Origin: a virus
Length of the DNA: 64,000 nt
IMG/VR virus record: IMGVR_UViG_3300032116_000016
Direction: 5' to 3' (one strand)
A program made the translations under genes and the position numbers. How positions within the stretch are numbered: position 1 is the first letter of the stretch; the number at the start of each line of letters is the position of its first letter. The notes under the pieces were generated by a model. The model was not told the DNA's origin and searched no databases. It was given only the letters and a program-made list of their open reading frames with translations. Below are positions 1 to 64,000 of the stretch, piece by piece.

Positions 1-2301
1 ACTAGAGAAAGAGATTTGAGTTTCTTGACTCAAGGTATTAGTGAAATCGGGGGTGCATTCATTGGACCGACACCAAAAGGTCCAGCATTTATTCCAACTA
101 TCGTTAGAAGTCAACAAGAGTATGTTACCCAATTTGGTGAAGCCGACGCAAATCACTATACGGGATTAACAGTAAAAAATTATCTACGTGAAGCAGGTGT
201 AGCAACCATCGTTCGTGTTCTTGGATTAAACGGATACGATAATGATGAAGTTGTACCAGCATTAATCTACGCAAGTGGATCAACTGGTCAAAAATTGTTT
301 GCAGTATTGCATCCAAGTAGTACTGGTAACACTATTTCAGATGTTACTATATTAGGAAATTCTGGAAGTTTTAATCTTTCAGTAAACGTTCCAGGAACCG
401 CAGCTGATATTAGTGCAAGTGGATTAAGTGGCGACGCAGGTTCATCAGCATATCTAGGTGATTTTTTTGGATACACACCGGCAACTAGTAAGGGTGCGTA
501 TGTGTATGCAATCTTCCCAGAAGCAATAACATCTGTTGGAACCGCAGTCACTATGTCCGCAGTAACCTCAAGTACAGCATTGTTCTTCTCTGGTTCAGTA
601 TACGGTCGATACAGTAACGCATCAACTCCTTGGATTCAATCACAAACAGTTGGTGGTGATAACATTGACTTGTTTAAATTCTGGACATTGGGTGACGGTG
701 TAGCATCAAATAAAGAAATTAAAGTATCATTCTTGAATATGAAAAAAGCATCTGATGAAGATGAGTGGGCAACATTTACTATGTTGATTCGTTCATATGA
801 TGATACGGATGCACGTATTGAAGTTCTTGAACAATATGATAATGTAACATTGGATCCAGATAGTCCACAATTTATCGCACGTGTTGTTGGTAATAGTGCT
901 CCATATGACGATCCAAATACTGACGAACGTTATTATCAAGGTGATTTCCCAAATCGTTCAAAGTATGTATATGTTGAAATGAGCGATGCAGTAATTCCAA
1001 AAACAGCAGTACCATATGGATTTGCGGCACTACAATCACCAGTAAGTGTAACTTCAACAGCATTAGTATCACCAGATTATGTCACTTCACGTTGGTTGAG
1101 TGGTTCAACGGAAGGATATTCAATTGATGCAGTAGATAAGAAGTACTACTATGGTTGGAACTTTATGACCACAGAAGGTACAAATCCATCATATCTTGCA
1201 CCAATTCCATCAGGCTCAGTAAGTGTTGGTTCAGCATTTAATCTTGAATCATTAAGTGATGTTCCAGATGGATTGACATCAAAGACTATTGATATTGATG
1301 ATGATGACAGTCTCGCATATCGTAAATTCTCTGTTCCATTCCAAGGCGGATTTGACGGATTAAATCCAGCACGTGATATTAATCTCGGTGGTGACATTGT
1401 TGCTTCAAATTCACAAGGATTTAATTTAGCAAATTCAACAACCGATGGTTCAGTAGCATATAAGAAAGCTATCCAAGCTATCAGTAATCAAGACCAATGG
1501 GACTTCAACCTTCTTGTACTTCCAGGCGTTATTTACGAATATCATTCGTATATCGCAAACGAAGCATTAAGTTTGTGTGAAGAACGTGGTGATGCATTCT
1601 ATTTGATGGATACTGTTGGATTGAACTCGACCATTGCAAACGCAACTGGTAAGGCTGCAGAAATTGATAGTAACTATGCAGCAACTTACTATCCTTGGTT
1701 AAGAGTCATTGATGTAAATACAAACAAATTGCTTTGGGTTCCACCTTCAGTCATTCTTCCAGAAATTTATGCATACAACGACAACGTTGCAGCAGAATGG
1801 TTTGCACCAGCTGGTTTGAATCGTGGTGGTATCGCAAGTGCAGTCGGTGTACGTGCAAGACTTCCACAAGCACTTCGTGACACATTGTACGAAGGTAAGG
1901 TAAACCCAATCGCACAGTTCCCAGGTCAAGGCATCTGTGTATGGGGTCAAAAGACCTTACAACGCCGTCCATCAGCACTTGACCGTGTAAATGTCCGTCG
2001 TTTGTTAATCGCTGTGAAGAAATATATTGCAAGTGTTTCACGTTACCTCGTATTCGAACAAAACGTGGAATCCACTCGTAACCGTTTCTTAAACATTGTC
2101 AATCCATATTTGGCAAGTGTCCAAGAACGTTCTGGTTTGTACGCATTCCGTGTTATTATGGATGAAACCAACAATACACCGGATATTATCGATAGAAACA
2201 TCCTCTATGGACAACTCTATCTACAACCGACAAAGACCGCTGAATTCATTATTCTTGACTTCAACGTTCTTCCAACGGGCGCTACATTCCCAACAGCGTA
2301 A
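1..2301 (+). CDS. Contractile tail sheath protein (5'-truncated by window edge)
   Basis: Frame is open from base 1 (TRERDLSFLTQGISEIGGAFIGPT). C-terminal sheath motifs WFAPAGLNRG, LYEGKVNPI, VWGQKTLQ, LDRVNVRRLL and FEQN. Directly upstream of the tube gene. Confidence 0.95.
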   Translation, partial: TRERDLSFLTQGISEIGGAFIGPTPKGPAFIPTIVRSQQEYVTQFGEADANHYTGLTVKNYLREAGVATIVRVLGLNGYDNDEVVPALIYASGSTGQKLFAVLHPSSTGNTISDVTILGNSGSFNLSVNVPGTAADISASGLSGDAGSSAYLGDFFGYTPATSKGAYVYAIFPEAITSVGTAVTMSAVTSSTALFFSGSVYGRYSNASTPWIQSQTVGGDNIDLFKFWTLGDGVASNKEIKVSFLNMKKASDEDEWATFTMLIRSYDDTDARIEVLEQYDNVTLDPDSPQFIARVVGNSAPYDDPNTDERYYQGDFPNRSKYVYVEMSDAVIPKTAVPYGFAALQSPVSVTSTALVSPDYVTSRWLSGSTEGYSIDAVDKKYYYGWNFMTTEGTNPSYLAPIPSGSVSVGSAFNLESLSDVPDGLTSKTIDIDDDDSLAYRKFSVPFQGGFDGLNPARDINLGGDIVASNSQGFNLANSTTDGSVAYKKAIQAISNQDQWDFNLLVLPGVIYEYHSYIANEALSLCEERGDAFYLMDTVGLNSTIANATGKAAEIDSNYAATYYPWLRVIDVNTNKLLWVPPSVILPEIYAYNDNVAAEWFAPAGLNRGGIASAVGVRARLPQALRDTLYEGKVNPIAQFPGQGICVWGQKTLQRRPSALDRVNVRRLLIAVKKYIASVSRYLVFEQNVESTRNRFLNIVNPYLASVQERSGLYAFRVIMDETNNTPDIIDRNILYGQLYLQPTKTAEFIILDFNVLPTGATFPTA

Positions 2302-2309
2302 GCTGAAAC

Positions 2310-2340
2310 TGTGGAGGGAACCTAAAAAATTCCCTCCACA
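2310..2340 (+). terminator. Stem-loop after sheath gene (terminator or RNA-stability hairpin)
   Basis: Perfect 11-bp inverted repeat TGTGGAGGGAA / TTCCCTCCACA with a 9-nt loop. No clean U-tract on the + strand. Confidence 0.5.
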
Positions 2341-2355
2341 AATTCAACTAATTTA

Positions 2356-2364
2356 ATATTTATA
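2356..2364 (+). promoter_or_regulatory. ATATTTATA motif (candidate late promoter) upstream of tail tube
   Basis: Ends about 27 nt before ATG 2391. The same motif sits at similar spacing before several other genes. Confidence 0.6.
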
Positions 2365-2390
2365 GCTAGATATCCTTTCGGAGATTATAC

Positions 2391-2879
2391 ATGGCAAACC
2401 TAGTACAAGAACAAGAGCTATTCTTTACAGCATTTGAACCAAAAATGAAGAATCGCTTCATCCTTTATATGGATGGTATTCCTTCATACATCGTAAAGAA
2501 AATCAATCGTCCAAAGTTAACCCAAGACGCAAAAGCACTTGACCACATTAACGTTCAACGTTATGTTAAGGGCAAAACCAAGTGGGGCACAATGTCATTG
2601 ACACTTTACGATCCAATTGTTCCATCAGGCGCACAAGCAGTAATGGAATGGGTTCGTTTACACCACGAATCAGTAACAGGCCGTGACGGCTATCTTGAAT
2701 TCTACAAGAAAGATTTAACCCTCAACGTTCTTGGCCCAGTAGGTGACAAGGTTGAAGAGTGGATTATTAAGGGTGCACAAATTACTCAAGTAGACTTTGC
2801 AGAAATGGATTGGGGTGCAGATGACCAAGTTGAATTCACAATTGAAATTCAACCAGACTATTGCGTATTGAACTACTAA
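2391..2879 (+). CDS. Tail tube protein (T4 gp19-like)
   Basis: 162 aa after the sheath, with FEPKMKNRF, LTLYDPIVPSGAQAVMEW and EEWIIKGA motifs. GGAG RBS. Confidence 0.9.
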   Translation: MANLVQEQELFFTAFEPKMKNRFILYMDGIPSYIVKKINRPKLTQDAKALDHINVQRYVKGKTKWGTMSLTLYDPIVPSGAQAVMEWVRLHHESVTGRDGYLEFYKKDLTLNVLGPVGDKVEEWIIKGAQITQVDFAEMDWGADDQVEFTIEIQPDYCVLNY

Positions 2880-2899
2880 TCGTAGTTACAATTTAATAA

Positions 2900-2945
2900 T
2901 AACTCTCGCAGGTGTTCATTCATCTGCGAGAGTTATATTTTTATA
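2900..2945 (+). terminator. Rho-independent terminator after tail tube
   Basis: 15-bp stem TAACTCTCGCAGGTG / CATCTGCGAGAGTTA (one G-U pair), 6-nt loop, followed by T-rich TATTTTTAT. Confidence 0.75.
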
Positions 2946-2976
2946 AGTCAAAATCACTCTCTTAATATGGTTTTTG

Positions 2977-2985
2977 ATATTTATA
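2977..2985 (+). promoter_or_regulatory. ATATTTATA motif (candidate late promoter)
   Basis: Lies just after the terminator and about 28 nt before ATG 3013. Confidence 0.6.
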
Positions 2986-3012
2986 CAAGAGTGCTTTTTT
3001 CGTGAGAATACT

Positions 3013-3369
3013 ATGGCAGACATTACGGATTTTGATATAGGTCAAGGAGAAACTTTCAAAATTCTTGCACATATATACACCGATACATCTGGTAGTGTTC
3101 CTATAGACATTACCAATTACACGTTTGTTGGGCAAATGCGTGAAAACTACACAACAACAGAAGTTGCCGCCACATTTAATGTAGAAAAAATATTACCATA
3201 TGCTAGTGGTAGTATTTTTGTTAGTTTAACGCCGGAACAAACAGATATGTTAGAACAACGTACATATGTGTACGATTTATTGATGATTACGGGATCTTCG
3301 GGCGAAGTTGTTCGTCGTTTATTAGAAGGGGCATTTACGATCAGACCAGCAGTTACTAGAGATTACTAA
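3013..3369 (+). CDS. Small virion structural protein (Ig/BppU-like beta-sandwich)
   Basis: Start moved to ATG 3013 (GAG RBS). IGQGETF...YTFVGQMR...YVYDL...RLLEG.FTIRPAVTR pattern is common in phage tail/baseplate accessory proteins. Confidence 0.6.
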   Translation: MADITDFDIGQGETFKILAHIYTDTSGSVPIDITNYTFVGQMRENYTTTEVAATFNVEKILPYASGSIFVSLTPEQTDMLEQRTYVYDLLMITGSSGEVVRRLLEGAFTIRPAVTRDY

Positions 3370-4454
3370 TGGCACATATTGAATTAGATGTTCCAGATTT
3401 AAATGTCAATATAGAAAGTGAAATAAATAATACGCGTGTCATTTTACGACAACCTACAACTTTAGTATCCCAGACTTCTCCATACTTAAATGTAGCACAG
3501 AGCGCAATAACTGCGTCATACGCAGTAACTTCGTCGTATGCTATTTATGCATTATCGCTTAGTGGGTCTATTGAATCTGCGTCTTATTCTGCGTTTGCAG
3601 CGTCATCATCGTATGCATTAACTGCTTCATATGTAAGTGGAGCGGCCAGTACATGGGATACTATTTCAAACAAACCAATTGGATTGGTATCATCATCTAC
3701 ACAAATATCAAACTATAATATATTTGTAACAACTGGTTCAAATCAATTTAATGGAAATCAGTACATTACCGGTTCACTAAATGTAACACAAGGTATAACT
3801 AGTTCGTTATTTGGTACTAGTAGTTGGGCAAACTACGCAACCACTGCGTCTTATGTTAGTGGAATGTCAAGTGATTGGGACGATATAACAAATAAACCTA
3901 GTGGACTTGTATCCAGTTCGGTACAAATTAATACTGGGTCATTTAGTGGATCATTTACTGGTCAACTTATTGGTACCAGTAGTTGGGCAAATAATTCAAT
4001 TTCAAGTAGTTACGCAGAAACTTCTAGTCTAACATTTAAAGTATCAGTATATACGGGAAGTGCAACGGTCGGCCAGGCATCGTACACCGGCTCATTTACT
4101 GGTTCTTTCAACGGTACAGCAAGTTTCGCAACTACAGCATCGTATGCATTAAATTCTTCGGCAATAACATCGTCAGCTACCGCACCGGCATATCCTGCTC
4201 AGAATGAACTATGGTATGATAACACAACTGGTAAAACATACATCTATTATGTTAGCGCAAGTCAAGGGCAGTGGGTATTACAATCAGACCCAACATACGA
4301 TGTAGGTGCTGTTGTACAAGCAGCAAGTTCATCTATAACGTTTACTATTCCAAATTTTCAACCAACTACACCATTAACTGGATCAATTTATTTTTCTGGT
4401 AATTGGTTGTATATCTATAACGGCACTAAATATGTTAGTGCAAGTCTAAATTAA
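3369..4454 (+). CDS. Ser/Ala/Thr-rich tail fibre-like protein
   Basis: Repeated ASYA/SSWAN motifs, a duplicated WD.I.NKP.GLVSSS segment, a P.QNELWYDNTTGKTYIYY fibre motif and a C-terminal GSIYFSGNWLYIYNG. Confidence 0.6.
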   Translation: MAHIELDVPDLNVNIESEINNTRVILRQPTTLVSQTSPYLNVAQSAITASYAVTSSYAIYALSLSGSIESASYSAFAASSSYALTASYVSGAASTWDTISNKPIGLVSSSTQISNYNIFVTTGSNQFNGNQYITGSLNVTQGITSSLFGTSSWANYATTASYVSGMSSDWDDITNKPSGLVSSSVQINTGSFSGSFTGQLIGTSSWANNSISSSYAETSSLTFKVSVYTGSATVGQASYTGSFTGSFNGTASFATTASYALNSSAITSSATAPAYPAQNELWYDNTTGKTYIYYVSASQGQWVLQSDPTYDVGAVVQAASSSITFTIPNFQPTTPLTGSIYFSGNWLYIYNGTKYVSASLN

Positions 4455-4466
4455 TAGGAATGTGAT

Positions 4467-5423
4467 ATGTTAAGTTTTCCGACAAACCCAACGACGGGAC
4501 AGCAATATACAGATGGAAATGGAAAAGTGTGGAAATACGATAGCGTGAAGTGGAATATATCCAACACGCCCGGCATCAAACAATTTTTCGGAACAAAAAT
4601 TAGTTTAGCAAATGATGTATTTTTAAATGATACATTAAGTACAATACCATGGGATACAGAAGAATTTGATACCTCTGGGTTTTTTAATGCATCAGCTGCA
4701 ACTATAATACGCATTCCAACTACCGGATACTATAGATTACATTTGTCAATATACACGGGACAAGAAGGTAACGGTGCGTCATATACTATCGAATTAAAAA
4801 GAAACTCATCGACATTAATACAAGAGTCGATGGCTGCTTATCAATCGGGTATATATGACGTAACTACATTATTAAATAGCGGTGATGAAATTATATTATA
4901 TGCGTCCGAAGATAATAATATTGGTAGATTAGTTGAAGGTACATTCGTGGAAGTTCAGTTGGTGGGATATACATTCGGTAGTTCGTTAATTCCTGGATTT
5001 GAATTTAGCGGAATAAAAGCAGAATTGCAAAATCAATTATCGGTATCAAGTACAGAAACTGCTATAGAATGGTTAACATCTGATATTGTATTTAATACAA
5101 ATGCTGATTCGGCAGGAAACGTATATTGGGATAACGGCGAACCTAGCAAATTTACAGTATCCACTGCTGGATATTATAGATTACGTGCATTTATTTTAAC
5201 TGGTATAAATGGTTCATCTGATTCATATACGATTAATGTCAAAAAAAACAACACCACAGATATAGAAACAATAACGTTAGGCGCAAACGAATCGGCTGAA
5301 TTAGACGAAACATATTATTTAGAATTAAATGATTATATAGAAATAACATATAGTAATACTGAAAATTTAGGTACTATAGAAGCAGACAATACATTTTTTG
5401 AATTAACACGGTTAGGAGTATAG
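4467..5423 (+). CDS. Fibre-associated protein with two tandem C1q/TNF-like beta-sandwich domains
   Basis: N-terminal FPTNPTTGQQY...WKYDSVKW fibre motif. Two repeats containing IPTTGYYRL and VSTAGYYRL, resembling the gC1q 'P..G.Y.F' strand. Confidence 0.55.
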   Translation: MLSFPTNPTTGQQYTDGNGKVWKYDSVKWNISNTPGIKQFFGTKISLANDVFLNDTLSTIPWDTEEFDTSGFFNASAATIIRIPTTGYYRLHLSIYTGQEGNGASYTIELKRNSSTLIQESMAAYQSGIYDVTTLLNSGDEIILYASEDNNIGRLVEGTFVEVQLVGYTFGSSLIPGFEFSGIKAELQNQLSVSSTETAIEWLTSDIVFNTNADSAGNVYWDNGEPSKFTVSTAGYYRLRAFILTGINGSSDSYTINVKKNNTTDIETITLGANESAELDETYYLELNDYIEITYSNTENLGTIEADNTFFELTRLGV

Positions 5424-5424
5424 T

Positions 5425-5790
5425 ATGGCATTTATCAAATCGACAAATCTTATTACTGACGTTGCACTCACTGTAGATGGTTTGGTAGGTGGAACTAATG
5501 GTAAAATAGTACGAATAAGTGGAAACAATACTGTAACCAACGCAAGTTATAATGACACGGCATCTCAATTAAATGCAGTACTATTTAAACAGGCAGGCGT
5601 ATATTACGCAGCAGGTGTAATACCGGAATTAAGTGGACTTGTAGCAGGCGCTCCATATTTTCTTGATGAGTTTGGTGGATTAACTTCATCACCACCAACA
5701 CCATCTTCAACAATTCGAGTATTATATATTGGATTTGCAATTAATACTACTGATTTACTTTTCCGTCCTGGTATTCCTATCTCGGGTTAA
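5425..5790 (+). CDS. Small virion protein (cement/decoration-like)
   Basis: SGLVAGAPYFLDEFGGLTSSPP...IGFAINTTDL pattern resembles phage cement/decoration beta-folds. Located in the structural module. Confidence 0.45.
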   Translation: MAFIKSTNLITDVALTVDGLVGGTNGKIVRISGNNTVTNASYNDTASQLNAVLFKQAGVYYAAGVIPELSGLVAGAPYFLDEFGGLTSSPPTPSSTIRVLYIGFAINTTDLLFRPGIPISG

Positions 5791-5792
5791 TT

Positions 5793-6434
5793 ATGGCACA
5801 AATTTATAATTGGAACGTAGAAGGTTTTCGTAATTCCTATGAAAAATACGTATACAAACAAAAAGGATGTAAAGCTAAACACATAAAGAGTTGTGTGTGT
5901 ACTGGAAAACTGGCAACATACTGTCGTCAGTATTTTACATCTATGAAAATGTTTGATATCCGTGCGCAACATATTGTCACACATTTTAATCTTGCCGCAG
6001 GTAGTCGGGTGTTGGTCGCAGGATGTGCATTAGGATTTTTGATGGAATCATTACAAAAGTTGGGTATGGTCGTATACGGATTTGATAATTCATCTTATAT
6101 TCAATTACTAACCAAAGACCCCAAAAATCCAGAAAAAATACAATTTCCAATTCATAATATTGATATTACGTCAAGTAACTTTACTACCGAAATACAACAA
6201 GCAACGGGTCACACCGCATTTGATTGTATAGTGACTGAAGATGTACTCCCGTCATTTGATGACTTTACACAAATTATTTTTAATTGTAATAGTGTGTCAC
6301 AGAAGGTATTTCATATTGTAGATTTAGATTGTGGTGAAGCATTTACTAATAAAACAGTAGAGCAATGGATCGATGTCAGTCCTTCACATACGTGGGCAAA
6401 TTACGAAGGAGTAGTGTTAAATGCCAATAACTAA
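5793..6434 (+). CDS. Class I SAM-dependent methyltransferase
   Basis: Motif I VLVAGCALGFL followed by VYGFDNS and IHNIDIT. Confidence 0.75.
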   Translation: MAQIYNWNVEGFRNSYEKYVYKQKGCKAKHIKSCVCTGKLATYCRQYFTSMKMFDIRAQHIVTHFNLAAGSRVLVAGCALGFLMESLQKLGMVVYGFDNSSYIQLLTKDPKNPEKIQFPIHNIDITSSNFTTEIQQATGHTAFDCIVTEDVLPSFDDFTQIIFNCNSVSQKVFHIVDLDCGEAFTNKTVEQWIDVSPSHTWANYEGVVLNANN

Positions 6435-9400
6435 TGTCACTAGAAGTGTAGACCTTAATAATACTAAATGGTATCTCCCACATCCCGCAGGTTGCGGGAT
6501 GGACGAGGGATATTATATTATTTATTCAGCAAGTTCCACATCTAATCAGATCAATAACGGCTCTGGATTAATTAGAGCGTATAAATGGAATACATTACTA
6601 TCTGGATCTCGTACTGATGGGTTTCACACGATAACAGGAACCGTACAATTAGTATCGGAAAGTTTAAGTGGGTCTAGCAATTGGGTCAATTATCACGGTA
6701 GTGATATTATTCATATTGGTCGTGGTGTAAACGATATTACTGGTGTTCGTGAAGATGATGCGTTTTTCTTTGCTCATTTAGGACAATATGGTACGACTAG
6801 TGCGACACTTGACGATTTCTTCTATTGGGATCGTTTGTATGTACCGACCGGATCATATACTTGGGATTTTTATCAATATCATGCACACAATCCTACGTCA
6901 TATGCGACATTTAATAATGGTCGATTTGTAATGGGAGCAGAAGATAGACAAGGACCAACTGGAATTGAAGAATATGGGCATATGATTAACGTGTCTGTAA
7001 AATCTGGAGCAACAAATTATTTATCTGTTATGGCTCGCGTTCACACACCGTCCGTTGGTGGTGCACACAATTCTCATAACGATTTAGAACTTCCATCTGT
7101 CACAAATAAAAATTATATGATGGGTGGTATAATTAATGGATCATCTGATAGATTTCATGCATTTTACTTGACAGCAAATGGATCACAATGGGATGTATTT
7201 TCTCGTACATTTAATTATGTTAATCAAGTGTTTAATGCCGAAGTCAATCATGGGACATATGATTTAGCAGATGCACAGATTGCTAGAACACCAGGGTCGT
7301 CTAGTTTGTATCCATTTCGCGCAAGTGTAGGAAAACGTATAGGATCGGAAATATATATTCCTGCTATTTACAATAGCGGTTCTTCTGGAAAATTTGACTT
7401 AAAGGTGTGGAACTTTACATCCGCAAATAACCTATCAGAACTCCCAACAGTAACAACTATTATCAGCGGTTCGAATGTACGACCGGATTGTCATTTAGAA
7501 ATTGCTAATAATACTTTATACGCAGCGGTCAGTAATACAAATGATGGTGGAGTAAATTTGTATAAATATAGTGCTAGTGTGTGGTACAATCAAGGACAAA
7601 TTGTATCTAATAATCCTGGAAAATATTTACGTGTTCACGGATTGAACTTTAATGTAGAAGAATTCAAATTTTACACAATGATTTCCGGTGACGCTTCGGG
7701 GTCGGGTACGACATATTCTGGGTCAGGTGTGTACTCCTTTTCTCCAGACATCCCGTTTTTAGGTTATAAGCATTTAGATTACATCACAGGTAGTAATTCA
7801 TTTATTGTACGAAATGCCTTAACAAATGGCTACGTGCAGTTTGATACATCAACGGGTACATTAAAACGTTCTGGATCTCAAGAACCACAAGGTCTTGATG
7901 TGACTATGCCCGTTTTACAATATGATGATAGCAGTACACAATTTTTTGATAAACGACAAGCTGTTTTGTCGGCCGACGAAAATTTTATACAAGGTATAGA
8001 ATTACAGGACGGTCGCCAGTTATTTGTGGGTACTAAAGCAGCGATAGATGATGACTTTGATATTAATTATAACAACGGTCTTATCGCATTGTTTAGTCCA
8101 GGAGATACATCGCCACCAGAATATTACCAAGTTACTGGACGTTTTGATGACTTTATTACGGGCGTAACACAAGCATCAAATGGTAAAATTTATATTGTCG
8201 GATATACTAAAGATGAATTAGTACCGAAAAGTAGATTATTCGTACATGGTATTGGTCGTGGATTAGTAAAGTCAATGAACACTACAGAAAAAATTGAATT
8301 TATTGATATGGTAACGGACAGTACGGGGTCACAATACTATGCTGGGAACCATATTCAAAGTTCAAGTATTGTAGTTGCAAAATACGACAAGGATTTTGAT
8401 CTTCAATGGCAACGAGATATATCTGGTGGGTCATTAGCAGATACCGCATATGCAATTACTCGGGACACCTTGGGATACCTATATGTCGCCGGTGGTACTA
8501 CTAACAGTGGAAGTGGAAATCAAGATGCATTATTAATTAAGTTAGACTCTACTGGATCTATTGTGTGGACAAAAATGTACGGTACGTCTGACAATCAATA
8601 TGCAAGCTCTGTTGCTCGGGTCACAAAAAATAACACAGATTATATTTTACTTTCCGTTGTTTCGGGTAGTACAACAACTCTTACAACGGTTGATACTGAC
8701 GGTACTATTCAAGAACAAAACTCGTATCCTAATTTAGTAGTAAATAGAGTACGCAGACATGAAACCACATCAGACGGTAGGTTTACCTTTGCAGGAAAAA
8801 TTACGGGAAGTGTCAGTACAGCATCATTTGGAGTAGGAACAATTATCAACACTCCAATGATAGAATGGATGCGCAGTCACAACAGCGCTTCTACAAATAC
8901 GGAAGCAATGGACATGCGAAACACCGGTACGGGTTCTGGATATTTGGAATATGTAGTGGTGGGTACGGAAGGTACGAATGGATTTGCAACAGAAATTGTT
9001 AGTCAAAGTGGTGGACTAACAAGTCAATGGACAACTACTACGTCAGGTTCATATTGGAAAGCAGTCTCCGCATCTCCATCATCGGTCGCCACTTCATCAC
9101 GACGATTTTTTGCTGTGGGGTATGCAAGTAGTTCTGGTACACAAGTAACTGGTGCTGAACATGGGGGTGGTGATGGTATTATTGCTGGATTTGATAACAC
9201 GGGAAGTGTATTCTTTATTAATGGATTAGGTCACGATAAGGCAGAATCATTATATGCAATAGAACGTGATGTTACGACATTTAATTATATCACTGCAGGG
9301 TGGTCAGAATCACATACCAACGGACGCCGAGGATTGATATTTAGATTTGCTCGTACTGGTTTTGGAACTGGTAATCATCATTTACAAGATGAAACGGGAA

Positions 9401-10647
9401 TGGATATGTGGTATGCTTCTGCTTCAGCACTAACTTCAACCGCAAGTTTAGGTACATCCAGTACATCAACAACACCAACTAATACTGCAGGAACATTATT
9501 AACAAGCGCGTCTATAACATTTACTTCAATATCTAGTTCATACATGAACGAAATTTACGAAGGTAGTAATGTGTTTGACGGATTTTTTGGCGTACTAGAT
9601 TTAAACGATTTACAAGAATATAAAAATTCCGGCTCTTATATTGAAGGAGCAATTAATCCTATTAATAGTTTAGTTACATGGACACAAATTGGTGTAGCCG
9701 GTGACGGTGAAGCAGACGATGGTAATATCTTTGCGTACGATGTAATTGAATTAACCTCGGGTAGTAACGCAGGACGTATTGGAATTGCAGCGGTAGCATC
9801 TGGTGACGTAGTAGCATATAATACGGGTAACACGGGTGTGTACGATTATATGATTGCGTTTTATGATCCCGCTAATCCACTTTCTGATACCGGATTCTTA
9901 ATTAATCAGATTGGTACAGAATTCGATGAAGAAATTTATTCGCTTACCGAATTATCAGATGGGCGGGTAGCATTCGTTGGTCGTACAGCGGGCGACCTTG
10001 GTGGTACGCCCGTAGGTGGATATGATATTTTCTTGGGTATCACCGATGTTCGTAACTTGACACAATTTGTCCCACCTGCCGGCGGTGCGGCACGATTTAC
10101 CACCGACTATTATACTACTGGATCTGGGTTAGCTGACCGAGGATTTGTTGTGCATGATATAAATAACGTTATACCAAATACGTTAGCAATTACGTATGAA
10201 ACTGCTGGTGACGTTGGTGGTAGTGCAAATCTTGGTGCAGAAGATATCGGTATTATTTTATTTAATTATAGTACTGATACTTGGGGCAATGTCTATCAGT
10301 TAGGTACCACACAAAACGATACATTAAATACTTTTGGCAAACCAAGCACGTATTTGAGAGATGGTCGTATTGCAATTGTAGGGTCTACTACAGGTGTATT
10401 TGCTGATGATGGAAATTCGTTTGGTTCTAGTGATGTGTTTGTGGCGATATTTGATATAACAACGGAAACGTGGAAAAAATATCAAATAGGAACTGGTGCG
10501 GCAGATTTTGGTAATTCCGTACAAGTTGGTGCAGGTAACAAACTAATTATAGCAGGCACTACTGCTGCATCATTTACCTCACCAAATGATGGAATTACGG
10601 TTAGTTTTAATGCGGCACGTGGAATTAAGGGACGAATAACAGAATAA
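6421..10647 (+). CDS. Large virion protein with beta-propeller (SBBP-like) repeats
   Basis: 1408 aa. Repeats such as AITRDTLGYLYVAGGT...DALLIKLDSTGSIVWTKMYG and LTELSDGRVAFVGRT.GDLGG...GGYDIFL. Confidence 0.65.
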   Translation: MPITNVTRSVDLNNTKWYLPHPAGCGMDEGYYIIYSASSTSNQINNGSGLIRAYKWNTLLSGSRTDGFHTITGTVQLVSESLSGSSNWVNYHGSDIIHIGRGVNDITGVREDDAFFFAHLGQYGTTSATLDDFFYWDRLYVPTGSYTWDFYQYHAHNPTSYATFNNGRFVMGAEDRQGPTGIEEYGHMINVSVKSGATNYLSVMARVHTPSVGGAHNSHNDLELPSVTNKNYMMGGIINGSSDRFHAFYLTANGSQWDVFSRTFNYVNQVFNAEVNHGTYDLADAQIARTPGSSSLYPFRASVGKRIGSEIYIPAIYNSGSSGKFDLKVWNFTSANNLSELPTVTTIISGSNVRPDCHLEIANNTLYAAVSNTNDGGVNLYKYSASVWYNQGQIVSNNPGKYLRVHGLNFNVEEFKFYTMISGDASGSGTTYSGSGVYSFSPDIPFLGYKHLDYITGSNSFIVRNALTNGYVQFDTSTGTLKRSGSQEPQGLDVTMPVLQYDDSSTQFFDKRQAVLSADENFIQGIELQDGRQLFVGTKAAIDDDFDINYNNGLIALFSPGDTSPPEYYQVTGRFDDFITGVTQASNGKIYIVGYTKDELVPKSRLFVHGIGRGLVKSMNTTEKIEFIDMVTDSTGSQYYAGNHIQSSSIVVAKYDKDFDLQWQRDISGGSLADTAYAITRDTLGYLYVAGGTTNSGSGNQDALLIKLDSTGSIVWTKMYGTSDNQYASSVARVTKNNTDYILLSVVSGSTTTLTTVDTDGTIQEQNSYPNLVVNRVRRHETTSDGRFTFAGKITGSVSTASFGVGTIINTPMIEWMRSHNSASTNTEAMDMRNTGTGSGYLEYVVVGTEGTNGFATEIVSQSGGLTSQWTTTTSGSYWKAVSASPSSVATSSRRFFAVGYASSSGTQVTGAEHGGGDGIIAGFDNTGSVFFINGLGHDKAESLYAIERDVTTFNYITAGWSESHTNGRRGLIFRFARTGFGTGNHHLQDETGMDMWYASASALTSTASLGTSSTSTTPTNTAGTLLTSASITFTSISSSYMNEIYEGSNVFDGFFGVLDLNDLQEYKNSGSYIEGAINPINSLVTWTQIGVAGDGEADDGNIFAYDVIELTSGSNAGRIGIAAVASGDVVAYNTGNTGVYDYMIAFYDPANPLSDTGFLINQIGTEFDEEIYSLTELSDGRVAFVGRTAGDLGGTPVGGYDIFLGITDVRNLTQFVPPAGGAARFTTDYYTTGSGLADRGFVVHDINNVIPNTLAITYETAGDVGGSANLGAEDIGIILFNYSTDTWGNVYQLGTTQNDTLNTFGKPSTYLRDGRIAIVGSTTGVFADDGNSFGSSDVFVAIFDITTETWKKYQIGTGAADFGNSVQVGAGNKLIIAGTTAASFTSPNDGITVSFNAARGIKGRITE

Positions 10648-10661
10648 CGGAGTTATGTACT

Positions 10662-11006
10662 ATGGCAAATTTAGTAGAAATTCTTACAAAACGATATCCA
10701 AATACGATATGGACATGTGGTAATGATGATTACAACACATTAGCTTGGTATCCAGAAAACACAATACCAAAACCCACAGAATTGGAGCTTCGTGGATTGG
10801 ATGCGGAAGTATCATTAGAACTAAAGTGGGATGTGGTTCGTGCTGACCGAGATGAATTATTACAATCATCAGATTGGACGCAGTTATCTGACAGTCCGTT
10901 AGATGCTGGACAAAAAGCTGCGTGGGCATCTTATCGTCAAGAATTACGAAACGTTCCTCAACAACAAGTAGAACCTGAAAACATTATTTGGCCCACTCAA
11001 CCGTAA
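10662..11006 (+). CDS. Phage tail fibre assembly chaperone-like protein
   Basis: VRADRDELLQSSDWTQLSDSPL...WASYRQELRNVPQQ...IIWP is the typical signature of this family. Confidence 0.85.
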   Translation: MANLVEILTKRYPNTIWTCGNDDYNTLAWYPENTIPKPTELELRGLDAEVSLELKWDVVRADRDELLQSSDWTQLSDSPLDAGQKAAWASYRQELRNVPQQQVEPENIIWPTQP

Positions 11007-11019
11007 TATGAGGTAGTAG

Positions 11020-14000
11020 ATGGCCAGAATATATTCACAAGCTGCACAAACAGCAGCTTCAGGATCCCCTCTAACTGCATACAGTAGTCGTACTTCCGTA
11101 AGTGTTAGTGTTACGGCGGGTAAACGCTATGCGATATTCTGGTCAGCAATAATGAGTCATAGTGCGTTAACTTCTCGTGCGCGCGTTCGACTACAAAACG
11201 TTACTAATGGAGTAACATTACAGCAATTTGAATTTGAACCACAAGACTTAACGGACAGAATGAGTGCAGTGGATGTAAACGTATTTACTGCTTCATCTAC
11301 TACAACAATTGAATTTGCTATACAATGGAGTGCATCCGCCGGTACTGCTACCATTTCTGACGCGTATATTAATGTGTTAGAATTAGATGATGCTGACGTT
11401 TCTTCATATGATAGCACACAAATTGCTACAACAAATGCCGTAGCTACTCCAATAGATTCTATTAATATTCCTGCTGGCGAATGGTTTGTGTTTGGATCGT
11501 GTAACGTCAATACTCCACGAACGGCACAAGCAGCGGATGATATGGTTGTACAATTGTCTGACGGCACAAACACCTATATGGTACGAACACAGTATTATGC
11601 AAAAGATACATTAGGAATAACACCATATTTTGCAATCGTAACGGCTTCTCTTGGTGCAACAACAACGTTTTCACTAGAACATAGCTCACCAAACGGACAA
11701 AATATTGTCAATCAATATCGAACATTATTAGCATTAGACAGGTCTAAATTTGCAGAAACGTATGCCGCGGTCAGTGAATCTGCACAAATAGACTCTACAA
11801 GTGCCGGTGCACCAACCGCCATAATAACATATACGCCAACTATTGCAAACACAGGCAATCATTTAGTGGTGGGTACGTGGACGACAAAAATTAGCGCAAC
11901 TAACTCATCAGTCTTTTCTCACTTTGGTACTTCAACTACGGAACCTGGTCAATATACAGCAACCCGCCAACCACTCCGTGAAGCATCCGTTAATAATATT
12001 GACGAATTTGCACACGGATGGACGGACGTTGAATCATTAACTGCGGGGTCGATTACAAAAGTCATCGCATGGCGTCCAGAAGCAAACGTAAATGCGACAA
12101 TTTCTGATGCAGCCATTGTTATTATGGATTTGGATGGTGCCGTTGCTGCACCGAGTCCAACGCCAACTACAACACCAACACCAACACCAACACCGTCTAT
12201 TACTGTAACACCATCTATTACCACTACACCAAGTATAACTGTTACCCCTAGTATTACTACAACGCCTAGTATTACAACAACGCCTAGTATTACCACCACC
12301 CCAAGTATTACGCCATCTATTACGACCACACCGTCTATTACTACTACACCGAGTGTTACTACAACGCCGAGTATTACTAGAACTCCAAGTATTACCACTA
12401 CGCCTTCTATTACCACTACACCATCTATTACTGTAACACCGTCTATCACAACAACGCCGTCAATTACTATTACGCCAAGTATAACACCATCTATTACAGT
12501 CACACCATCTATTACCACAACGCCGAGTATTACTACCACGCCGAGTATTACGCCAAGTATTACTACAACACCGTCTATTACTACCACGCCTAGTATTACT
12601 ACTACCCCAAGTGTCACACCTTCCATTACCACAACACCAAGTATTACGACTACTCCGAGTATTACTACAACACCCAGCGTTACTAATACACCGTCTATTA
12701 CTAGAACTCCAAGTATTACTACTACGCCTTCTATTACCACTACTCCAAGTATTACGACTACCCCAAGTATTACTGTAACGCCATCTATTACTAGAACGCC
12801 ATCTATTACTACAACGCCTAGTATTACTACTACACCAAGTGTCACACCTTCCATTACCACTACACCATCTATTACCACTACACCATCTATTACTACAACC
12901 CCAAGTATTACTACTACCCCAAGTATTACTACTACCCCAAGTATTACTACTACCCCAAGTATCACCACAACACCAAGTATTACACCCAGTATTACTACTA
13001 CACCATCTATTACTACAACGCCAAGTATCACTACCACTCCTAGTGTCACGCCAAGTATTACCGTTACGCCATCTATTACCACTACACCAAGTATTACTAC
13101 TACTCCGTCAATTACAACTACTCCGAGTATTACCACAACACCGTCTATTACGGTAACGCCTTCTATTACCACTACGCCGTCAATTACCACTACTCCAAGT
13201 GTCACGCCATCTATTACCACCACGCCTAGTATTACTACTACACCTAGCGTCACGCCTAGTATTACTACTACGCCAAGCGTTACAACTACTCCAAGCGTTA
13301 CGCCATCAATAACCACTACGCCGAGTATTACTACTACACCATCTGTTACCACTACGCCGAGTATTACTACTACCCCAAGTATTACTACTACGCCGTCAAT
13401 TACTACCACACCAAGTATAACACCATCGGTTACAGTTACACCATCTATTACAGTCACACCATCTATTACAACAACACCATCGGTCACTGCTACGCCATCG
13501 GTTACCGTTACGCCTTCTATTACTGCTACGCCATCTGTTACTAGAACACCTAGCGTTACACCATCAATAACGGTAACACCAAGTATAACAACTACGCCAA
13601 GTATTACTACTACGCCAAGTATCACGCCAAGTATTACTACTACACCATCTGTTACTACTACGCCGTCTATTACTACTACTCCAAGTATTACGCCGTCGGT
13701 TACAATTACGCCAAGTATTACTACAACACCGAGTATCACACCTTCTATTACTACAACACCATCTGTTACGGCTACGCCAAGTATTACTACAACGCCATCT
13801 ATCACCACAACTCCAAGTGTAACAGTTACACCAAGTATTACAGCTTCACCTGGTGTATCTGTAACTCCATCAATAACTGTAACTCCATCAATAACCACAA
13901 CACCTTCTATTACACCAAGTATTACAGTAAGTCCTAGTATTACAGCAACCCCTAGTGTTACTGTAACTCCTTCGGCTACAACAACACCATCTATTACAAC

Positions 14001-16092
14001 AACGCCTTCTATTACCACTACGCCAAGTATTACTACTACCCCAAGTATTACTACTACGCCGTCAATTACTACCACACCAAGTATAACAACTACGCCATCT
14101 ATTACTACTACGCCTAGTATAACTGTTACCCCAAGTATTACTACTACGCCTAGTATTACCACAACGCCTTCTATTACCGCAACACCATCTATTACTGTTA
14201 CGCCAAGTATTACTACTACCCCAAGTATTACTACTACGCCGAGTATAACAACGACCCCAAGTGTCACACCTAGTATAACAACTACGCCAAGTATTACTAC
14301 TACGCCAAGTATCACACCAAGTATTACAACTACGCCAAGCGTTACAACTACGCCAAGTATTACAACTACGCCAAGTATTACTAGAACTCCAAGTATTACA
14401 ACTACGCCAAGCGTTACAACTACGCCAAGCGTTACAACTACGCCAAGCGTTACACCATCAATAACCACTACGCCATCTATTACCACTACCCCGAGTATTA
14501 CTACTACCCCAAGTATTACTACTACCCCAAGTATTACTACAACGCCAAGTATTACTAGAACGCCGTCTATTACTACTACACCAAGTGTTACTCCATCTGT
14601 TACTACAACGCCTAGTGTTACACCATCCATCACCAATACGCCATCTATTACCACCACACCAAGTGTTACACCAAGTGTTACTATTACGCCAAGTATTACT
14701 ACAACGCCTAGTGTTACACCATCCATCACCAATACGCCGTCTGTTACAACCACGCCTAGTATTACTACAACACCGTCTGTTACAACCACGCCTAGTATTA
14801 CTACAACACCGTCTATCACGGCAACGCCATCTATTACCACAACGCCAAGTATTACCACAACGCCAAGTATTACAACTACGCCAAGTATTACTAGAACGCC
14901 GAGTATCACTACAACACCAGGATCAACACCATCTGTTACCGTTACACCGAGTATCACTACCACGCCGTCTATTACCACTACACCTAGTGTCACTAGAACA
15001 CCTTCTATTACTACTACCCCAAGTATTACTACTACGCCGTCTATTACCACAACGCCAAGTATTACTAGAACGCCCAGTATCACGCCATCTATTACCACTA
15101 CGCCGTCTGTTACTTCTACACCCAGTATCACTACTACACCGTCTGTTACCAGAACACCATCAATCACAACTACGCCAAGTATTACGCCAAGTATTACTAC
15201 TACGCCGTCAATTACTACCACACCAAGTATTACTACTACGCCATCTATTACCACTACGCCGTCTATTACTACTACTCCAAGTATTACTAGAACGCCTAGT
15301 GTCACTAGAACGCCAAGTATCACGCCATCTATTACCACTACGCCGTCTATTACCACAACGCCAAGTATTACTAGAACGCCATCTATTACGACTACCCCAA
15401 GTATTACTAGAACAACAAGTGTTACACCTAGTATTACTACAACGCCTTCAATTACTACTACCCCAAGTATTACTACTACCCCAAGTATTACTACTACCCC
15501 AAGTATTACTAGAACGCCTTCTATCACAACTACACCAAGTATCACTAGAACATCAGGCGTTACACCTAGTGTTACTACAACTCCGTCTATTACACCATCA
15601 ATTACCGTCAGTATTACCCCATCAATAACTAAAACCCCATCGATAACACCGACTCGTAGTGTAACAAAAACACCAACGGTTACGCCAACTATTACACCGA
15701 CTCGTTCAACTACCCCTACAGTAACACCGAGTGTAACAATAACACCTTCTATAACTCCATCAATTACCCCGTCTGAAGTAAAAGTTAGTGATATAGCAAT
15801 TTATGGTATAGAATTACGTTATAAAGTTGGAATGGTGGAACATTCATACATTGGTGGTGTAAATCAATCTTTACCTGTAAAAGACCAAGGTAATATTTGG
15901 GTGTACGGAGAACAATTATTATACAGTGATTATAGTGGGGTGACAAGAGTAATTACTGGTGCTAGAGTACAAATAACCAATCGTAAAGCAGGTGAAATAT
16001 TTATCAAAAATGGACGTTTGTATTGGGTAATTGGTGATGATATTACAAATTATGAGTTCGCATTATCTAACGAATCTTCATTTAGTTATTAA
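11020..16092 (+). CDS. Mucin-like virion protein 1 (about 375-aa globular N-terminus, about 1,200-aa TPSITx array, about 100-aa C-terminal domain)
   Basis: 1690-aa ORF with a GAGGT RBS, located after the fibre chaperone. No signal peptide seen. Confidence 0.85.
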   Translation: MARIYSQAAQTAASGSPLTAYSSRTSVSVSVTAGKRYAIFWSAIMSHSALTSRARVRLQNVTNGVTLQQFEFEPQDLTDRMSAVDVNVFTASSTTTIEFAIQWSASAGTATISDAYINVLELDDADVSSYDSTQIATTNAVATPIDSINIPAGEWFVFGSCNVNTPRTAQAADDMVVQLSDGTNTYMVRTQYYAKDTLGITPYFAIVTASLGATTTFSLEHSSPNGQNIVNQYRTLLALDRSKFAETYAAVSESAQIDSTSAGAPTAIITYTPTIANTGNHLVVGTWTTKISATNSSVFSHFGTSTTEPGQYTATRQPLREASVNNIDEFAHGWTDVESLTAGSITKVIAWRPEANVNATISDAAIVIMDLDGAVAAPSPTPTTTPTPTPTPSITVTPSITTTPSITVTPSITTTPSITTTPSITTTPSITPSITTTPSITTTPSVTTTPSITRTPSITTTPSITTTPSITVTPSITTTPSITITPSITPSITVTPSITTTPSITTTPSITPSITTTPSITTTPSITTTPSVTPSITTTPSITTTPSITTTPSVTNTPSITRTPSITTTPSITTTPSITTTPSITVTPSITRTPSITTTPSITTTPSVTPSITTTPSITTTPSITTTPSITTTPSITTTPSITTTPSITTTPSITPSITTTPSITTTPSITTTPSVTPSITVTPSITTTPSITTTPSITTTPSITTTPSITVTPSITTTPSITTTPSVTPSITTTPSITTTPSVTPSITTTPSVTTTPSVTPSITTTPSITTTPSVTTTPSITTTPSITTTPSITTTPSITPSVTVTPSITVTPSITTTPSVTATPSVTVTPSITATPSVTRTPSVTPSITVTPSITTTPSITTTPSITPSITTTPSVTTTPSITTTPSITPSVTITPSITTTPSITPSITTTPSVTATPSITTTPSITTTPSVTVTPSITASPGVSVTPSITVTPSITTTPSITPSITVSPSITATPSVTVTPSATTTPSITTTPSITTTPSITTTPSITTTPSITTTPSITTTPSITTTPSITVTPSITTTPSITTTPSITATPSITVTPSITTTPSITTTPSITTTPSVTPSITTTPSITTTPSITPSITTTPSVTTTPSITTTPSITRTPSITTTPSVTTTPSVTTTPSVTPSITTTPSITTTPSITTTPSITTTPSITTTPSITRTPSITTTPSVTPSVTTTPSVTPSITNTPSITTTPSVTPSVTITPSITTTPSVTPSITNTPSVTTTPSITTTPSVTTTPSITTTPSITATPSITTTPSITTTPSITTTPSITRTPSITTTPGSTPSVTVTPSITTTPSITTTPSVTRTPSITTTPSITTTPSITTTPSITRTPSITPSITTTPSVTSTPSITTTPSVTRTPSITTTPSITPSITTTPSITTTPSITTTPSITTTPSITTTPSITRTPSVTRTPSITPSITTTPSITTTPSITRTPSITTTPSITRTTSVTPSITTTPSITTTPSITTTPSITTTPSITRTPSITTTPSITRTSGVTPSVTTTPSITPSITVSITPSITKTPSITPTRSVTKTPTVTPTITPTRSTTPTVTPSVTITPSITPSITPSEVKVSDIAIYGIELRYKVGMVEHSYIGGVNQSLPVKDQGNIWVYGEQLLYSDYSGVTRVITGARVQITNRKAGEIFIKNGRLYWVIGDDITNYEFALSNESSFSY
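12151..15774 (+). repeat. Coding tandem array (T-P-S-[I/V]-T-x)n with 4-aa TPSI variants
   Basis: Degenerate 18-nt and 12-nt units with synonymous variation. Short locally homogenised runs, e.g. ACTACTACCCCAAGTATT near 12900-12960. Confidence 0.95.
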
Positions 16093-16097
16093 AATTC

Positions 16098-16106
16098 ATA
16101 TTTATA
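16098..16106 (+). promoter_or_regulatory. ATATTTATA motif (candidate late promoter)
   Basis: About 27 nt upstream of GTG 16133. Confidence 0.6.
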
Positions 16107-16132
16107 TGAAATGTATAACGTGAGGTGTATTC

Positions 16133-16648
16133 GTGGCTGAGACAAGACTTTCTGGCGCATTAATAAGAACTGGAACGAATATCGGACCTGTGAACAAACT
16201 ATCAGTTGGAGATGTGACCACACCAAGTGGTTCTCTTCATGTTGGCGGTACGACAGTTCTACAACAAATATTAGAAAAAAATACTATTGCTGCGACTGCG
16301 GCAACGGGGACAATTAATTTTAATGTATTATCACAAGGGGTGTTGTATTATACAACCAACTCATCGGGTAATTGGACTCTAAACTTCACAGGTGACATTT
16401 CAACTACATTAAATAATATAATGTATATTGGGCAAAGTTTGAGTTTGGCGTTTTTAGTAACAAACGGTTCTCCCGCATTTTATGTCACATCTCATACAAT
16501 TGATGGTGCTTCTGTAACACCAAAATGGCAAGGTGGTGCTGTTCCCTCAGCGGGTAACACAAATTGTATTGATGTGTATTCGTATGTTATAATAAAAACA
16601 GCAAATGCTACATTTACTGTGTTAGCATCAGTAATACCTTTCGTTTAA
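16133..16648 (+). CDS. Conserved phage virion protein
   Basis: GTG start with GAGGTG RBS. ATGTINF...YYTTNSSGNWTLNF...TPKWQGG.VPSAGN...DVYSYVIIKT pattern is seen in uncultured-phage structural proteins. Confidence 0.65.
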   Translation: MAETRLSGALIRTGTNIGPVNKLSVGDVTTPSGSLHVGGTTVLQQILEKNTIAATAATGTINFNVLSQGVLYYTTNSSGNWTLNFTGDISTTLNNIMYIGQSLSLAFLVTNGSPAFYVTSHTIDGASVTPKWQGGAVPSAGNTNCIDVYSYVIIKTANATFTVLASVIPFV

Positions 16649-16657
16649 TAAGATTGT

Positions 16658-19600
16658 ATGACTCCGGTACTTGGTGCACGAGGTGGTGCTAGTGTTAGGT
16701 CGTTTGGTTTATTTGGGGCAATAACACCAACGCCTACGCCTTCAATTACTCGTACTCCATCGGTTACACCAAGTATTACTCCGTCGAGAAGCGTAACGCC
16801 TAGTATTACACCATCAATCACAATTACGCCAAGTATTACGCCTTCTATTACTAGAACGCCAAGTATTACTCCGTCAATAACAGTAACAACTACACCTAGT
16901 GTTACTAACACCCCTTCAATTACGATAACTCCGTCTATTACTGCTACTACTACGCCAAGTATTACAGTTACACCTTCTATTACTATTACACCATCTATTA
17001 CAACTACGCCAAGTATTACTAGAACGCCATCTATTACGACTACGCCATCAATTACTATCACCCCAAGTATTACTAGAACGCCTTCTATTACGACTACACC
17101 AAGCGTAACTAAAACGCCAAGTATTACTACTACGCCGTCTATTACCACTACGCCGTCTATTACCACTACGCCAAGTATTACGCCAAGTATTACTGTTACA
17201 CCATCTATTACTAAAACGCCAAGTATTACGCCAAGTATTACCATTACACCATCTATTACTAAAACACCTTCTATTACTACAACACCGAGTGTTACCAGAA
17301 CGCCATCTATTACGGTAACCCCAAGTATCACACCTTCTATTACTACAACGCCAAGCGTAACAACTACGCCAAGTGTTACACCATCTATTACCACTACACC
17401 GTCTATCACAACTACTCCAAGTATTACTACAACGCCGTCTATTACAACTACCCCTAGTGTTACCACGACGCCAAGCGTTACGCCATCTATTACTACCACT
17501 CCTAGTATTACCAGAACACCAAGTATTACTACCACGCCTTCTATTACTACAACACCAAGTGTTACCAAAACACCATCTATTACTACTACGCCAAGTATTA
17601 CTACCACGCCTTCTATTACGACTACACCATCTATTACTACTACGCCAAGTATTACTCCAAGTATTACACCGTCAATTACCACTACGCCGTCTATTACCAC
17701 TACGCCGTCTATTACCACTACGCCGTCTATTACCACAACACCGTCAGTTACAACTACTCCAAGTATTACAGTTACACCATCTATTACTAAAACGCCAAGT
17801 ATTACGCCAAGTATTACGTCTTCGCCGGGGATTAGTGTAACCCCAAGTATTACGGTAACACCGTCTATTACTACTACGCCTTCTATTACAAAAACACCGA
17901 GTGTTACGGTAACGCCTTCTATTACTACTACGCCGTCTATTACCACAACACCGAGTATTACTCCATCAATTACAACTACGCCTTCTATTACCACAACACC
18001 ATCTGTTACAAATACACCAAGTATCACTACAACACCATCAGTAACTACTACACCGTCTATCACCACCACGCCTAGTGTTACTACCACACCAAGTATTACT
18101 CCATCTATTACCACTACACCATCTATTACTACCACACCAAGTATTACCAAAACGCCTTCTATTACAACTACGCCTTCTATTACTACAACGCCAAGTATTA
18201 CCAAAACGCCTTCTATTACGACTACACCAAGTATTACGGTAACGCCGTCTATTACTACCACGCCATCAGTAACTACTACACCATCTATTACAACTACACC
18301 AAGTATTACGCCAAGTATTACGACAACGCCTTCTATTACTACTACACCATCTATTACAAGAACGCCAAGTATTACTACTACGCCTTCTATTACTAAAACG
18401 CCGAGTATTACGATAACGCCTTCTATTACAAGAACGCCTAGTGTTACGGTAACGCCTTCTATCACAACTACACCAAGCATTACACCATCCATTACGACTA
18501 CTCCATCTATTACCACCACACCAAGTATTACCACTACGCCTTCTATTACTACTACGCCCAGTATTACGCCGTCTATTACCACTACGCCGTCTATTACCAG
18601 AACGCCGTCTATTACGACTACGCCAAGTATTACGCCAAGTATTACGATAACGCCTTCTGTCACTACAACACCAAGTATTACTACAACGCCTTCTGTTACT
18701 ATTACGCCTAGTATTACACCATCTATTACCACTACGCCTTCTATTACTAGAACCCCGAGTATTACTACTACACCGTCTATTACTGTTACGCCAAGTATTA
18801 CTCCATCAATTACAACTACGCCATCTATTACTAAAACGCCAAGTATTACTACCACACCGTCTATTACAACCACACCTTCCGTAACTAGAACGCCAAGTAT
18901 TACCACTACGCCTTCTATTACCAGAACGCCGTCTATTACTACAACACCTAGCATTACACCTTCTATTACCATTACGCCAAGTATTACTACAACACCAAGT
19001 GTAACTCCGTCTATTACCACCACACCATCTATTACGACTACACCAAGTATTACTACAACACCGTCTATTACAACTACACCAAGTATTACTCCATCTATTA
19101 CAACTACACCAAGTATTACAAAAACGCCTTCTATTACTAGAACCCCAAGTATTACCACTACACCAAGTATTACAACAACGCCAAGTATTACTAAAACGCC
19201 GTCAATTACTACTACACCTTCTATCACTACAACGCCAAGTATTACTACAACGCCAAGTATTACTCCAAGTATTACTAAAACGCCTTCTATTACTACAACG
19301 CCAAGTATTACTACAACGCCGAGTATTACCGTAACGCCAAGTATTACTCCATCAATTACAACTACGCCATCTATTACTAAAACGCCAAGTATTACCGTTA
19401 CACCATCTGTTACCATCACACCATCTATTACTACTACTCCTAGTATTACCAGAACACCAAGTATTACGACAACGCCTTCTATTACTACAACGCCTTCTAT
19501 TACTACAACGCCGAGTATTACTCCAAGTATTACGGTAACGCCTTCTATTACTACAACGCCTTCTATTACGAAAACGCCGAGTGTTACTACAACGCCAAGT

Positions 19601-21307
19601 ATTACTACTACACCGTCTATTACTAGAACGCCAAGCGTAACAACTACGCCATCTATTACTACCACGCCTAGTATTACCAGAACACCAAGTATTACTCCTA
19701 GTATTACGCCGTCTATTACCACTACACCATCTATTACGACTACACCAAGTATTACCAGAACACCAAGTATTACGACAACGCCTTCTATTACTACAACACC
19801 ATCTATTACTACTACGCCAAGTATTACTAGAACGCCGTCTATTACGACTACACCATCTATTACTACTACGCCAAGTATTACTCCAAGTATTACCATCACG
19901 CCAAGTATTACCAAAACACCGTCTATTACCACTACGCCAAGCATTACTACAACGCCTTCTATTACAAGAACGCCAAGTATCACGCCAAGTATTACAACAA
20001 CGCCGTCTATTACTAGAACGCCAAGTATTACTACAACACCGTCTATTACTAGAACGCCGTCTATTACTAGAACGCCGAGTATTACCACTACGCCGTCTAT
20101 TACCAGAACACCGTCTATTACGCCTTCTAACACACCGGGAACAATGGTTATTGAACTTGCTAGTGGGTCAGCAAGTAGTAATACAACAACGGGAGCATCT
20201 ACAGGATCACATACATGGACCGTACAATCAAACGCTACAGCGTTAGTAGCACGTGTGGCTTCACAGGCAGAATTTCCAACATACGGTAAACCGACAGCAA
20301 TGTGGTGGTCTGGAAGTTGGGGAAGAACCGCATTAACAATGCAACAAGAATCAGCTAATATTGGTGATGGTATTGCTCTAACAATCTGGACATTATTCAG
20401 TCCAAATTCTGGCACAGGTGCATTAGAAATTGCGTATAACGGTACTATGTATTATCGTATGTATCATACTAATTATAAAAATGCTGTAGCCGTGTGGGAT
20501 AAAGATTTTACCAGTACAAACGGCACAAGTATGTTCGTTCCATTATACACAGATGCGGATAATAGTTCTTTAATGATTGGAATTGGTGTTGGAGTAAATG
20601 CATTCGGTTCACCAAGTACGTTGTCAGCGGCAGGAGGATCTACCTCGGAATGGACAACAACCAGTACGGCATTGACATATGATTTTGAAGTAAATATGTC
20701 CAAAAAATATGCATCAAGTACAGCTGGACAGTTAGATTGGACCCACAGCCAGACGTTAAATATTAAAGCAGCGGCAATTCAATTAGAAAATATTATACCA
20801 TCAGTAACACCGACTATTACACCGACACCGACGATAACTCCATCTAAAACAAGAACGCCATCGCCAGTGACGCCTTCGCCAACGCCGTCACCGACGCCAT
20901 CGCCAGTAACGCCGTCACCTGTAACGCCTTCACCTGTTACCCCATCACCAGTAACACCATCACCAGTAACGCCTTCGCCAACACCATCACCAACACCTTC
21001 GCCAGTAACACCATCACCGGTAACGCCTTCACCAACGCCGTCACCAACACCATCGCCAGTAACGCCTTCGCCAACACCATCACCAACACCTGCACCAGTA
21101 ACGCCTTCGCCAACACCAGCACCAACACCTGCACCAGTAACACCTGCACCAACACCCGCACCAGTAACACCATCACCGACATCTTCGTGTCAAGACGGCA
21201 CGTATGCGTGTATTGGAGTAAATCTATACTATTGTAATCTCGGAACTTATGAACTAGCATGTGTGGATTATGTAGACTGTGGTGGAAGTCAATTCCTTTG
21301 TACGTAA
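16658..21307 (+). CDS. Mucin-like virion protein 2 (short N-terminal anchor, about 1,140-aa TPSITx array, globular domain, TPSP repeats, 6-Cys tail)
   Basis: 1549-aa ORF beginning MTPVLGARGGASVRSFG. Globular domain at about 20140-20795. Confidence 0.85.
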   Translation: MTPVLGARGGASVRSFGLFGAITPTPTPSITRTPSVTPSITPSRSVTPSITPSITITPSITPSITRTPSITPSITVTTTPSVTNTPSITITPSITATTTPSITVTPSITITPSITTTPSITRTPSITTTPSITITPSITRTPSITTTPSVTKTPSITTTPSITTTPSITTTPSITPSITVTPSITKTPSITPSITITPSITKTPSITTTPSVTRTPSITVTPSITPSITTTPSVTTTPSVTPSITTTPSITTTPSITTTPSITTTPSVTTTPSVTPSITTTPSITRTPSITTTPSITTTPSVTKTPSITTTPSITTTPSITTTPSITTTPSITPSITPSITTTPSITTTPSITTTPSITTTPSVTTTPSITVTPSITKTPSITPSITSSPGISVTPSITVTPSITTTPSITKTPSVTVTPSITTTPSITTTPSITPSITTTPSITTTPSVTNTPSITTTPSVTTTPSITTTPSVTTTPSITPSITTTPSITTTPSITKTPSITTTPSITTTPSITKTPSITTTPSITVTPSITTTPSVTTTPSITTTPSITPSITTTPSITTTPSITRTPSITTTPSITKTPSITITPSITRTPSVTVTPSITTTPSITPSITTTPSITTTPSITTTPSITTTPSITPSITTTPSITRTPSITTTPSITPSITITPSVTTTPSITTTPSVTITPSITPSITTTPSITRTPSITTTPSITVTPSITPSITTTPSITKTPSITTTPSITTTPSVTRTPSITTTPSITRTPSITTTPSITPSITITPSITTTPSVTPSITTTPSITTTPSITTTPSITTTPSITPSITTTPSITKTPSITRTPSITTTPSITTTPSITKTPSITTTPSITTTPSITTTPSITPSITKTPSITTTPSITTTPSITVTPSITPSITTTPSITKTPSITVTPSVTITPSITTTPSITRTPSITTTPSITTTPSITTTPSITPSITVTPSITTTPSITKTPSVTTTPSITTTPSITRTPSVTTTPSITTTPSITRTPSITPSITPSITTTPSITTTPSITRTPSITTTPSITTTPSITTTPSITRTPSITTTPSITTTPSITPSITITPSITKTPSITTTPSITTTPSITRTPSITPSITTTPSITRTPSITTTPSITRTPSITRTPSITTTPSITRTPSITPSNTPGTMVIELASGSASSNTTTGASTGSHTWTVQSNATALVARVASQAEFPTYGKPTAMWWSGSWGRTALTMQQESANIGDGIALTIWTLFSPNSGTGALEIAYNGTMYYRMYHTNYKNAVAVWDKDFTSTNGTSMFVPLYTDADNSSLMIGIGVGVNAFGSPSTLSAAGGSTSEWTTTSTALTYDFEVNMSKKYASSTAGQLDWTHSQTLNIKAAAIQLENIIPSVTPTITPTPTITPSKTRTPSPVTPSPTPSPTPSPVTPSPVTPSPVTPSPVTPSPVTPSPTPSPTPSPVTPSPVTPSPTPSPTPSPVTPSPTPSPTPAPVTPSPTPAPTPAPVTPAPTPAPVTPSPTSSCQDGTYACIGVNLYYCNLGTYELACVDYVDCGGSQFLCT
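16724..20137 (+). repeat. Coding tandem array (TPSITx)n, x often T/R/K/V/I
   Basis: Same unit as in 11020..16092, but with frequent Lys at x. Confidence 0.95.
20798..21181 (+). repeat. Coding Pro-rich array (VTPSP / TPSP / TPAP)n
   Basis: Visible in the translation: SPVTPSPTPSPTPSPVTPSP...PAPVTPAP. Confidence 0.9.
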
Positions 21308-21340
21308 AAATAACGGTAACTTAAAATTTAGAGAATAAAT

Positions 21341-21772
21341 ATGAATACATTTCAAGATTTACAATTATTGGTTGATGCTAACGCAATAATCCAAAATTAT
21401 AACTGTGTGGATAATACAACGTGTGATGCTTTAAAATCACTCACCACGGGAAACGGATTATATCGACAAATTCATTATTTAATTGATAAACAAACACCTT
21501 TTAGAGTGTTATGGTTGCAATACGACACCACAGATGATGAGTTTATATTAAATTTATCGTGTTTTGATAAAGATAAAAACGTTATAACTCCTTTAGATTT
21601 TACGAATAGGGTTGAAGGCCCATCAAAAACATTAGTACAATCGTATATTAATACCAATCCAATAAAATGGATAAAAACGGTACCAAATGAATATAGTCTC
21701 ATGTATACGACTCAAAATGCTAATATAGGACAGAAACTACAAAATACTTTACCAATAATTAAAAAGCTGTAG
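21341..21772 (+). CDS. Hypothetical protein
   Basis: 143-aa ORF filling the gap, with a GAGAA RBS-like site. No motif recognised. Confidence 0.6.
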   Translation: MNTFQDLQLLVDANAIIQNYNCVDNTTCDALKSLTTGNGLYRQIHYLIDKQTPFRVLWLQYDTTDDEFILNLSCFDKDKNVITPLDFTNRVEGPSKTLVQSYINTNPIKWIKTVPNEYSLMYTTQNANIGQKLQNTLPIIKKL

Positions 21773-21778
21773 TAAACC

Positions 21779-21807
21779 TTGACTTGTTAAGTCGAGTAGA
21801 TTATATT
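21779..21807 (+). promoter_or_regulatory. Sigma70-like promoter upstream of glycosylation cluster 1
   Basis: TTGACT-N17-TATATT. Confidence 0.45.
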
Positions 21808-21824
21808 TTTCTATTGACGTAAAC

Positions 21825-21832
21825 TATTTATA
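21825..21832 (+). promoter_or_regulatory. TATTTATA motif (candidate late promoter) upstream of glycosylation cluster 1
   Basis: About 32 nt upstream of ATG 21864. Core is identical to the motif before structural genes. Confidence 0.5.
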
Positions 21833-21863
21833 CTTGTGTACAGGTTATATAAATGAGGGTTTT

Positions 21864-23183
21864 ATGACTACAAAAAAGAAAGTTGTTAAAAAGACTGTAA
21901 GAAATCAGAGTATAAAAAAGACTGCTGGACGAGTTAAAAAGAAAGTACCTACTATTTTCGTTCAAATTGCAGCATACCGTGATCCAGAATTATTACACAC
22001 TCTTCGCAGTTTATTACAAAACGCAGATCATCCAGAAAATTTGACTATTGCCATTGGTTGGCAGCATTCTCCCTATGAGAAGTGGGATAATTTAGATGAG
22101 TTCAAAGATGACACAAGATTTAAGATAATAGATATAGATTATCGTAAATCTAAAGGTGTTTGCTGGATGCGTGAAAAAATACAGAAATTGTATAATGGCG
22201 AAACTTATACACTACAACTAGATTCACATCATAGATTTACCGAACATTGGGATACGCAAGTAATAGAAATGTTAGAAGGATTGCGTAGTAAAGGACACAC
22301 AAAACCACTGCTGAGTTCATACTTACCAGATTTTAATCCAGTAACAGGACCTGAAGGTGAATTACCTGCTCCGTGGATTATGGAATTTGACAGATTTGGT
22401 CCAGAAGGGCCAGTACACTTCTTACCACATACAATAGACGATTGGAGAGAACTGACATCACCAGTTCCATCAAGATTCATGTCTGGTCATTTTATATTTG
22501 CTGACGGAATATTTGTTAAAGAAGTTCCGTATGACCCAAATTATTATTTTCACGGTGAAGAAATTGATTTATCTGTTCGTTCTTATATGGCGGGGTACGA
22601 TCTATTCGCACCACACAGAACTATTGCTTGGCACGAATACTATAGAGAAGGAAAGAGTAAACATTGGGAGGACCATACAAATTGGGCATCAGAAGATAGA
22701 ATCTCACACGCATATCATCGCAAAATGTACGGTATTGAATCGAAGAACAGAAAATTAAAAGATAATGTACGAACACTTCAGGAATATGAAATGTATGCTG
22801 GATTGGAGTTTTCTACAAAACGTGCTCATACGATGACCATACAAAAAATACGCCCTCCAGTTTCTTTAGATGTAGAATCCCATACACAAGGATTGGTTCC
22901 TTATCATAAAGTATGTATTGATGTGTATAAAGGATCATTACCAGAGAAGGATTATAATTTCTGGGTAGTTGCGTTTACAAATAAAGATGGAATAGAATTT
23001 CATAGACATGATGCTGATGAAAATGAAATAAATATGGCTATGAGTGTACCTTATGAAGCAGATAAGTTTGTGCATATATGGAGAGCATTCTATTCTGATC
23101 AACCAGCTGATGGGTGGATCGTGTGGCCTCATAGTAAGAGTAATGGGTGGTGTGAAAGATTAACTGGTAAATTTGGACGATAA
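21864..23183 (+). CDS. GT60 (Gnt1/Skp1-type polypeptide alpha-GlcNAc transferase-like) glycosyltransferase 1
   Basis: IFVQIAAYRDPEL, KGVCW, LQLDSHHRF, EVPYDPNYYFHGEEI.LSVRSY.AGYDLFAP and WHEY motifs. Start moved to ATG 21864 (GAGGG RBS). Confidence 0.8.
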   Translation: MTTKKKVVKKTVRNQSIKKTAGRVKKKVPTIFVQIAAYRDPELLHTLRSLLQNADHPENLTIAIGWQHSPYEKWDNLDEFKDDTRFKIIDIDYRKSKGVCWMREKIQKLYNGETYTLQLDSHHRFTEHWDTQVIEMLEGLRSKGHTKPLLSSYLPDFNPVTGPEGELPAPWIMEFDRFGPEGPVHFLPHTIDDWRELTSPVPSRFMSGHFIFADGIFVKEVPYDPNYYFHGEEIDLSVRSYMAGYDLFAPHRTIAWHEYYREGKSKHWEDHTNWASEDRISHAYHRKMYGIESKNRKLKDNVRTLQEYEMYAGLEFSTKRAHTMTIQKIRPPVSLDVESHTQGLVPYHKVCIDVYKGSLPEKDYNFWVVAFTNKDGIEFHRHDADENEINMAMSVPYEADKFVHIWRAFYSDQPADGWIVWPHSKSNGWCERLTGKFGR

Positions 23184-23184
23184 T

Positions 23185-24426
23185 ATGAGAAAAAATAAAA
23201 ATATTTTCGTTCAAATTGCAGCATACCGTGATCCAGAATTACTACCCACTATTCGTGATTGTATATCCAATGCGAAGAACCCGGAAAATCTTCGATTCTG
23301 TATTGCGTGGCAGCATTCTAACGAAGATGTCTGGGACAATTTAGATGAGTTTAAAAACGATTCACGATTTATAATTCTAGATATTCCACATCTACAGACA
23401 AAAGGAACGTGTTGGGCACGGTATCAAATCCAACAACATTGGAACGGAGAAGCATATACCCTACAATTAGATTCACATCATCGTTTTGCTAAAAATTGGG
23501 ATAGTATGCTAATTAAGATGGTCAAAGATTTACAAAAAGCAGGATATAAAAAACCATTATTGACTGCATATATGTCAAGTTATGAACCACATAACGATCC
23601 CACGGGACGAGCACCAGACCCGTGGTTCTTAACATTTGACAGATTCACTCCAGCTGGAGCAGTATTTTTTATACCCGCTGTTATTCCTGATTGGAAAAAT
23701 CGTAAATTACCATATCCAAGTAGATTTTATTCCGCTCATTTTGGATTCACACTTGGACAATTTTGTAAAGAAGTTCCTCACGATCCGAACTACTTGTTTC
23801 ACGGTGAGGAAATTTCTATTGCCGCACGAGCGTATACGTGGGGATATGATTTGTTTGCGGCACATAAACCTGTAGTGTGGCACGAATATTCACGAAATCA
23901 CCGCCCTCGTAAATCGTGGGACGACATATCAGATTGGACTAATTGGGATAATCAATCGTTGGCACGTAACAGAAGATTGTTAAACGTGGATAACGAGAAT
24001 GACCCTAATGAAGATTTTGGAGAATTTGGATTTGGTACACAACGTACACTACAGCAGTACGAAGAATATGCGGGAATACAATTTTCTACAAGAAGTATAC
24101 AAAAACATACGTTAGAACATCGTGAACCACCCAACCCGCCAAATCAACCATTCTTTAGAATTTTTAAACATTGTATTGATTTACCATATCAATATGTACC
24201 GTATAATGACTATGATTTTTGGGCGGTAGCATTTGAAGATGAATTTGGTAACGAGATATATAGACACGATGCTACAGAAGATGATATCATACAAATGAAG
24301 AATGATCCTGACGGATATTGTAAATTGTGGAGACAGTTTCACGCAACGGCAAAACCCGCCAGATGGATTGTTTGGCCACATTCTAAATCACACGGATGGT
24401 GTGATCGATTGGTTGGAGATATCTAA
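23185..24426 (+). CDS. GT60-like glycosyltransferase 2 (tandem paralog)
   Basis: IFVQIAAYRDPEL, KGTCWAR, LQLDSHHRF and FHGEEISIAARAYTWGYDLF motifs. Confidence 0.8.
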   Translation: MRKNKNIFVQIAAYRDPELLPTIRDCISNAKNPENLRFCIAWQHSNEDVWDNLDEFKNDSRFIILDIPHLQTKGTCWARYQIQQHWNGEAYTLQLDSHHRFAKNWDSMLIKMVKDLQKAGYKKPLLTAYMSSYEPHNDPTGRAPDPWFLTFDRFTPAGAVFFIPAVIPDWKNRKLPYPSRFYSAHFGFTLGQFCKEVPHDPNYLFHGEEISIAARAYTWGYDLFAAHKPVVWHEYSRNHRPRKSWDDISDWTNWDNQSLARNRRLLNVDNENDPNEDFGEFGFGTQRTLQQYEEYAGIQFSTRSIQKHTLEHREPPNPPNQPFFRIFKHCIDLPYQYVPYNDYDFWAVAFEDEFGNEIYRHDATEDDIIQMKNDPDGYCKLWRQFHATAKPARWIVWPHSKSHGWCDRLVGDI

Positions 24427-24427
24427 A

Positions 24428-25387
24428 ATGCAGCACAAAACAAAATTACGTATTCATAATTCCTGCAACAAGTACACTAGGTATTATAGATATTATAATT
24501 TTTTTTGGGATGCTTTGACTTACGAGTTAGGTAAAACGTTTGAAATTGAAGAAAACAGATATTTCGAACATGCCCATACAATACCAATGCCAATAAAACT
24601 CAAAAAGGCAAAATGTGATTTAGAAATTTATGAATCAGACTACGTTATAGAAAACGTAGAATCGGGTGACTTCTATATATTGACAGCGTGTGATGTATTG
24701 ACCGGACACGTAATAGCTGAAAGAGAGAATCCACACTTAAAAAAAGTATTGGTGGCACAGTACATAGACCAAATTATTAAACACAACGTAGAAAATCCAC
24801 ATACCAGTAAATATTCCCCATGGATTTATTTTCAAAGTGGATTGACTAATTTAGAAGAATATTTTTATAAAAGAAAGTTAATACTCAATTTTAATAAAAA
24901 ATTATACTTTCGTGGTAAAATTGATGACCGTCCTATTTTAAAGTACTTTTCTCCATCTATCTTGGAATCAGGCCAAACAATTAATCAAAATGATTATTTC
25001 AACGAAGCAATTAATCACGAAATCGGATTATCCATAGGCGGTGTTGGTGAGTTGTGTTATAGAGATATTGAATATATGGGAATGGGTATACCGTTTTTGC
25101 GTTTTGAATTCGCTAGCAGTCTTAAAGAACCATTAATTCCAAATGTACACTATATTTCAGTAGATAGGCCGAATGACTTACCAACAGAACAACGTACTTG
25201 TGGTGTTGGATTAGATAGGATGGGATTAGAACATCACGCAAAGTTAATAGAGCAACGTTATTTAGAAGTAATAGATGACAAAGAATTTTTAAGATTTGTA
25301 TCTACTAATGCAAGAGAGTATTATGAAAAATATCTTATGTATCCGAACAATGTAAGACACACAATTAATTGGTTGGGGTTAGAATAA
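24428..25387 (+). CDS. Putative GT-B glycosyltransferase (CgeB/exostosin-like C-terminus)
   Basis: LYFRG...GLSIGGVGELCYRDIEYMGMGIPFL...LIPNVHYISV. Start moved to ATG 24428, just after the previous stop. Confidence 0.5.
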   Translation: MQHKTKLRIHNSCNKYTRYYRYYNFFWDALTYELGKTFEIEENRYFEHAHTIPMPIKLKKAKCDLEIYESDYVIENVESGDFYILTACDVLTGHVIAERENPHLKKVLVAQYIDQIIKHNVENPHTSKYSPWIYFQSGLTNLEEYFYKRKLILNFNKKLYFRGKIDDRPILKYFSPSILESGQTINQNDYFNEAINHEIGLSIGGVGELCYRDIEYMGMGIPFLRFEFASSLKEPLIPNVHYISVDRPNDLPTEQRTCGVGLDRMGLEHHAKLIEQRYLEVIDDKEFLRFVSTNAREYYEKYLMYPNNVRHTINWLGLE

Positions 25388-25388
25388 T

Positions 25389-26306
25389 ATGAGAATTTTA
25401 GTAACAGGTGGAACTGGGTTGGTTGGAGAAAACTTGAAACAATCTCTTCCTGACGCATATTATGTTTCTTCAAAGGATTACGATTTAACTAGTTACGAAG
25501 ATACTGCGGCGTTGTTTTATTACTATCGACCAACGCACGTTATCCATTTAGCTTCTAAAGTAGGTGGCATAACGTATAATATGAAATACCCAGTAGAGTT
25601 TTTTGAAGATAATGTGTTGATGAACGCAAATGTACTAAACTGTGCTCATAAATTTAAAGTGCAAAACTTAATTGGAATGTTGTCCACTTGTATATTCCCA
25701 GATGATGTGACGTATCCTCTAACGCCTGATAAAATTCATAAGGGTGAACCACATCATAGCAACTTTGGATATGCTTATGCAAAACGCATGTTAGAAGTTC
25801 AAATACGAACATATAATAAACAATACGGAACAGATTGGACCACGATTATCCCAACAAATATTTATGGCAAATATGATCAATTTAATCTTGAAAAATCTCA
25901 TGTAATTCCTGCGTTAATTCATAAGATGTATTTGAATAAAATAAATAATCAACCATTGATGAATATGATGGGTACTGGATTGGCAGAACGGGAATTTATA
26001 TACGCTGAAGATTTAGGGAAAATATTAGCGTGGGCTATAGAAAATTACACAACACCAACACCATTAATAGTTTCATCAGAAACATCATATAGTATAAAAT
26101 CGGTAGCAGAGCTAATTTCTAATGCTATAGGTTATGAGGGACAATTACTATTTGACGGAGATGTGTCAAAAGACGGACAATACAGAAAGCCAAGCGATTC
26201 CAATGTGGTTAGAACACTTTGTCCAATAGAATATACTCCTCTAGATGTTGGTATAAAAAATACCGTAGAGTGGTTTGTAGAAAATTACACTAACTGTAGG
26301 AAGTAA
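25389..26306 (+). CDS. fcl: GDP-L-fucose synthase (epimerase/reductase)
   Basis: VTGGTGLVG, HLASKVGGI..NMKYP.EFFEDN, LSTCIFP, YAYAKR and PTNIYG..DQF.LEKSHVIPALIHK motifs. Confidence 0.9.
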   Translation: MRILVTGGTGLVGENLKQSLPDAYYVSSKDYDLTSYEDTAALFYYYRPTHVIHLASKVGGITYNMKYPVEFFEDNVLMNANVLNCAHKFKVQNLIGMLSTCIFPDDVTYPLTPDKIHKGEPHHSNFGYAYAKRMLEVQIRTYNKQYGTDWTTIIPTNIYGKYDQFNLEKSHVIPALIHKMYLNKINNQPLMNMMGTGLAEREFIYAEDLGKILAWAIENYTTPTPLIVSSETSYSIKSVAELISNAIGYEGQLLFDGDVSKDGQYRKPSDSNVVRTLCPIEYTPLDVGIKNTVEWFVENYTNCRK

Positions 26307-26309
26307 AAT

Positions 26310-27107
26310 ATGAAAATACTAGTATCTACTATATGTTTTATTCAACCCAATAAAATTAAGGATGGTGCAGAGATATATGCAACGTTTGCCAATCGTTTGA
26401 TAGATTCTACGATGGAAAAAACGAATTTTGATATTCGAGTAGCAACAAACAGACCAGAACTGTTTTCCGACGCATTATTAAAATATGGTGACAGAGTTTC
26501 TTTATTTGTAGACACGTTGGAAGATAAACAGGTTTGGGTTGGTGCATTCAATCAATTACTAAAATTTTTAGCACTAAAAGATGTACCATCGAAATACGAT
26601 TATGTTCTGTATTTAGATTGCGATTCATCATTCTTTAAAACAGTTGATAATGAATTGGTAACAGAAACAATTACCAAACTAGAAGAAAACAACCAAAACG
26701 GCATGGTAAATAGATCTGGTACGGGATACTTCCTGCAACAGTTAACAGAACATTGTTCAGGCATAGCAAATATGTTTAGCGCCAAATTTAATTTTTATAA
26801 CTTAAACTTGAATACCGTACCACCGGAGTGGGAAGATGCTCCAATGCCATGTGAACACATACTGTTCTTAAAGAATGAAGATAATAAATTACAGATTATG
26901 TCAGATAAAATTGCTGAATTTAATGAAAAATTAGAATCTCAAATTGGACAACCGTACATCGCATGTAGTCCTGATATGGAAGCATTCGAGTTGGGTATTG
27001 GGGTAAAAGTTGCTGGTTATAAATTAGCAGAAATTGATTCATATATTCACCACGATGTATTTTGTGTAAAATATAACGGTAGTAATTGGGAAAAAGCAAA
27101 ATTATAA
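26310..27107 (+). CDS. Putative GT-A glycosyltransferase
   Basis: YDYVLYLDCDS DxD motif and cluster context. Confidence 0.5.
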   Translation: MKILVSTICFIQPNKIKDGAEIYATFANRLIDSTMEKTNFDIRVATNRPELFSDALLKYGDRVSLFVDTLEDKQVWVGAFNQLLKFLALKDVPSKYDYVLYLDCDSSFFKTVDNELVTETITKLEENNQNGMVNRSGTGYFLQQLTEHCSGIANMFSAKFNFYNLNLNTVPPEWEDAPMPCEHILFLKNEDNKLQIMSDKIAEFNEKLESQIGQPYIACSPDMEAFELGIGVKVAGYKLAEIDSYIHHDVFCVKYNGSNWEKAKL

Positions 27108-27120
27108 AATGAGATAAATT

Positions 27121-27720
27121 ATGTTAAAAACCGATGGAAATGATTATTATGTAATCAAGGATGCATGTGTTGCTGTAAAGGAAATTGAAGGTTTGGTATG
27201 TGAATTAGGATCGTATCAAGGTGGTGGACTCAAATTACTTATGGAAACATTTTCGGAAATGAATCAACGAGATAGAATATTTCTTTCGGTTGATCCATAC
27301 GGAGACATTCCATATCACGATATAAATGGTATACACAGTGCGGGATATACAAATAATGTAAAAAATATGTTTCTACGAGACATACATCAATTGTCTTATG
27401 AATTGAATACATACTTTTTGTTTTTCAATATGACAGACACACAGTTTTTCAAAAGATTTTCTGATGGTATTCCTGTATACATTAACGAAGAACGTATTTA
27501 TAACAAATATGCGTTAGTAATTATTGACGGACCACATGAAGTGAATATCGTTAAGGATGAATTTGATTTCTTTAAAAGTAGAATAGCTACAAATGGTATA
27601 ATAGTTTTTGATGATGTTGAACAGTACCCACATGAAACTATTCACGAATATATTTTGCAGAATGGATTTGAAACGTTCAAATCCACAGGATATAAGCACG
27701 CATATAAAAAAGTTGTATGA
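27121..27720 (+). CDS. Class I SAM methyltransferase (TylF/Methyltransf_24-like)
   Basis: VCELGSYQGGG and ALVIIDGPHE...NGIIVFDD motifs. Confidence 0.75.
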   Translation: MLKTDGNDYYVIKDACVAVKEIEGLVCELGSYQGGGLKLLMETFSEMNQRDRIFLSVDPYGDIPYHDINGIHSAGYTNNVKNMFLRDIHQLSYELNTYFLFFNMTDTQFFKRFSDGIPVYINEERIYNKYALVIIDGPHEVNIVKDEFDFFKSRIATNGIIVFDDVEQYPHETIHEYILQNGFETFKSTGYKHAYKKVV

Positions 27721-28541
27721 AAATTGCACTTCTGCTTTCAGGTCAACCACGATTATATGAGGAAGTTTTTCCACACATAAAAAAACATATATTAGACGTA
27801 TATGATTGTGATGTATATGCACATGCGTGGTGGGACGAAGCGGAATCACACGATGTAGTACATCGTTCACCCTGGTCACAGTCTTATAAGTTTGACGTAG
27901 ATAAACAATTTCCTATTAAGTTTAATAACTTATACAATCCCAAAAAGTTTCAAATAGATAAACCATTATTTGATAGCACGGAAGATTCGCAGAATATTTT
28001 CATTGAGTCATTGAAAAAATTGTATCCGACTACAAATGGGTGTGAAGTTTTTTATGAAGATAAAAGTATGTTAGGTCCAATTCATAAATTTATTTCAATC
28101 GAAAAAGTATTTAATATGGTGAATTGGGATGAAAATTATGATTGGATTGTTTTCTGGAGATATGATTTACAGCCAGATGTATTTCCCGATTTAACTATCT
28201 TAAATGAAGAAGTATTATACGCATATACCGATTATTGGTGTTCTTGGTGTGATAGAGATGATAGAGCGTGGCCAGATAATCATGGATTTATAGATACTGG
28301 ATTTATACTACATCCTAATTGTAAACATGCTTTAAATATTAAAAATTTTTACTTTGATGAGTGTATGAAAAATAATTTATTGTGTAGTGAATCACACAAA
28401 TGGAAGCACAAACCAATTCCAGAAACAGTCTGGTCGTTGAACGTGTGGTACAATAAAATAAAAACAGTTATGTTACCATCTAAAGACTTTTCAGCAAGTT
28501 TAATTCGACGAATTGATGAGTACGGAGACTTAAGACCATGA
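27717..28541 (+). CDS. Putative glycosyltransferase-like protein
   Basis: MKIALLLSGQPR...DVYAHAW...YDWIVFWRYDL pattern is seen in viral glycan clusters. Confidence 0.45.
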   Translation: MKIALLLSGQPRLYEEVFPHIKKHILDVYDCDVYAHAWWDEAESHDVVHRSPWSQSYKFDVDKQFPIKFNNLYNPKKFQIDKPLFDSTEDSQNIFIESLKKLYPTTNGCEVFYEDKSMLGPIHKFISIEKVFNMVNWDENYDWIVFWRYDLQPDVFPDLTILNEEVLYAYTDYWCSWCDRDDRAWPDNHGFIDTGFILHPNCKHALNIKNFYFDECMKNNLLCSESHKWKHKPIPETVWSLNVWYNKIKTVMLPSKDFSASLIRRIDEYGDLRP

Positions 28542-29212
28542 ACGAACAATATATATTTTTTGATGTAGGAGCAAATAATGGTGATAGTTCTGTGCCAATT
28601 ATACGCAAAAATCCAGATGCTAGAGTATATGCATTTGAACCTGTTCCTGCTTTAGTGAATTACATAAAACAACAAACAAAAGATTATCCTAACTATGTTG
28701 TAACACAAACTGCTGTTTCTGATTTTAATGGAACGGCATCATTTCGTATATCAGGCGAACCATCAAAAAAAGAAATTCAAACATTTGTAGATTTAGACTT
28801 TCATAAATTCGTGGAACATAATTGGCATGGATGTAGTTCTTTACTAGAATTGTCGGATAATGTATTGGATTCTTGGTACGGAAGAACGGATATGTTAGTT
28901 CTGGAAGAAATAGAAGTTAATGTCATTAGATTGGATTCTTTTATACAACAAAATAACATAGACCATATTGATTTTCTTTGGGTAGATACACAAGGATCAG
29001 ATTTAAATGTATTGAAAGGTTTGGGAGACTACATTCATATAGTAAATTCTGGAACGGTAGAAGCTGCAAACAAACCAGACATTTTATATAAAAATCAAAA
29101 TTCTAAAGAAGAAACAATTGAGTATTTAAAACAATGTGGATTTAACGATATACGAGTGTCCACGAATGACCCAGCAGATAATGAAGTAAATATTTCTTTT
29201 TATAGAGGATAA
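28538..29212 (+). CDS. FkbM-family methyltransferase
   Basis: FFDVGANNG, VYAFEPVP, IRLDSFI and IDFLWVDTQGSDLNVLKG motifs. Confidence 0.85.
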   Translation: MNEQYIFFDVGANNGDSSVPIIRKNPDARVYAFEPVPALVNYIKQQTKDYPNYVVTQTAVSDFNGTASFRISGEPSKKEIQTFVDLDFHKFVEHNWHGCSSLLELSDNVLDSWYGRTDMLVLEEIEVNVIRLDSFIQQNNIDHIDFLWVDTQGSDLNVLKGLGDYIHIVNSGTVEAANKPDILYKNQNSKEETIEYLKQCGFNDIRVSTNDPADNEVNISFYRG

Positions 29213-29215
29213 GTT

Positions 29216-30097
29216 GTGAAAATTAAATTTCTTCCAAACTGGTGTTCTTCTGAACAAGGTACAAAACGATTATTTGACCAATTTTATATAGGACAAGATT
29301 TAACAAATGTAGAATTTGTTCACGGTGATGAATTTGACGTTATTTTTTATTGCGGATATGAAACGCAAGTCGTACCGTCTGGAATAAAAAAATATATTTT
29401 TAATATGGAACCGTGTTGGTCGGGAAACGTACAAAGAAACAATTCGGGTATTGATGCTACAATCTTCGCTCAAGATAAAAACATATTTGATGATTCGACT
29501 AGAGTAGTTGAGTGTCCAACCTATATGTTCTACGGAGCTGGTGGCGAAAATTGGACTGTAGAAGATACCAAAATTGATTACGAAAAAACAAAAAATATCA
29601 GTTGTATATTGTCGGATAAAAGAAACATTTACAATATATCTTCATGTCTATACGATAAACGAGATGATGTAGCTCAATACTTGATGCGTTCGAGTGTATC
29701 GGTAGATGTATTCAGAGATTGTGATTCTCCAAATTGCGTTGGTGGACTCCCAAGAAAAATTGAAGGATTAAAACCATATCGATTTAGTATTGGTATAGAA
29801 AACAGTAGAGAACAAAACTACATTTCAGAAAAATTTTATGATGCAATTTTAACAAACACCATCCCAATATACTACGGTGCAAAAAATATCAAAGAGGTTT
29901 TTCCTGAAAATGGGTATTTTGTAATAGATGATTTAGAAGATTTAGATGGCATTGCCAACCTACTAAAACATATAAACGAAAACGCAGAAGAACTTTATCG
30001 ACAAATGTTACCAGAAGCACTAAAAATTAAACAGAGATTTTTTAATGAATTTAATCTCATGACAAAAATTATAGAAGTAGCGGAGAGTGGTATATGA
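29216..30097 (+). CDS. GT10-like (alpha-1,3-fucosyltransferase) glycosyltransferase
   Basis: YRFSIGIENSREQNYISEKFYDAILTNTIPIYYGA matches the GT10 alpha-1,3-FucT motif. GTG start. Confidence 0.75.
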   Translation: MKIKFLPNWCSSEQGTKRLFDQFYIGQDLTNVEFVHGDEFDVIFYCGYETQVVPSGIKKYIFNMEPCWSGNVQRNNSGIDATIFAQDKNIFDDSTRVVECPTYMFYGAGGENWTVEDTKIDYEKTKNISCILSDKRNIYNISSCLYDKRDDVAQYLMRSSVSVDVFRDCDSPNCVGGLPRKIEGLKPYRFSIGIENSREQNYISEKFYDAILTNTIPIYYGAKNIKEVFPENGYFVIDDLEDLDGIANLLKHINENAEELYRQMLPEALKIKQRFFNEFNLMTKIIEVAESGI

Positions 30098-31098
30098 AAA
30101 CTATAGGATTTTGGGATAACAATCTAGGATTGCGTGGTACTAGTGTTGCTATGTTTCTTTATGCAAAATATAACGAAGAAATTTTAGGAAATCGTAGTGT
30201 CATATATTCACACAGTGCTGTTAGAGAAGATATAGGGGATAAGTCTACACTAGATAAATTCGAAAAACAGTTTCCAGGTCGTGTACATCTAGTCGGTAGA
30301 GAATTGGGTGGATTGTACGATGTTCAGACGCATATGTTGAGAGAATATAACGCTGAATATTTTTATTATATTAAAGCCGGACAACGTGATGGTGGTATGT
30401 TAGATGAAAATTATATCAAAAATTTAATACACGCAGTATTTTTGTTTAATGAACCACACGGACATCGATATATGTATGTGTCTGATTGGTTGGCTGGGAC
30501 GATGGGATATTCACCTAGAGAAAATCACGCGGTACCTCATATCGTTGAACCGTTGCCTGTAGTTGACGAAGATTTAAGAGATGAGCTAGGTATACCAAAA
30601 ACAGCGACGGTGTTTGGGTGTTATGGTGGTCCAACTGAATTTAATATTGATTTTGTACATATGGTGATGGATAGAGTCTTGTCAGAACGTAATGACATTT
30701 ATTTTATTTTTATGAATATACCAAGTACTCATCGTGGTATAACACACACGCATGAAAATTATAGATGGTTGCCTGGTACGTGGGATTTAACTCGAAAGGC
30801 TAAGTTTGTTAAAACATGCGATGCTATGTTACACGCCAGAGGAGGTGGAGAAACGTTCGGAATGGCTGTGGCAGAATTTAGTAGCGCAAATAAACCTGTA
30901 ATAACATACGGATTATCGGGAGAACGATGTCATCTGGAAATTTTAGGAGACAAGGGATTAATTTATAACAGTTATGAAGAGCTTTATGACATTATTAATA
31001 ACCTTGGTACATATTTAAAGTATGAGGATTGGAACTGCTACAGAAATTTCTCCGCAGAAATTATAATGGACAGATTCAATAAAAACTTTTTAAATTGA
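30094..31098 (+). CDS. GT4-like (GT-B) glycosyltransferase
   Basis: LGLRGTSVAMFLYAKYNEEILGN and CDAMLHARGGGETFGMAVAEFSSANKPVIT motifs. Confidence 0.75.
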   Translation: MKTIGFWDNNLGLRGTSVAMFLYAKYNEEILGNRSVIYSHSAVREDIGDKSTLDKFEKQFPGRVHLVGRELGGLYDVQTHMLREYNAEYFYYIKAGQRDGGMLDENYIKNLIHAVFLFNEPHGHRYMYVSDWLAGTMGYSPRENHAVPHIVEPLPVVDEDLRDELGIPKTATVFGCYGGPTEFNIDFVHMVMDRVLSERNDIYFIFMNIPSTHRGITHTHENYRWLPGTWDLTRKAKFVKTCDAMLHARGGGETFGMAVAEFSSANKPVITYGLSGERCHLEILGDKGLIYNSYEELYDIINNLGTYLKYEDWNCYRNFSAEIIMDRFNKNFLN

Positions 31099-31108
31099 GA
31101 TAATAGAT

Positions 31109-31933
31109 ATGACAAAGGTTATCGTAACAATGACAACGTTACCTCGAAGATTATTTGAGGTTGATTCTGAATGGGGAATTCGTCCGTCTTTAAAGACGAT
31201 ATTAGAACAATCAAACGCTGACTACGAAGTACATTTAAATGTTCCATACGAACACAGAGGTCAGCAAATAACAGTTCCCGATTGGTTAAGAGAATGGCAA
31301 TCAACATACAAACATTTAAAAGTGTTTAGATGTAAAGATTACGGTCCAATAACAAAGATATATCCTACACTAAAACGTGTAACTGATCCGAATACTATTC
31401 TTATAACGGTAGACGATGATCTTGCATATAACGATGGATTTGTCCAAGCTCACATAGACGCTCAAACGAAGTATAAAGAATGTGCCATAGGATATGCTGG
31501 AATGGGTTCTATTAATGAATCACTTCCGGCTGACAATAGAGGCGTTCATCCAACCGGTGGACAACATTTCGTTACATCGTTAGCGGAAGATATAAGAGTG
31601 AGAATGTTAGAGGGATATAAAACTGTGTCTTATTTAAGATCATTTTTTTCTGAAGATTTAAAGGATTTAGAAAACTTTATGGCACAACATTGGAATGATG
31701 ATATTGTGTTGTCTGCTTATATGGGATATAAAAATATAAAAAAGATAGTGTTGAAGTGTGAAAATTGTAATGGAGACAATTCACCACGCGTAGAAACATT
31801 CCCAGTAATAAGAATGGTTCCTATTACGTCCGATATTCACGGTTGTAATGCATTTAGAACCAATCAATCTATTCAAAAAAATATGGAAGATGTGAGTAAT
31901 ATGTGGTATAAACTTGGATATCTGGAGAGATAA
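31109..31933 (+). CDS. GT-A (GT2-like) glycosyltransferase
   Basis: VIVTMTTLPRR, DYGPITKIYP, ITVDDDLAY and WNDDIVLS motifs. Confidence 0.7.
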   Translation: MTKVIVTMTTLPRRLFEVDSEWGIRPSLKTILEQSNADYEVHLNVPYEHRGQQITVPDWLREWQSTYKHLKVFRCKDYGPITKIYPTLKRVTDPNTILITVDDDLAYNDGFVQAHIDAQTKYKECAIGYAGMGSINESLPADNRGVHPTGGQHFVTSLAEDIRVRMLEGYKTVSYLRSFFSEDLKDLENFMAQHWNDDIVLSAYMGYKNIKKIVLKCENCNGDNSPRVETFPVIRMVPITSDIHGCNAFRTNQSIQKNMEDVSNMWYKLGYLER

Positions 31934-31936
31934 AAT

Positions 31937-32677
31937 ATGTCTAATATTATTGAAGCATTAAATGTATACAATGTGTTTTCACCTAAAATGCGTTTGGGTG
32001 ATAACAGAGATGGTGGTTATATAATTAACGAAACAATTGCAGAAGTTTCAAATAAACTTATTACTGTTGGATTGGGTTCTGATTACTCTTTTGAAAGAGA
32101 TTGGTACAATAAATTCAAGACTCCAATTGAAGTATATGACGGAACGTGTTCTTGTGGCGGTCTGTGTCACGAATTTAAAGATAATATCAATAAAGATATT
32201 TTCTTTATAAAGAATAACGTGGGATATGATGAGGGTAATATGCCGATAAACGTATTACTAGATAGAAAATCAGATATTCTGTTGAAAGTTGACGCAGAAG
32301 GATCTGAATACACTATGTTTGATAATGTTAAATTGGGTTCAAATATTGCAGGATTTATCCTAGAAGTACACGATATACACGTTAGAGAGCATCAAGAAAA
32401 ACTAATCAGTTTGATTGAAAATCAATTTTCTGATCTTTTGTTGTTTCATATTCACGGTAATTCTTGGGGAAACACCTTTACATTAAATTTGAGTAAAACG
32501 GGAAATCGTGGTTTGGAAATACAAAATTTTCCACATGTACTCGAATTATCTTTCGTAAACAAAAGACTGCTTGGTAATTTTGAGTTAGAAACGACATCAT
32601 TCCCAATTCAAGGATTAGACTACAGTAATCACCCAGATAAACAAGATATTCAACTTCCGTGGATAAACGCATTATAA
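31937..32677 (+). CDS. FkbM/Methyltransf_22-like methyltransferase
   Basis: KMRLGDNRDGGY, GLGSDYSFE, LLKVDAEGSEY and FILEVH motifs. Confidence 0.7.
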   Translation: MSNIIEALNVYNVFSPKMRLGDNRDGGYIINETIAEVSNKLITVGLGSDYSFERDWYNKFKTPIEVYDGTCSCGGLCHEFKDNINKDIFFIKNNVGYDEGNMPINVLLDRKSDILLKVDAEGSEYTMFDNVKLGSNIAGFILEVHDIHVREHQEKLISLIENQFSDLLLFHIHGNSWGNTFTLNLSKTGNRGLEIQNFPHVLELSFVNKRLLGNFELETTSFPIQGLDYSNHPDKQDIQLPWINAL

Positions 32678-32689
32678 TAAAGGTATTTT

Positions 32690-34546
32690 ATGATAAACTT
32701 AAAGGATATATTACAGACTTTATCTGAAGATGGTAAATCTTTCGTTATAAATCTCGGAGATAAAGTTTTACGATTCACGATAGACGAGATTCCTAAAACT
32801 GAGCAAGAATCTTCACAACAAGTAGACAATACTGTTGAAGAATTCAAAACTTTAGAAAATTCTGATACGACCATAGTAACCGCTCTTTGGAATTTAGGTA
32901 GAGGGTCACTCGGTGATGATTTTAAACGTCCGTATTCTTATTATCTTGACAAATTTGCAGAGTTACTCAAAACTCCTTCAAATTTATACATTTATGTAGC
33001 AAAAGAAGATGAAGAATTTGTTTGGAAGCATAGATCAAGAAAAAATACTCATGTCAAAGTTATGGAGTTAGAAGAACTAAAAACTTGGTTTCCCTTCTAC
33101 GAAAAAGTACAAGAAATTAGAAATACTGAAAATTGGAAGAAACAGGCAGCATGGTTAGAAAACTCTCCACAAGCAAATTTAGAGTTTTATAATCCGGTAG
33201 TTATGAGCAAGATGTTTTTACTGAACGATGCATCAATCAGTAATCCATTTAATACAAATTATTTTTATTGGTTAGATGCAGGCATCTCCACGACAGTACA
33301 TCCAGGATATTTTCATCACGATGTCGTTTTAGAAAATCTACCAAAATTAACCGAAGAAGTTGATGCGTTTATATTCTTATCATATCCGTATGAGGATGGA
33401 TATGAAGTTCATGGCTTTCCACGTACTGATATTGAAAGATATGCCAAAACACAACATTTAAAATATGTGTGTCGTGGTGGATTTTTTGGTGGTTCCAAAA
33501 CTTCAATAGCAACGGCAAATAGTAATTATTATAATCTTTTACGACAAACCCTAGAAAGTAATTTTATGGGTACGGAAGAAAGTATATTTGCTGTAATGGC
33601 ACATCTATATCCAGAAACAATATATAGATTTGAACTTTCAGGCGACGGTTTGGTATGGCCGTTTTTTGAAAAATTAAAGGACGTAGACGAACTTATAAAA
33701 AATTTACCGCCGAAAGAACTAACACCAAAAACTGCTAAAGTAAATCTGTATGTTCTTGGATTTAATTCTACAGAACAATTTGAATCTGTCGTGAAGTCCA
33801 TACAATCGGCTGATGACACTATGTTTACACGATGTAGAAAAATATTAGTAAATAACTCTACGGATACTAGTTTATTTGAACAATACGATAAGTTATGTGA
33901 ACTGTATGGGTTCGAGGAAATTCATAGAGAGAATTTAGGTGTATGTGGTGGTAGACAATTTATAGCAGAACATTTTAGCGAATCCGACGCTGATTTTTAT
34001 ATGTTTTTTGAAGACGATATGCATATTAACAACGAGTCTTTTATTGGTAAGAACTGTAGAAATGGATTTAGATCACATATACCAAACTTATATGAAAAGC
34101 TCGTTAAAATTATGGTAAAAGAAAAATTTGATTTCTTTAAAATGTCTTTTTCCGAATTTTACGGTGATAATAGTGTGCAGTGGGCTTGGTATAATGTACC
34201 ACAATCAGTTAGAAATGAAGTTTGGCCTAACTATAATAAGTTACCTGAACACGGAACTGATCCAAATGCTCCAAAAACTGTTTTTGATACAATTCACATT
34301 GTGGATGAAACTCCTTATATTAAAGGGCAGATTTATTACAGTAATTGGCCACAAATAGTCAGTAAAGAAGGTAATCAAAAAATGTTTTTAAACACAAAGT
34401 GGGCTAGACCATACGAACAAACATGGATGAGTCATATATTCCAACAAACCAGAAAAAACGAATTAACTAGTGGAATTTTCCTTGCGTCACCTATAGAACA
34501 CAATAGATTTAATTTTTATCAGAGTGAATTGAGGAAGGAATCCTAA
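32690..34546 (+). CDS. Two-domain glycosyltransferase: HtrL/YibB(WlaTC)-like plus GT-A domain
   Basis: TIVTALWNLGRG, SKMFLL.DA..SNPFNTNYFYWLDAG and GGFFGG...GTEESI motifs. C-terminal NLGVCGGRQ...YMFFEDDM. Confidence 0.7.
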   Translation: MINLKDILQTLSEDGKSFVINLGDKVLRFTIDEIPKTEQESSQQVDNTVEEFKTLENSDTTIVTALWNLGRGSLGDDFKRPYSYYLDKFAELLKTPSNLYIYVAKEDEEFVWKHRSRKNTHVKVMELEELKTWFPFYEKVQEIRNTENWKKQAAWLENSPQANLEFYNPVVMSKMFLLNDASISNPFNTNYFYWLDAGISTTVHPGYFHHDVVLENLPKLTEEVDAFIFLSYPYEDGYEVHGFPRTDIERYAKTQHLKYVCRGGFFGGSKTSIATANSNYYNLLRQTLESNFMGTEESIFAVMAHLYPETIYRFELSGDGLVWPFFEKLKDVDELIKNLPPKELTPKTAKVNLYVLGFNSTEQFESVVKSIQSADDTMFTRCRKILVNNSTDTSLFEQYDKLCELYGFEEIHRENLGVCGGRQFIAEHFSESDADFYMFFEDDMHINNESFIGKNCRNGFRSHIPNLYEKLVKIMVKEKFDFFKMSFSEFYGDNSVQWAWYNVPQSVRNEVWPNYNKLPEHGTDPNAPKTVFDTIHIVDETPYIKGQIYYSNWPQIVSKEGNQKMFLNTKWARPYEQTWMSHIFQQTRKNELTSGIFLASPIEHNRFNFYQSELRKES

Positions 34547-34566
34547 TGTAAAAGACATATAGTTTT

Positions 34567-34575
34567 ATATTTATA
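34567..34575 (+). promoter_or_regulatory. ATATTTATA motif (candidate late promoter)
   Basis: About 28 nt upstream of ATG 34603. Confidence 0.6.
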
Positions 34576-34602
34576 CTAGTGTATCTTTAACAACGTGGAT
34601 TT

Positions 34603-35490
34603 ATGGGATTAAAAGAACAGGTCCAAGCCGGGGCAAAAATTACCAGAGACGTTATTACAGTTACCGATACGGTCGGTAGTGGTTCGGTTGCCCTTGGGGG
34701 TTCTTTTCTTATATTAAGTATAGAATCTACACAACCTGCTAGATTACGAATCTATGACACAATTCAGAGTAGAGACGATTCTACTGAAATTTCCCGTATA
34801 TTTGGTTCAACCGTACCACCAACCGTAGCACTTGTCGGTGACTACAGTATGAGTTTAAGTAATACAGTATATACGATAAACCCAGCGTCAATAGGACATA
34901 CGAATTCGGCAACTACACCATTAACGTATTATAGATGCACGCCTTCGGGTTCCTCCTTTAAAATTAATAGGCTTTTAATAGAAGATACATCTATAACTCC
35001 TGCGATTAATACATCGTACACAGAAAATAATCGTAGATTAATACAAATAACACCTTCTTCGACTATTGCGGCGTTAGCGTATGCAAGTGGTACATTTACC
35101 AGTATTACGTCACCAACTGTACCAAAAACTTATATAATGGTAAGTGCTTCATTAGCAAACTCTAGCCACATGGTTAGATTTAGAATGTATAATAATAGCG
35201 GTAGTATATATAATGTTAGTGAAAGAAATAGATTATTTGCAACTGAACCATCGGAATCAATTGGATTAATAATAGATACTGTTATCTCTGGAAGTAATAT
35301 AGTTTATTTTACTCCTAAAATCATAGGAGCTAATTTACAAAATATGGGAAACGACTTATCGGAATTAATCACAGATCCAACAAAAATGGAAGGAATAAAT
35401 TCTGTTTATTATTATATGCAGAACGTATCATCTTCGGGTTCTCCTATAACTCCAACTGTAAACTTACATGTATTTTCACTAGAAGATTAA
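34603..35490 (+). CDS. Ser/Thr-rich probable virion protein with internal duplication
   Basis: Two similar segments, PARLRIYDT...SRIF and MVRFRMYNN...RNRLF. Heads a small structural-type module. Confidence 0.5.
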   Translation: MGLKEQVQAGAKITRDVITVTDTVGSGSVALGGSFLILSIESTQPARLRIYDTIQSRDDSTEISRIFGSTVPPTVALVGDYSMSLSNTVYTINPASIGHTNSATTPLTYYRCTPSGSSFKINRLLIEDTSITPAINTSYTENNRRLIQITPSSTIAALAYASGTFTSITSPTVPKTYIMVSASLANSSHMVRFRMYNNSGSIYNVSERNRLFATEPSESIGLIIDTVISGSNIVYFTPKIIGANLQNMGNDLSELITDPTKMEGINSVYYYMQNVSSSGSPITPTVNLHVFSLED

Positions 35491-35493
35491 ACT

Positions 35494-35742
35494 ATGACTA
35501 CTAGCTCAGCTTTTTATCCATACGCTTCTGGAAGTTTATACACCTCATCATTTGCCTTATCTTCGTCTTACGCAAATAATGCACAATACTTGATGTACGT
35601 ATTTACAGCTTCTTTCGCAGAGTCGGGTACTTCTGGATCAAAAGGCGATCTTGGAGTTCCTGGAATTTGTAAAATAACCTATGAACAGTATTTACAGTTA
35701 AGAGCAAATCCTTCGTTAAAAGAAGTTTGCAATTTTAACTAG
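35494..35742 (+). CDS. Small protein with SFA.S.S motif and short Gly-X-Y run
   Basis: SSFALSSSYA and GTSGSKGDLGVPG. Confidence 0.6.
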   Translation: MTTSSAFYPYASGSLYTSSFALSSSYANNAQYLMYVFTASFAESGTSGSKGDLGVPGICKITYEQYLQLRANPSLKEVCNFN

Positions 35743-35751
35743 AGTCGGCAT

Positions 35752-35946
35752 ATGAGTATACAATTTATACCATTAGGATTACCAATTAGTACTTCTTTCG
35801 CAGTTTCGGCAAGTGTAACTATTGCATCGGCAAATACACCTACCACCGCGGCACTTGCCGCTTACGCTGAAAATTTACTAGGTTTGCCTGGTGACCCGTA
35901 TAAAGAAGTAGATGCTTCACCAACGTTAATTGTTGTTCCAACATAA
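35752..35946 (+). CDS. Small protein with FIP.G.P.STSFA.SAS motif
   Basis: N-terminus resembles both neighbours. Confidence 0.6.
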   Translation: MSIQFIPLGLPISTSFAVSASVTIASANTPTTAALAAYAENLLGLPGDPYKEVDASPTLIVVPT

Positions 35947-35959
35947 TTAGGAGAATTTT

Positions 35960-37996
35960 GTGGCTGTATTTTTTCCATTCGGTATTCCTTCTACGGGTTC
36001 CTTCGCACAAACAGCTAGTTCTGCTTACGCATTAGTAAACAATCCATCTGTTGTAGCAGCACGTGCGTTGGTTGGTGTTATAGGACCAAAAGGTACTCCT
36101 GGAATTCAAGCTACAAGTTGTCCGCCTGGTTATTATAATGCGTTAACTACGGTCACGGATGCCTATGACACATACCCATCAGTACCGCCGCATTCTGGTA
36201 GAGAAAATTATTTTTTATGTTATCCAATTCCCTCTCCATCCATAACCCCAACAAAAACACCGACAGCTACCCCGACGATGACAGTAACACCGTCAGTAAC
36301 AACTACGCCGTCGGTTACCCCAAGTGTAACTGTAACACCTTCTATAACAACTACACCATCAGTTACCAGAACGCCTTCTATCACTAGAACACCGAGTATC
36401 ACAACTACGCCGTCTATTACGACCACACCTTCTGTTACTACTACGCCTAGTATTACTAGAACACCATCTATTACACCGTCTGTGACAGTAACACCTTCTA
36501 TCACAACAACACCGTCAATAACGGTTACTCCAACTATAACATCTACACCTTCAATTACACCGTCAATAACTGTTACACCAAGTTTAACACGAACACCATC
36601 TATTACCACAACACCATCTATTACCACAACACCGTCTATAACTCCAACTAGAACAGTAACTCCATCAATAACACAAACAACAAATCAATCTGTAACACCA
36701 ACGCCTACTCTTACACCTTCTATAACAACTACACCATCAATAACAGCAACTCCATCAATAACAGCAACTCCATCAATAACGCCGTCGATAACAACTACTA
36801 GAACTGTTACCCCAACGGTAACGCCCTCAATAACAACAACCCCATCGGTAACTACGACACCAACTAATACACCAACTCCATCGGTAACACCTTCTGCTAC
36901 CACAATTAATTATGTATTTTGTGAGTGTACTACAGTTCCAAGCTGTAATAATTATCCAGATCCTACTGGTGGTGGATGTACAGCAGTTGCTGAAGCACTT
37001 ACTCTCGGAACGTGTTGGCCGTGTACACAAGGAGTAGTAACGCCATCAGTAACACCGAGTGTCACTGCTACCCCTTCAATTACTAAAACACCAAGTACTA
37101 CAGTAACTCCATCAATAACAACTACGCCAAGTATTACGCCAAGTATTACGACAACGCCGTCTATTACCACTACACCTTCTATTACTAGAACGCCAAGTAT
37201 TACCGCTACGCCTTCTATTACTAGAACACCAAGTATTACTCCAAGTATTACCACTACGCCGTCTATTACTAGAACACCAAGTATTACTCCAAGTATTACC
37301 ACTACGCCGTCTATTACTAGAACACCAAGTATTACTAGAACGCCTTCTATTACACCATCTATTACGCCAAGTATTACTACTACTCCAAGTATTACGCCGT
37401 CTGCAACAAAAACGCCTGCGCCCGTAACGCCTTCACCAGTAACACCTTCGCCGGTGACGCCTTCACCGGTGACGCCTTCGCCGGTGACGCCTTCACCAGT
37501 GACGCCTTCACCAGTAACACCTTCGCCAGTGACGCCTTCACCAGTAACACCTTCGCCAGTGACGCCTTCACCAGTAACACCTTCGCCAGTGACGCCTTCA
37601 CCAGTAACACCTTCGCCAGTGACGCCTTCACCAGTAACACCTTCGCCAGTGACGCCTTCGCCGGAAACACCTTCGCCAGTGACGCCTTCGCCTGAAATAC
37701 AATGTCCTACAATACCATGTGTTGATGCTCAAGATTGTTCACCGTGTGCATATTGCTGTGCTGGGCAATGTCAAAATACACCATGCCCACCCGTAGCACC
37801 AACGCCTTCACCGGTAACACCTTCACCGGTAACACCTTCACCAGAAACACCTTCACCAACACCATCACCAGCAACATGTACTTTTGGAGCTACTCAATGT
37901 GTGGGCCAAGATTTGTACACTTGTAATGGTACAGAATATGTATTATCGTGTACAAATTATATTGATTGCGGCGGATCGAACAGTTCGTGTGAGTAA
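35960..37996 (+). CDS. Mucin/extensin-like protein 3 (TPS and VTPSP arrays, three Cys-rich modules)
   Basis: GTG start with AGGAG RBS. 678 aa, with the same 6-Cys C-terminal module as 16658..21307. Confidence 0.85.
   Translation: MAVFFPFGIPSTGSFAQTASSAYALVNNPSVVAARALVGVIGPKGTPGIQATSCPPGYYNALTTVTDAYDTYPSVPPHSGRENYFLCYPIPSPSITPTKTPTATPTMTVTPSVTTTPSVTPSVTVTPSITTTPSVTRTPSITRTPSITTTPSITTTPSVTTTPSITRTPSITPSVTVTPSITTTPSITVTPTITSTPSITPSITVTPSLTRTPSITTTPSITTTPSITPTRTVTPSITQTTNQSVTPTPTLTPSITTTPSITATPSITATPSITPSITTTRTVTPTVTPSITTTPSVTTTPTNTPTPSVTPSATTINYVFCECTTVPSCNNYPDPTGGGCTAVAEALTLGTCWPCTQGVVTPSVTPSVTATPSITKTPSTTVTPSITTTPSITPSITTTPSITTTPSITRTPSITATPSITRTPSITPSITTTPSITRTPSITPSITTTPSITRTPSITRTPSITPSITPSITTTPSITPSATKTPAPVTPSPVTPSPVTPSPVTPSPVTPSPVTPSPVTPSPVTPSPVTPSPVTPSPVTPSPVTPSPVTPSPVTPSPVTPSPVTPSPETPSPVTPSPEIQCPTIPCVDAQDCSPCAYCCAGQCQNTPCPPVAPTPSPVTPSPVTPSPETPSPTPSPATCTFGATQCVGQDLYTCNGTEYVLSCTNYIDCGGSNSSCE
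36230..37870 (+). repeat. Coding TPS / VTPSP arrays including exact DNA tandem repeats
   Basis: Exact 48-nt unit x2 plus a partial copy at 37215-37336. Exact 30-nt unit GACGCCTTCACCAGTAACACCTTCGCCAGT x5 at 37501-37650. Confidence 0.95.
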
Positions 37997-38090
37997 AATC
38001 AATTGGTGAGGTAAAAACGTAAATATGTATTATAGTACAGTACGAATATACTAAATTGTAATACTGAAAAATAATTAAGAGGAAATGGTT

Positions 38091-39062
38091 ATGAAAACAA
38101 TATTGGTTACGGGAGCCGGTGGGTTTATTGCCGGACATATAGTAAAGAAATTAGCAGAAATATATACAGTACGAGCAATTGATAAAAAGCCGTTTGATAA
38201 ATGGTATCAAATTACCGAGTCAGCAGAAAACATCGTCGGAGACTTAACGGATTACGATGTTGCTCTAAACGCCACGCAAGGTATTGATGAAGTCTATCAT
38301 TTAGCGTGTGATATGGGTGGAATGGGATTTATCGAACACAATAAGACATTGTGTATGTTATCCATTATTCCAGACACCAATACATTAAAAGCAGCACACC
38401 TAAACGGAGCAAAGAAGTTTCTCTTCGCATCGACCGCTTGTGTCTATCCTGTGTATAAACAAAACACGACAGAACCAGAACCTTTAATTGAAGGTACAGA
38501 ATACCCAGCCGATCCCGAAGATGGGTATGGTTGGGAAAAGCTGTTTATGGAACGCATGTGTCGTCATTTCACCGAAGATTTTGGAATTGAAACCCGTATT
38601 GTCCGATACCACAATGTCTACGGTCCAGTAGGTACGTGGCAAGGTGGACGAGAAAAAGCACCGGCCGCGCTCTGTAGAAAAGTCGCACATGCTTTACACA
38701 CTAACTCTGATACGATTGAAGTGTGGGGTGATGGTGAGCAAACACGGTCGTTTTTGTATATTGATGATGCAGTCGAAGGAACAATTCGTGTAATGGATAG
38801 TCCACATCAATCGGCATTTAATATTGGATCAGACCGAATGGTGTCCGTTAATGAATTAATTACGATTATTGAAAATGCAGCTGGTGTCAAACTCCAACGT
38901 AAACATATTGAAGGACCGTTGGGAGTACGTGGAAGAAACTCACATAATGACAAAGTAAAGGCATTGTTAAATTGGGAACCTGCTATTACATTAGAAGAAG
39001 GAATGACTCGTACATTTAACTGGATACGGGAACAATATGGATTATATCATAGTACCAACTAG
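38091..39062 (+). CDS. GDP-mannose 3',5'-epimerase-like NAD-dependent epimerase
   Basis: LACDMGGMGFI, STACVYP, YGWEKL, HNVYGP.GTWQGGREKAPAALCRK, WGDGEQTRSF and GVRGRNS match the GME signature. ATG 38091 fits the AGAGG RBS better than 38085. Confidence 0.85.
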   Translation: MKTILVTGAGGFIAGHIVKKLAEIYTVRAIDKKPFDKWYQITESAENIVGDLTDYDVALNATQGIDEVYHLACDMGGMGFIEHNKTLCMLSIIPDTNTLKAAHLNGAKKFLFASTACVYPVYKQNTTEPEPLIEGTEYPADPEDGYGWEKLFMERMCRHFTEDFGIETRIVRYHNVYGPVGTWQGGREKAPAALCRKVAHALHTNSDTIEVWGDGEQTRSFLYIDDAVEGTIRVMDSPHQSAFNIGSDRMVSVNELITIIENAAGVKLQRKHIEGPLGVRGRNSHNDKVKALLNWEPAITLEEGMTRTFNWIREQYGLYHSTN

Positions 39063-41808
39063 TAATAGTGAGTATCAATCGTGGCAGTGTCGTTTATTAA
39101 ACTGGTCACGGAAGAAAGTAAAGCAATCAGGTAAACTTGTGTTATTACGATGTGCAGATCCGATGGGTAGAAATAGACCGTTGGATGAATACACAGACAC
39201 GGATGTAGTAGTAATAGATTTACCAGATTATGCTACAGAATGGGAAAATCTAGAATCAGAATCAAAACGTGGTGAAAAATATTGGTGGGGAGCTATACCA
39301 AATAAATTCATGTCGATAAAATGGTTATGCGATAACTCTTCTTTTAAAGACGAAGATAATTTATTATTTCTAGACCCAGATATGATATTTTTACATCCAG
39401 TAGAATTTGTTCCTAAATATAACGAAATTATAGCACAAAGATTTATTCACTACGCACCGTTACAGAATTGGAAAATTGAAAATGATAGAGACGGGTTTGG
39501 TGTGATGTATCCATTTTGTATTAAGTTTGGTACATTAAAAAAAATAATAGACGATTATATTACCAGTTCAGAGCAAATTAAACGTGAAACGAAACGATGG
39601 GAATCTGAAATGTGGGGATTGGATTACGCAGTTAAAAAGAACAATTTAAAAATTCAATACGTAGAGGACTTTGGATTCTGTACGGCATGGAAAGAAAATG
39701 ACAGTAATGAAGTCAGTCTTATCGCACATTTCCCGAATGAAATATTTGATGCGAATAATAATTCTTTATTTTTCAAACAAGATTACACACACAATCAGAA
39801 TATGCAAATAGACGTAAATAGAGCAAGAAACAAATTAGATGAACTTTTGTTATCTAATATTGCACAAGAAAGAACGGATTATCTGTACCATTTAAAATGG
39901 AATTTTTCTAATATATTTAACAATTACACTGGTAAAACCGGATATATTATTTTAAAACCGTGGCCGGGTGGATTTAACAACATACGAATGTCATTAGAAC
40001 TGGCGGTTTGTATAGCATATTTAACGAATAAGACATTAGTACTACCTCCAAAGTATAATATGTATTTGCTAAAAGATACGTTTGGGCTAGAAGATTTTTT
40101 TGATATGTCTGATTTAGGAATAAAAACAATGTCTTTTTTTGATTTCTGTAGACTGAAAAATATTACTCCTACGTTCGAAGCAGTTGCAGAAATTAGTAAA
40201 ACCATAACAGAACCAGAATTTCACGTTTTAAATTTTACAGAATCACTACCAGACGAATCATTTAAACATGGACGTTCTGTAACTGATATGATTGAACTAC
40301 TTGGTCACAATGAGTGTTTATTTTTTGATGGTAAATTGTTAGGAAATTTTTATCAAACCATATATACGACATTTGACGTAGAACTTAAAAAATTAATAGC
40401 ACGGCACGTTCATTACACTCCTAAATTAATGGAATTGGGTTGGCGGGCAATAGAAGTGTTGGGAGACAGAAAATACTATGCAATCCACATAAGAAGAAAT
40501 GATTTTCAGTATAAGCATTTGTTCATTACAGCGGAGCAAATCTATGATAATATCAAAGATATAATACCAGATGGTTCCACATTGTATATTGCAACAGACC
40601 ATACCGATAAATCATTTTTTGACAAACTTGCCCAACACTATCAGTTACACTATTACGAAGATATTGCACATTTAGCAAAACTAGAAAATGTGCACTATAA
40701 TTTTATTCCGATAATAGAACAACTCATATGTACAAGATCTATAAAGTTTATAGGTAACGATTATTCCACTCTTTCCTCGTATATATACAGACTTCGAGGA
40801 TATATGAAAGATATAGAAGATAAAAACTTTTATATCAATACTAGTACGTTTAATCAAGATGAGCAATGTGATTCTACTGAAACAAAAAGATTCATAGGTA
40901 ATTGGGCACGAGAATTTAAAGACGCCTGGGATTTTAAACCTAAAAAAATATTTGTTTCTGTAGCTAGCTATTGCGACCGCCAGTTATTAACTACATTAAG
41001 AAATTTATATGAAACGGCACAAGACTCATCACGAATTATGGTAGGTGTCCATCTTCAAGATAACGAAGAATATCATAAAGAATTACTTAATGAAAATTTT
41101 CCAAACATGAAAATATTATTTACTCCAGATGAAGATTCTCTGGGAGTTGTTTGGGCGCGTGAAAGAATAAAGCAAGAATTAATAACTGATGAGGATTTCT
41201 TTTTGCAGATTGACGCACACAGTAGATTTAAACAAAATTGGGATGGTATACTAATAAATCAATATAGAAGTATGCCAAACAAAAAAGTGGTATTCTCTAC
41301 ATATCCAAATGGATTCGAACTTACCGATACGGAAAAAAACTTTTTATCTATAAAAACTAATGCCCCATTAGTTATTAGTGGACATATGGATGTTGAAAAT
41401 GTTAATCCAATAGATAACAGATTAGTTACAAAAAATTTAGTAGCAATGGATAAGTACGAAATATTCGACAACAAATGGATAGGTGCAGGATTTATATTTG
41501 CACCAATCGAATGGACTGGAGATATACAAGTACCTATGCAAATAAAATCTAAAGGTGAAGAAGAAGCACAAACGTTCTTATCTTATTTAAAAGGATGGGA
41601 TATAAAATTACCCGCTGAGGCGACAGTATGGCATAATTATAATATACATGACTTGGACGGCACCGTATACAGAAAAACAAATCATAATGAAATAACAGAC
41701 AAGTCTGTTGAAATTATAAATGATATACTTTTTAATACTTCCAATTCATATTCTCGTTCATTAGAAGAATTGGAGGATTACTTGTCAATTAAATTTAGAC
41801 GGATCTAA
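39037..41808 (+). CDS. Trifunctional glycosyltransferase: SGT1/HPAT-like (GT96/GT95) + O-fucosyltransferase-like + GT60-like
   Basis: Domain 1: YQSWQCRLL..S, NKFMSIKWL, LDPDMIF, WESEMWG. Domain 2: GGFNNIR, AIHIRRNDF, LYIATD, IEQLIC...FIGNDYSTLS. Domain 3: IFVSVASYCD, LGVVWAR, LQIDAHSRF, GEEE, WHNY. Confidence 0.75.
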   Translation: MDYIIVPTSNSEYQSWQCRLLNWSRKKVKQSGKLVLLRCADPMGRNRPLDEYTDTDVVVIDLPDYATEWENLESESKRGEKYWWGAIPNKFMSIKWLCDNSSFKDEDNLLFLDPDMIFLHPVEFVPKYNEIIAQRFIHYAPLQNWKIENDRDGFGVMYPFCIKFGTLKKIIDDYITSSEQIKRETKRWESEMWGLDYAVKKNNLKIQYVEDFGFCTAWKENDSNEVSLIAHFPNEIFDANNNSLFFKQDYTHNQNMQIDVNRARNKLDELLLSNIAQERTDYLYHLKWNFSNIFNNYTGKTGYIILKPWPGGFNNIRMSLELAVCIAYLTNKTLVLPPKYNMYLLKDTFGLEDFFDMSDLGIKTMSFFDFCRLKNITPTFEAVAEISKTITEPEFHVLNFTESLPDESFKHGRSVTDMIELLGHNECLFFDGKLLGNFYQTIYTTFDVELKKLIARHVHYTPKLMELGWRAIEVLGDRKYYAIHIRRNDFQYKHLFITAEQIYDNIKDIIPDGSTLYIATDHTDKSFFDKLAQHYQLHYYEDIAHLAKLENVHYNFIPIIEQLICTRSIKFIGNDYSTLSSYIYRLRGYMKDIEDKNFYINTSTFNQDEQCDSTETKRFIGNWAREFKDAWDFKPKKIFVSVASYCDRQLLTTLRNLYETAQDSSRIMVGVHLQDNEEYHKELLNENFPNMKILFTPDEDSLGVVWARERIKQELITDEDFFLQIDAHSRFKQNWDGILINQYRSMPNKKVVFSTYPNGFELTDTEKNFLSIKTNAPLVISGHMDVENVNPIDNRLVTKNLVAMDKYEIFDNKWIGAGFIFAPIEWTGDIQVPMQIKSKGEEEAQTFLSYLKGWDIKLPAEATVWHNYNIHDLDGTVYRKTNHNEITDKSVEIINDILFNTSNSYSRSLEELEDYLSIKFRRI

Positions 41809-41810
41809 AA

Positions 41811-42734
41811 ATGGAAAAAATCTTTATAGCAATTGCAAGTTTTCGTGATTATGAACTACCACATACCATACTAGACCTAATTAGTAAAGCCGAAAATCCT
41901 CAAAGATTAGTATTTTCTGTAGTGCACCAATTTGATGAAGAGCCAGAGACGAATGAAAACTGCATCAATCATTTACTCGGCAAGTATCCAATACATTTAG
42001 AATTGCACCATTGGACAGAATCAAGAGGTGGTTGTTGGGCAAGAAATATAGCACAGAAATATTATGCAAATGAAAGATATGCATTACAAATAGATTCACA
42101 CACTCGGGTTATAAAACATTGGGACTCCGTGTTAATACGAAATATAGAAAATTTAAGAAACATATCACCAAAACCTATAATTTCATATTTATCTCCATCA
42201 TACTCTAGAAATGACGAATATGGTATAGACTATTTGTTTAGTAATATATTTGATATGGATAAAATACAAATACCTAAAATAAAAAATATAACTAGTCAAT
42301 ACTGGATTGAATACGGTGGATATGAAAATGAACAGCGTACTGGATATAAAAATGTAAGAGTCCCCGTACTATATGGTGGGTTTATATTTTCAGACGGCCA
42401 ATGGGTAGTTGAAGTGGAACAAGATCCATTACATTATTATACTGGTGAAGAATTTGCTTTAGCCGTAAGATCGTATACAAAAGGATATGATATATACACG
42501 CCCGATAGAATAGTATCGTGGCATAGAGCACATAACGAACCAAACAAAAAACACTTTACCGTACTACCACCGGAATTTGGACAGTATAGACATAAAGTTG
42601 CGATGGAACGACTTCGAAGGTTATTTGAAGGTGGTGATCTGGGTAAATACGGTCTGGGTACACATCGAACTCTAGATGAGTACGAGCAATTTTCAGGAAT
42701 AGATTTCAAAAATAAACAAATTAAGACTCTGTAA
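41811..42734 (+). CDS. GT60-like glycosyltransferase 4
   Basis: IFIAIASFRDYEL, RGGCWAR, LQIDSHTR and YYTGEEFALAVRSYTKGYDIYTP motifs. Confidence 0.8.
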   Translation: MEKIFIAIASFRDYELPHTILDLISKAENPQRLVFSVVHQFDEEPETNENCINHLLGKYPIHLELHHWTESRGGCWARNIAQKYYANERYALQIDSHTRVIKHWDSVLIRNIENLRNISPKPIISYLSPSYSRNDEYGIDYLFSNIFDMDKIQIPKIKNITSQYWIEYGGYENEQRTGYKNVRVPVLYGGFIFSDGQWVVEVEQDPLHYYTGEEFALAVRSYTKGYDIYTPDRIVSWHRAHNEPNKKHFTVLPPEFGQYRHKVAMERLRRLFEGGDLGKYGLGTHRTLDEYEQFSGIDFKNKQIKTL

Positions 42735-42746
42735 CATAAAACGGTT

Positions 42747-44306
42747 ATGTTTAATTTATCAATATACACAGGACACAATGCGTCATTTACGATAAGTCGA
42801 GATGATGAAATTCTAGAAGTTGTGGAATTGGAAAGATGGCTAAACGTTAAAAATATAAGTTTAACGTGGTATCTACCTACCACTCATAATCCTATACATG
42901 CTGTAAAAGAAATACTTCTATACTTCAAAATAAAATATGGTGCAGACAAATACCAAAATCTAATATGTAACCCTACAGATTTGGAAGTACTCACGGGTGG
43001 ATATTGGTCTGCACACGGAAGTGTTTTAGATATTTTTAACGCAAAAAATTTAATAGAGATGGGTCACCAAGAAGGACACGCGTATAATGCATTTTATCAA
43101 ACTAATTTAAAAGAAGCAACAATTATTAGTTTTGATGGTGGTGGTAATGATGGGTGTTTTAATTTTTATAAAGCAACTAGACAGAATGGAGTCACATTAT
43201 ATAGAACGGAACCTGATTATAATATCGGAGAAAAATATGCACAAATTGGATTTTATTGTAGTTCATTGAGCAAACAAGATAGATTTCAAGGATATCTGGT
43301 ACATTCGGGTAAGTTGATGGGATTGTCAGCATACGGTAAAATTTTACACAATAACATAAATAATTTTTTAGAATACTACAAAGGACATCATTCTACTTAC
43401 GAGGACAAGTATAACAATTATAAAAAATTAGGTTATCCAGATGAGTTAACTGGCCAGTTAGAAGTGGATGTAGTCAGAACTTCTCAATATGCGTTTGAGC
43501 AATTGTTTGAAAAGTTATCATACAAAGATATCATAGGTAGTGATGACAAATTATGTTTAACTGGTGGATGTGCTTTAAATGTACTGAATAACACACAAGT
43601 AAATAAATTAACAAAGACGCATGTAACGCCAAATCCAGACGATAGAGGATTGAGTTTAGGATTTATGTTAGGGTTTTTAAAGCCATCGGATGCATTTGAT
43701 TCCACTTATATCGGACCTGAAGTTTGGGATAGACATTTATTACATGAGTACGTAAACAAATATAATGCAACCGAAGTAGATTTCACAAAATTAGCAGAAG
43801 ATTTAATTTCTGGAAAAATTATTGGAATTGTTCGTGGTCGTTCTGAACACGGGGCTAGGGCATTGGGAAACAGAAGTATTCTTTGCATGCCAACTGTAGG
43901 TATGAAAGATATACTAAATGCAAAAGTCAAACATAGAGAATATTATCGTCCGTTTGCACCCGTAACTAGATTGGAAGATGCAAATACTTATTTTGATTGG
44001 GAAGGTGAAGCACGTTGGATGACATTTAGCCCAAGAGTAAAAACGGAATACCGATCAATTTTACCATCTGTCACACATATCGATAACACGGCTAGATTGC
44101 AAACAGTAACAGAAATGCAAAATTCTTTTCTGTATCACCTATTAGGTGAAGTAAAACGACTTTCAGGAGTCGGTGTATTAATAAATACATCCTTCAATAT
44201 CGCAGGAAAACCAATTCTGAATACATACAGAGATGCTGTCTGGATGCTAGAAAATGTGGAAATGGATGGGTTGATTTTGGAAAATTATTATATAAAAAAG
44301 GATTAA
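42747..44306 (+). CDS. Carbamoyltransferase (NodU/CmcH/TobZ family) 1
   Basis: GHNAS, HQEGHA, DGGG, GKLMGLSAYG, GGCALN, GRSEHGARALGNRSIL, RPFAP and NTSFN motifs. Confidence 0.9.
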   Translation: MFNLSIYTGHNASFTISRDDEILEVVELERWLNVKNISLTWYLPTTHNPIHAVKEILLYFKIKYGADKYQNLICNPTDLEVLTGGYWSAHGSVLDIFNAKNLIEMGHQEGHAYNAFYQTNLKEATIISFDGGGNDGCFNFYKATRQNGVTLYRTEPDYNIGEKYAQIGFYCSSLSKQDRFQGYLVHSGKLMGLSAYGKILHNNINNFLEYYKGHHSTYEDKYNNYKKLGYPDELTGQLEVDVVRTSQYAFEQLFEKLSYKDIIGSDDKLCLTGGCALNVLNNTQVNKLTKTHVTPNPDDRGLSLGFMLGFLKPSDAFDSTYIGPEVWDRHLLHEYVNKYNATEVDFTKLAEDLISGKIIGIVRGRSEHGARALGNRSILCMPTVGMKDILNAKVKHREYYRPFAPVTRLEDANTYFDWEGEARWMTFSPRVKTEYRSILPSVTHIDNTARLQTVTEMQNSFLYHLLGEVKRLSGVGVLINTSFNIAGKPILNTYRDAVWMLENVEMDGLILENYYIKKD

Positions 44307-44307
44307 T

Positions 44308-45090
44308 ATGACTAAAATTATAGTACTAAACCAATCAACGTGGCATTTTGAATATAATGCAATAGATGCGTTAGCAAAAAGTACATGGGCAAGAGTAAAA
44401 CACCCAGACGTAACAGTTATTCATTATTACGGAGGTTATGATTTAGAAGATAAACCGTATTCACATTTAAGTGGAACGCCCGCCAAGGGTTCTGCGATTA
44501 TGTATGATAACCACGGTAATAATATTCTTGTGTGTGGGGTACAAGATGTAGTAAGCAATCCTCTTACAGATCCACGTAATCAAAAACTTATCATAGCATA
44601 TGAGTGGTGTCTTAATAATTTAGAATTTGATTATATAGTTCGAATTTGTAATACGACTTACCTTGATATTAAAAAGATGCACAAATTTCTAGATTCACTG
44701 GAAAGAAAAGATAAACAATATGATGGTGCACGAAATATGTACAACAATGAGTATTATTTTTGCGGAGGAAGTTTTAATTATCTATCAAAAGATTGTGTAC
44801 AACAATTAGTAAACAATAAAGAAGAATATTTATCTTTACCGTATCCGTTATCTATGGAAGATCTTGGTGTGGGAGTAATACTATTTAATAAATTAAATTA
44901 TGCCGTCTGGGACGAAGTACATCAAGATGTAAAAACATCCGCTACAAGTTTAGGCGATAACGGTGGCCCGTTAGTAGATTACGTCGATGACATAATAGCA
45001 AATGAAAAGTATTTTGCGTATAGATTTAGAATCAGTAGTACGGAAGAGTACATACAATTTCACAATAAGGTTTTACGAAAATATGTTTAA
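44308..45090 (+). CDS. GT31/Fringe-like (beta-1,3-galactosyltransferase-like) protein
   Basis: FDYIVRICNTTYL, FCGGSFNYLSKDCV and EDLGVG motifs. Confidence 0.55.
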   Translation: MTKIIVLNQSTWHFEYNAIDALAKSTWARVKHPDVTVIHYYGGYDLEDKPYSHLSGTPAKGSAIMYDNHGNNILVCGVQDVVSNPLTDPRNQKLIIAYEWCLNNLEFDYIVRICNTTYLDIKKMHKFLDSLERKDKQYDGARNMYNNEYYFCGGSFNYLSKDCVQQLVNNKEEYLSLPYPLSMEDLGVGVILFNKLNYAVWDEVHQDVKTSATSLGDNGGPLVDYVDDIIANEKYFAYRFRISSTEEYIQFHNKVLRKYV

Positions 45091-46639
45091 TATAGGAATG
45101 TTTGGTTCTCATAATGCAACAATAGCTATATCAAAAGATGACAAACTTTTAGAAGTAGTGGAAGTAGAAAGATTTACTTCAATAAAAAATTGCGCATTAT
45201 GGTTTTACTATAACATAAGAGAGCCATATAATATAGCAGTGATTCACGAAATAAAAAACTACTTTAATCAAAAATATGGAGTAACGGAATATGAAAGCGT
45301 AATATATAATTCCGTGCACCAAGAATACTATAAAATATTTCCCGCTAAAAAATACACATGGTTACCACACCACACAGCTCACGCATACTCTGGATTATAC
45401 CAATCCCCATATAGTAATGCGTTAATAGTATCAGCTGATGGTGGTTCAGATGAAGGATTTTTCAATGTGTTTATAGGTGATAAGCGCGCGGGTATTACAA
45501 AAATATATTCTGGTAAAAGAGATTTAGCTGTTCCATATGGATTGGTTGCACATTATATTGAAGATATACGAAAGGAAGAACCGTTTTGGGGAAACTTGGT
45601 GTACGCCGGAAAAATTATGGGGTTTGCAAACTACGGAAACGCCACGGAAGAATTCGTCAATAAATTACATACTATATATAATAGCGGGGATGATGGGAAA
45701 ATACCGGAAACGGTGACTACAATAAGGAAGGTTCTTGACATTCCAGAGGAATTTAGATTCACTGGCCAAGACGCTAAAGATTTAGCTGCTTCAAATCAAT
45801 TTGTCTTTGAGCAACTTTTTGAAGAAGAGATAACGCCATTTTTAAAGGAATACCCTTCATTACCCTTAATTTTAGTTGGTGGGTGTGGGCTTAATATATT
45901 AAATAATACCAAACTTGCTAGAACTAGAAACGTATTTGTTCCACCTAATCCAAATGATTGTGGGTTGGCGGTTGGATTATTAGCATCTACTATCAAACCA
46001 ACAGAACCAATTGATTGTACATATGCTGGGCCCGTAGTATGGGATAGACATGAATTAATAAGAATTGCACACGAACGATCGGCACAAGTACTTGACATCG
46101 CTAAATTAGCAGACTATATTATATCTGGTAAAATTGTAGGTGTGGTACGAGATAGATGTGAACATGGTCCAAGAGCACTAGGAAATAGAAGTATATTGTG
46201 TAATCCTGCTATTACTGGAATAAAAGATATATTGAATGCTAAAGTAAAAGGTAGAGAATATTATCGTCCCTTCGCTCCCGTGGTCCGTCTAGAAGATGTT
46301 AACAAATATTTTGAATGGAATACTGAAAGCCGTTGGATGAGTTTTTGTCCAAGAGTAAAAGATGAATATAAAAATAAACTAGAAGCAATAGTGCACGTGG
46401 ATGGTACAGCGAGAGTACAAACTGTAACTAAAAAACAAAATGAATTTTTATATAATTTATTAACAGAAATGCATAATAAAACTGGAATAGGTGTATTATT
46501 AAATACTTCGTTCAATGTGGCAGGAAAACCAATTTTGAATACGTATAAAGAAGCACTCACAGTTCTAGATAGTAAAGAGATGGACGCCGTTATATTGGAA
46601 GATTATATTATACAAAAAAACAGAGGATCACAGTTATGA
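45083..46639 (+). CDS. Carbamoyltransferase (NodU/CmcH/TobZ family) 2
   Basis: GSHNAT, HHTAHA, DGG, GKIMG..NYG, GGCGLN, EHGPRALGNRSIL, RPFAP, HVDGTARVQTV and NTSFN motifs. Start moved to ATG 45083. Confidence 0.9.
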   Translation: MFNIGMFGSHNATIAISKDDKLLEVVEVERFTSIKNCALWFYYNIREPYNIAVIHEIKNYFNQKYGVTEYESVIYNSVHQEYYKIFPAKKYTWLPHHTAHAYSGLYQSPYSNALIVSADGGSDEGFFNVFIGDKRAGITKIYSGKRDLAVPYGLVAHYIEDIRKEEPFWGNLVYAGKIMGFANYGNATEEFVNKLHTIYNSGDDGKIPETVTTIRKVLDIPEEFRFTGQDAKDLAASNQFVFEQLFEEEITPFLKEYPSLPLILVGGCGLNILNNTKLARTRNVFVPPNPNDCGLAVGLLASTIKPTEPIDCTYAGPVVWDRHELIRIAHERSAQVLDIAKLADYIISGKIVGVVRDRCEHGPRALGNRSILCNPAITGIKDILNAKVKGREYYRPFAPVVRLEDVNKYFEWNTESRWMSFCPRVKDEYKNKLEAIVHVDGTARVQTVTKKQNEFLYNLLTEMHNKTGIGVLLNTSFNVAGKPILNTYKEALTVLDSKEMDAVILEDYIIQKNRGSQL

Positions 46640-47166
46640 ACAACCAATCAGAATTTTTTGCTCGACATGGGTATGCATACATTAAAGACGTACTGACACA
46701 CCAGCAGTGCGACGACTTTGCTCAGTTGATGTATGACATGAAAGCTACAGATCGTTTAGTTTATGAAGGTGGTGACCAAAAGTTTTATGATAATTCGTAT
46801 GGTGGAAACCATCCAGAGTTTGAGGCCGCATTGCGATCATTAACAGACAGATTGCAAGACGAGTTGGGAGTTAAAATGACTCCCGCTAATTCGTTTGGAC
46901 GCATTTATTATAATGGTGGAACTTTACACAAACACGTTGATCGTCAAGGTCTTGATTACACTATGTCTATTACGCTATTTAATAGTTTAGATAAGGAATG
47001 GCCATTGTGGTGTATTGATAAGACAAATAATCAAGTTCCTTTGAATATTGGTCGAGGTGATGGTGGTATGATGTTAGGAACAACAATGACACATTGGCGT
47101 GATGATTTAATTTGCGAACCACACCAGCATGTTGTTCAACTATTCATGCATTGGAGTTTTGCATGA
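46636..47166 (+). CDS. 2OG-Fe(II) oxygenase (phage type; possible prolyl or glycan hydroxylase)
   Basis: GRIYYNGGTLHKHVDR (HxD), distal HWRD His, and the WPL...GDG pattern. Confidence 0.8.
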   Translation: MNNQSEFFARHGYAYIKDVLTHQQCDDFAQLMYDMKATDRLVYEGGDQKFYDNSYGGNHPEFEAALRSLTDRLQDELGVKMTPANSFGRIYYNGGTLHKHVDRQGLDYTMSITLFNSLDKEWPLWCIDKTNNQVPLNIGRGDGGMMLGTTMTHWRDDLICEPHQHVVQLFMHWSFA

Positions 47167-47783
47167 ACGAAAAACTTAAACACGAATTTGAGATTATAAT
47201 ACACGCTGTACATGCTATGAATCCAACGGCAAATGGGTGGGGATGCATAGAAACTCGAAGTGGTGGTGGTAGTACATTAGAATCTACAAAACCTTTAAGA
47301 AATGCATTGCCAAAATTATTTGATACATTTAATATCAAATCAATTCTAGACATACCGTGTGGTGACTTTCATTGGATGAAAGAAGTCAATTTGACGGGAA
47401 TCGAATACGTCGGAGCGGACATTGCCGAAGTATTCGTCAATGACAACAGACTAAATTATCCACAGCATGAATTTCTACATTTAGATATTACAGAAGATCC
47501 TTTACCTAAAAAGGATTTAGTTATAGTGCGAGATTGTTTTATACATCTTTCTTATGAGAATATAAAAAAGTCCCTAGAGAACATAAAAAATAGTGGAAGT
47601 ACATACTTGCTAACCAGTAGTAGAAGGAATCTTATAGAAAATAAAGATATTTTAGACTCTGATTTTAGACAAATTAATATGGAAATAAATCCATTTTATT
47701 TAAACCCTATATATTGTATTGATGAAGATACGTCTGAACCATATCGATCTATGATATTAATCAAAATAGATGATTTAAAATAA
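47163..47783 (+). CDS. Class I SAM methyltransferase
   Basis: SGGGSTLE.T, SILDIPCGDFHWM and DLVIVRDCFIHLS motifs. Start moved to ATG 47163 (ATGA overlap). Confidence 0.8.
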   Translation: MNEKLKHEFEIIIHAVHAMNPTANGWGCIETRSGGGSTLESTKPLRNALPKLFDTFNIKSILDIPCGDFHWMKEVNLTGIEYVGADIAEVFVNDNRLNYPQHEFLHLDITEDPLPKKDLVIVRDCFIHLSYENIKKSLENIKNSGSTYLLTSSRRNLIENKDILDSDFRQINMEINPFYLNPIYCIDEDTSEPYRSMILIKIDDLK

Positions 47784-47804
47784 ACTTAAAATAAAGAGGT
47801 TACT

Positions 47805-56293: not shown

Positions 56294-58132
56294 ATGGCAT
56301 TTACTAATCTAGAAAAACGGTATAATCAGACAGTCAATAAATTATATAAAGGCGCAACCACTAAATTCGAAAATGGAAAACCGAGTACCGGTAGAAATGA
56401 CGACCCTCTTGTAGTTCGTCGCGTCGGTGATGGATATTTTGGTGGAGCAAGTAGAGCATTGGGACGCGCTCTACCAGTAACTAGTGCATTACAAGATGTA
56501 AAACGATTGACACTTTTTACATTTAGTGTTCGTGGAGTAACGTTTTTATTGAAACAGCAATTACTTCAAACTGGAAACACATTTGAGCAAACACGATTAA
56601 TTAATCCTGTATTTGCTATTGGCAACGCCGTACCATTTCTGCATTTACGACGACACCTACGGCCATTAAACACTTTATTAAAAAAAACAGATACATCTTA
56701 CTCAAACGTAAGAAAATTAGGACAGCTGCAAAAATCAACATATGATAGTTTTACAAAAAATGCAACTGGTGGTATAAAAGGACTACTGAAAAAAATAGCA
56801 GGACCAATTACCAGTACTATTTCTGCCTTCACTGCGAAGAAAAACGTTGGTGACGATTTTGGATATGATGCAGATGGTTGGAAAAAAACTAGACCGGAAT
56901 TAGGAACAAAAGATAGTGATTACATATTATCTTTTGTTAACCCGACAGTCAGATTCAAATACGGCGGTGTATTAAATCCAGAAAACGAAACGTTTGTATT
57001 TTCGAATACGATTAGATATGGTGCAATACCTAATGGTGCTGGTAGGTGGGATGGATTATACAAAACGTATTTTTATATATCAAACGGATCATCAGATTGG
57101 TCATACAAGATATTCGATTCCGACTACACTAACGGTTCTTACACACGACCTGACCGTGGAGGTACTGCCGGAGGTGTTCCAAATGATGATGGTGTTAGCA
57201 TAGGGGCCGATGTGTCCAGAACTGCATTGGTGTCCGACGTTGTAGAGGAATATGGACTGTTGGCGCTTTATAACAAAGAAGATATGCAAGCTAAGCAACA
57301 GCTCATAGATAATCAGCAAAAGTTTATCGATGCAGAAAATGCTTGGATAAGTGAAATTACAAAAAATAACGAAGAATCAATACCATTCTTGAAATACTTT
57401 GAGGGTGATGTAGAATCTATTACGGGTGATAAGCAGTTTGAAGATAGTGGAATGACTTCTCAAAATGCAAAATATATTGCAATAAACAGAACAACTCCGA
57501 ATAAAAGAATTTCTTATATCAAAGACCCATCAAATGAAACGGGTTCAAGTGCAGCAAACATACTACGACCATACAGAAATATTAATAATGATTTTGATGA
57601 TGCAATCACAATAGCAATAGCTATGGGTAATGATGACCCGATAAAATTCAGAGCGTTCATAAAAGACCTACAACAATCTGCATCACCTGAATACAAAAAT
57701 TATCAATATATCGGTAGAACTGAAAAGTTTATCAGTTATGTTACTGTGCAAAGAGAAATTAGTTTTAAACTCGGTGTGTTGGCGTTTTCTAAAGACGAGT
57801 TAGACGTTGTGTGGAAACGTATTAATTATTTAACGGGATTGGTCTATCCTTATGGAATTAATAAGGGTATTCTTCAACCAAATATTATTCGATTGACGAT
57901 CGGTAATATGTATGTAAACCAGCCGGGATATTTAACTTCACTGTCTACTAATTTCAATGAGATAACAGAATCGTGGGATATAGATAGAGGAGTTCCAATG
58001 GGAGCACAGGTTGATATGAAGTTCGTATTGATAGAAAAGAAATCACGTATTGCAAGTTCACCGTTCTATGGTATTACAGAACAAATGTCTGGTTCAGTTG
58101 GTCCATTTGAACAGACAATCACAACGAGATAA
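56294..58132 (+). CDS. Baseplate / tail tube initiator-like protein
   Basis: C-terminal FRAFIKDL...YIGRTE...REISFKL...INYL.GLVYP...RLTIG..Y...PG...SLS is typical of tube-initiator domains. Follows the tape measure gene. Confidence 0.65.
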   Translation: MAFTNLEKRYNQTVNKLYKGATTKFENGKPSTGRNDDPLVVRRVGDGYFGGASRALGRALPVTSALQDVKRLTLFTFSVRGVTFLLKQQLLQTGNTFEQTRLINPVFAIGNAVPFLHLRRHLRPLNTLLKKTDTSYSNVRKLGQLQKSTYDSFTKNATGGIKGLLKKIAGPITSTISAFTAKKNVGDDFGYDADGWKKTRPELGTKDSDYILSFVNPTVRFKYGGVLNPENETFVFSNTIRYGAIPNGAGRWDGLYKTYFYISNGSSDWSYKIFDSDYTNGSYTRPDRGGTAGGVPNDDGVSIGADVSRTALVSDVVEEYGLLALYNKEDMQAKQQLIDNQQKFIDAENAWISEITKNNEESIPFLKYFEGDVESITGDKQFEDSGMTSQNAKYIAINRTTPNKRISYIKDPSNETGSSAANILRPYRNINNDFDDAITIAIAMGNDDPIKFRAFIKDLQQSASPEYKNYQYIGRTEKFISYVTVQREISFKLGVLAFSKDELDVVWKRINYLTGLVYPYGINKGILQPNIIRLTIGNMYVNQPGYLTSLSTNFNEITESWDIDRGVPMGAQVDMKFVLIEKKSRIASSPFYGITEQMSGSVGPFEQTITTR

Positions 58133-58135
58133 CAT

Positions 58136-58399
58136 ATGCCGAAGTATATAAATCCAATACTTATTGACAGAGACGATAATGAAAAACGTCATTATACGTC
58201 TGCGATACCAGACGCATACGATTCTTCTGATACTGATTTTAAATACGTTGCTCGTATGGGTGACAGATGGGATTCAATCGCGTATAGATTTTTGGGATCT
58301 CCTAAATATTGGTACATTATAGCACGAGCTAACGGTGGTGCAAATGGGTCAATATTCATACAGCCAGGACAGCAAATAATAATACCACAACAGTTATAA
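58136..58399 (+). CDS. LysM-like baseplate protein (tail protein X / gp53-like)
   Basis: YVARMGDRWDSIAYRFLGSPKYWYIIARAN...PGQQIIIP. Confidence 0.8.
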   Translation: MPKYINPILIDRDDNEKRHYTSAIPDAYDSSDTDFKYVARMGDRWDSIAYRFLGSPKYWYIIARANGGANGSIFIQPGQQIIIPQQL

Positions 58400-58402
58400 T
58401 AT

Positions 58403-61400
58403 ATGCCAGAGTCTAAACACAATTTCGGTTCATTTGACTATAAAATCACGAATCCAGAAATACGAAAAATCCTAAAGGCACGAAGTGTGTTGGATAACAC
58501 AATTCAAGTAGCAATGCCATTCGTCAAAGCAACCACCACTATTCAAATACCAGAATATTTGGGAGCGGGTAATATTGGATTCACAATTGGATTACACGCT
58601 ATTAATTCAGACGTTAGAGCAGAAGATATGTTATCTAACGCTGGAGGAACAGCGCCGTATGTAGGATACACATATACTGGTGATGGTACGAATCAAAAAA
58701 TATATGCACAATATCCTGCCGATAATCTTTTAGCTAAATTTTTTGAAGATAACATTCAATTAGCCACCTCTGCCGAAGGTAAAGACTTTTTAAGAATACC
58801 ACCGCCTGGTATAACCAAAATGACAATCGGTAGAAATAAGAATGGATTATTAGCAAGCGGACAGTTAGAAATTTCAGTACCATCGTTGGCTCAACTTGAA
58901 ATATTGCATAGAACTTTTTTCATACCGGGTGTTGGTATGGTATTGGAGTGGGGGCAACAGTTTGCGGCAGAACTATCACCGTCGTTTGGAGAACGTGGTG
59001 ATATTTCGGAACATTTATTTCCTTGGTACGACAGAGGTAGATTAACTTCGTTGTTAGATAGACTAGCGAAACGTGAAGTTGGCTTAGAAGAAATTTTAAA
59101 TTGTTATGTGTATCCGACTCAAGGACAGTATATGTGGATGTTTGGTAGAGTAGCAAACTTTTCTACTAAAGCAAACTCTGATGGTTCATTCGACTGTTCT
59201 GTAAAAATAGTAGGTCCGTCTGAAGATGCGTGGGCATATTCTACTAAACAAACTGTTGTTCCACCAAAAGACAATTCCGGACAAATTTGTGCGGAAGGAG
59301 CTAATAGTGTCGAGTCGTTCTTTACTAAAACAGTCGGAGGCGGCCTTAATTTAAAGTCACTACTAGACGGTGTATATAAAGGAGAGTTATTACCAGAATG
59401 GAAAGACCATGTGGAATATTTTCAGAATGGTAATAAAAAGGAAGGGGAGCCTGGCGCAGATACGCAAAAACCAAACACATCAGAAAAAAGTTTTGCGGAA
59501 TCCGATGATGCATATTTTATGACATGGCGATTCTTTGTTAATGTAGTAATTAATCATCCAGAACATGGTGTTAAAGCGATATTCGAAAAAGCAGGACTTC
59601 CTGAAAGTACAAAACAAAAAATAGCATTGATACGACCATATTTGGATGGACCAGCACGTTCTTCTGCTCCAACTGCAATTAATTCGCCTGGAGGAGAAAA
59701 TATTGATGATCCTTTAGAAAATTATATTGGTTTTAATCAATTCTTACGTTCGGTTGACCCCGGTACAATGATTGTTGTCAATGAGGCAGCCGCAGTATTA
59801 GCTTCACAAGACAATAGCCCCAACCGTGCGGACCCAGAAGTTCGTAAATTATTAAACGAAACAGATAAATCTAAAGAATTTGCTAAGATAGGTAAGTTGG
59901 AAACGTCAACTAATGCAGCAGGAGACACGGCTCCAGCTAACTCTAGAGACAGAGCATTCTTAAGTACAGGTGTCTGGCTTAATCACAAAGCTGTTGCGGA
60001 AAGTATGGCAGGCGCAGATACGGTTTTAAGAGGTGTTGCTACGTTATTAGACCGTATGAACAGTGCAACCCGTGGATTCTGGGCACTTACACTAGACGTA
60101 GCGGAACCACAGACGTATACATGTCCAACAGTAGGAACCTCCACAGATTTTGGAACAGCTAAATATGAATATACGATTATTGACGCTAACTACCGACCAA
60201 ACTCGGTTGCGGCAGTAGAAAGATTAAAAAACAATATTCATATTTTTAACAAGTACATAAGAAAAATTCCACGCGACGGTGGTGGTGTAGAATTAGTTGG
60301 GTCAGAATTAACAGATTGTACTGTAGACTTAGCATTACCGAAAAGATTATTCTCCCAAATTGCTACAATGGGATTGGTACAACCTAAAGATTTACAAGCA
60401 GCAGGTGGAGAAGTACAAGCTAATACAGATACCAACTGTAGTACAGCATTAATTTCGGATGCAAATGATTCTTTGAGAGAAATGTTTGCTATTACTACGT
60501 TGTCACCTAGTGCAAACGGTGGGCAAGGTCCAGATTTAACTATCAAGCCAATCATACCATCACCAACTGGAACGTGTGGACAAAATAATACACAAGTGAC
60601 GGCTCAAGCGGCTGGTATCGGTAACCAGCCGGGACCAGCAAATGCAAGTTCCGCCGGTCAACCGCCAGCTAATAACGCAAATGCCGCAGAGAAAGCTGCA
60701 GCACAGTCAACTGTGGAAAGTGAAGAATGTAAGAAATGCCAACAATGTAATCCAACATCAACACCATCCGCCGCAGGTGTGGTTTCAATTCCAGGTAGTA
60801 CACAAGAATTTGTGGTGTACGATAGTGTTCAAGGACCGTTTAATGTGCCAATTTCGTACACCAACAGAAGTACGAGATTAGCTGCAGCATCTCAACTGTA
60901 TGACGCAGGATTCCGTAATGGTAGAATGCCCGCGAGTGCTATGGTAACTATTAATAAATATGCGGCATGTGGTAGCGCAAAAACATTTCCAGAAGCAGCA
61001 GATGCGCTTATTAGAATGTTGGATGCGGCGTGGGCCGCTGGGCATAAAATAAAATATTGTGAAGGATACCGGCCGATCGGTGTACAAATAAATTGTATAA
61101 AAGACAAAGGATGGACCGGTGGACCTGCTCATGTAAGATCCCCAACACAATTAAAATCTAGAAGAACGGGAAATTATATTGGATTGTGTGCACAACCTGG
61201 TACTTCAAATCACGGTTGGGCATTGGCATTTGACTTAAGTACCGAGGGAGGTGGTTCTATTTCAAACGGTAGTCCTGCCCACAATTGGTTAAAGGCAAAC
61301 GCATCTAATTATCAATTCACACAAGACCCAGCGGAGGCGTGGCATTGGGAATTTAACGGTAGAGTTACATTCTCGGGCACCCCACCAACAAATCCAGCTG

Positions 61401-61945
61401 CTGCGCCCACGACTCCCACGCCACCAGCACAAAAACCAGCAATTTGTAATGACCCCAATACAGCTGCAGGTTCTGAAACATGTGCAAAATGCAATAGAGC
61501 TCAGGCACAATTGCAACAAATTCAAACCCAAGAAACTACAACGGCCGCCGCCGCGGCCGTAAAAGAAGGAATTATGAGAGAGTTTCCTGGATTAGAAGAT
61601 ATCTTCCGTTACGTCGAAGTATTCCCAGAACTTATGTTAGCTAATATTCGTTGTGACGCAAATGGAGATAAATCTAATGCGTTTGGATCTTCACCGGGAA
61701 CATTGTCACTTACCGCTGATTTAAGAATGCCTGGTGTTAATGGAATGCGTATTGGAGAATTATTCTGGGTTGATCGTATTCCTGCGTTTTACAAAGCGTT
61801 TGGAGCATTTCAGATTATGAGTATTGAAGATACAATAGATATTAATGGTTGGCAAACTGGAATACATGCTCAATTTAATTATTTAGGCACCAAGTGGAAG
61901 GAAGCAATTGTCGCATTACTTGACAGAGATATGGTACGAGATTAA
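58403..61945 (+). CDS. Baseplate hub-like protein with inserted M15 (VanY-like) Zn peptidase
   Basis: N-terminal PPPGIT...LEWG hub-type region. Peptidase motifs GYR, PGTSNHGWALAFD and EAWHWEF at about 60900-61365. C-terminal PGVNGMRIGELFWVD region. Confidence 0.7.
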   Translation: MPESKHNFGSFDYKITNPEIRKILKARSVLDNTIQVAMPFVKATTTIQIPEYLGAGNIGFTIGLHAINSDVRAEDMLSNAGGTAPYVGYTYTGDGTNQKIYAQYPADNLLAKFFEDNIQLATSAEGKDFLRIPPPGITKMTIGRNKNGLLASGQLEISVPSLAQLEILHRTFFIPGVGMVLEWGQQFAAELSPSFGERGDISEHLFPWYDRGRLTSLLDRLAKREVGLEEILNCYVYPTQGQYMWMFGRVANFSTKANSDGSFDCSVKIVGPSEDAWAYSTKQTVVPPKDNSGQICAEGANSVESFFTKTVGGGLNLKSLLDGVYKGELLPEWKDHVEYFQNGNKKEGEPGADTQKPNTSEKSFAESDDAYFMTWRFFVNVVINHPEHGVKAIFEKAGLPESTKQKIALIRPYLDGPARSSAPTAINSPGGENIDDPLENYIGFNQFLRSVDPGTMIVVNEAAAVLASQDNSPNRADPEVRKLLNETDKSKEFAKIGKLETSTNAAGDTAPANSRDRAFLSTGVWLNHKAVAESMAGADTVLRGVATLLDRMNSATRGFWALTLDVAEPQTYTCPTVGTSTDFGTAKYEYTIIDANYRPNSVAAVERLKNNIHIFNKYIRKIPRDGGGVELVGSELTDCTVDLALPKRLFSQIATMGLVQPKDLQAAGGEVQANTDTNCSTALISDANDSLREMFAITTLSPSANGGQGPDLTIKPIIPSPTGTCGQNNTQVTAQAAGIGNQPGPANASSAGQPPANNANAAEKAAAQSTVESEECKKCQQCNPTSTPSAAGVVSIPGSTQEFVVYDSVQGPFNVPISYTNRSTRLAAASQLYDAGFRNGRMPASAMVTINKYAACGSAKTFPEAADALIRMLDAAWAAGHKIKYCEGYRPIGVQINCIKDKGWTGGPAHVRSPTQLKSRRTGNYIGLCAQPGTSNHGWALAFDLSTEGGGSISNGSPAHNWLKANASNYQFTQDPAEAWHWEFNGRVTFSGTPPTNPAAAPTTPTPPAQKPAICNDPNTAAGSETCAKCNRAQAQLQQIQTQETTTAAAAAVKEGIMREFPGLEDIFRYVEVFPELMLANIRCDANGDKSNAFGSSPGTLSLTADLRMPGVNGMRIGELFWVDRIPAFYKAFGAFQIMSIEDTIDINGWQTGIHAQFNYLGTKWKEAIVALLDRDMVRD

Positions 61946-61948
61946 TAT

Positions 61949-62353
61949 ATGTCTGACATTAATTTGATAAACAAGATATACCCAAAAGATAAGAAAAACA
62001 TATTAGAACAGTTTGAAAAAAGTCCTGTAGTGACTCCTCCCATAGTCACATTACAAGACGTAGAAAATAAATATCTTAAACGATATTTTGTAAGACCGAG
62101 TAATCATATTGATTATGTATCGGAAATTGATGAACGCCAATATTCTGATTTTAAAACTAATCCACGATTTATAACAGCAATGGTAAAGTGGAGAATTGTC
62201 GGTAAAAAAGATAATACTATATTATCTAACGGGGTAACTTCTATGGGAGTACGGGATACTAACAAAGAGTCGGTTCGTAAAGCTGACTTGACATTTGGTG
62301 GTATCCACAAGTATATTACAGACTATACGGAGTATTGGCAGTCCGAGGGATAA
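61949..62353 (+). CDS. Conserved hypothetical phage protein
   Basis: 134 aa with RYFVR...EID and VKWRIVG motifs. Confidence 0.6.
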   Translation: MSDINLINKIYPKDKKNILEQFEKSPVVTPPIVTLQDVENKYLKRYFVRPSNHIDYVSEIDERQYSDFKTNPRFITAMVKWRIVGKKDNTILSNGVTSMGVRDTNKESVRKADLTFGGIHKYITDYTEYWQSEG

Positions 62354-63628
62354 ATGGTTATTAATCATAAACAACAGTATGATGAATTGGTTGAACGAAT
62401 GAATCGGGAAATGCATTTATGCACCCCGATTTTTCGTGATATCCATAAACATCCTGCGTCTAATCCGACGTTATGCATTGGGTATACATTTTTTAATGGC
62501 GACTTTTATACATTATCTATTACACATCAAGATGCACCAATATTCGATGTACCTAAAAATACATTTCTTACACTCCACACAGATCGTATAAATACTTTAG
62601 GTTATGTAGCAAATATGTCTTTTCCAGAGATTGAAGATGTATTTTCTTGGTATGTAAAAGAAACGCATATGATGTTTCAGAATACAAAGGATGTGAATAA
62701 AATAGTTCCTATTACAGTCTGGTCTAGTGTAATTAGAAAATATCATAACACTATATTACATAAACTAAATGGTGCAGATGATATAGCTGGTATGGAAAAT
62801 ACATTTATTAAAATTGCTGTATCGGTTTTACGAAAAATTGAATCGGCTGGTTTGGCTGTAGATGAAAAGCTATTGATTTCACATTTTGGTGATAAGGTAA
62901 GTCGGTTGATTACAGATGGGTTGGTATACTCACAATATCATCCATATACTATGACCGGTAGACCTAGTAACAGATTTGGAAAAATTAATTTTGCCGCGTT
63001 AAACAAAACGGATGGCAGTCGTGCAGCGTTTATAAGTAGATTCGCTGGTGGAAATCTAGTGCAGATGGATTTTGAAGCATATCACTTAAGATTGATTGGA
63101 CATTATATGAATATCGATATGCCAATCGAACCAATTCACACGTATTTGGCGAAGCAGTATTATCAAAAAGACTTTCTCACAAAAGAAGAATATGAGGAAG
63201 GTAAACAAATCACGTTTAGTATCCTCTATGGTGCTGATGTAGAAACTGACATTCCACTACTAAAAAGTATTAAGGAACTGTCACGCCGTATTTATTCAGA
63301 TTATCAAGAAAGAGGATTTGTTGCACCAATCAGTAAAAGACGAATTCACGTTCAAGACCAAGATGTTTCCGAACATAAGTTGTTTAATTATTTTGTCCAA
63401 TGTTATGAATTTGAAAAAACAATTCCTAAACTAAAAAGTGTTTTGGAATATCTTGAAGATAAGAAATCTAAATTGATTCTTTACACTTATGATGCAATTC
63501 TGTTAGATTGCCATCCTGACGAGATAAGTACAATAAAACACGATATTCGGGAGATACTACAACAAGAAAACTTCCCAGTAAGATTGTATTCAGGAATCAA
63601 TTATGATGTTCTAAAAGAGGAACTTTGA
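62354..63628 (+). CDS. Short, divergent family-A DNA polymerase-like protein
   Basis: TMTGRPSN, motif A QMDFEAYHLR, motif B KQITFSILYG, NYFVQ and motif C YTYDAIL. Confidence 0.75.
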   Translation: MVINHKQQYDELVERMNREMHLCTPIFRDIHKHPASNPTLCIGYTFFNGDFYTLSITHQDAPIFDVPKNTFLTLHTDRINTLGYVANMSFPEIEDVFSWYVKETHMMFQNTKDVNKIVPITVWSSVIRKYHNTILHKLNGADDIAGMENTFIKIAVSVLRKIESAGLAVDEKLLISHFGDKVSRLITDGLVYSQYHPYTMTGRPSNRFGKINFAALNKTDGSRAAFISRFAGGNLVQMDFEAYHLRLIGHYMNIDMPIEPIHTYLAKQYYQKDFLTKEEYEEGKQITFSILYGADVETDIPLLKSIKELSRRIYSDYQERGFVAPISKRRIHVQDQDVSEHKLFNYFVQCYEFEKTIPKLKSVLEYLEDKKSKLILYTYDAILLDCHPDEISTIKHDIREILQQENFPVRLYSGINYDVLKEEL

Positions 63629-63640
63629 CATATCTAAATT

Positions 63641-63649
63641 ATATTTATT
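63641..63649 (+). promoter_or_regulatory. ATATTTATT motif (candidate late promoter)
   Basis: About 31 nt upstream of ATG 63680. Confidence 0.5.
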
Positions 63650-63679
63650 GGAAGTATTTCTCTTTCAATAGGTATAGAT

Positions 63680-64000
63680 ATGGAAGAACAAACCCAACTA
63701 CTGTGTACGTTTACAACGGTAGACGGATTGGAAAAGACAATAGACGACATAAAAGCTACATATAAATTAATGTTTAATAAAGTCTATTTGTTGGAAAACG
63801 TTGAAGATGCTTCACAACTCATTCTAACGTATAACGTTGCAAAGAGTGATAGCTTGAAGTTAACACCACCACCGTCAACAATTTCAGTACACAGAAAAAA
63901 GCACACAAATACAATTTATACTATAAACGCAATCAACAAATTGATAGAACAAAAAAATGGTGGCGTTTTAGATACATCGTACAAAATTGATTGGACCGAG
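63680..64000 (+). CDS. Conserved hypothetical phage protein (3'-truncated, not in ORF track)
   Basis: Hand translation: MEEQTQLLCTFTT...HRKKHTNTIYTINAINKLIEQKNGGVLD..., open to the window end. Confidence 0.7.
   Translation, partial: MEEQTQLLCTFTTVDGLEKTIDDIKATYKLMFNKVYLLENVEDASQLILTYNVAKSDSLKLTPPPSTISVHRKKHTNTIYTINAINKLIEQKNGGVLDTSYKIDWTE

What the first reader, a model, noticed from the sequence alone, without database searches (positions are those of the whole stretch)
39037..41808. Three-domain glycosyltransferase fusion: plant-type SGT1/HPAT + O-fucosyltransferase + GT60
The N-terminal ~290 aa follow the order of motifs in plant/green-algal peptidyl-serine alpha-galactosyltransferase (GT96) and Hyp-arabinosyltransferase (GT95): Y..WQ...L..S.....Q.G, then NK.....WL, a DxD (LDPDM) and W.SEM.G. 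The middle (about 39940-40930) carries O-FucT motifs (GGFNNIR, HIRRND, YIATD, EQ.IC...F.G...ST.S). The C-terminus (about 40940-41808) is a GT60. I know of no described protein combining three protein-O-glycan-type enzymes, and an extensin-type GT in a phage would be notable. It could work as an assembly-line enzyme on repetitive substrates.
Basis: partly seen in the sequence, partly recalled or inferred. Interest (0 to 1): 0.85.

Follow-up and report, generated by a model that had tools for sequence, protein, structure and literature searches.

The report
Phage three-in-one protein glycosyltransferase
A tailed phage encodes one 923-residue enzyme joining three sugar-adding domains of families known mainly from eukaryotic protein glycosylation, and its gene neighbours suggest it sugar-coats the phage's own giant proline/threonine/serine-repeat tail fibres, a plant-like pathway I found described in no paper.

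Summary
ORF 39037-41808 (+) is an intact 923-aa protein with three glycosyltransferase (GT) domains:
- an HPAT/SGT1-family GT-A domain (Pfam PF23452, above cut-off);
- an O-FucT domain (PF10250, with POFUT2-like GDP-sugar motifs);
- a GT60 domain (PF11397, with a DxH motif).

The fusion is not an artefact. More than 100 metagenomic protein clusters and about 40 IMG/VR loci carry it at 42-69% identity, some with a fourth or fifth domain. No isolated phage has it, and I found no paper describing it.

In 23 of 26 dereplicated relatives, a collagen-type prolyl 4-hydroxylase double oxygenase lies directly upstream. The window's subclade instead has:
- a GDP-mannose 3,5-epimerase homologue directly upstream;
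- a 176-aa PHD-like oxygenase 4.8 kb downstream;
- a Pro/Thr/Ser-repeat protein two genes upstream.

Two more kilo-residue TPSIT-repeat proteins sit in the tail-fibre module.

Best reading (about 0.6): a soluble, cytoplasmic multi-domain O-glycosyltransferase decorates the phage's own repeat fibres. Proline hydroxylation probably comes first. Donors, acceptor residues and domain order are inferred, not shown.

The scan found the same cassette before on other DNA (e1-5660566, e1-5660559). I rate it a new variant of a known kind, of high interest.

The parts
39037..41808 (+). Three-domain glycosyltransferase, 923 aa, soluble (no membrane segment)
   Evidence: ORF and translation; Pfam; conserved full length in more than 100 clusters; maximum Kyte-Doolittle 19-residue score 1.34
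39037..39921 (+). Domain 1: HPAT/SGT1-family (GT95/GT96-like) GT-A domain with invariant D113-P-D115, N89, M192 and H231
   Evidence: Pfam HPAT 31.1 bits; AF2 pLDDT 89; Atlas TM 0.70-0.80 to HPAT-family models; nearest solved folds are retaining GT-A enzymes: Skp1 alpha-GalT Gat1 Z 16.7, glycogenin, LgtC, GT6
39943..40806 (+). Domain 2: O-FucT-family (PF10250, POFUT2-like) domain with GFNN.R, HIRRND, ATD and IC..F.G..STLS motifs
   Evidence: Pfam 99 bits; family profile hits POFUT2 4ap6 at E 8.5e-7 with the HxRRxD, ATD and STxS blocks aligned; invariant columns
40945..41808 (+). Domain 3: GT60 (GlcNAc, PF11397) GT-A domain with invariant D726-x-H728
   Evidence: Pfam 109 bits; PHROG 24687 glycosyltransferase; invariants
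38085..39062 (+). GDP-mannose 3,5-epimerase homologue, overlapping the GT start by 26 nt; candidate supplier of GDP-L-galactose/gulose
   Evidence: E 4.7e-91 to Arabidopsis GME 2c59, next family 5e-29; 87-99% identical and syntenic in L010 and L011
41811..42734 (+). Stand-alone GT60 paralogue; it is the fourth domain of the fusion in close relatives
   Evidence: Pfam GlcNAc 169 bits; 54% identity to aa 942-1246 of the 1257-aa relative P0006; stop TAA, then ATG 2 nt later in another frame
46636..47166 (+). 176-aa PHD-type 2OG-Fe(II) oxygenase candidate (H100-x-D102, H153-x-R155); probable protein prolyl hydroxylase
   Evidence: hhalign probability 89% to the C-terminal half of the relatives' P4H double oxygenase; conserved motifs; AF2 pLDDT 90.5; Foldseek best matches are P. 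putida P4H, PHD2 and Dictyostelium PhyA, TMq 0.71-0.76
35960..37996 (+). 678-aa Pro/Thr/Ser-repeat protein (TPSIT and PSPVT arrays, Cys-rich tip); candidate acceptor, two genes upstream
   Evidence: Translation; syntenic next to the GT in L009 and L010; composition T 27%, P 20%, S 14%
11020..16092 (+). 1690-aa TPSIT-repeat fibre-like protein; candidate acceptor
   Evidence: Translation; preceded by a tail-fibre-assembly gene at 10662-11006; 201 TPS units
16658..21307 (+). 1549-aa TPSIT-repeat fibre-like protein with a Cys-rich tip; candidate acceptor
   Evidence: Translation; 218 TPS units
21834..24426 (+). Two further GT60 paralogues (21834-23183 and 23173-24426) heading the first glycosylation cluster
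   Evidence: Pfam GlcNAc 222 and 242 bits; hits to domain 3 in the phage's own record
25389..26306 (+). GDP-L-fucose synthase-like SDR
   Evidence: NCBIfam GDPFucSynFcl 209 bits, below the equivalog cut-off; Pfam Epimerase
29216..30097 (+). GT10-type fucosyltransferase
   Evidence: Pfam Glyco_transf_10 59.5 bits
42747..46639 (+). Two NodU-like carbamoyltransferases (42747-44306 and 45002-46639) with a 260-aa ORF of unknown function between them (44308-45090, no Pfam hit); likely sugar O-carbamoylation
   Evidence: Pfam Carbam_trans_N/C; NCBIfam NodU; no family for 44308-45090; a carbamoyltransferase is fused to the GT in relative P0065

Best explanation
The gene encodes a soluble, cytoplasmic, multi-active-site protein O-glycosyltransferase made during infection. 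It decorates the phage's own Pro/Thr/Ser-repeat tail-fibre proteins (11020-16092, 16658-21307, 35960-37996). Proposed order (inferred): a phage 2OG-Fe(II) oxygenase hydroxylates prolines in the repeats. Here that is the PHD-like 176-aa ORF at 46636-47166; in most relatives it is a collagen-type P4H double oxygenase directly upstream. The retaining HPAT/SGT1-like domain and the GT60 domain then start sugars on Hyp and/or Ser/Thr. The O-FucT-like domain adds a GDP-L-sugar: L-fucose, or L-galactose supplied by the adjacent GME homologue. Neighbouring GT60, GT10 and GT4-like enzymes, methyltransferases and carbamoyltransferases then extend and cap the glycans. Joining three active sites in one chain would keep successive steps on the same repeat array. 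Shown: domain identities, conserved catalytic motifs, conservation of the fusion, linkage to hydroxylases and co-occurrence with Pro-rich repeat proteins. Inferred: acceptor proteins and residues, donors, order of steps and virion location of the glycoproteins.
For: All three domains match their families, and their signature motifs are invariant across 46 relatives of 42-69% identity. The N-domain model matches HPAT-family models at TM 0.70-0.80 and retaining GT-A enzymes in the PDB. In 23 of 26 dereplicated loci, a two-domain oxygenase lies directly upstream and co-oriented. Its N-terminal half matches solved prolyl 4-hydroxylases at E 3e-27 to 2e-17. A peptidyl-proline hydroxylase as obligate neighbour points to a protein acceptor. 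The window's subclade keeps a homologue of that enzyme's C-terminal half as a 176-aa ORF with HxD...HxR and a PHD/PhyA-like fold. Pro-rich repeat proteins lie within 10 kb of the GT in about 12 of 40 relatives (PSPVT, APTPSPT, APTPAP, PPTSPP, VTPPPV arrays). A complete 172-kb relative has four such ORFs elsewhere in its genome. In the window, one repeat protein is syntenic two genes upstream, and the two giant ones sit among tail tube and tail-fibre-assembly genes. Neither the GT nor the repeat proteins have a membrane segment, which fits cytoplasmic modification before assembly. A GME homologue overlaps the GT start. From the literature: GT95 HPAT and the related GT96 SGT1 glycosylate Hyp and Ser of extensins (PMC8012813). 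GT60 Gnt1 acts on Hyp of Skp1 after a PHD-type hydroxylase (PMC3515798).
Against: There is no biochemical or proteomic evidence. No PF13640-type P4H is present in the 98-kb record of this phage (estimated 48% complete) or in the records of its closest relatives. The substrate of the 176-aa oxygenase is unknown. HPAT-like and GT60 genes also occur in a bacterial cluster with sulfotransferases that may build a polysaccharide, so these families are not proof of a protein acceptor. Most relatives have no repeat protein within 10 kb. I have no control for how often such repeats occur in phages that lack the GT. PT-rich arrays are common linkers in fibres. GT95 versus GT96 affinity could not be resolved.
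Confidence: 0.6

Rival explanations
1. The enzyme and its island build or remodel a polysaccharide or lipopolysaccharide of the infected cell, for example to block superinfection. The repeat proteins would be unrelated fibre linkers.
For: Cyanophage sugar-enzyme islands are usually read this way (PMC9602691). A bacterial contig carries an HPAT-like gene among sulfotransferases, epimerases and a GT60. The island holds many generic glycan enzymes: GT10, GT4-like, HtrL, methyl- and carbamoyltransferases.
Against: A prolyl 4-hydroxylase homologue is the near-obligate upstream neighbour in relatives. No flippase, polymerase, undecaprenyl-phosphate priming transferase or membrane segment was seen in the island or the GT. 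All three families have characterised members that act on proteins. Repeat proteins are syntenic with the GT.
Confidence: 0.15
2. The enzyme does glycosylate the repeat fibres, but in this phage only on Ser/Thr (mucin-type). No hydroxyproline is involved. The N-domain would act like SGT1 (Ser alpha-galactosylation), and the 176-aa oxygenase would have another role.
For: The window's repeats are dominated by Thr and Ser (T 27-34%, S 14-17%, P 13-20%). The collagen-type P4H domain is missing from this subclade's known DNA. JGI labels some family members as peptidyl serine alpha-galactosyltransferase. GT60 enzymes of trypanosomes act on Thr (from memory).
Against: The subclade keeps a PHD-fold oxygenase with an intact HxD...H...R set in the same cluster. 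Proline is the one residue common to the repeat types across relatives. The phage record is only about half complete.
Confidence: 0.25
3. The targets are host proteins: the hydroxylase plus GT would rewire host physiology, much as the bacterial PHD acts on EF-Tu and the Skp1 pathway acts on a regulator. The virion would not be the target.
For: The nearest structural matches of the 176-aa ORF include P. putida P4H, solved with EF-Tu, and Dictyostelium PhyA. The N-domain's top structural match is a Skp1 glycan galactosyltransferase. The enzyme is cytoplasmic.
Against: The gene's recurrent proximity to giant Pro-rich repeat proteins and to the fibre module is left unexplained. An island of about 15 glycan enzymes is far more than a regulatory mark needs.
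Confidence: 0.07
4. The oxygenase plus GT pair hypermodifies phage DNA (base hydroxylation followed by glycosylation), like TET/JBP-associated glycosyltransferases.
For: There is a weak Pfam TAGT hit inside domain 3 (21.8 bits, below the 27.5 cut-off). Oxygenase-GT adjacency resembles TET/JBP-GT pairs.
Against: The same stretch scores 109 bits for GT60. The partner oxygenases match prolyl hydroxylases, not TET/JBP. HPAT and O-FucT domains have no known DNA role.
Confidence: 0.03

Closest known systems
Plant and green-algal hydroxyproline-rich glycoprotein pathway (P4H, then HPAT GT95 on Hyp and SGT1 GT96 on Ser of extensins)
   Same: An HPAT-family catalytic domain by profile and by predicted fold. 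A prolyl 4-hydroxylase homologue sits beside it in most relatives. The candidate acceptors are Pro/Ser/Thr/Ala repeat proteins. A plant-like GDP-mannose 3,5-epimerase is adjacent.
   Different: The phage protein is soluble with no type II membrane anchor, so modification would be cytoplasmic rather than Golgi. It is fused to two other GTs. The repeats are TPSIT, PSPVT or APTP rather than Ser-Hyp4. Donor and acceptor are untested, and no UDP-arabinose pathway was identified.
Skp1 prolyl-hydroxylation/glycosylation pathway of Dictyostelium and Toxoplasma (PhyA, Gnt1 GT60, bifunctional PgtA, AgtA/Gat1)
   Same: It is cytoplasmic. A PHD-type hydroxylase fold is present (6t8m among the best matches). 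It uses a GT60 enzyme and includes a fucose step. It uses a multi-domain GT. The N-domain's best solved match is Gat1. The pathway order is taken from PMC3515798.
   Different: The Skp1 pathway modifies one proline of one regulatory protein. Here the candidate acceptors are arrays of hundreds of repeats. The domain set differs (HPAT-like and PF10250, not GT2/GT74/GT77). No Skp1 is involved.
Animal POFUT2 (GT68) and POFUT1 (GT65)
   Same: PF10250 membership, with the GDP-fucose-binding blocks aligned to POFUT2 4ap6.
   Different: Only the C-terminal half aligns significantly. POFUTs act on folded Cys-knot modules (EGF, TSR) in the ER. PF10250 also holds enzymes with glycan acceptors (from memory), so this domain may extend a glycan rather than start one.
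Virion glycosylation in mycobacteriophages and glycosylation machineries of giant viruses (Mimivirus fibrils and collagen hydroxylase-GT; PBCV-1 P4H and capsid GT)
   Same: Virus-encoded GTs modify the virus's own structural proteins. Giant viruses also encode P4H and hydroxylase-GT pairs. PBCV-1 P4H 5c5t matches the relatives' oxygenase, and the PBCV-1 capsid GT and Mimivirus R699 appear among the fold matches. The biology of these systems is recalled from memory.
   Different: The GT families and architecture are different. This is a tailed phage of a prokaryote. It has kilo-residue mucin-like acceptors and a hydroxylase-coupled three- to five-domain GT.

Membership tests
HPAT family (Pfam PF23452; CAZy GT95/GT96) | Profile match above the curated cut-off | tested here: met
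   27.6 bits for the whole protein and 31.1 bits for the domain alone, against a 23.9 cut-off. 19 of 31 aligned relatives match, the best at 1.8e-40.
HPAT family (Pfam PF23452; CAZy GT95/GT96) | GT-A fold resembling HPAT-family members, with a DxD metal site | tested here: met
   AF2 pLDDT 89 and pTM 0.90. TM 0.70-0.80 to Chlorophyta and bacterial HPAT-family models. D113-P-D115 is invariant. No solved HPAT or SGT1 structure was found for comparison.
HPAT family (Pfam PF23452; CAZy GT95/GT96) | Type II membrane anchor and Golgi location, as in the plant enzymes | tested here: not met
   No hydrophobic segment (maximum KD19 1.34). The protein starts directly with the catalytic domain. Some stand-alone relatives do have N-terminal anchors.
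HPAT family (Pfam PF23452; CAZy GT95/GT96) | Assignment to GT95 (Hyp beta-L-arabinofuranosylation) or GT96 (Ser alpha-galactosylation) | tested here: inconclusive
   Two profile searches returned no named plant HPAT or SGT1 references, only a few JGI labels of 'peptidyl serine alpha-galactosyltransferase'. No tree could be rooted.
HPAT family (Pfam PF23452; CAZy GT95/GT96) | Transfer of arabinose to Hyp or galactose to Ser of a peptide | not testable with these tools
   This needs an enzyme assay.
GDP-fucose protein O-fucosyltransferase family (PF10250; GT65/GT68 and relatives) | Profile match and conserved GDP-sugar-binding motifs (HxRRxD, ATD, STxS) | tested here: met
   99 bits against a 31.5 cut-off, covering profile positions 1-326 of 326. 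The motifs align with POFUT2 4ap6 and are invariant in 46 relatives.
GDP-fucose protein O-fucosyltransferase family (PF10250; GT65/GT68 and relatives) | Acceptor is a folded EGF or TSR module | not tested
   No EGF or TSR search was run. The repeat proteins end in Cys-rich tips that were not classified.
GT60 (Pfam GlcNAc PF11397) | Profile match and a DxH metal-binding motif | tested here: met
   109 bits against a cut-off of 21. All 46 relatives match. D726-x-H728 is invariant.
GT60 (Pfam GlcNAc PF11397) | UDP-GlcNAc:polypeptide (Hyp or Thr) alpha-GlcNAc transfer | not testable with these tools
   This needs an enzyme assay.
Hydroxylase-coupled protein glycosylation (P4H/PHD partner) | A prolyl hydroxylase encoded with the GT | tested here: inconclusive
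   In relatives this is met: 23 of 26 loci have a P4H homologue directly upstream. In the window there is only a PHD-fold 176-aa oxygenase 4.8 kb downstream. No PF13640 domain is present in the 98-kb record, which is 48% complete.

The most novel reading that the evidence does not exclude
Tailed phages of aquatic bacteria encode a complete, cytoplasmic, hydroxyproline-rich-glycoprotein pathway. It comprises a prolyl hydroxylase, an HPAT-like Hyp/Ser transferase, an O-FucT-like L-fucose/L-galactose transferase and GT60 enzymes, joined in three- to five-domain enzymes. The pathway would build an extensin- or mucin-like glycan coat on kilo-residue tail fibres. This would be the first hydroxyproline O-glycosylation outside eukaryotes and their giant viruses, and a possible evolutionary link to GT95/GT96.
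Probability: 0.4. Interest if true: 0.9.

Novelty: new variant of a known kind. Interest (0 to 1): 0.8.

Why it matters
If the reading is right, some phages carry mucin- or extensin-like glycoprotein fibres made by their own eukaryote-like machinery. That would change how we think about phage adsorption, stickiness to mucus, particles or cell envelopes, and resistance to proteases and grazers in water.

It would also give glycobiology three things:
- soluble, bacterial-cytoplasm-compatible relatives of HPAT/SGT1, POFUT and GT60, none of which has a solved HPAT or SGT1 structure to compare with;
- a natural multi-domain scaffold for dense O-glycosylation of repeat polypeptides;
- a testable case for how GT95/GT96, so far treated as plant-specific, relate to prokaryotic and viral enzymes.

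The hydroxylase-GT linkage, seen in 23 of 26 relatives, makes the acceptor question directly testable by co-expression.

Tried and rejected
- **PDB, whole protein.** A sequence search with the whole protein found nothing. Only the family profile reached POFUT2.
- **PDB, N-domain.** The N-domain profile found no solved relative. The best hit was a chance-level DxD stretch of chondroitin synthase at E 0.04.
- **Isolated phages.** DNA and protein searches found only separate O-FucT or GT60 genes (S-SCSM1, XacN1, Xoo-sp13), never the fusion.
- **P4H in this phage.** A PF13640 search and a search with a relative's P4H protein found nothing in the phage's own 98-kb record or in the records of L010 and L011. 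The record is half complete, so this is not evidence of absence.
- **Pfam on the 176-aa ORF.** Pfam gave no family. Its oxygenase nature came only from hhalign, the alignment and the fold.
- **Plant references.** Two profile searches meant to fetch named plant HPAT and SGT1 sequences for a tree returned only unnamed metagenomic proteins, so I built no GT95/GT96 phylogeny.
- **Assembly artefact.** Rejected because of the many independent relatives.
- **DNA modification.** Rejected (see rivals).
- **Structure jobs.** The two structure jobs went to the N-domain and the 176-aa ORF, so the whole three-domain arrangement was not modelled.

Full report
**The object.** The window is part of a 98.5-kb IMG/VR viral contig, estimated 48% complete. 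All long ORFs lie on the + strand. A tail sheath (16-2301), a tail tube (2391-2879), tail-fibre-assembly genes (2974-3369, 10662-11006) and a tape-measure protein (52365-56291) mark it as a contractile-tailed phage. ORF 39037-41808 is open and encodes 923 residues.

**Checking the observation.** Pfam finds three families, all above their curated cut-offs:
- HPAT, PF23452, aa 4-223: 27.6 bits in the whole protein and 31.1 bits (E 2.1e-7) for the domain alone.
- O-FucT, PF10250, aa 303-590, covering the full profile: 99 bits.
- GlcNAc/GT60, PF11397: 109 bits.

Most of their residues are invariant or nearly so in an alignment of 46 full-length relatives sharing 42-69% identity. These include D113-P-D115, W188, M192, G312-F-N-N-x-R317, H484-x-R486..D489, T520-D521, E561..I564-C565, S577-T-L-S-S581 and D726-x-H728. 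The family profile reaches human POFUT2 in the PDB (E 8.5e-7), and the HxRRxD, ATD and IC..F.G.S.ST.S blocks are aligned.

**The weakest domain.** A full HMMER scan of 1.84 billion representative proteins with the N-terminal 295 residues found only 69 clusters. Some are fused forms; others are stand-alone proteins of about 250-340 aa, a few with N-terminal membrane anchors. In an alignment of these, 19 of 31 members hit Pfam HPAT, the best at 1.8e-40, so the phage domain is bridged to the family. An AlphaFold model built on that alignment is confident (pLDDT 89, pTM 0.90).

- Against the ESM Atlas, the model matches a viral three-domain cluster (TM 0.88; 79 members, Uroviricota). It then matches HPAT-family models from Chlorophyta and bacteria at TM 0.70-0.80.
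- Among solved structures, the nearest are retaining GT-A enzymes. By Foldseek these are GT6 transferases at TM about 0.52. By exhaustive alignment they are the Skp1 alpha-galactosyltransferase Gat1 (Z 16.7), glycogenin, LgtC and UGGT.
- No solved HPAT or SGT1 structure turned up.

GT95 and GT96 are related families (PMC8012813). I could not fetch named plant references to tell which is closer.

**Is the fusion real?** A search of the 5.8-billion-protein collection returned 468 relatives. Of the best 120, about 108 cover at least 93% of the query. They fall into length classes of 53 three-domain, 42 four-domain and 13 five-domain forms. The extra domains are a second GT60/GT2, a PLOD-type GT, a carbamoyltransferase or a GT1-like domain.

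The window's next gene, 41811-42734, is a GT60 paralogue that aligns at 54% identity with the fourth domain of the closest relative. Here it is separated from the fusion by a stop codon and a frame change. IMG/VR holds about 40 loci with the full fusion. No isolated phage in GenBank has it. Full-text searches found no paper on it.

**Context in relatives.**
- In 23 of 26 dereplicated loci with enough upstream DNA, a roughly 415-aa gene ends at the GT start and is co-oriented with it.
- Its N-terminal half matches solved collagen-type prolyl 4-hydroxylases: Bacillus anthracis at E 3e-27, and Chlamydomonas and chlorovirus PBCV-1 at E 2e-17.
- Its C-terminal half is a second oxygenase-like domain.
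- Pro-rich repeat proteins lie within 10 kb of the GT in about a dozen loci. Their arrays include APTTAPTPSPT, PSPVT, APTPAP, PPTSPPTNPP and VTPPPV.
- In a complete 172-kb relative, four such ORFs (TAPPTTAPTVAP arrays, up to 1626 aa) lie elsewhere in the genome.

**Context in the window.** The three exceptions to the P4H rule are the window and its closest relatives L009 and L010, and in L011 the little upstream DNA available also encodes the epimerase rather than a P4H. Their shared synteny is: repeat protein, epimerase, fusion GT, (GT60), carbamoyltransferase(s), a small ORF, a DUF6065 protein, helicase.

- The epimerase (38085-39062) is a GDP-mannose 3,5-epimerase homologue. It scores E 4.7e-91 to Arabidopsis GME, and the next family scores 5e-29.
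- The small ORF (46636-47166, 176 aa) has no Pfam family. It aligns with the C-terminal half of the relatives' double oxygenase (hhalign probability 89%) and keeps R-x-Y, H100-x-D102, H153-x-R155 and H172.
- Its model (pLDDT 90.5) best matches PHD-type prolyl hydroxylases: P. putida P4H, human PHD2 and Dictyostelium PhyA, at TMq 0.71-0.76.
- No PF13640 domain is present in the known half of this phage.

**The wider island (21.8-47 kb).** It also holds:
- two more GT60 genes, a GT10 fucosyltransferase, a GT4-like gene and an HtrL-like gene;
- a GDP-fucose-synthase-like SDR;
- methyltransferases and two NodU-like carbamoyltransferases.

Three ORFs are Pro/Thr/Ser arrays of 1690, 1549 and 678 aa. 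Together they carry about 495 TPS units and have no membrane segments. The two giant ones sit in the fibre module.

**Mechanism.** The GT has no signal peptide or membrane segment, so it should act in the infected cell's cytoplasm. A peptidyl-proline hydroxylase as the usual neighbour, three families with characterised protein-directed members, and the recurring Pro-rich repeat proteins together point to O-glycosylation of the phage's own repeat fibres, with prolyl hydroxylation probably first.

- The retaining HPAT-like domain and the GT60 domain are the likely initiators, on Hyp and/or Ser/Thr.
- The O-FucT-like domain probably adds L-fucose or L-galactose, given the adjacent GME. It might instead act on the Cys-rich tips of the fibres.

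All of this is inference; nothing here shows donors, acceptors or order of steps. The main rival is polysaccharide or LPS remodelling. It is weakened by the hydroxylase linkage and by the lack of any membrane-linked glycan machinery in the island, although a bacterial HPAT-like gene in a sulfotransferase cluster shows these families are not proof of a protein acceptor. A Ser/Thr-only variant, host-protein targets and DNA modification are weighed in the rivals.

**Comparison and novelty.** The closest analogues are two.
- The plant HRGP pathway: P4H, then HPAT and SGT1 (PMC8012813).
- The cytoplasmic Skp1 pathway: PhyA, Gnt1 (GT60), the bifunctional PgtA, then AgtA (PMC3515798).

The phage enzyme shares families and logic with both. 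It differs in being soluble, fused, viral and apparently aimed at arrays of hundreds of repeats. It is a member of the three Pfam families, but it is not shown to be a GT95 or GT96 enzyme by activity. The scan had already met the same cassette on other DNA (e1-5660566, a 172-kb phage; e1-5660559), with the same reading. I reached mine before seeing those notes. I rate it a new variant of a known kind, interest 0.8.

Noticed in passing
window 38085-39062: The SDR gene overlapping the GT start is a close homologue of plant GDP-mannose 3,5-epimerase (E 4.7e-91 to Arabidopsis GME; the next family scores 5e-29). This implies that GDP-L-galactose/gulose is supplied by a phage.
   Followed up: partly
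window 46636-47166: A 176-aa ORF with no Pfam family folds like PHD-type prolyl hydroxylases and equals the C-terminal half of the P4H double oxygenase of relatives. Its nearest Atlas clusters are phage proteins auto-named 'ferrochelatase', probably a propagated misnomer.
   Followed up: yes
window 41806-41813: The fusion GT and the next GT60 gene are split by TAA plus a frame change. The closest relatives have one continuous four-domain ORF, so this is a gene fission or fusion event within the family.
   Followed up: partly
window 47805-48875: A 356-aa protein with a strong DUF6065 match (217 bits) is conserved in synteny with the island in L009-L011. Its function is unknown.
   Followed up: no
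window 35960-37996 and 16658-21307 (C-terminal ends): The repeat proteins end in similar Cys-rich tips of about 40 aa after PSPVT arrays. These could be folded modules that an O-FucT-like enzyme might recognise. They were not classified.
   Followed up: no
G004 (L091-L099) 1-4413 and 167039-171916: In the complete 172-kb relative, a TAPPTTAPTVAP-repeat ORF runs off both ends of the record. If the genome is circularly permuted, this suggests a single repeat protein of more than 3000 aa.
   Followed up: no
L007 1-8800 and 20255-22477: A relative carrying the cassette also encodes 7-deazaguanine pathway genes (QueC, PTPS, GTP cyclohydrolase I, a radical SAM enzyme) and its own GroES/GroEL pair.
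   Followed up: no
L102 8001-8996; L101 8001-8885: Stand-alone HPAT-like genes occur in two other settings. One is a giant-virus-like contig, where the protein has a membrane anchor and sits beside ATG8, topoisomerase IB and DnaJ genes. The other is a 245-kb bacterial contig, among sulfotransferases, epimerases and a GT60. The family is therefore much wider than plants.
   Followed up: partly
Phage S-SCSM1 MK867354.2 102777-103862 (hit H16): In this isolated cyanophage, a stand-alone O-FucT gene (26% identity to domain 2) lies beside a gene annotated as 2OG-Fe(II) oxygenase or 'ferrochelatase'. This echoes the oxygenase-GT linkage.
   Followed up: no
window 21834-47166: The glycosylation island and a helicase (49106-50989) sit between the sheath/tube/fibre genes and the tape-measure gene (52365-56291), splitting the tail module.
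   Followed up: no
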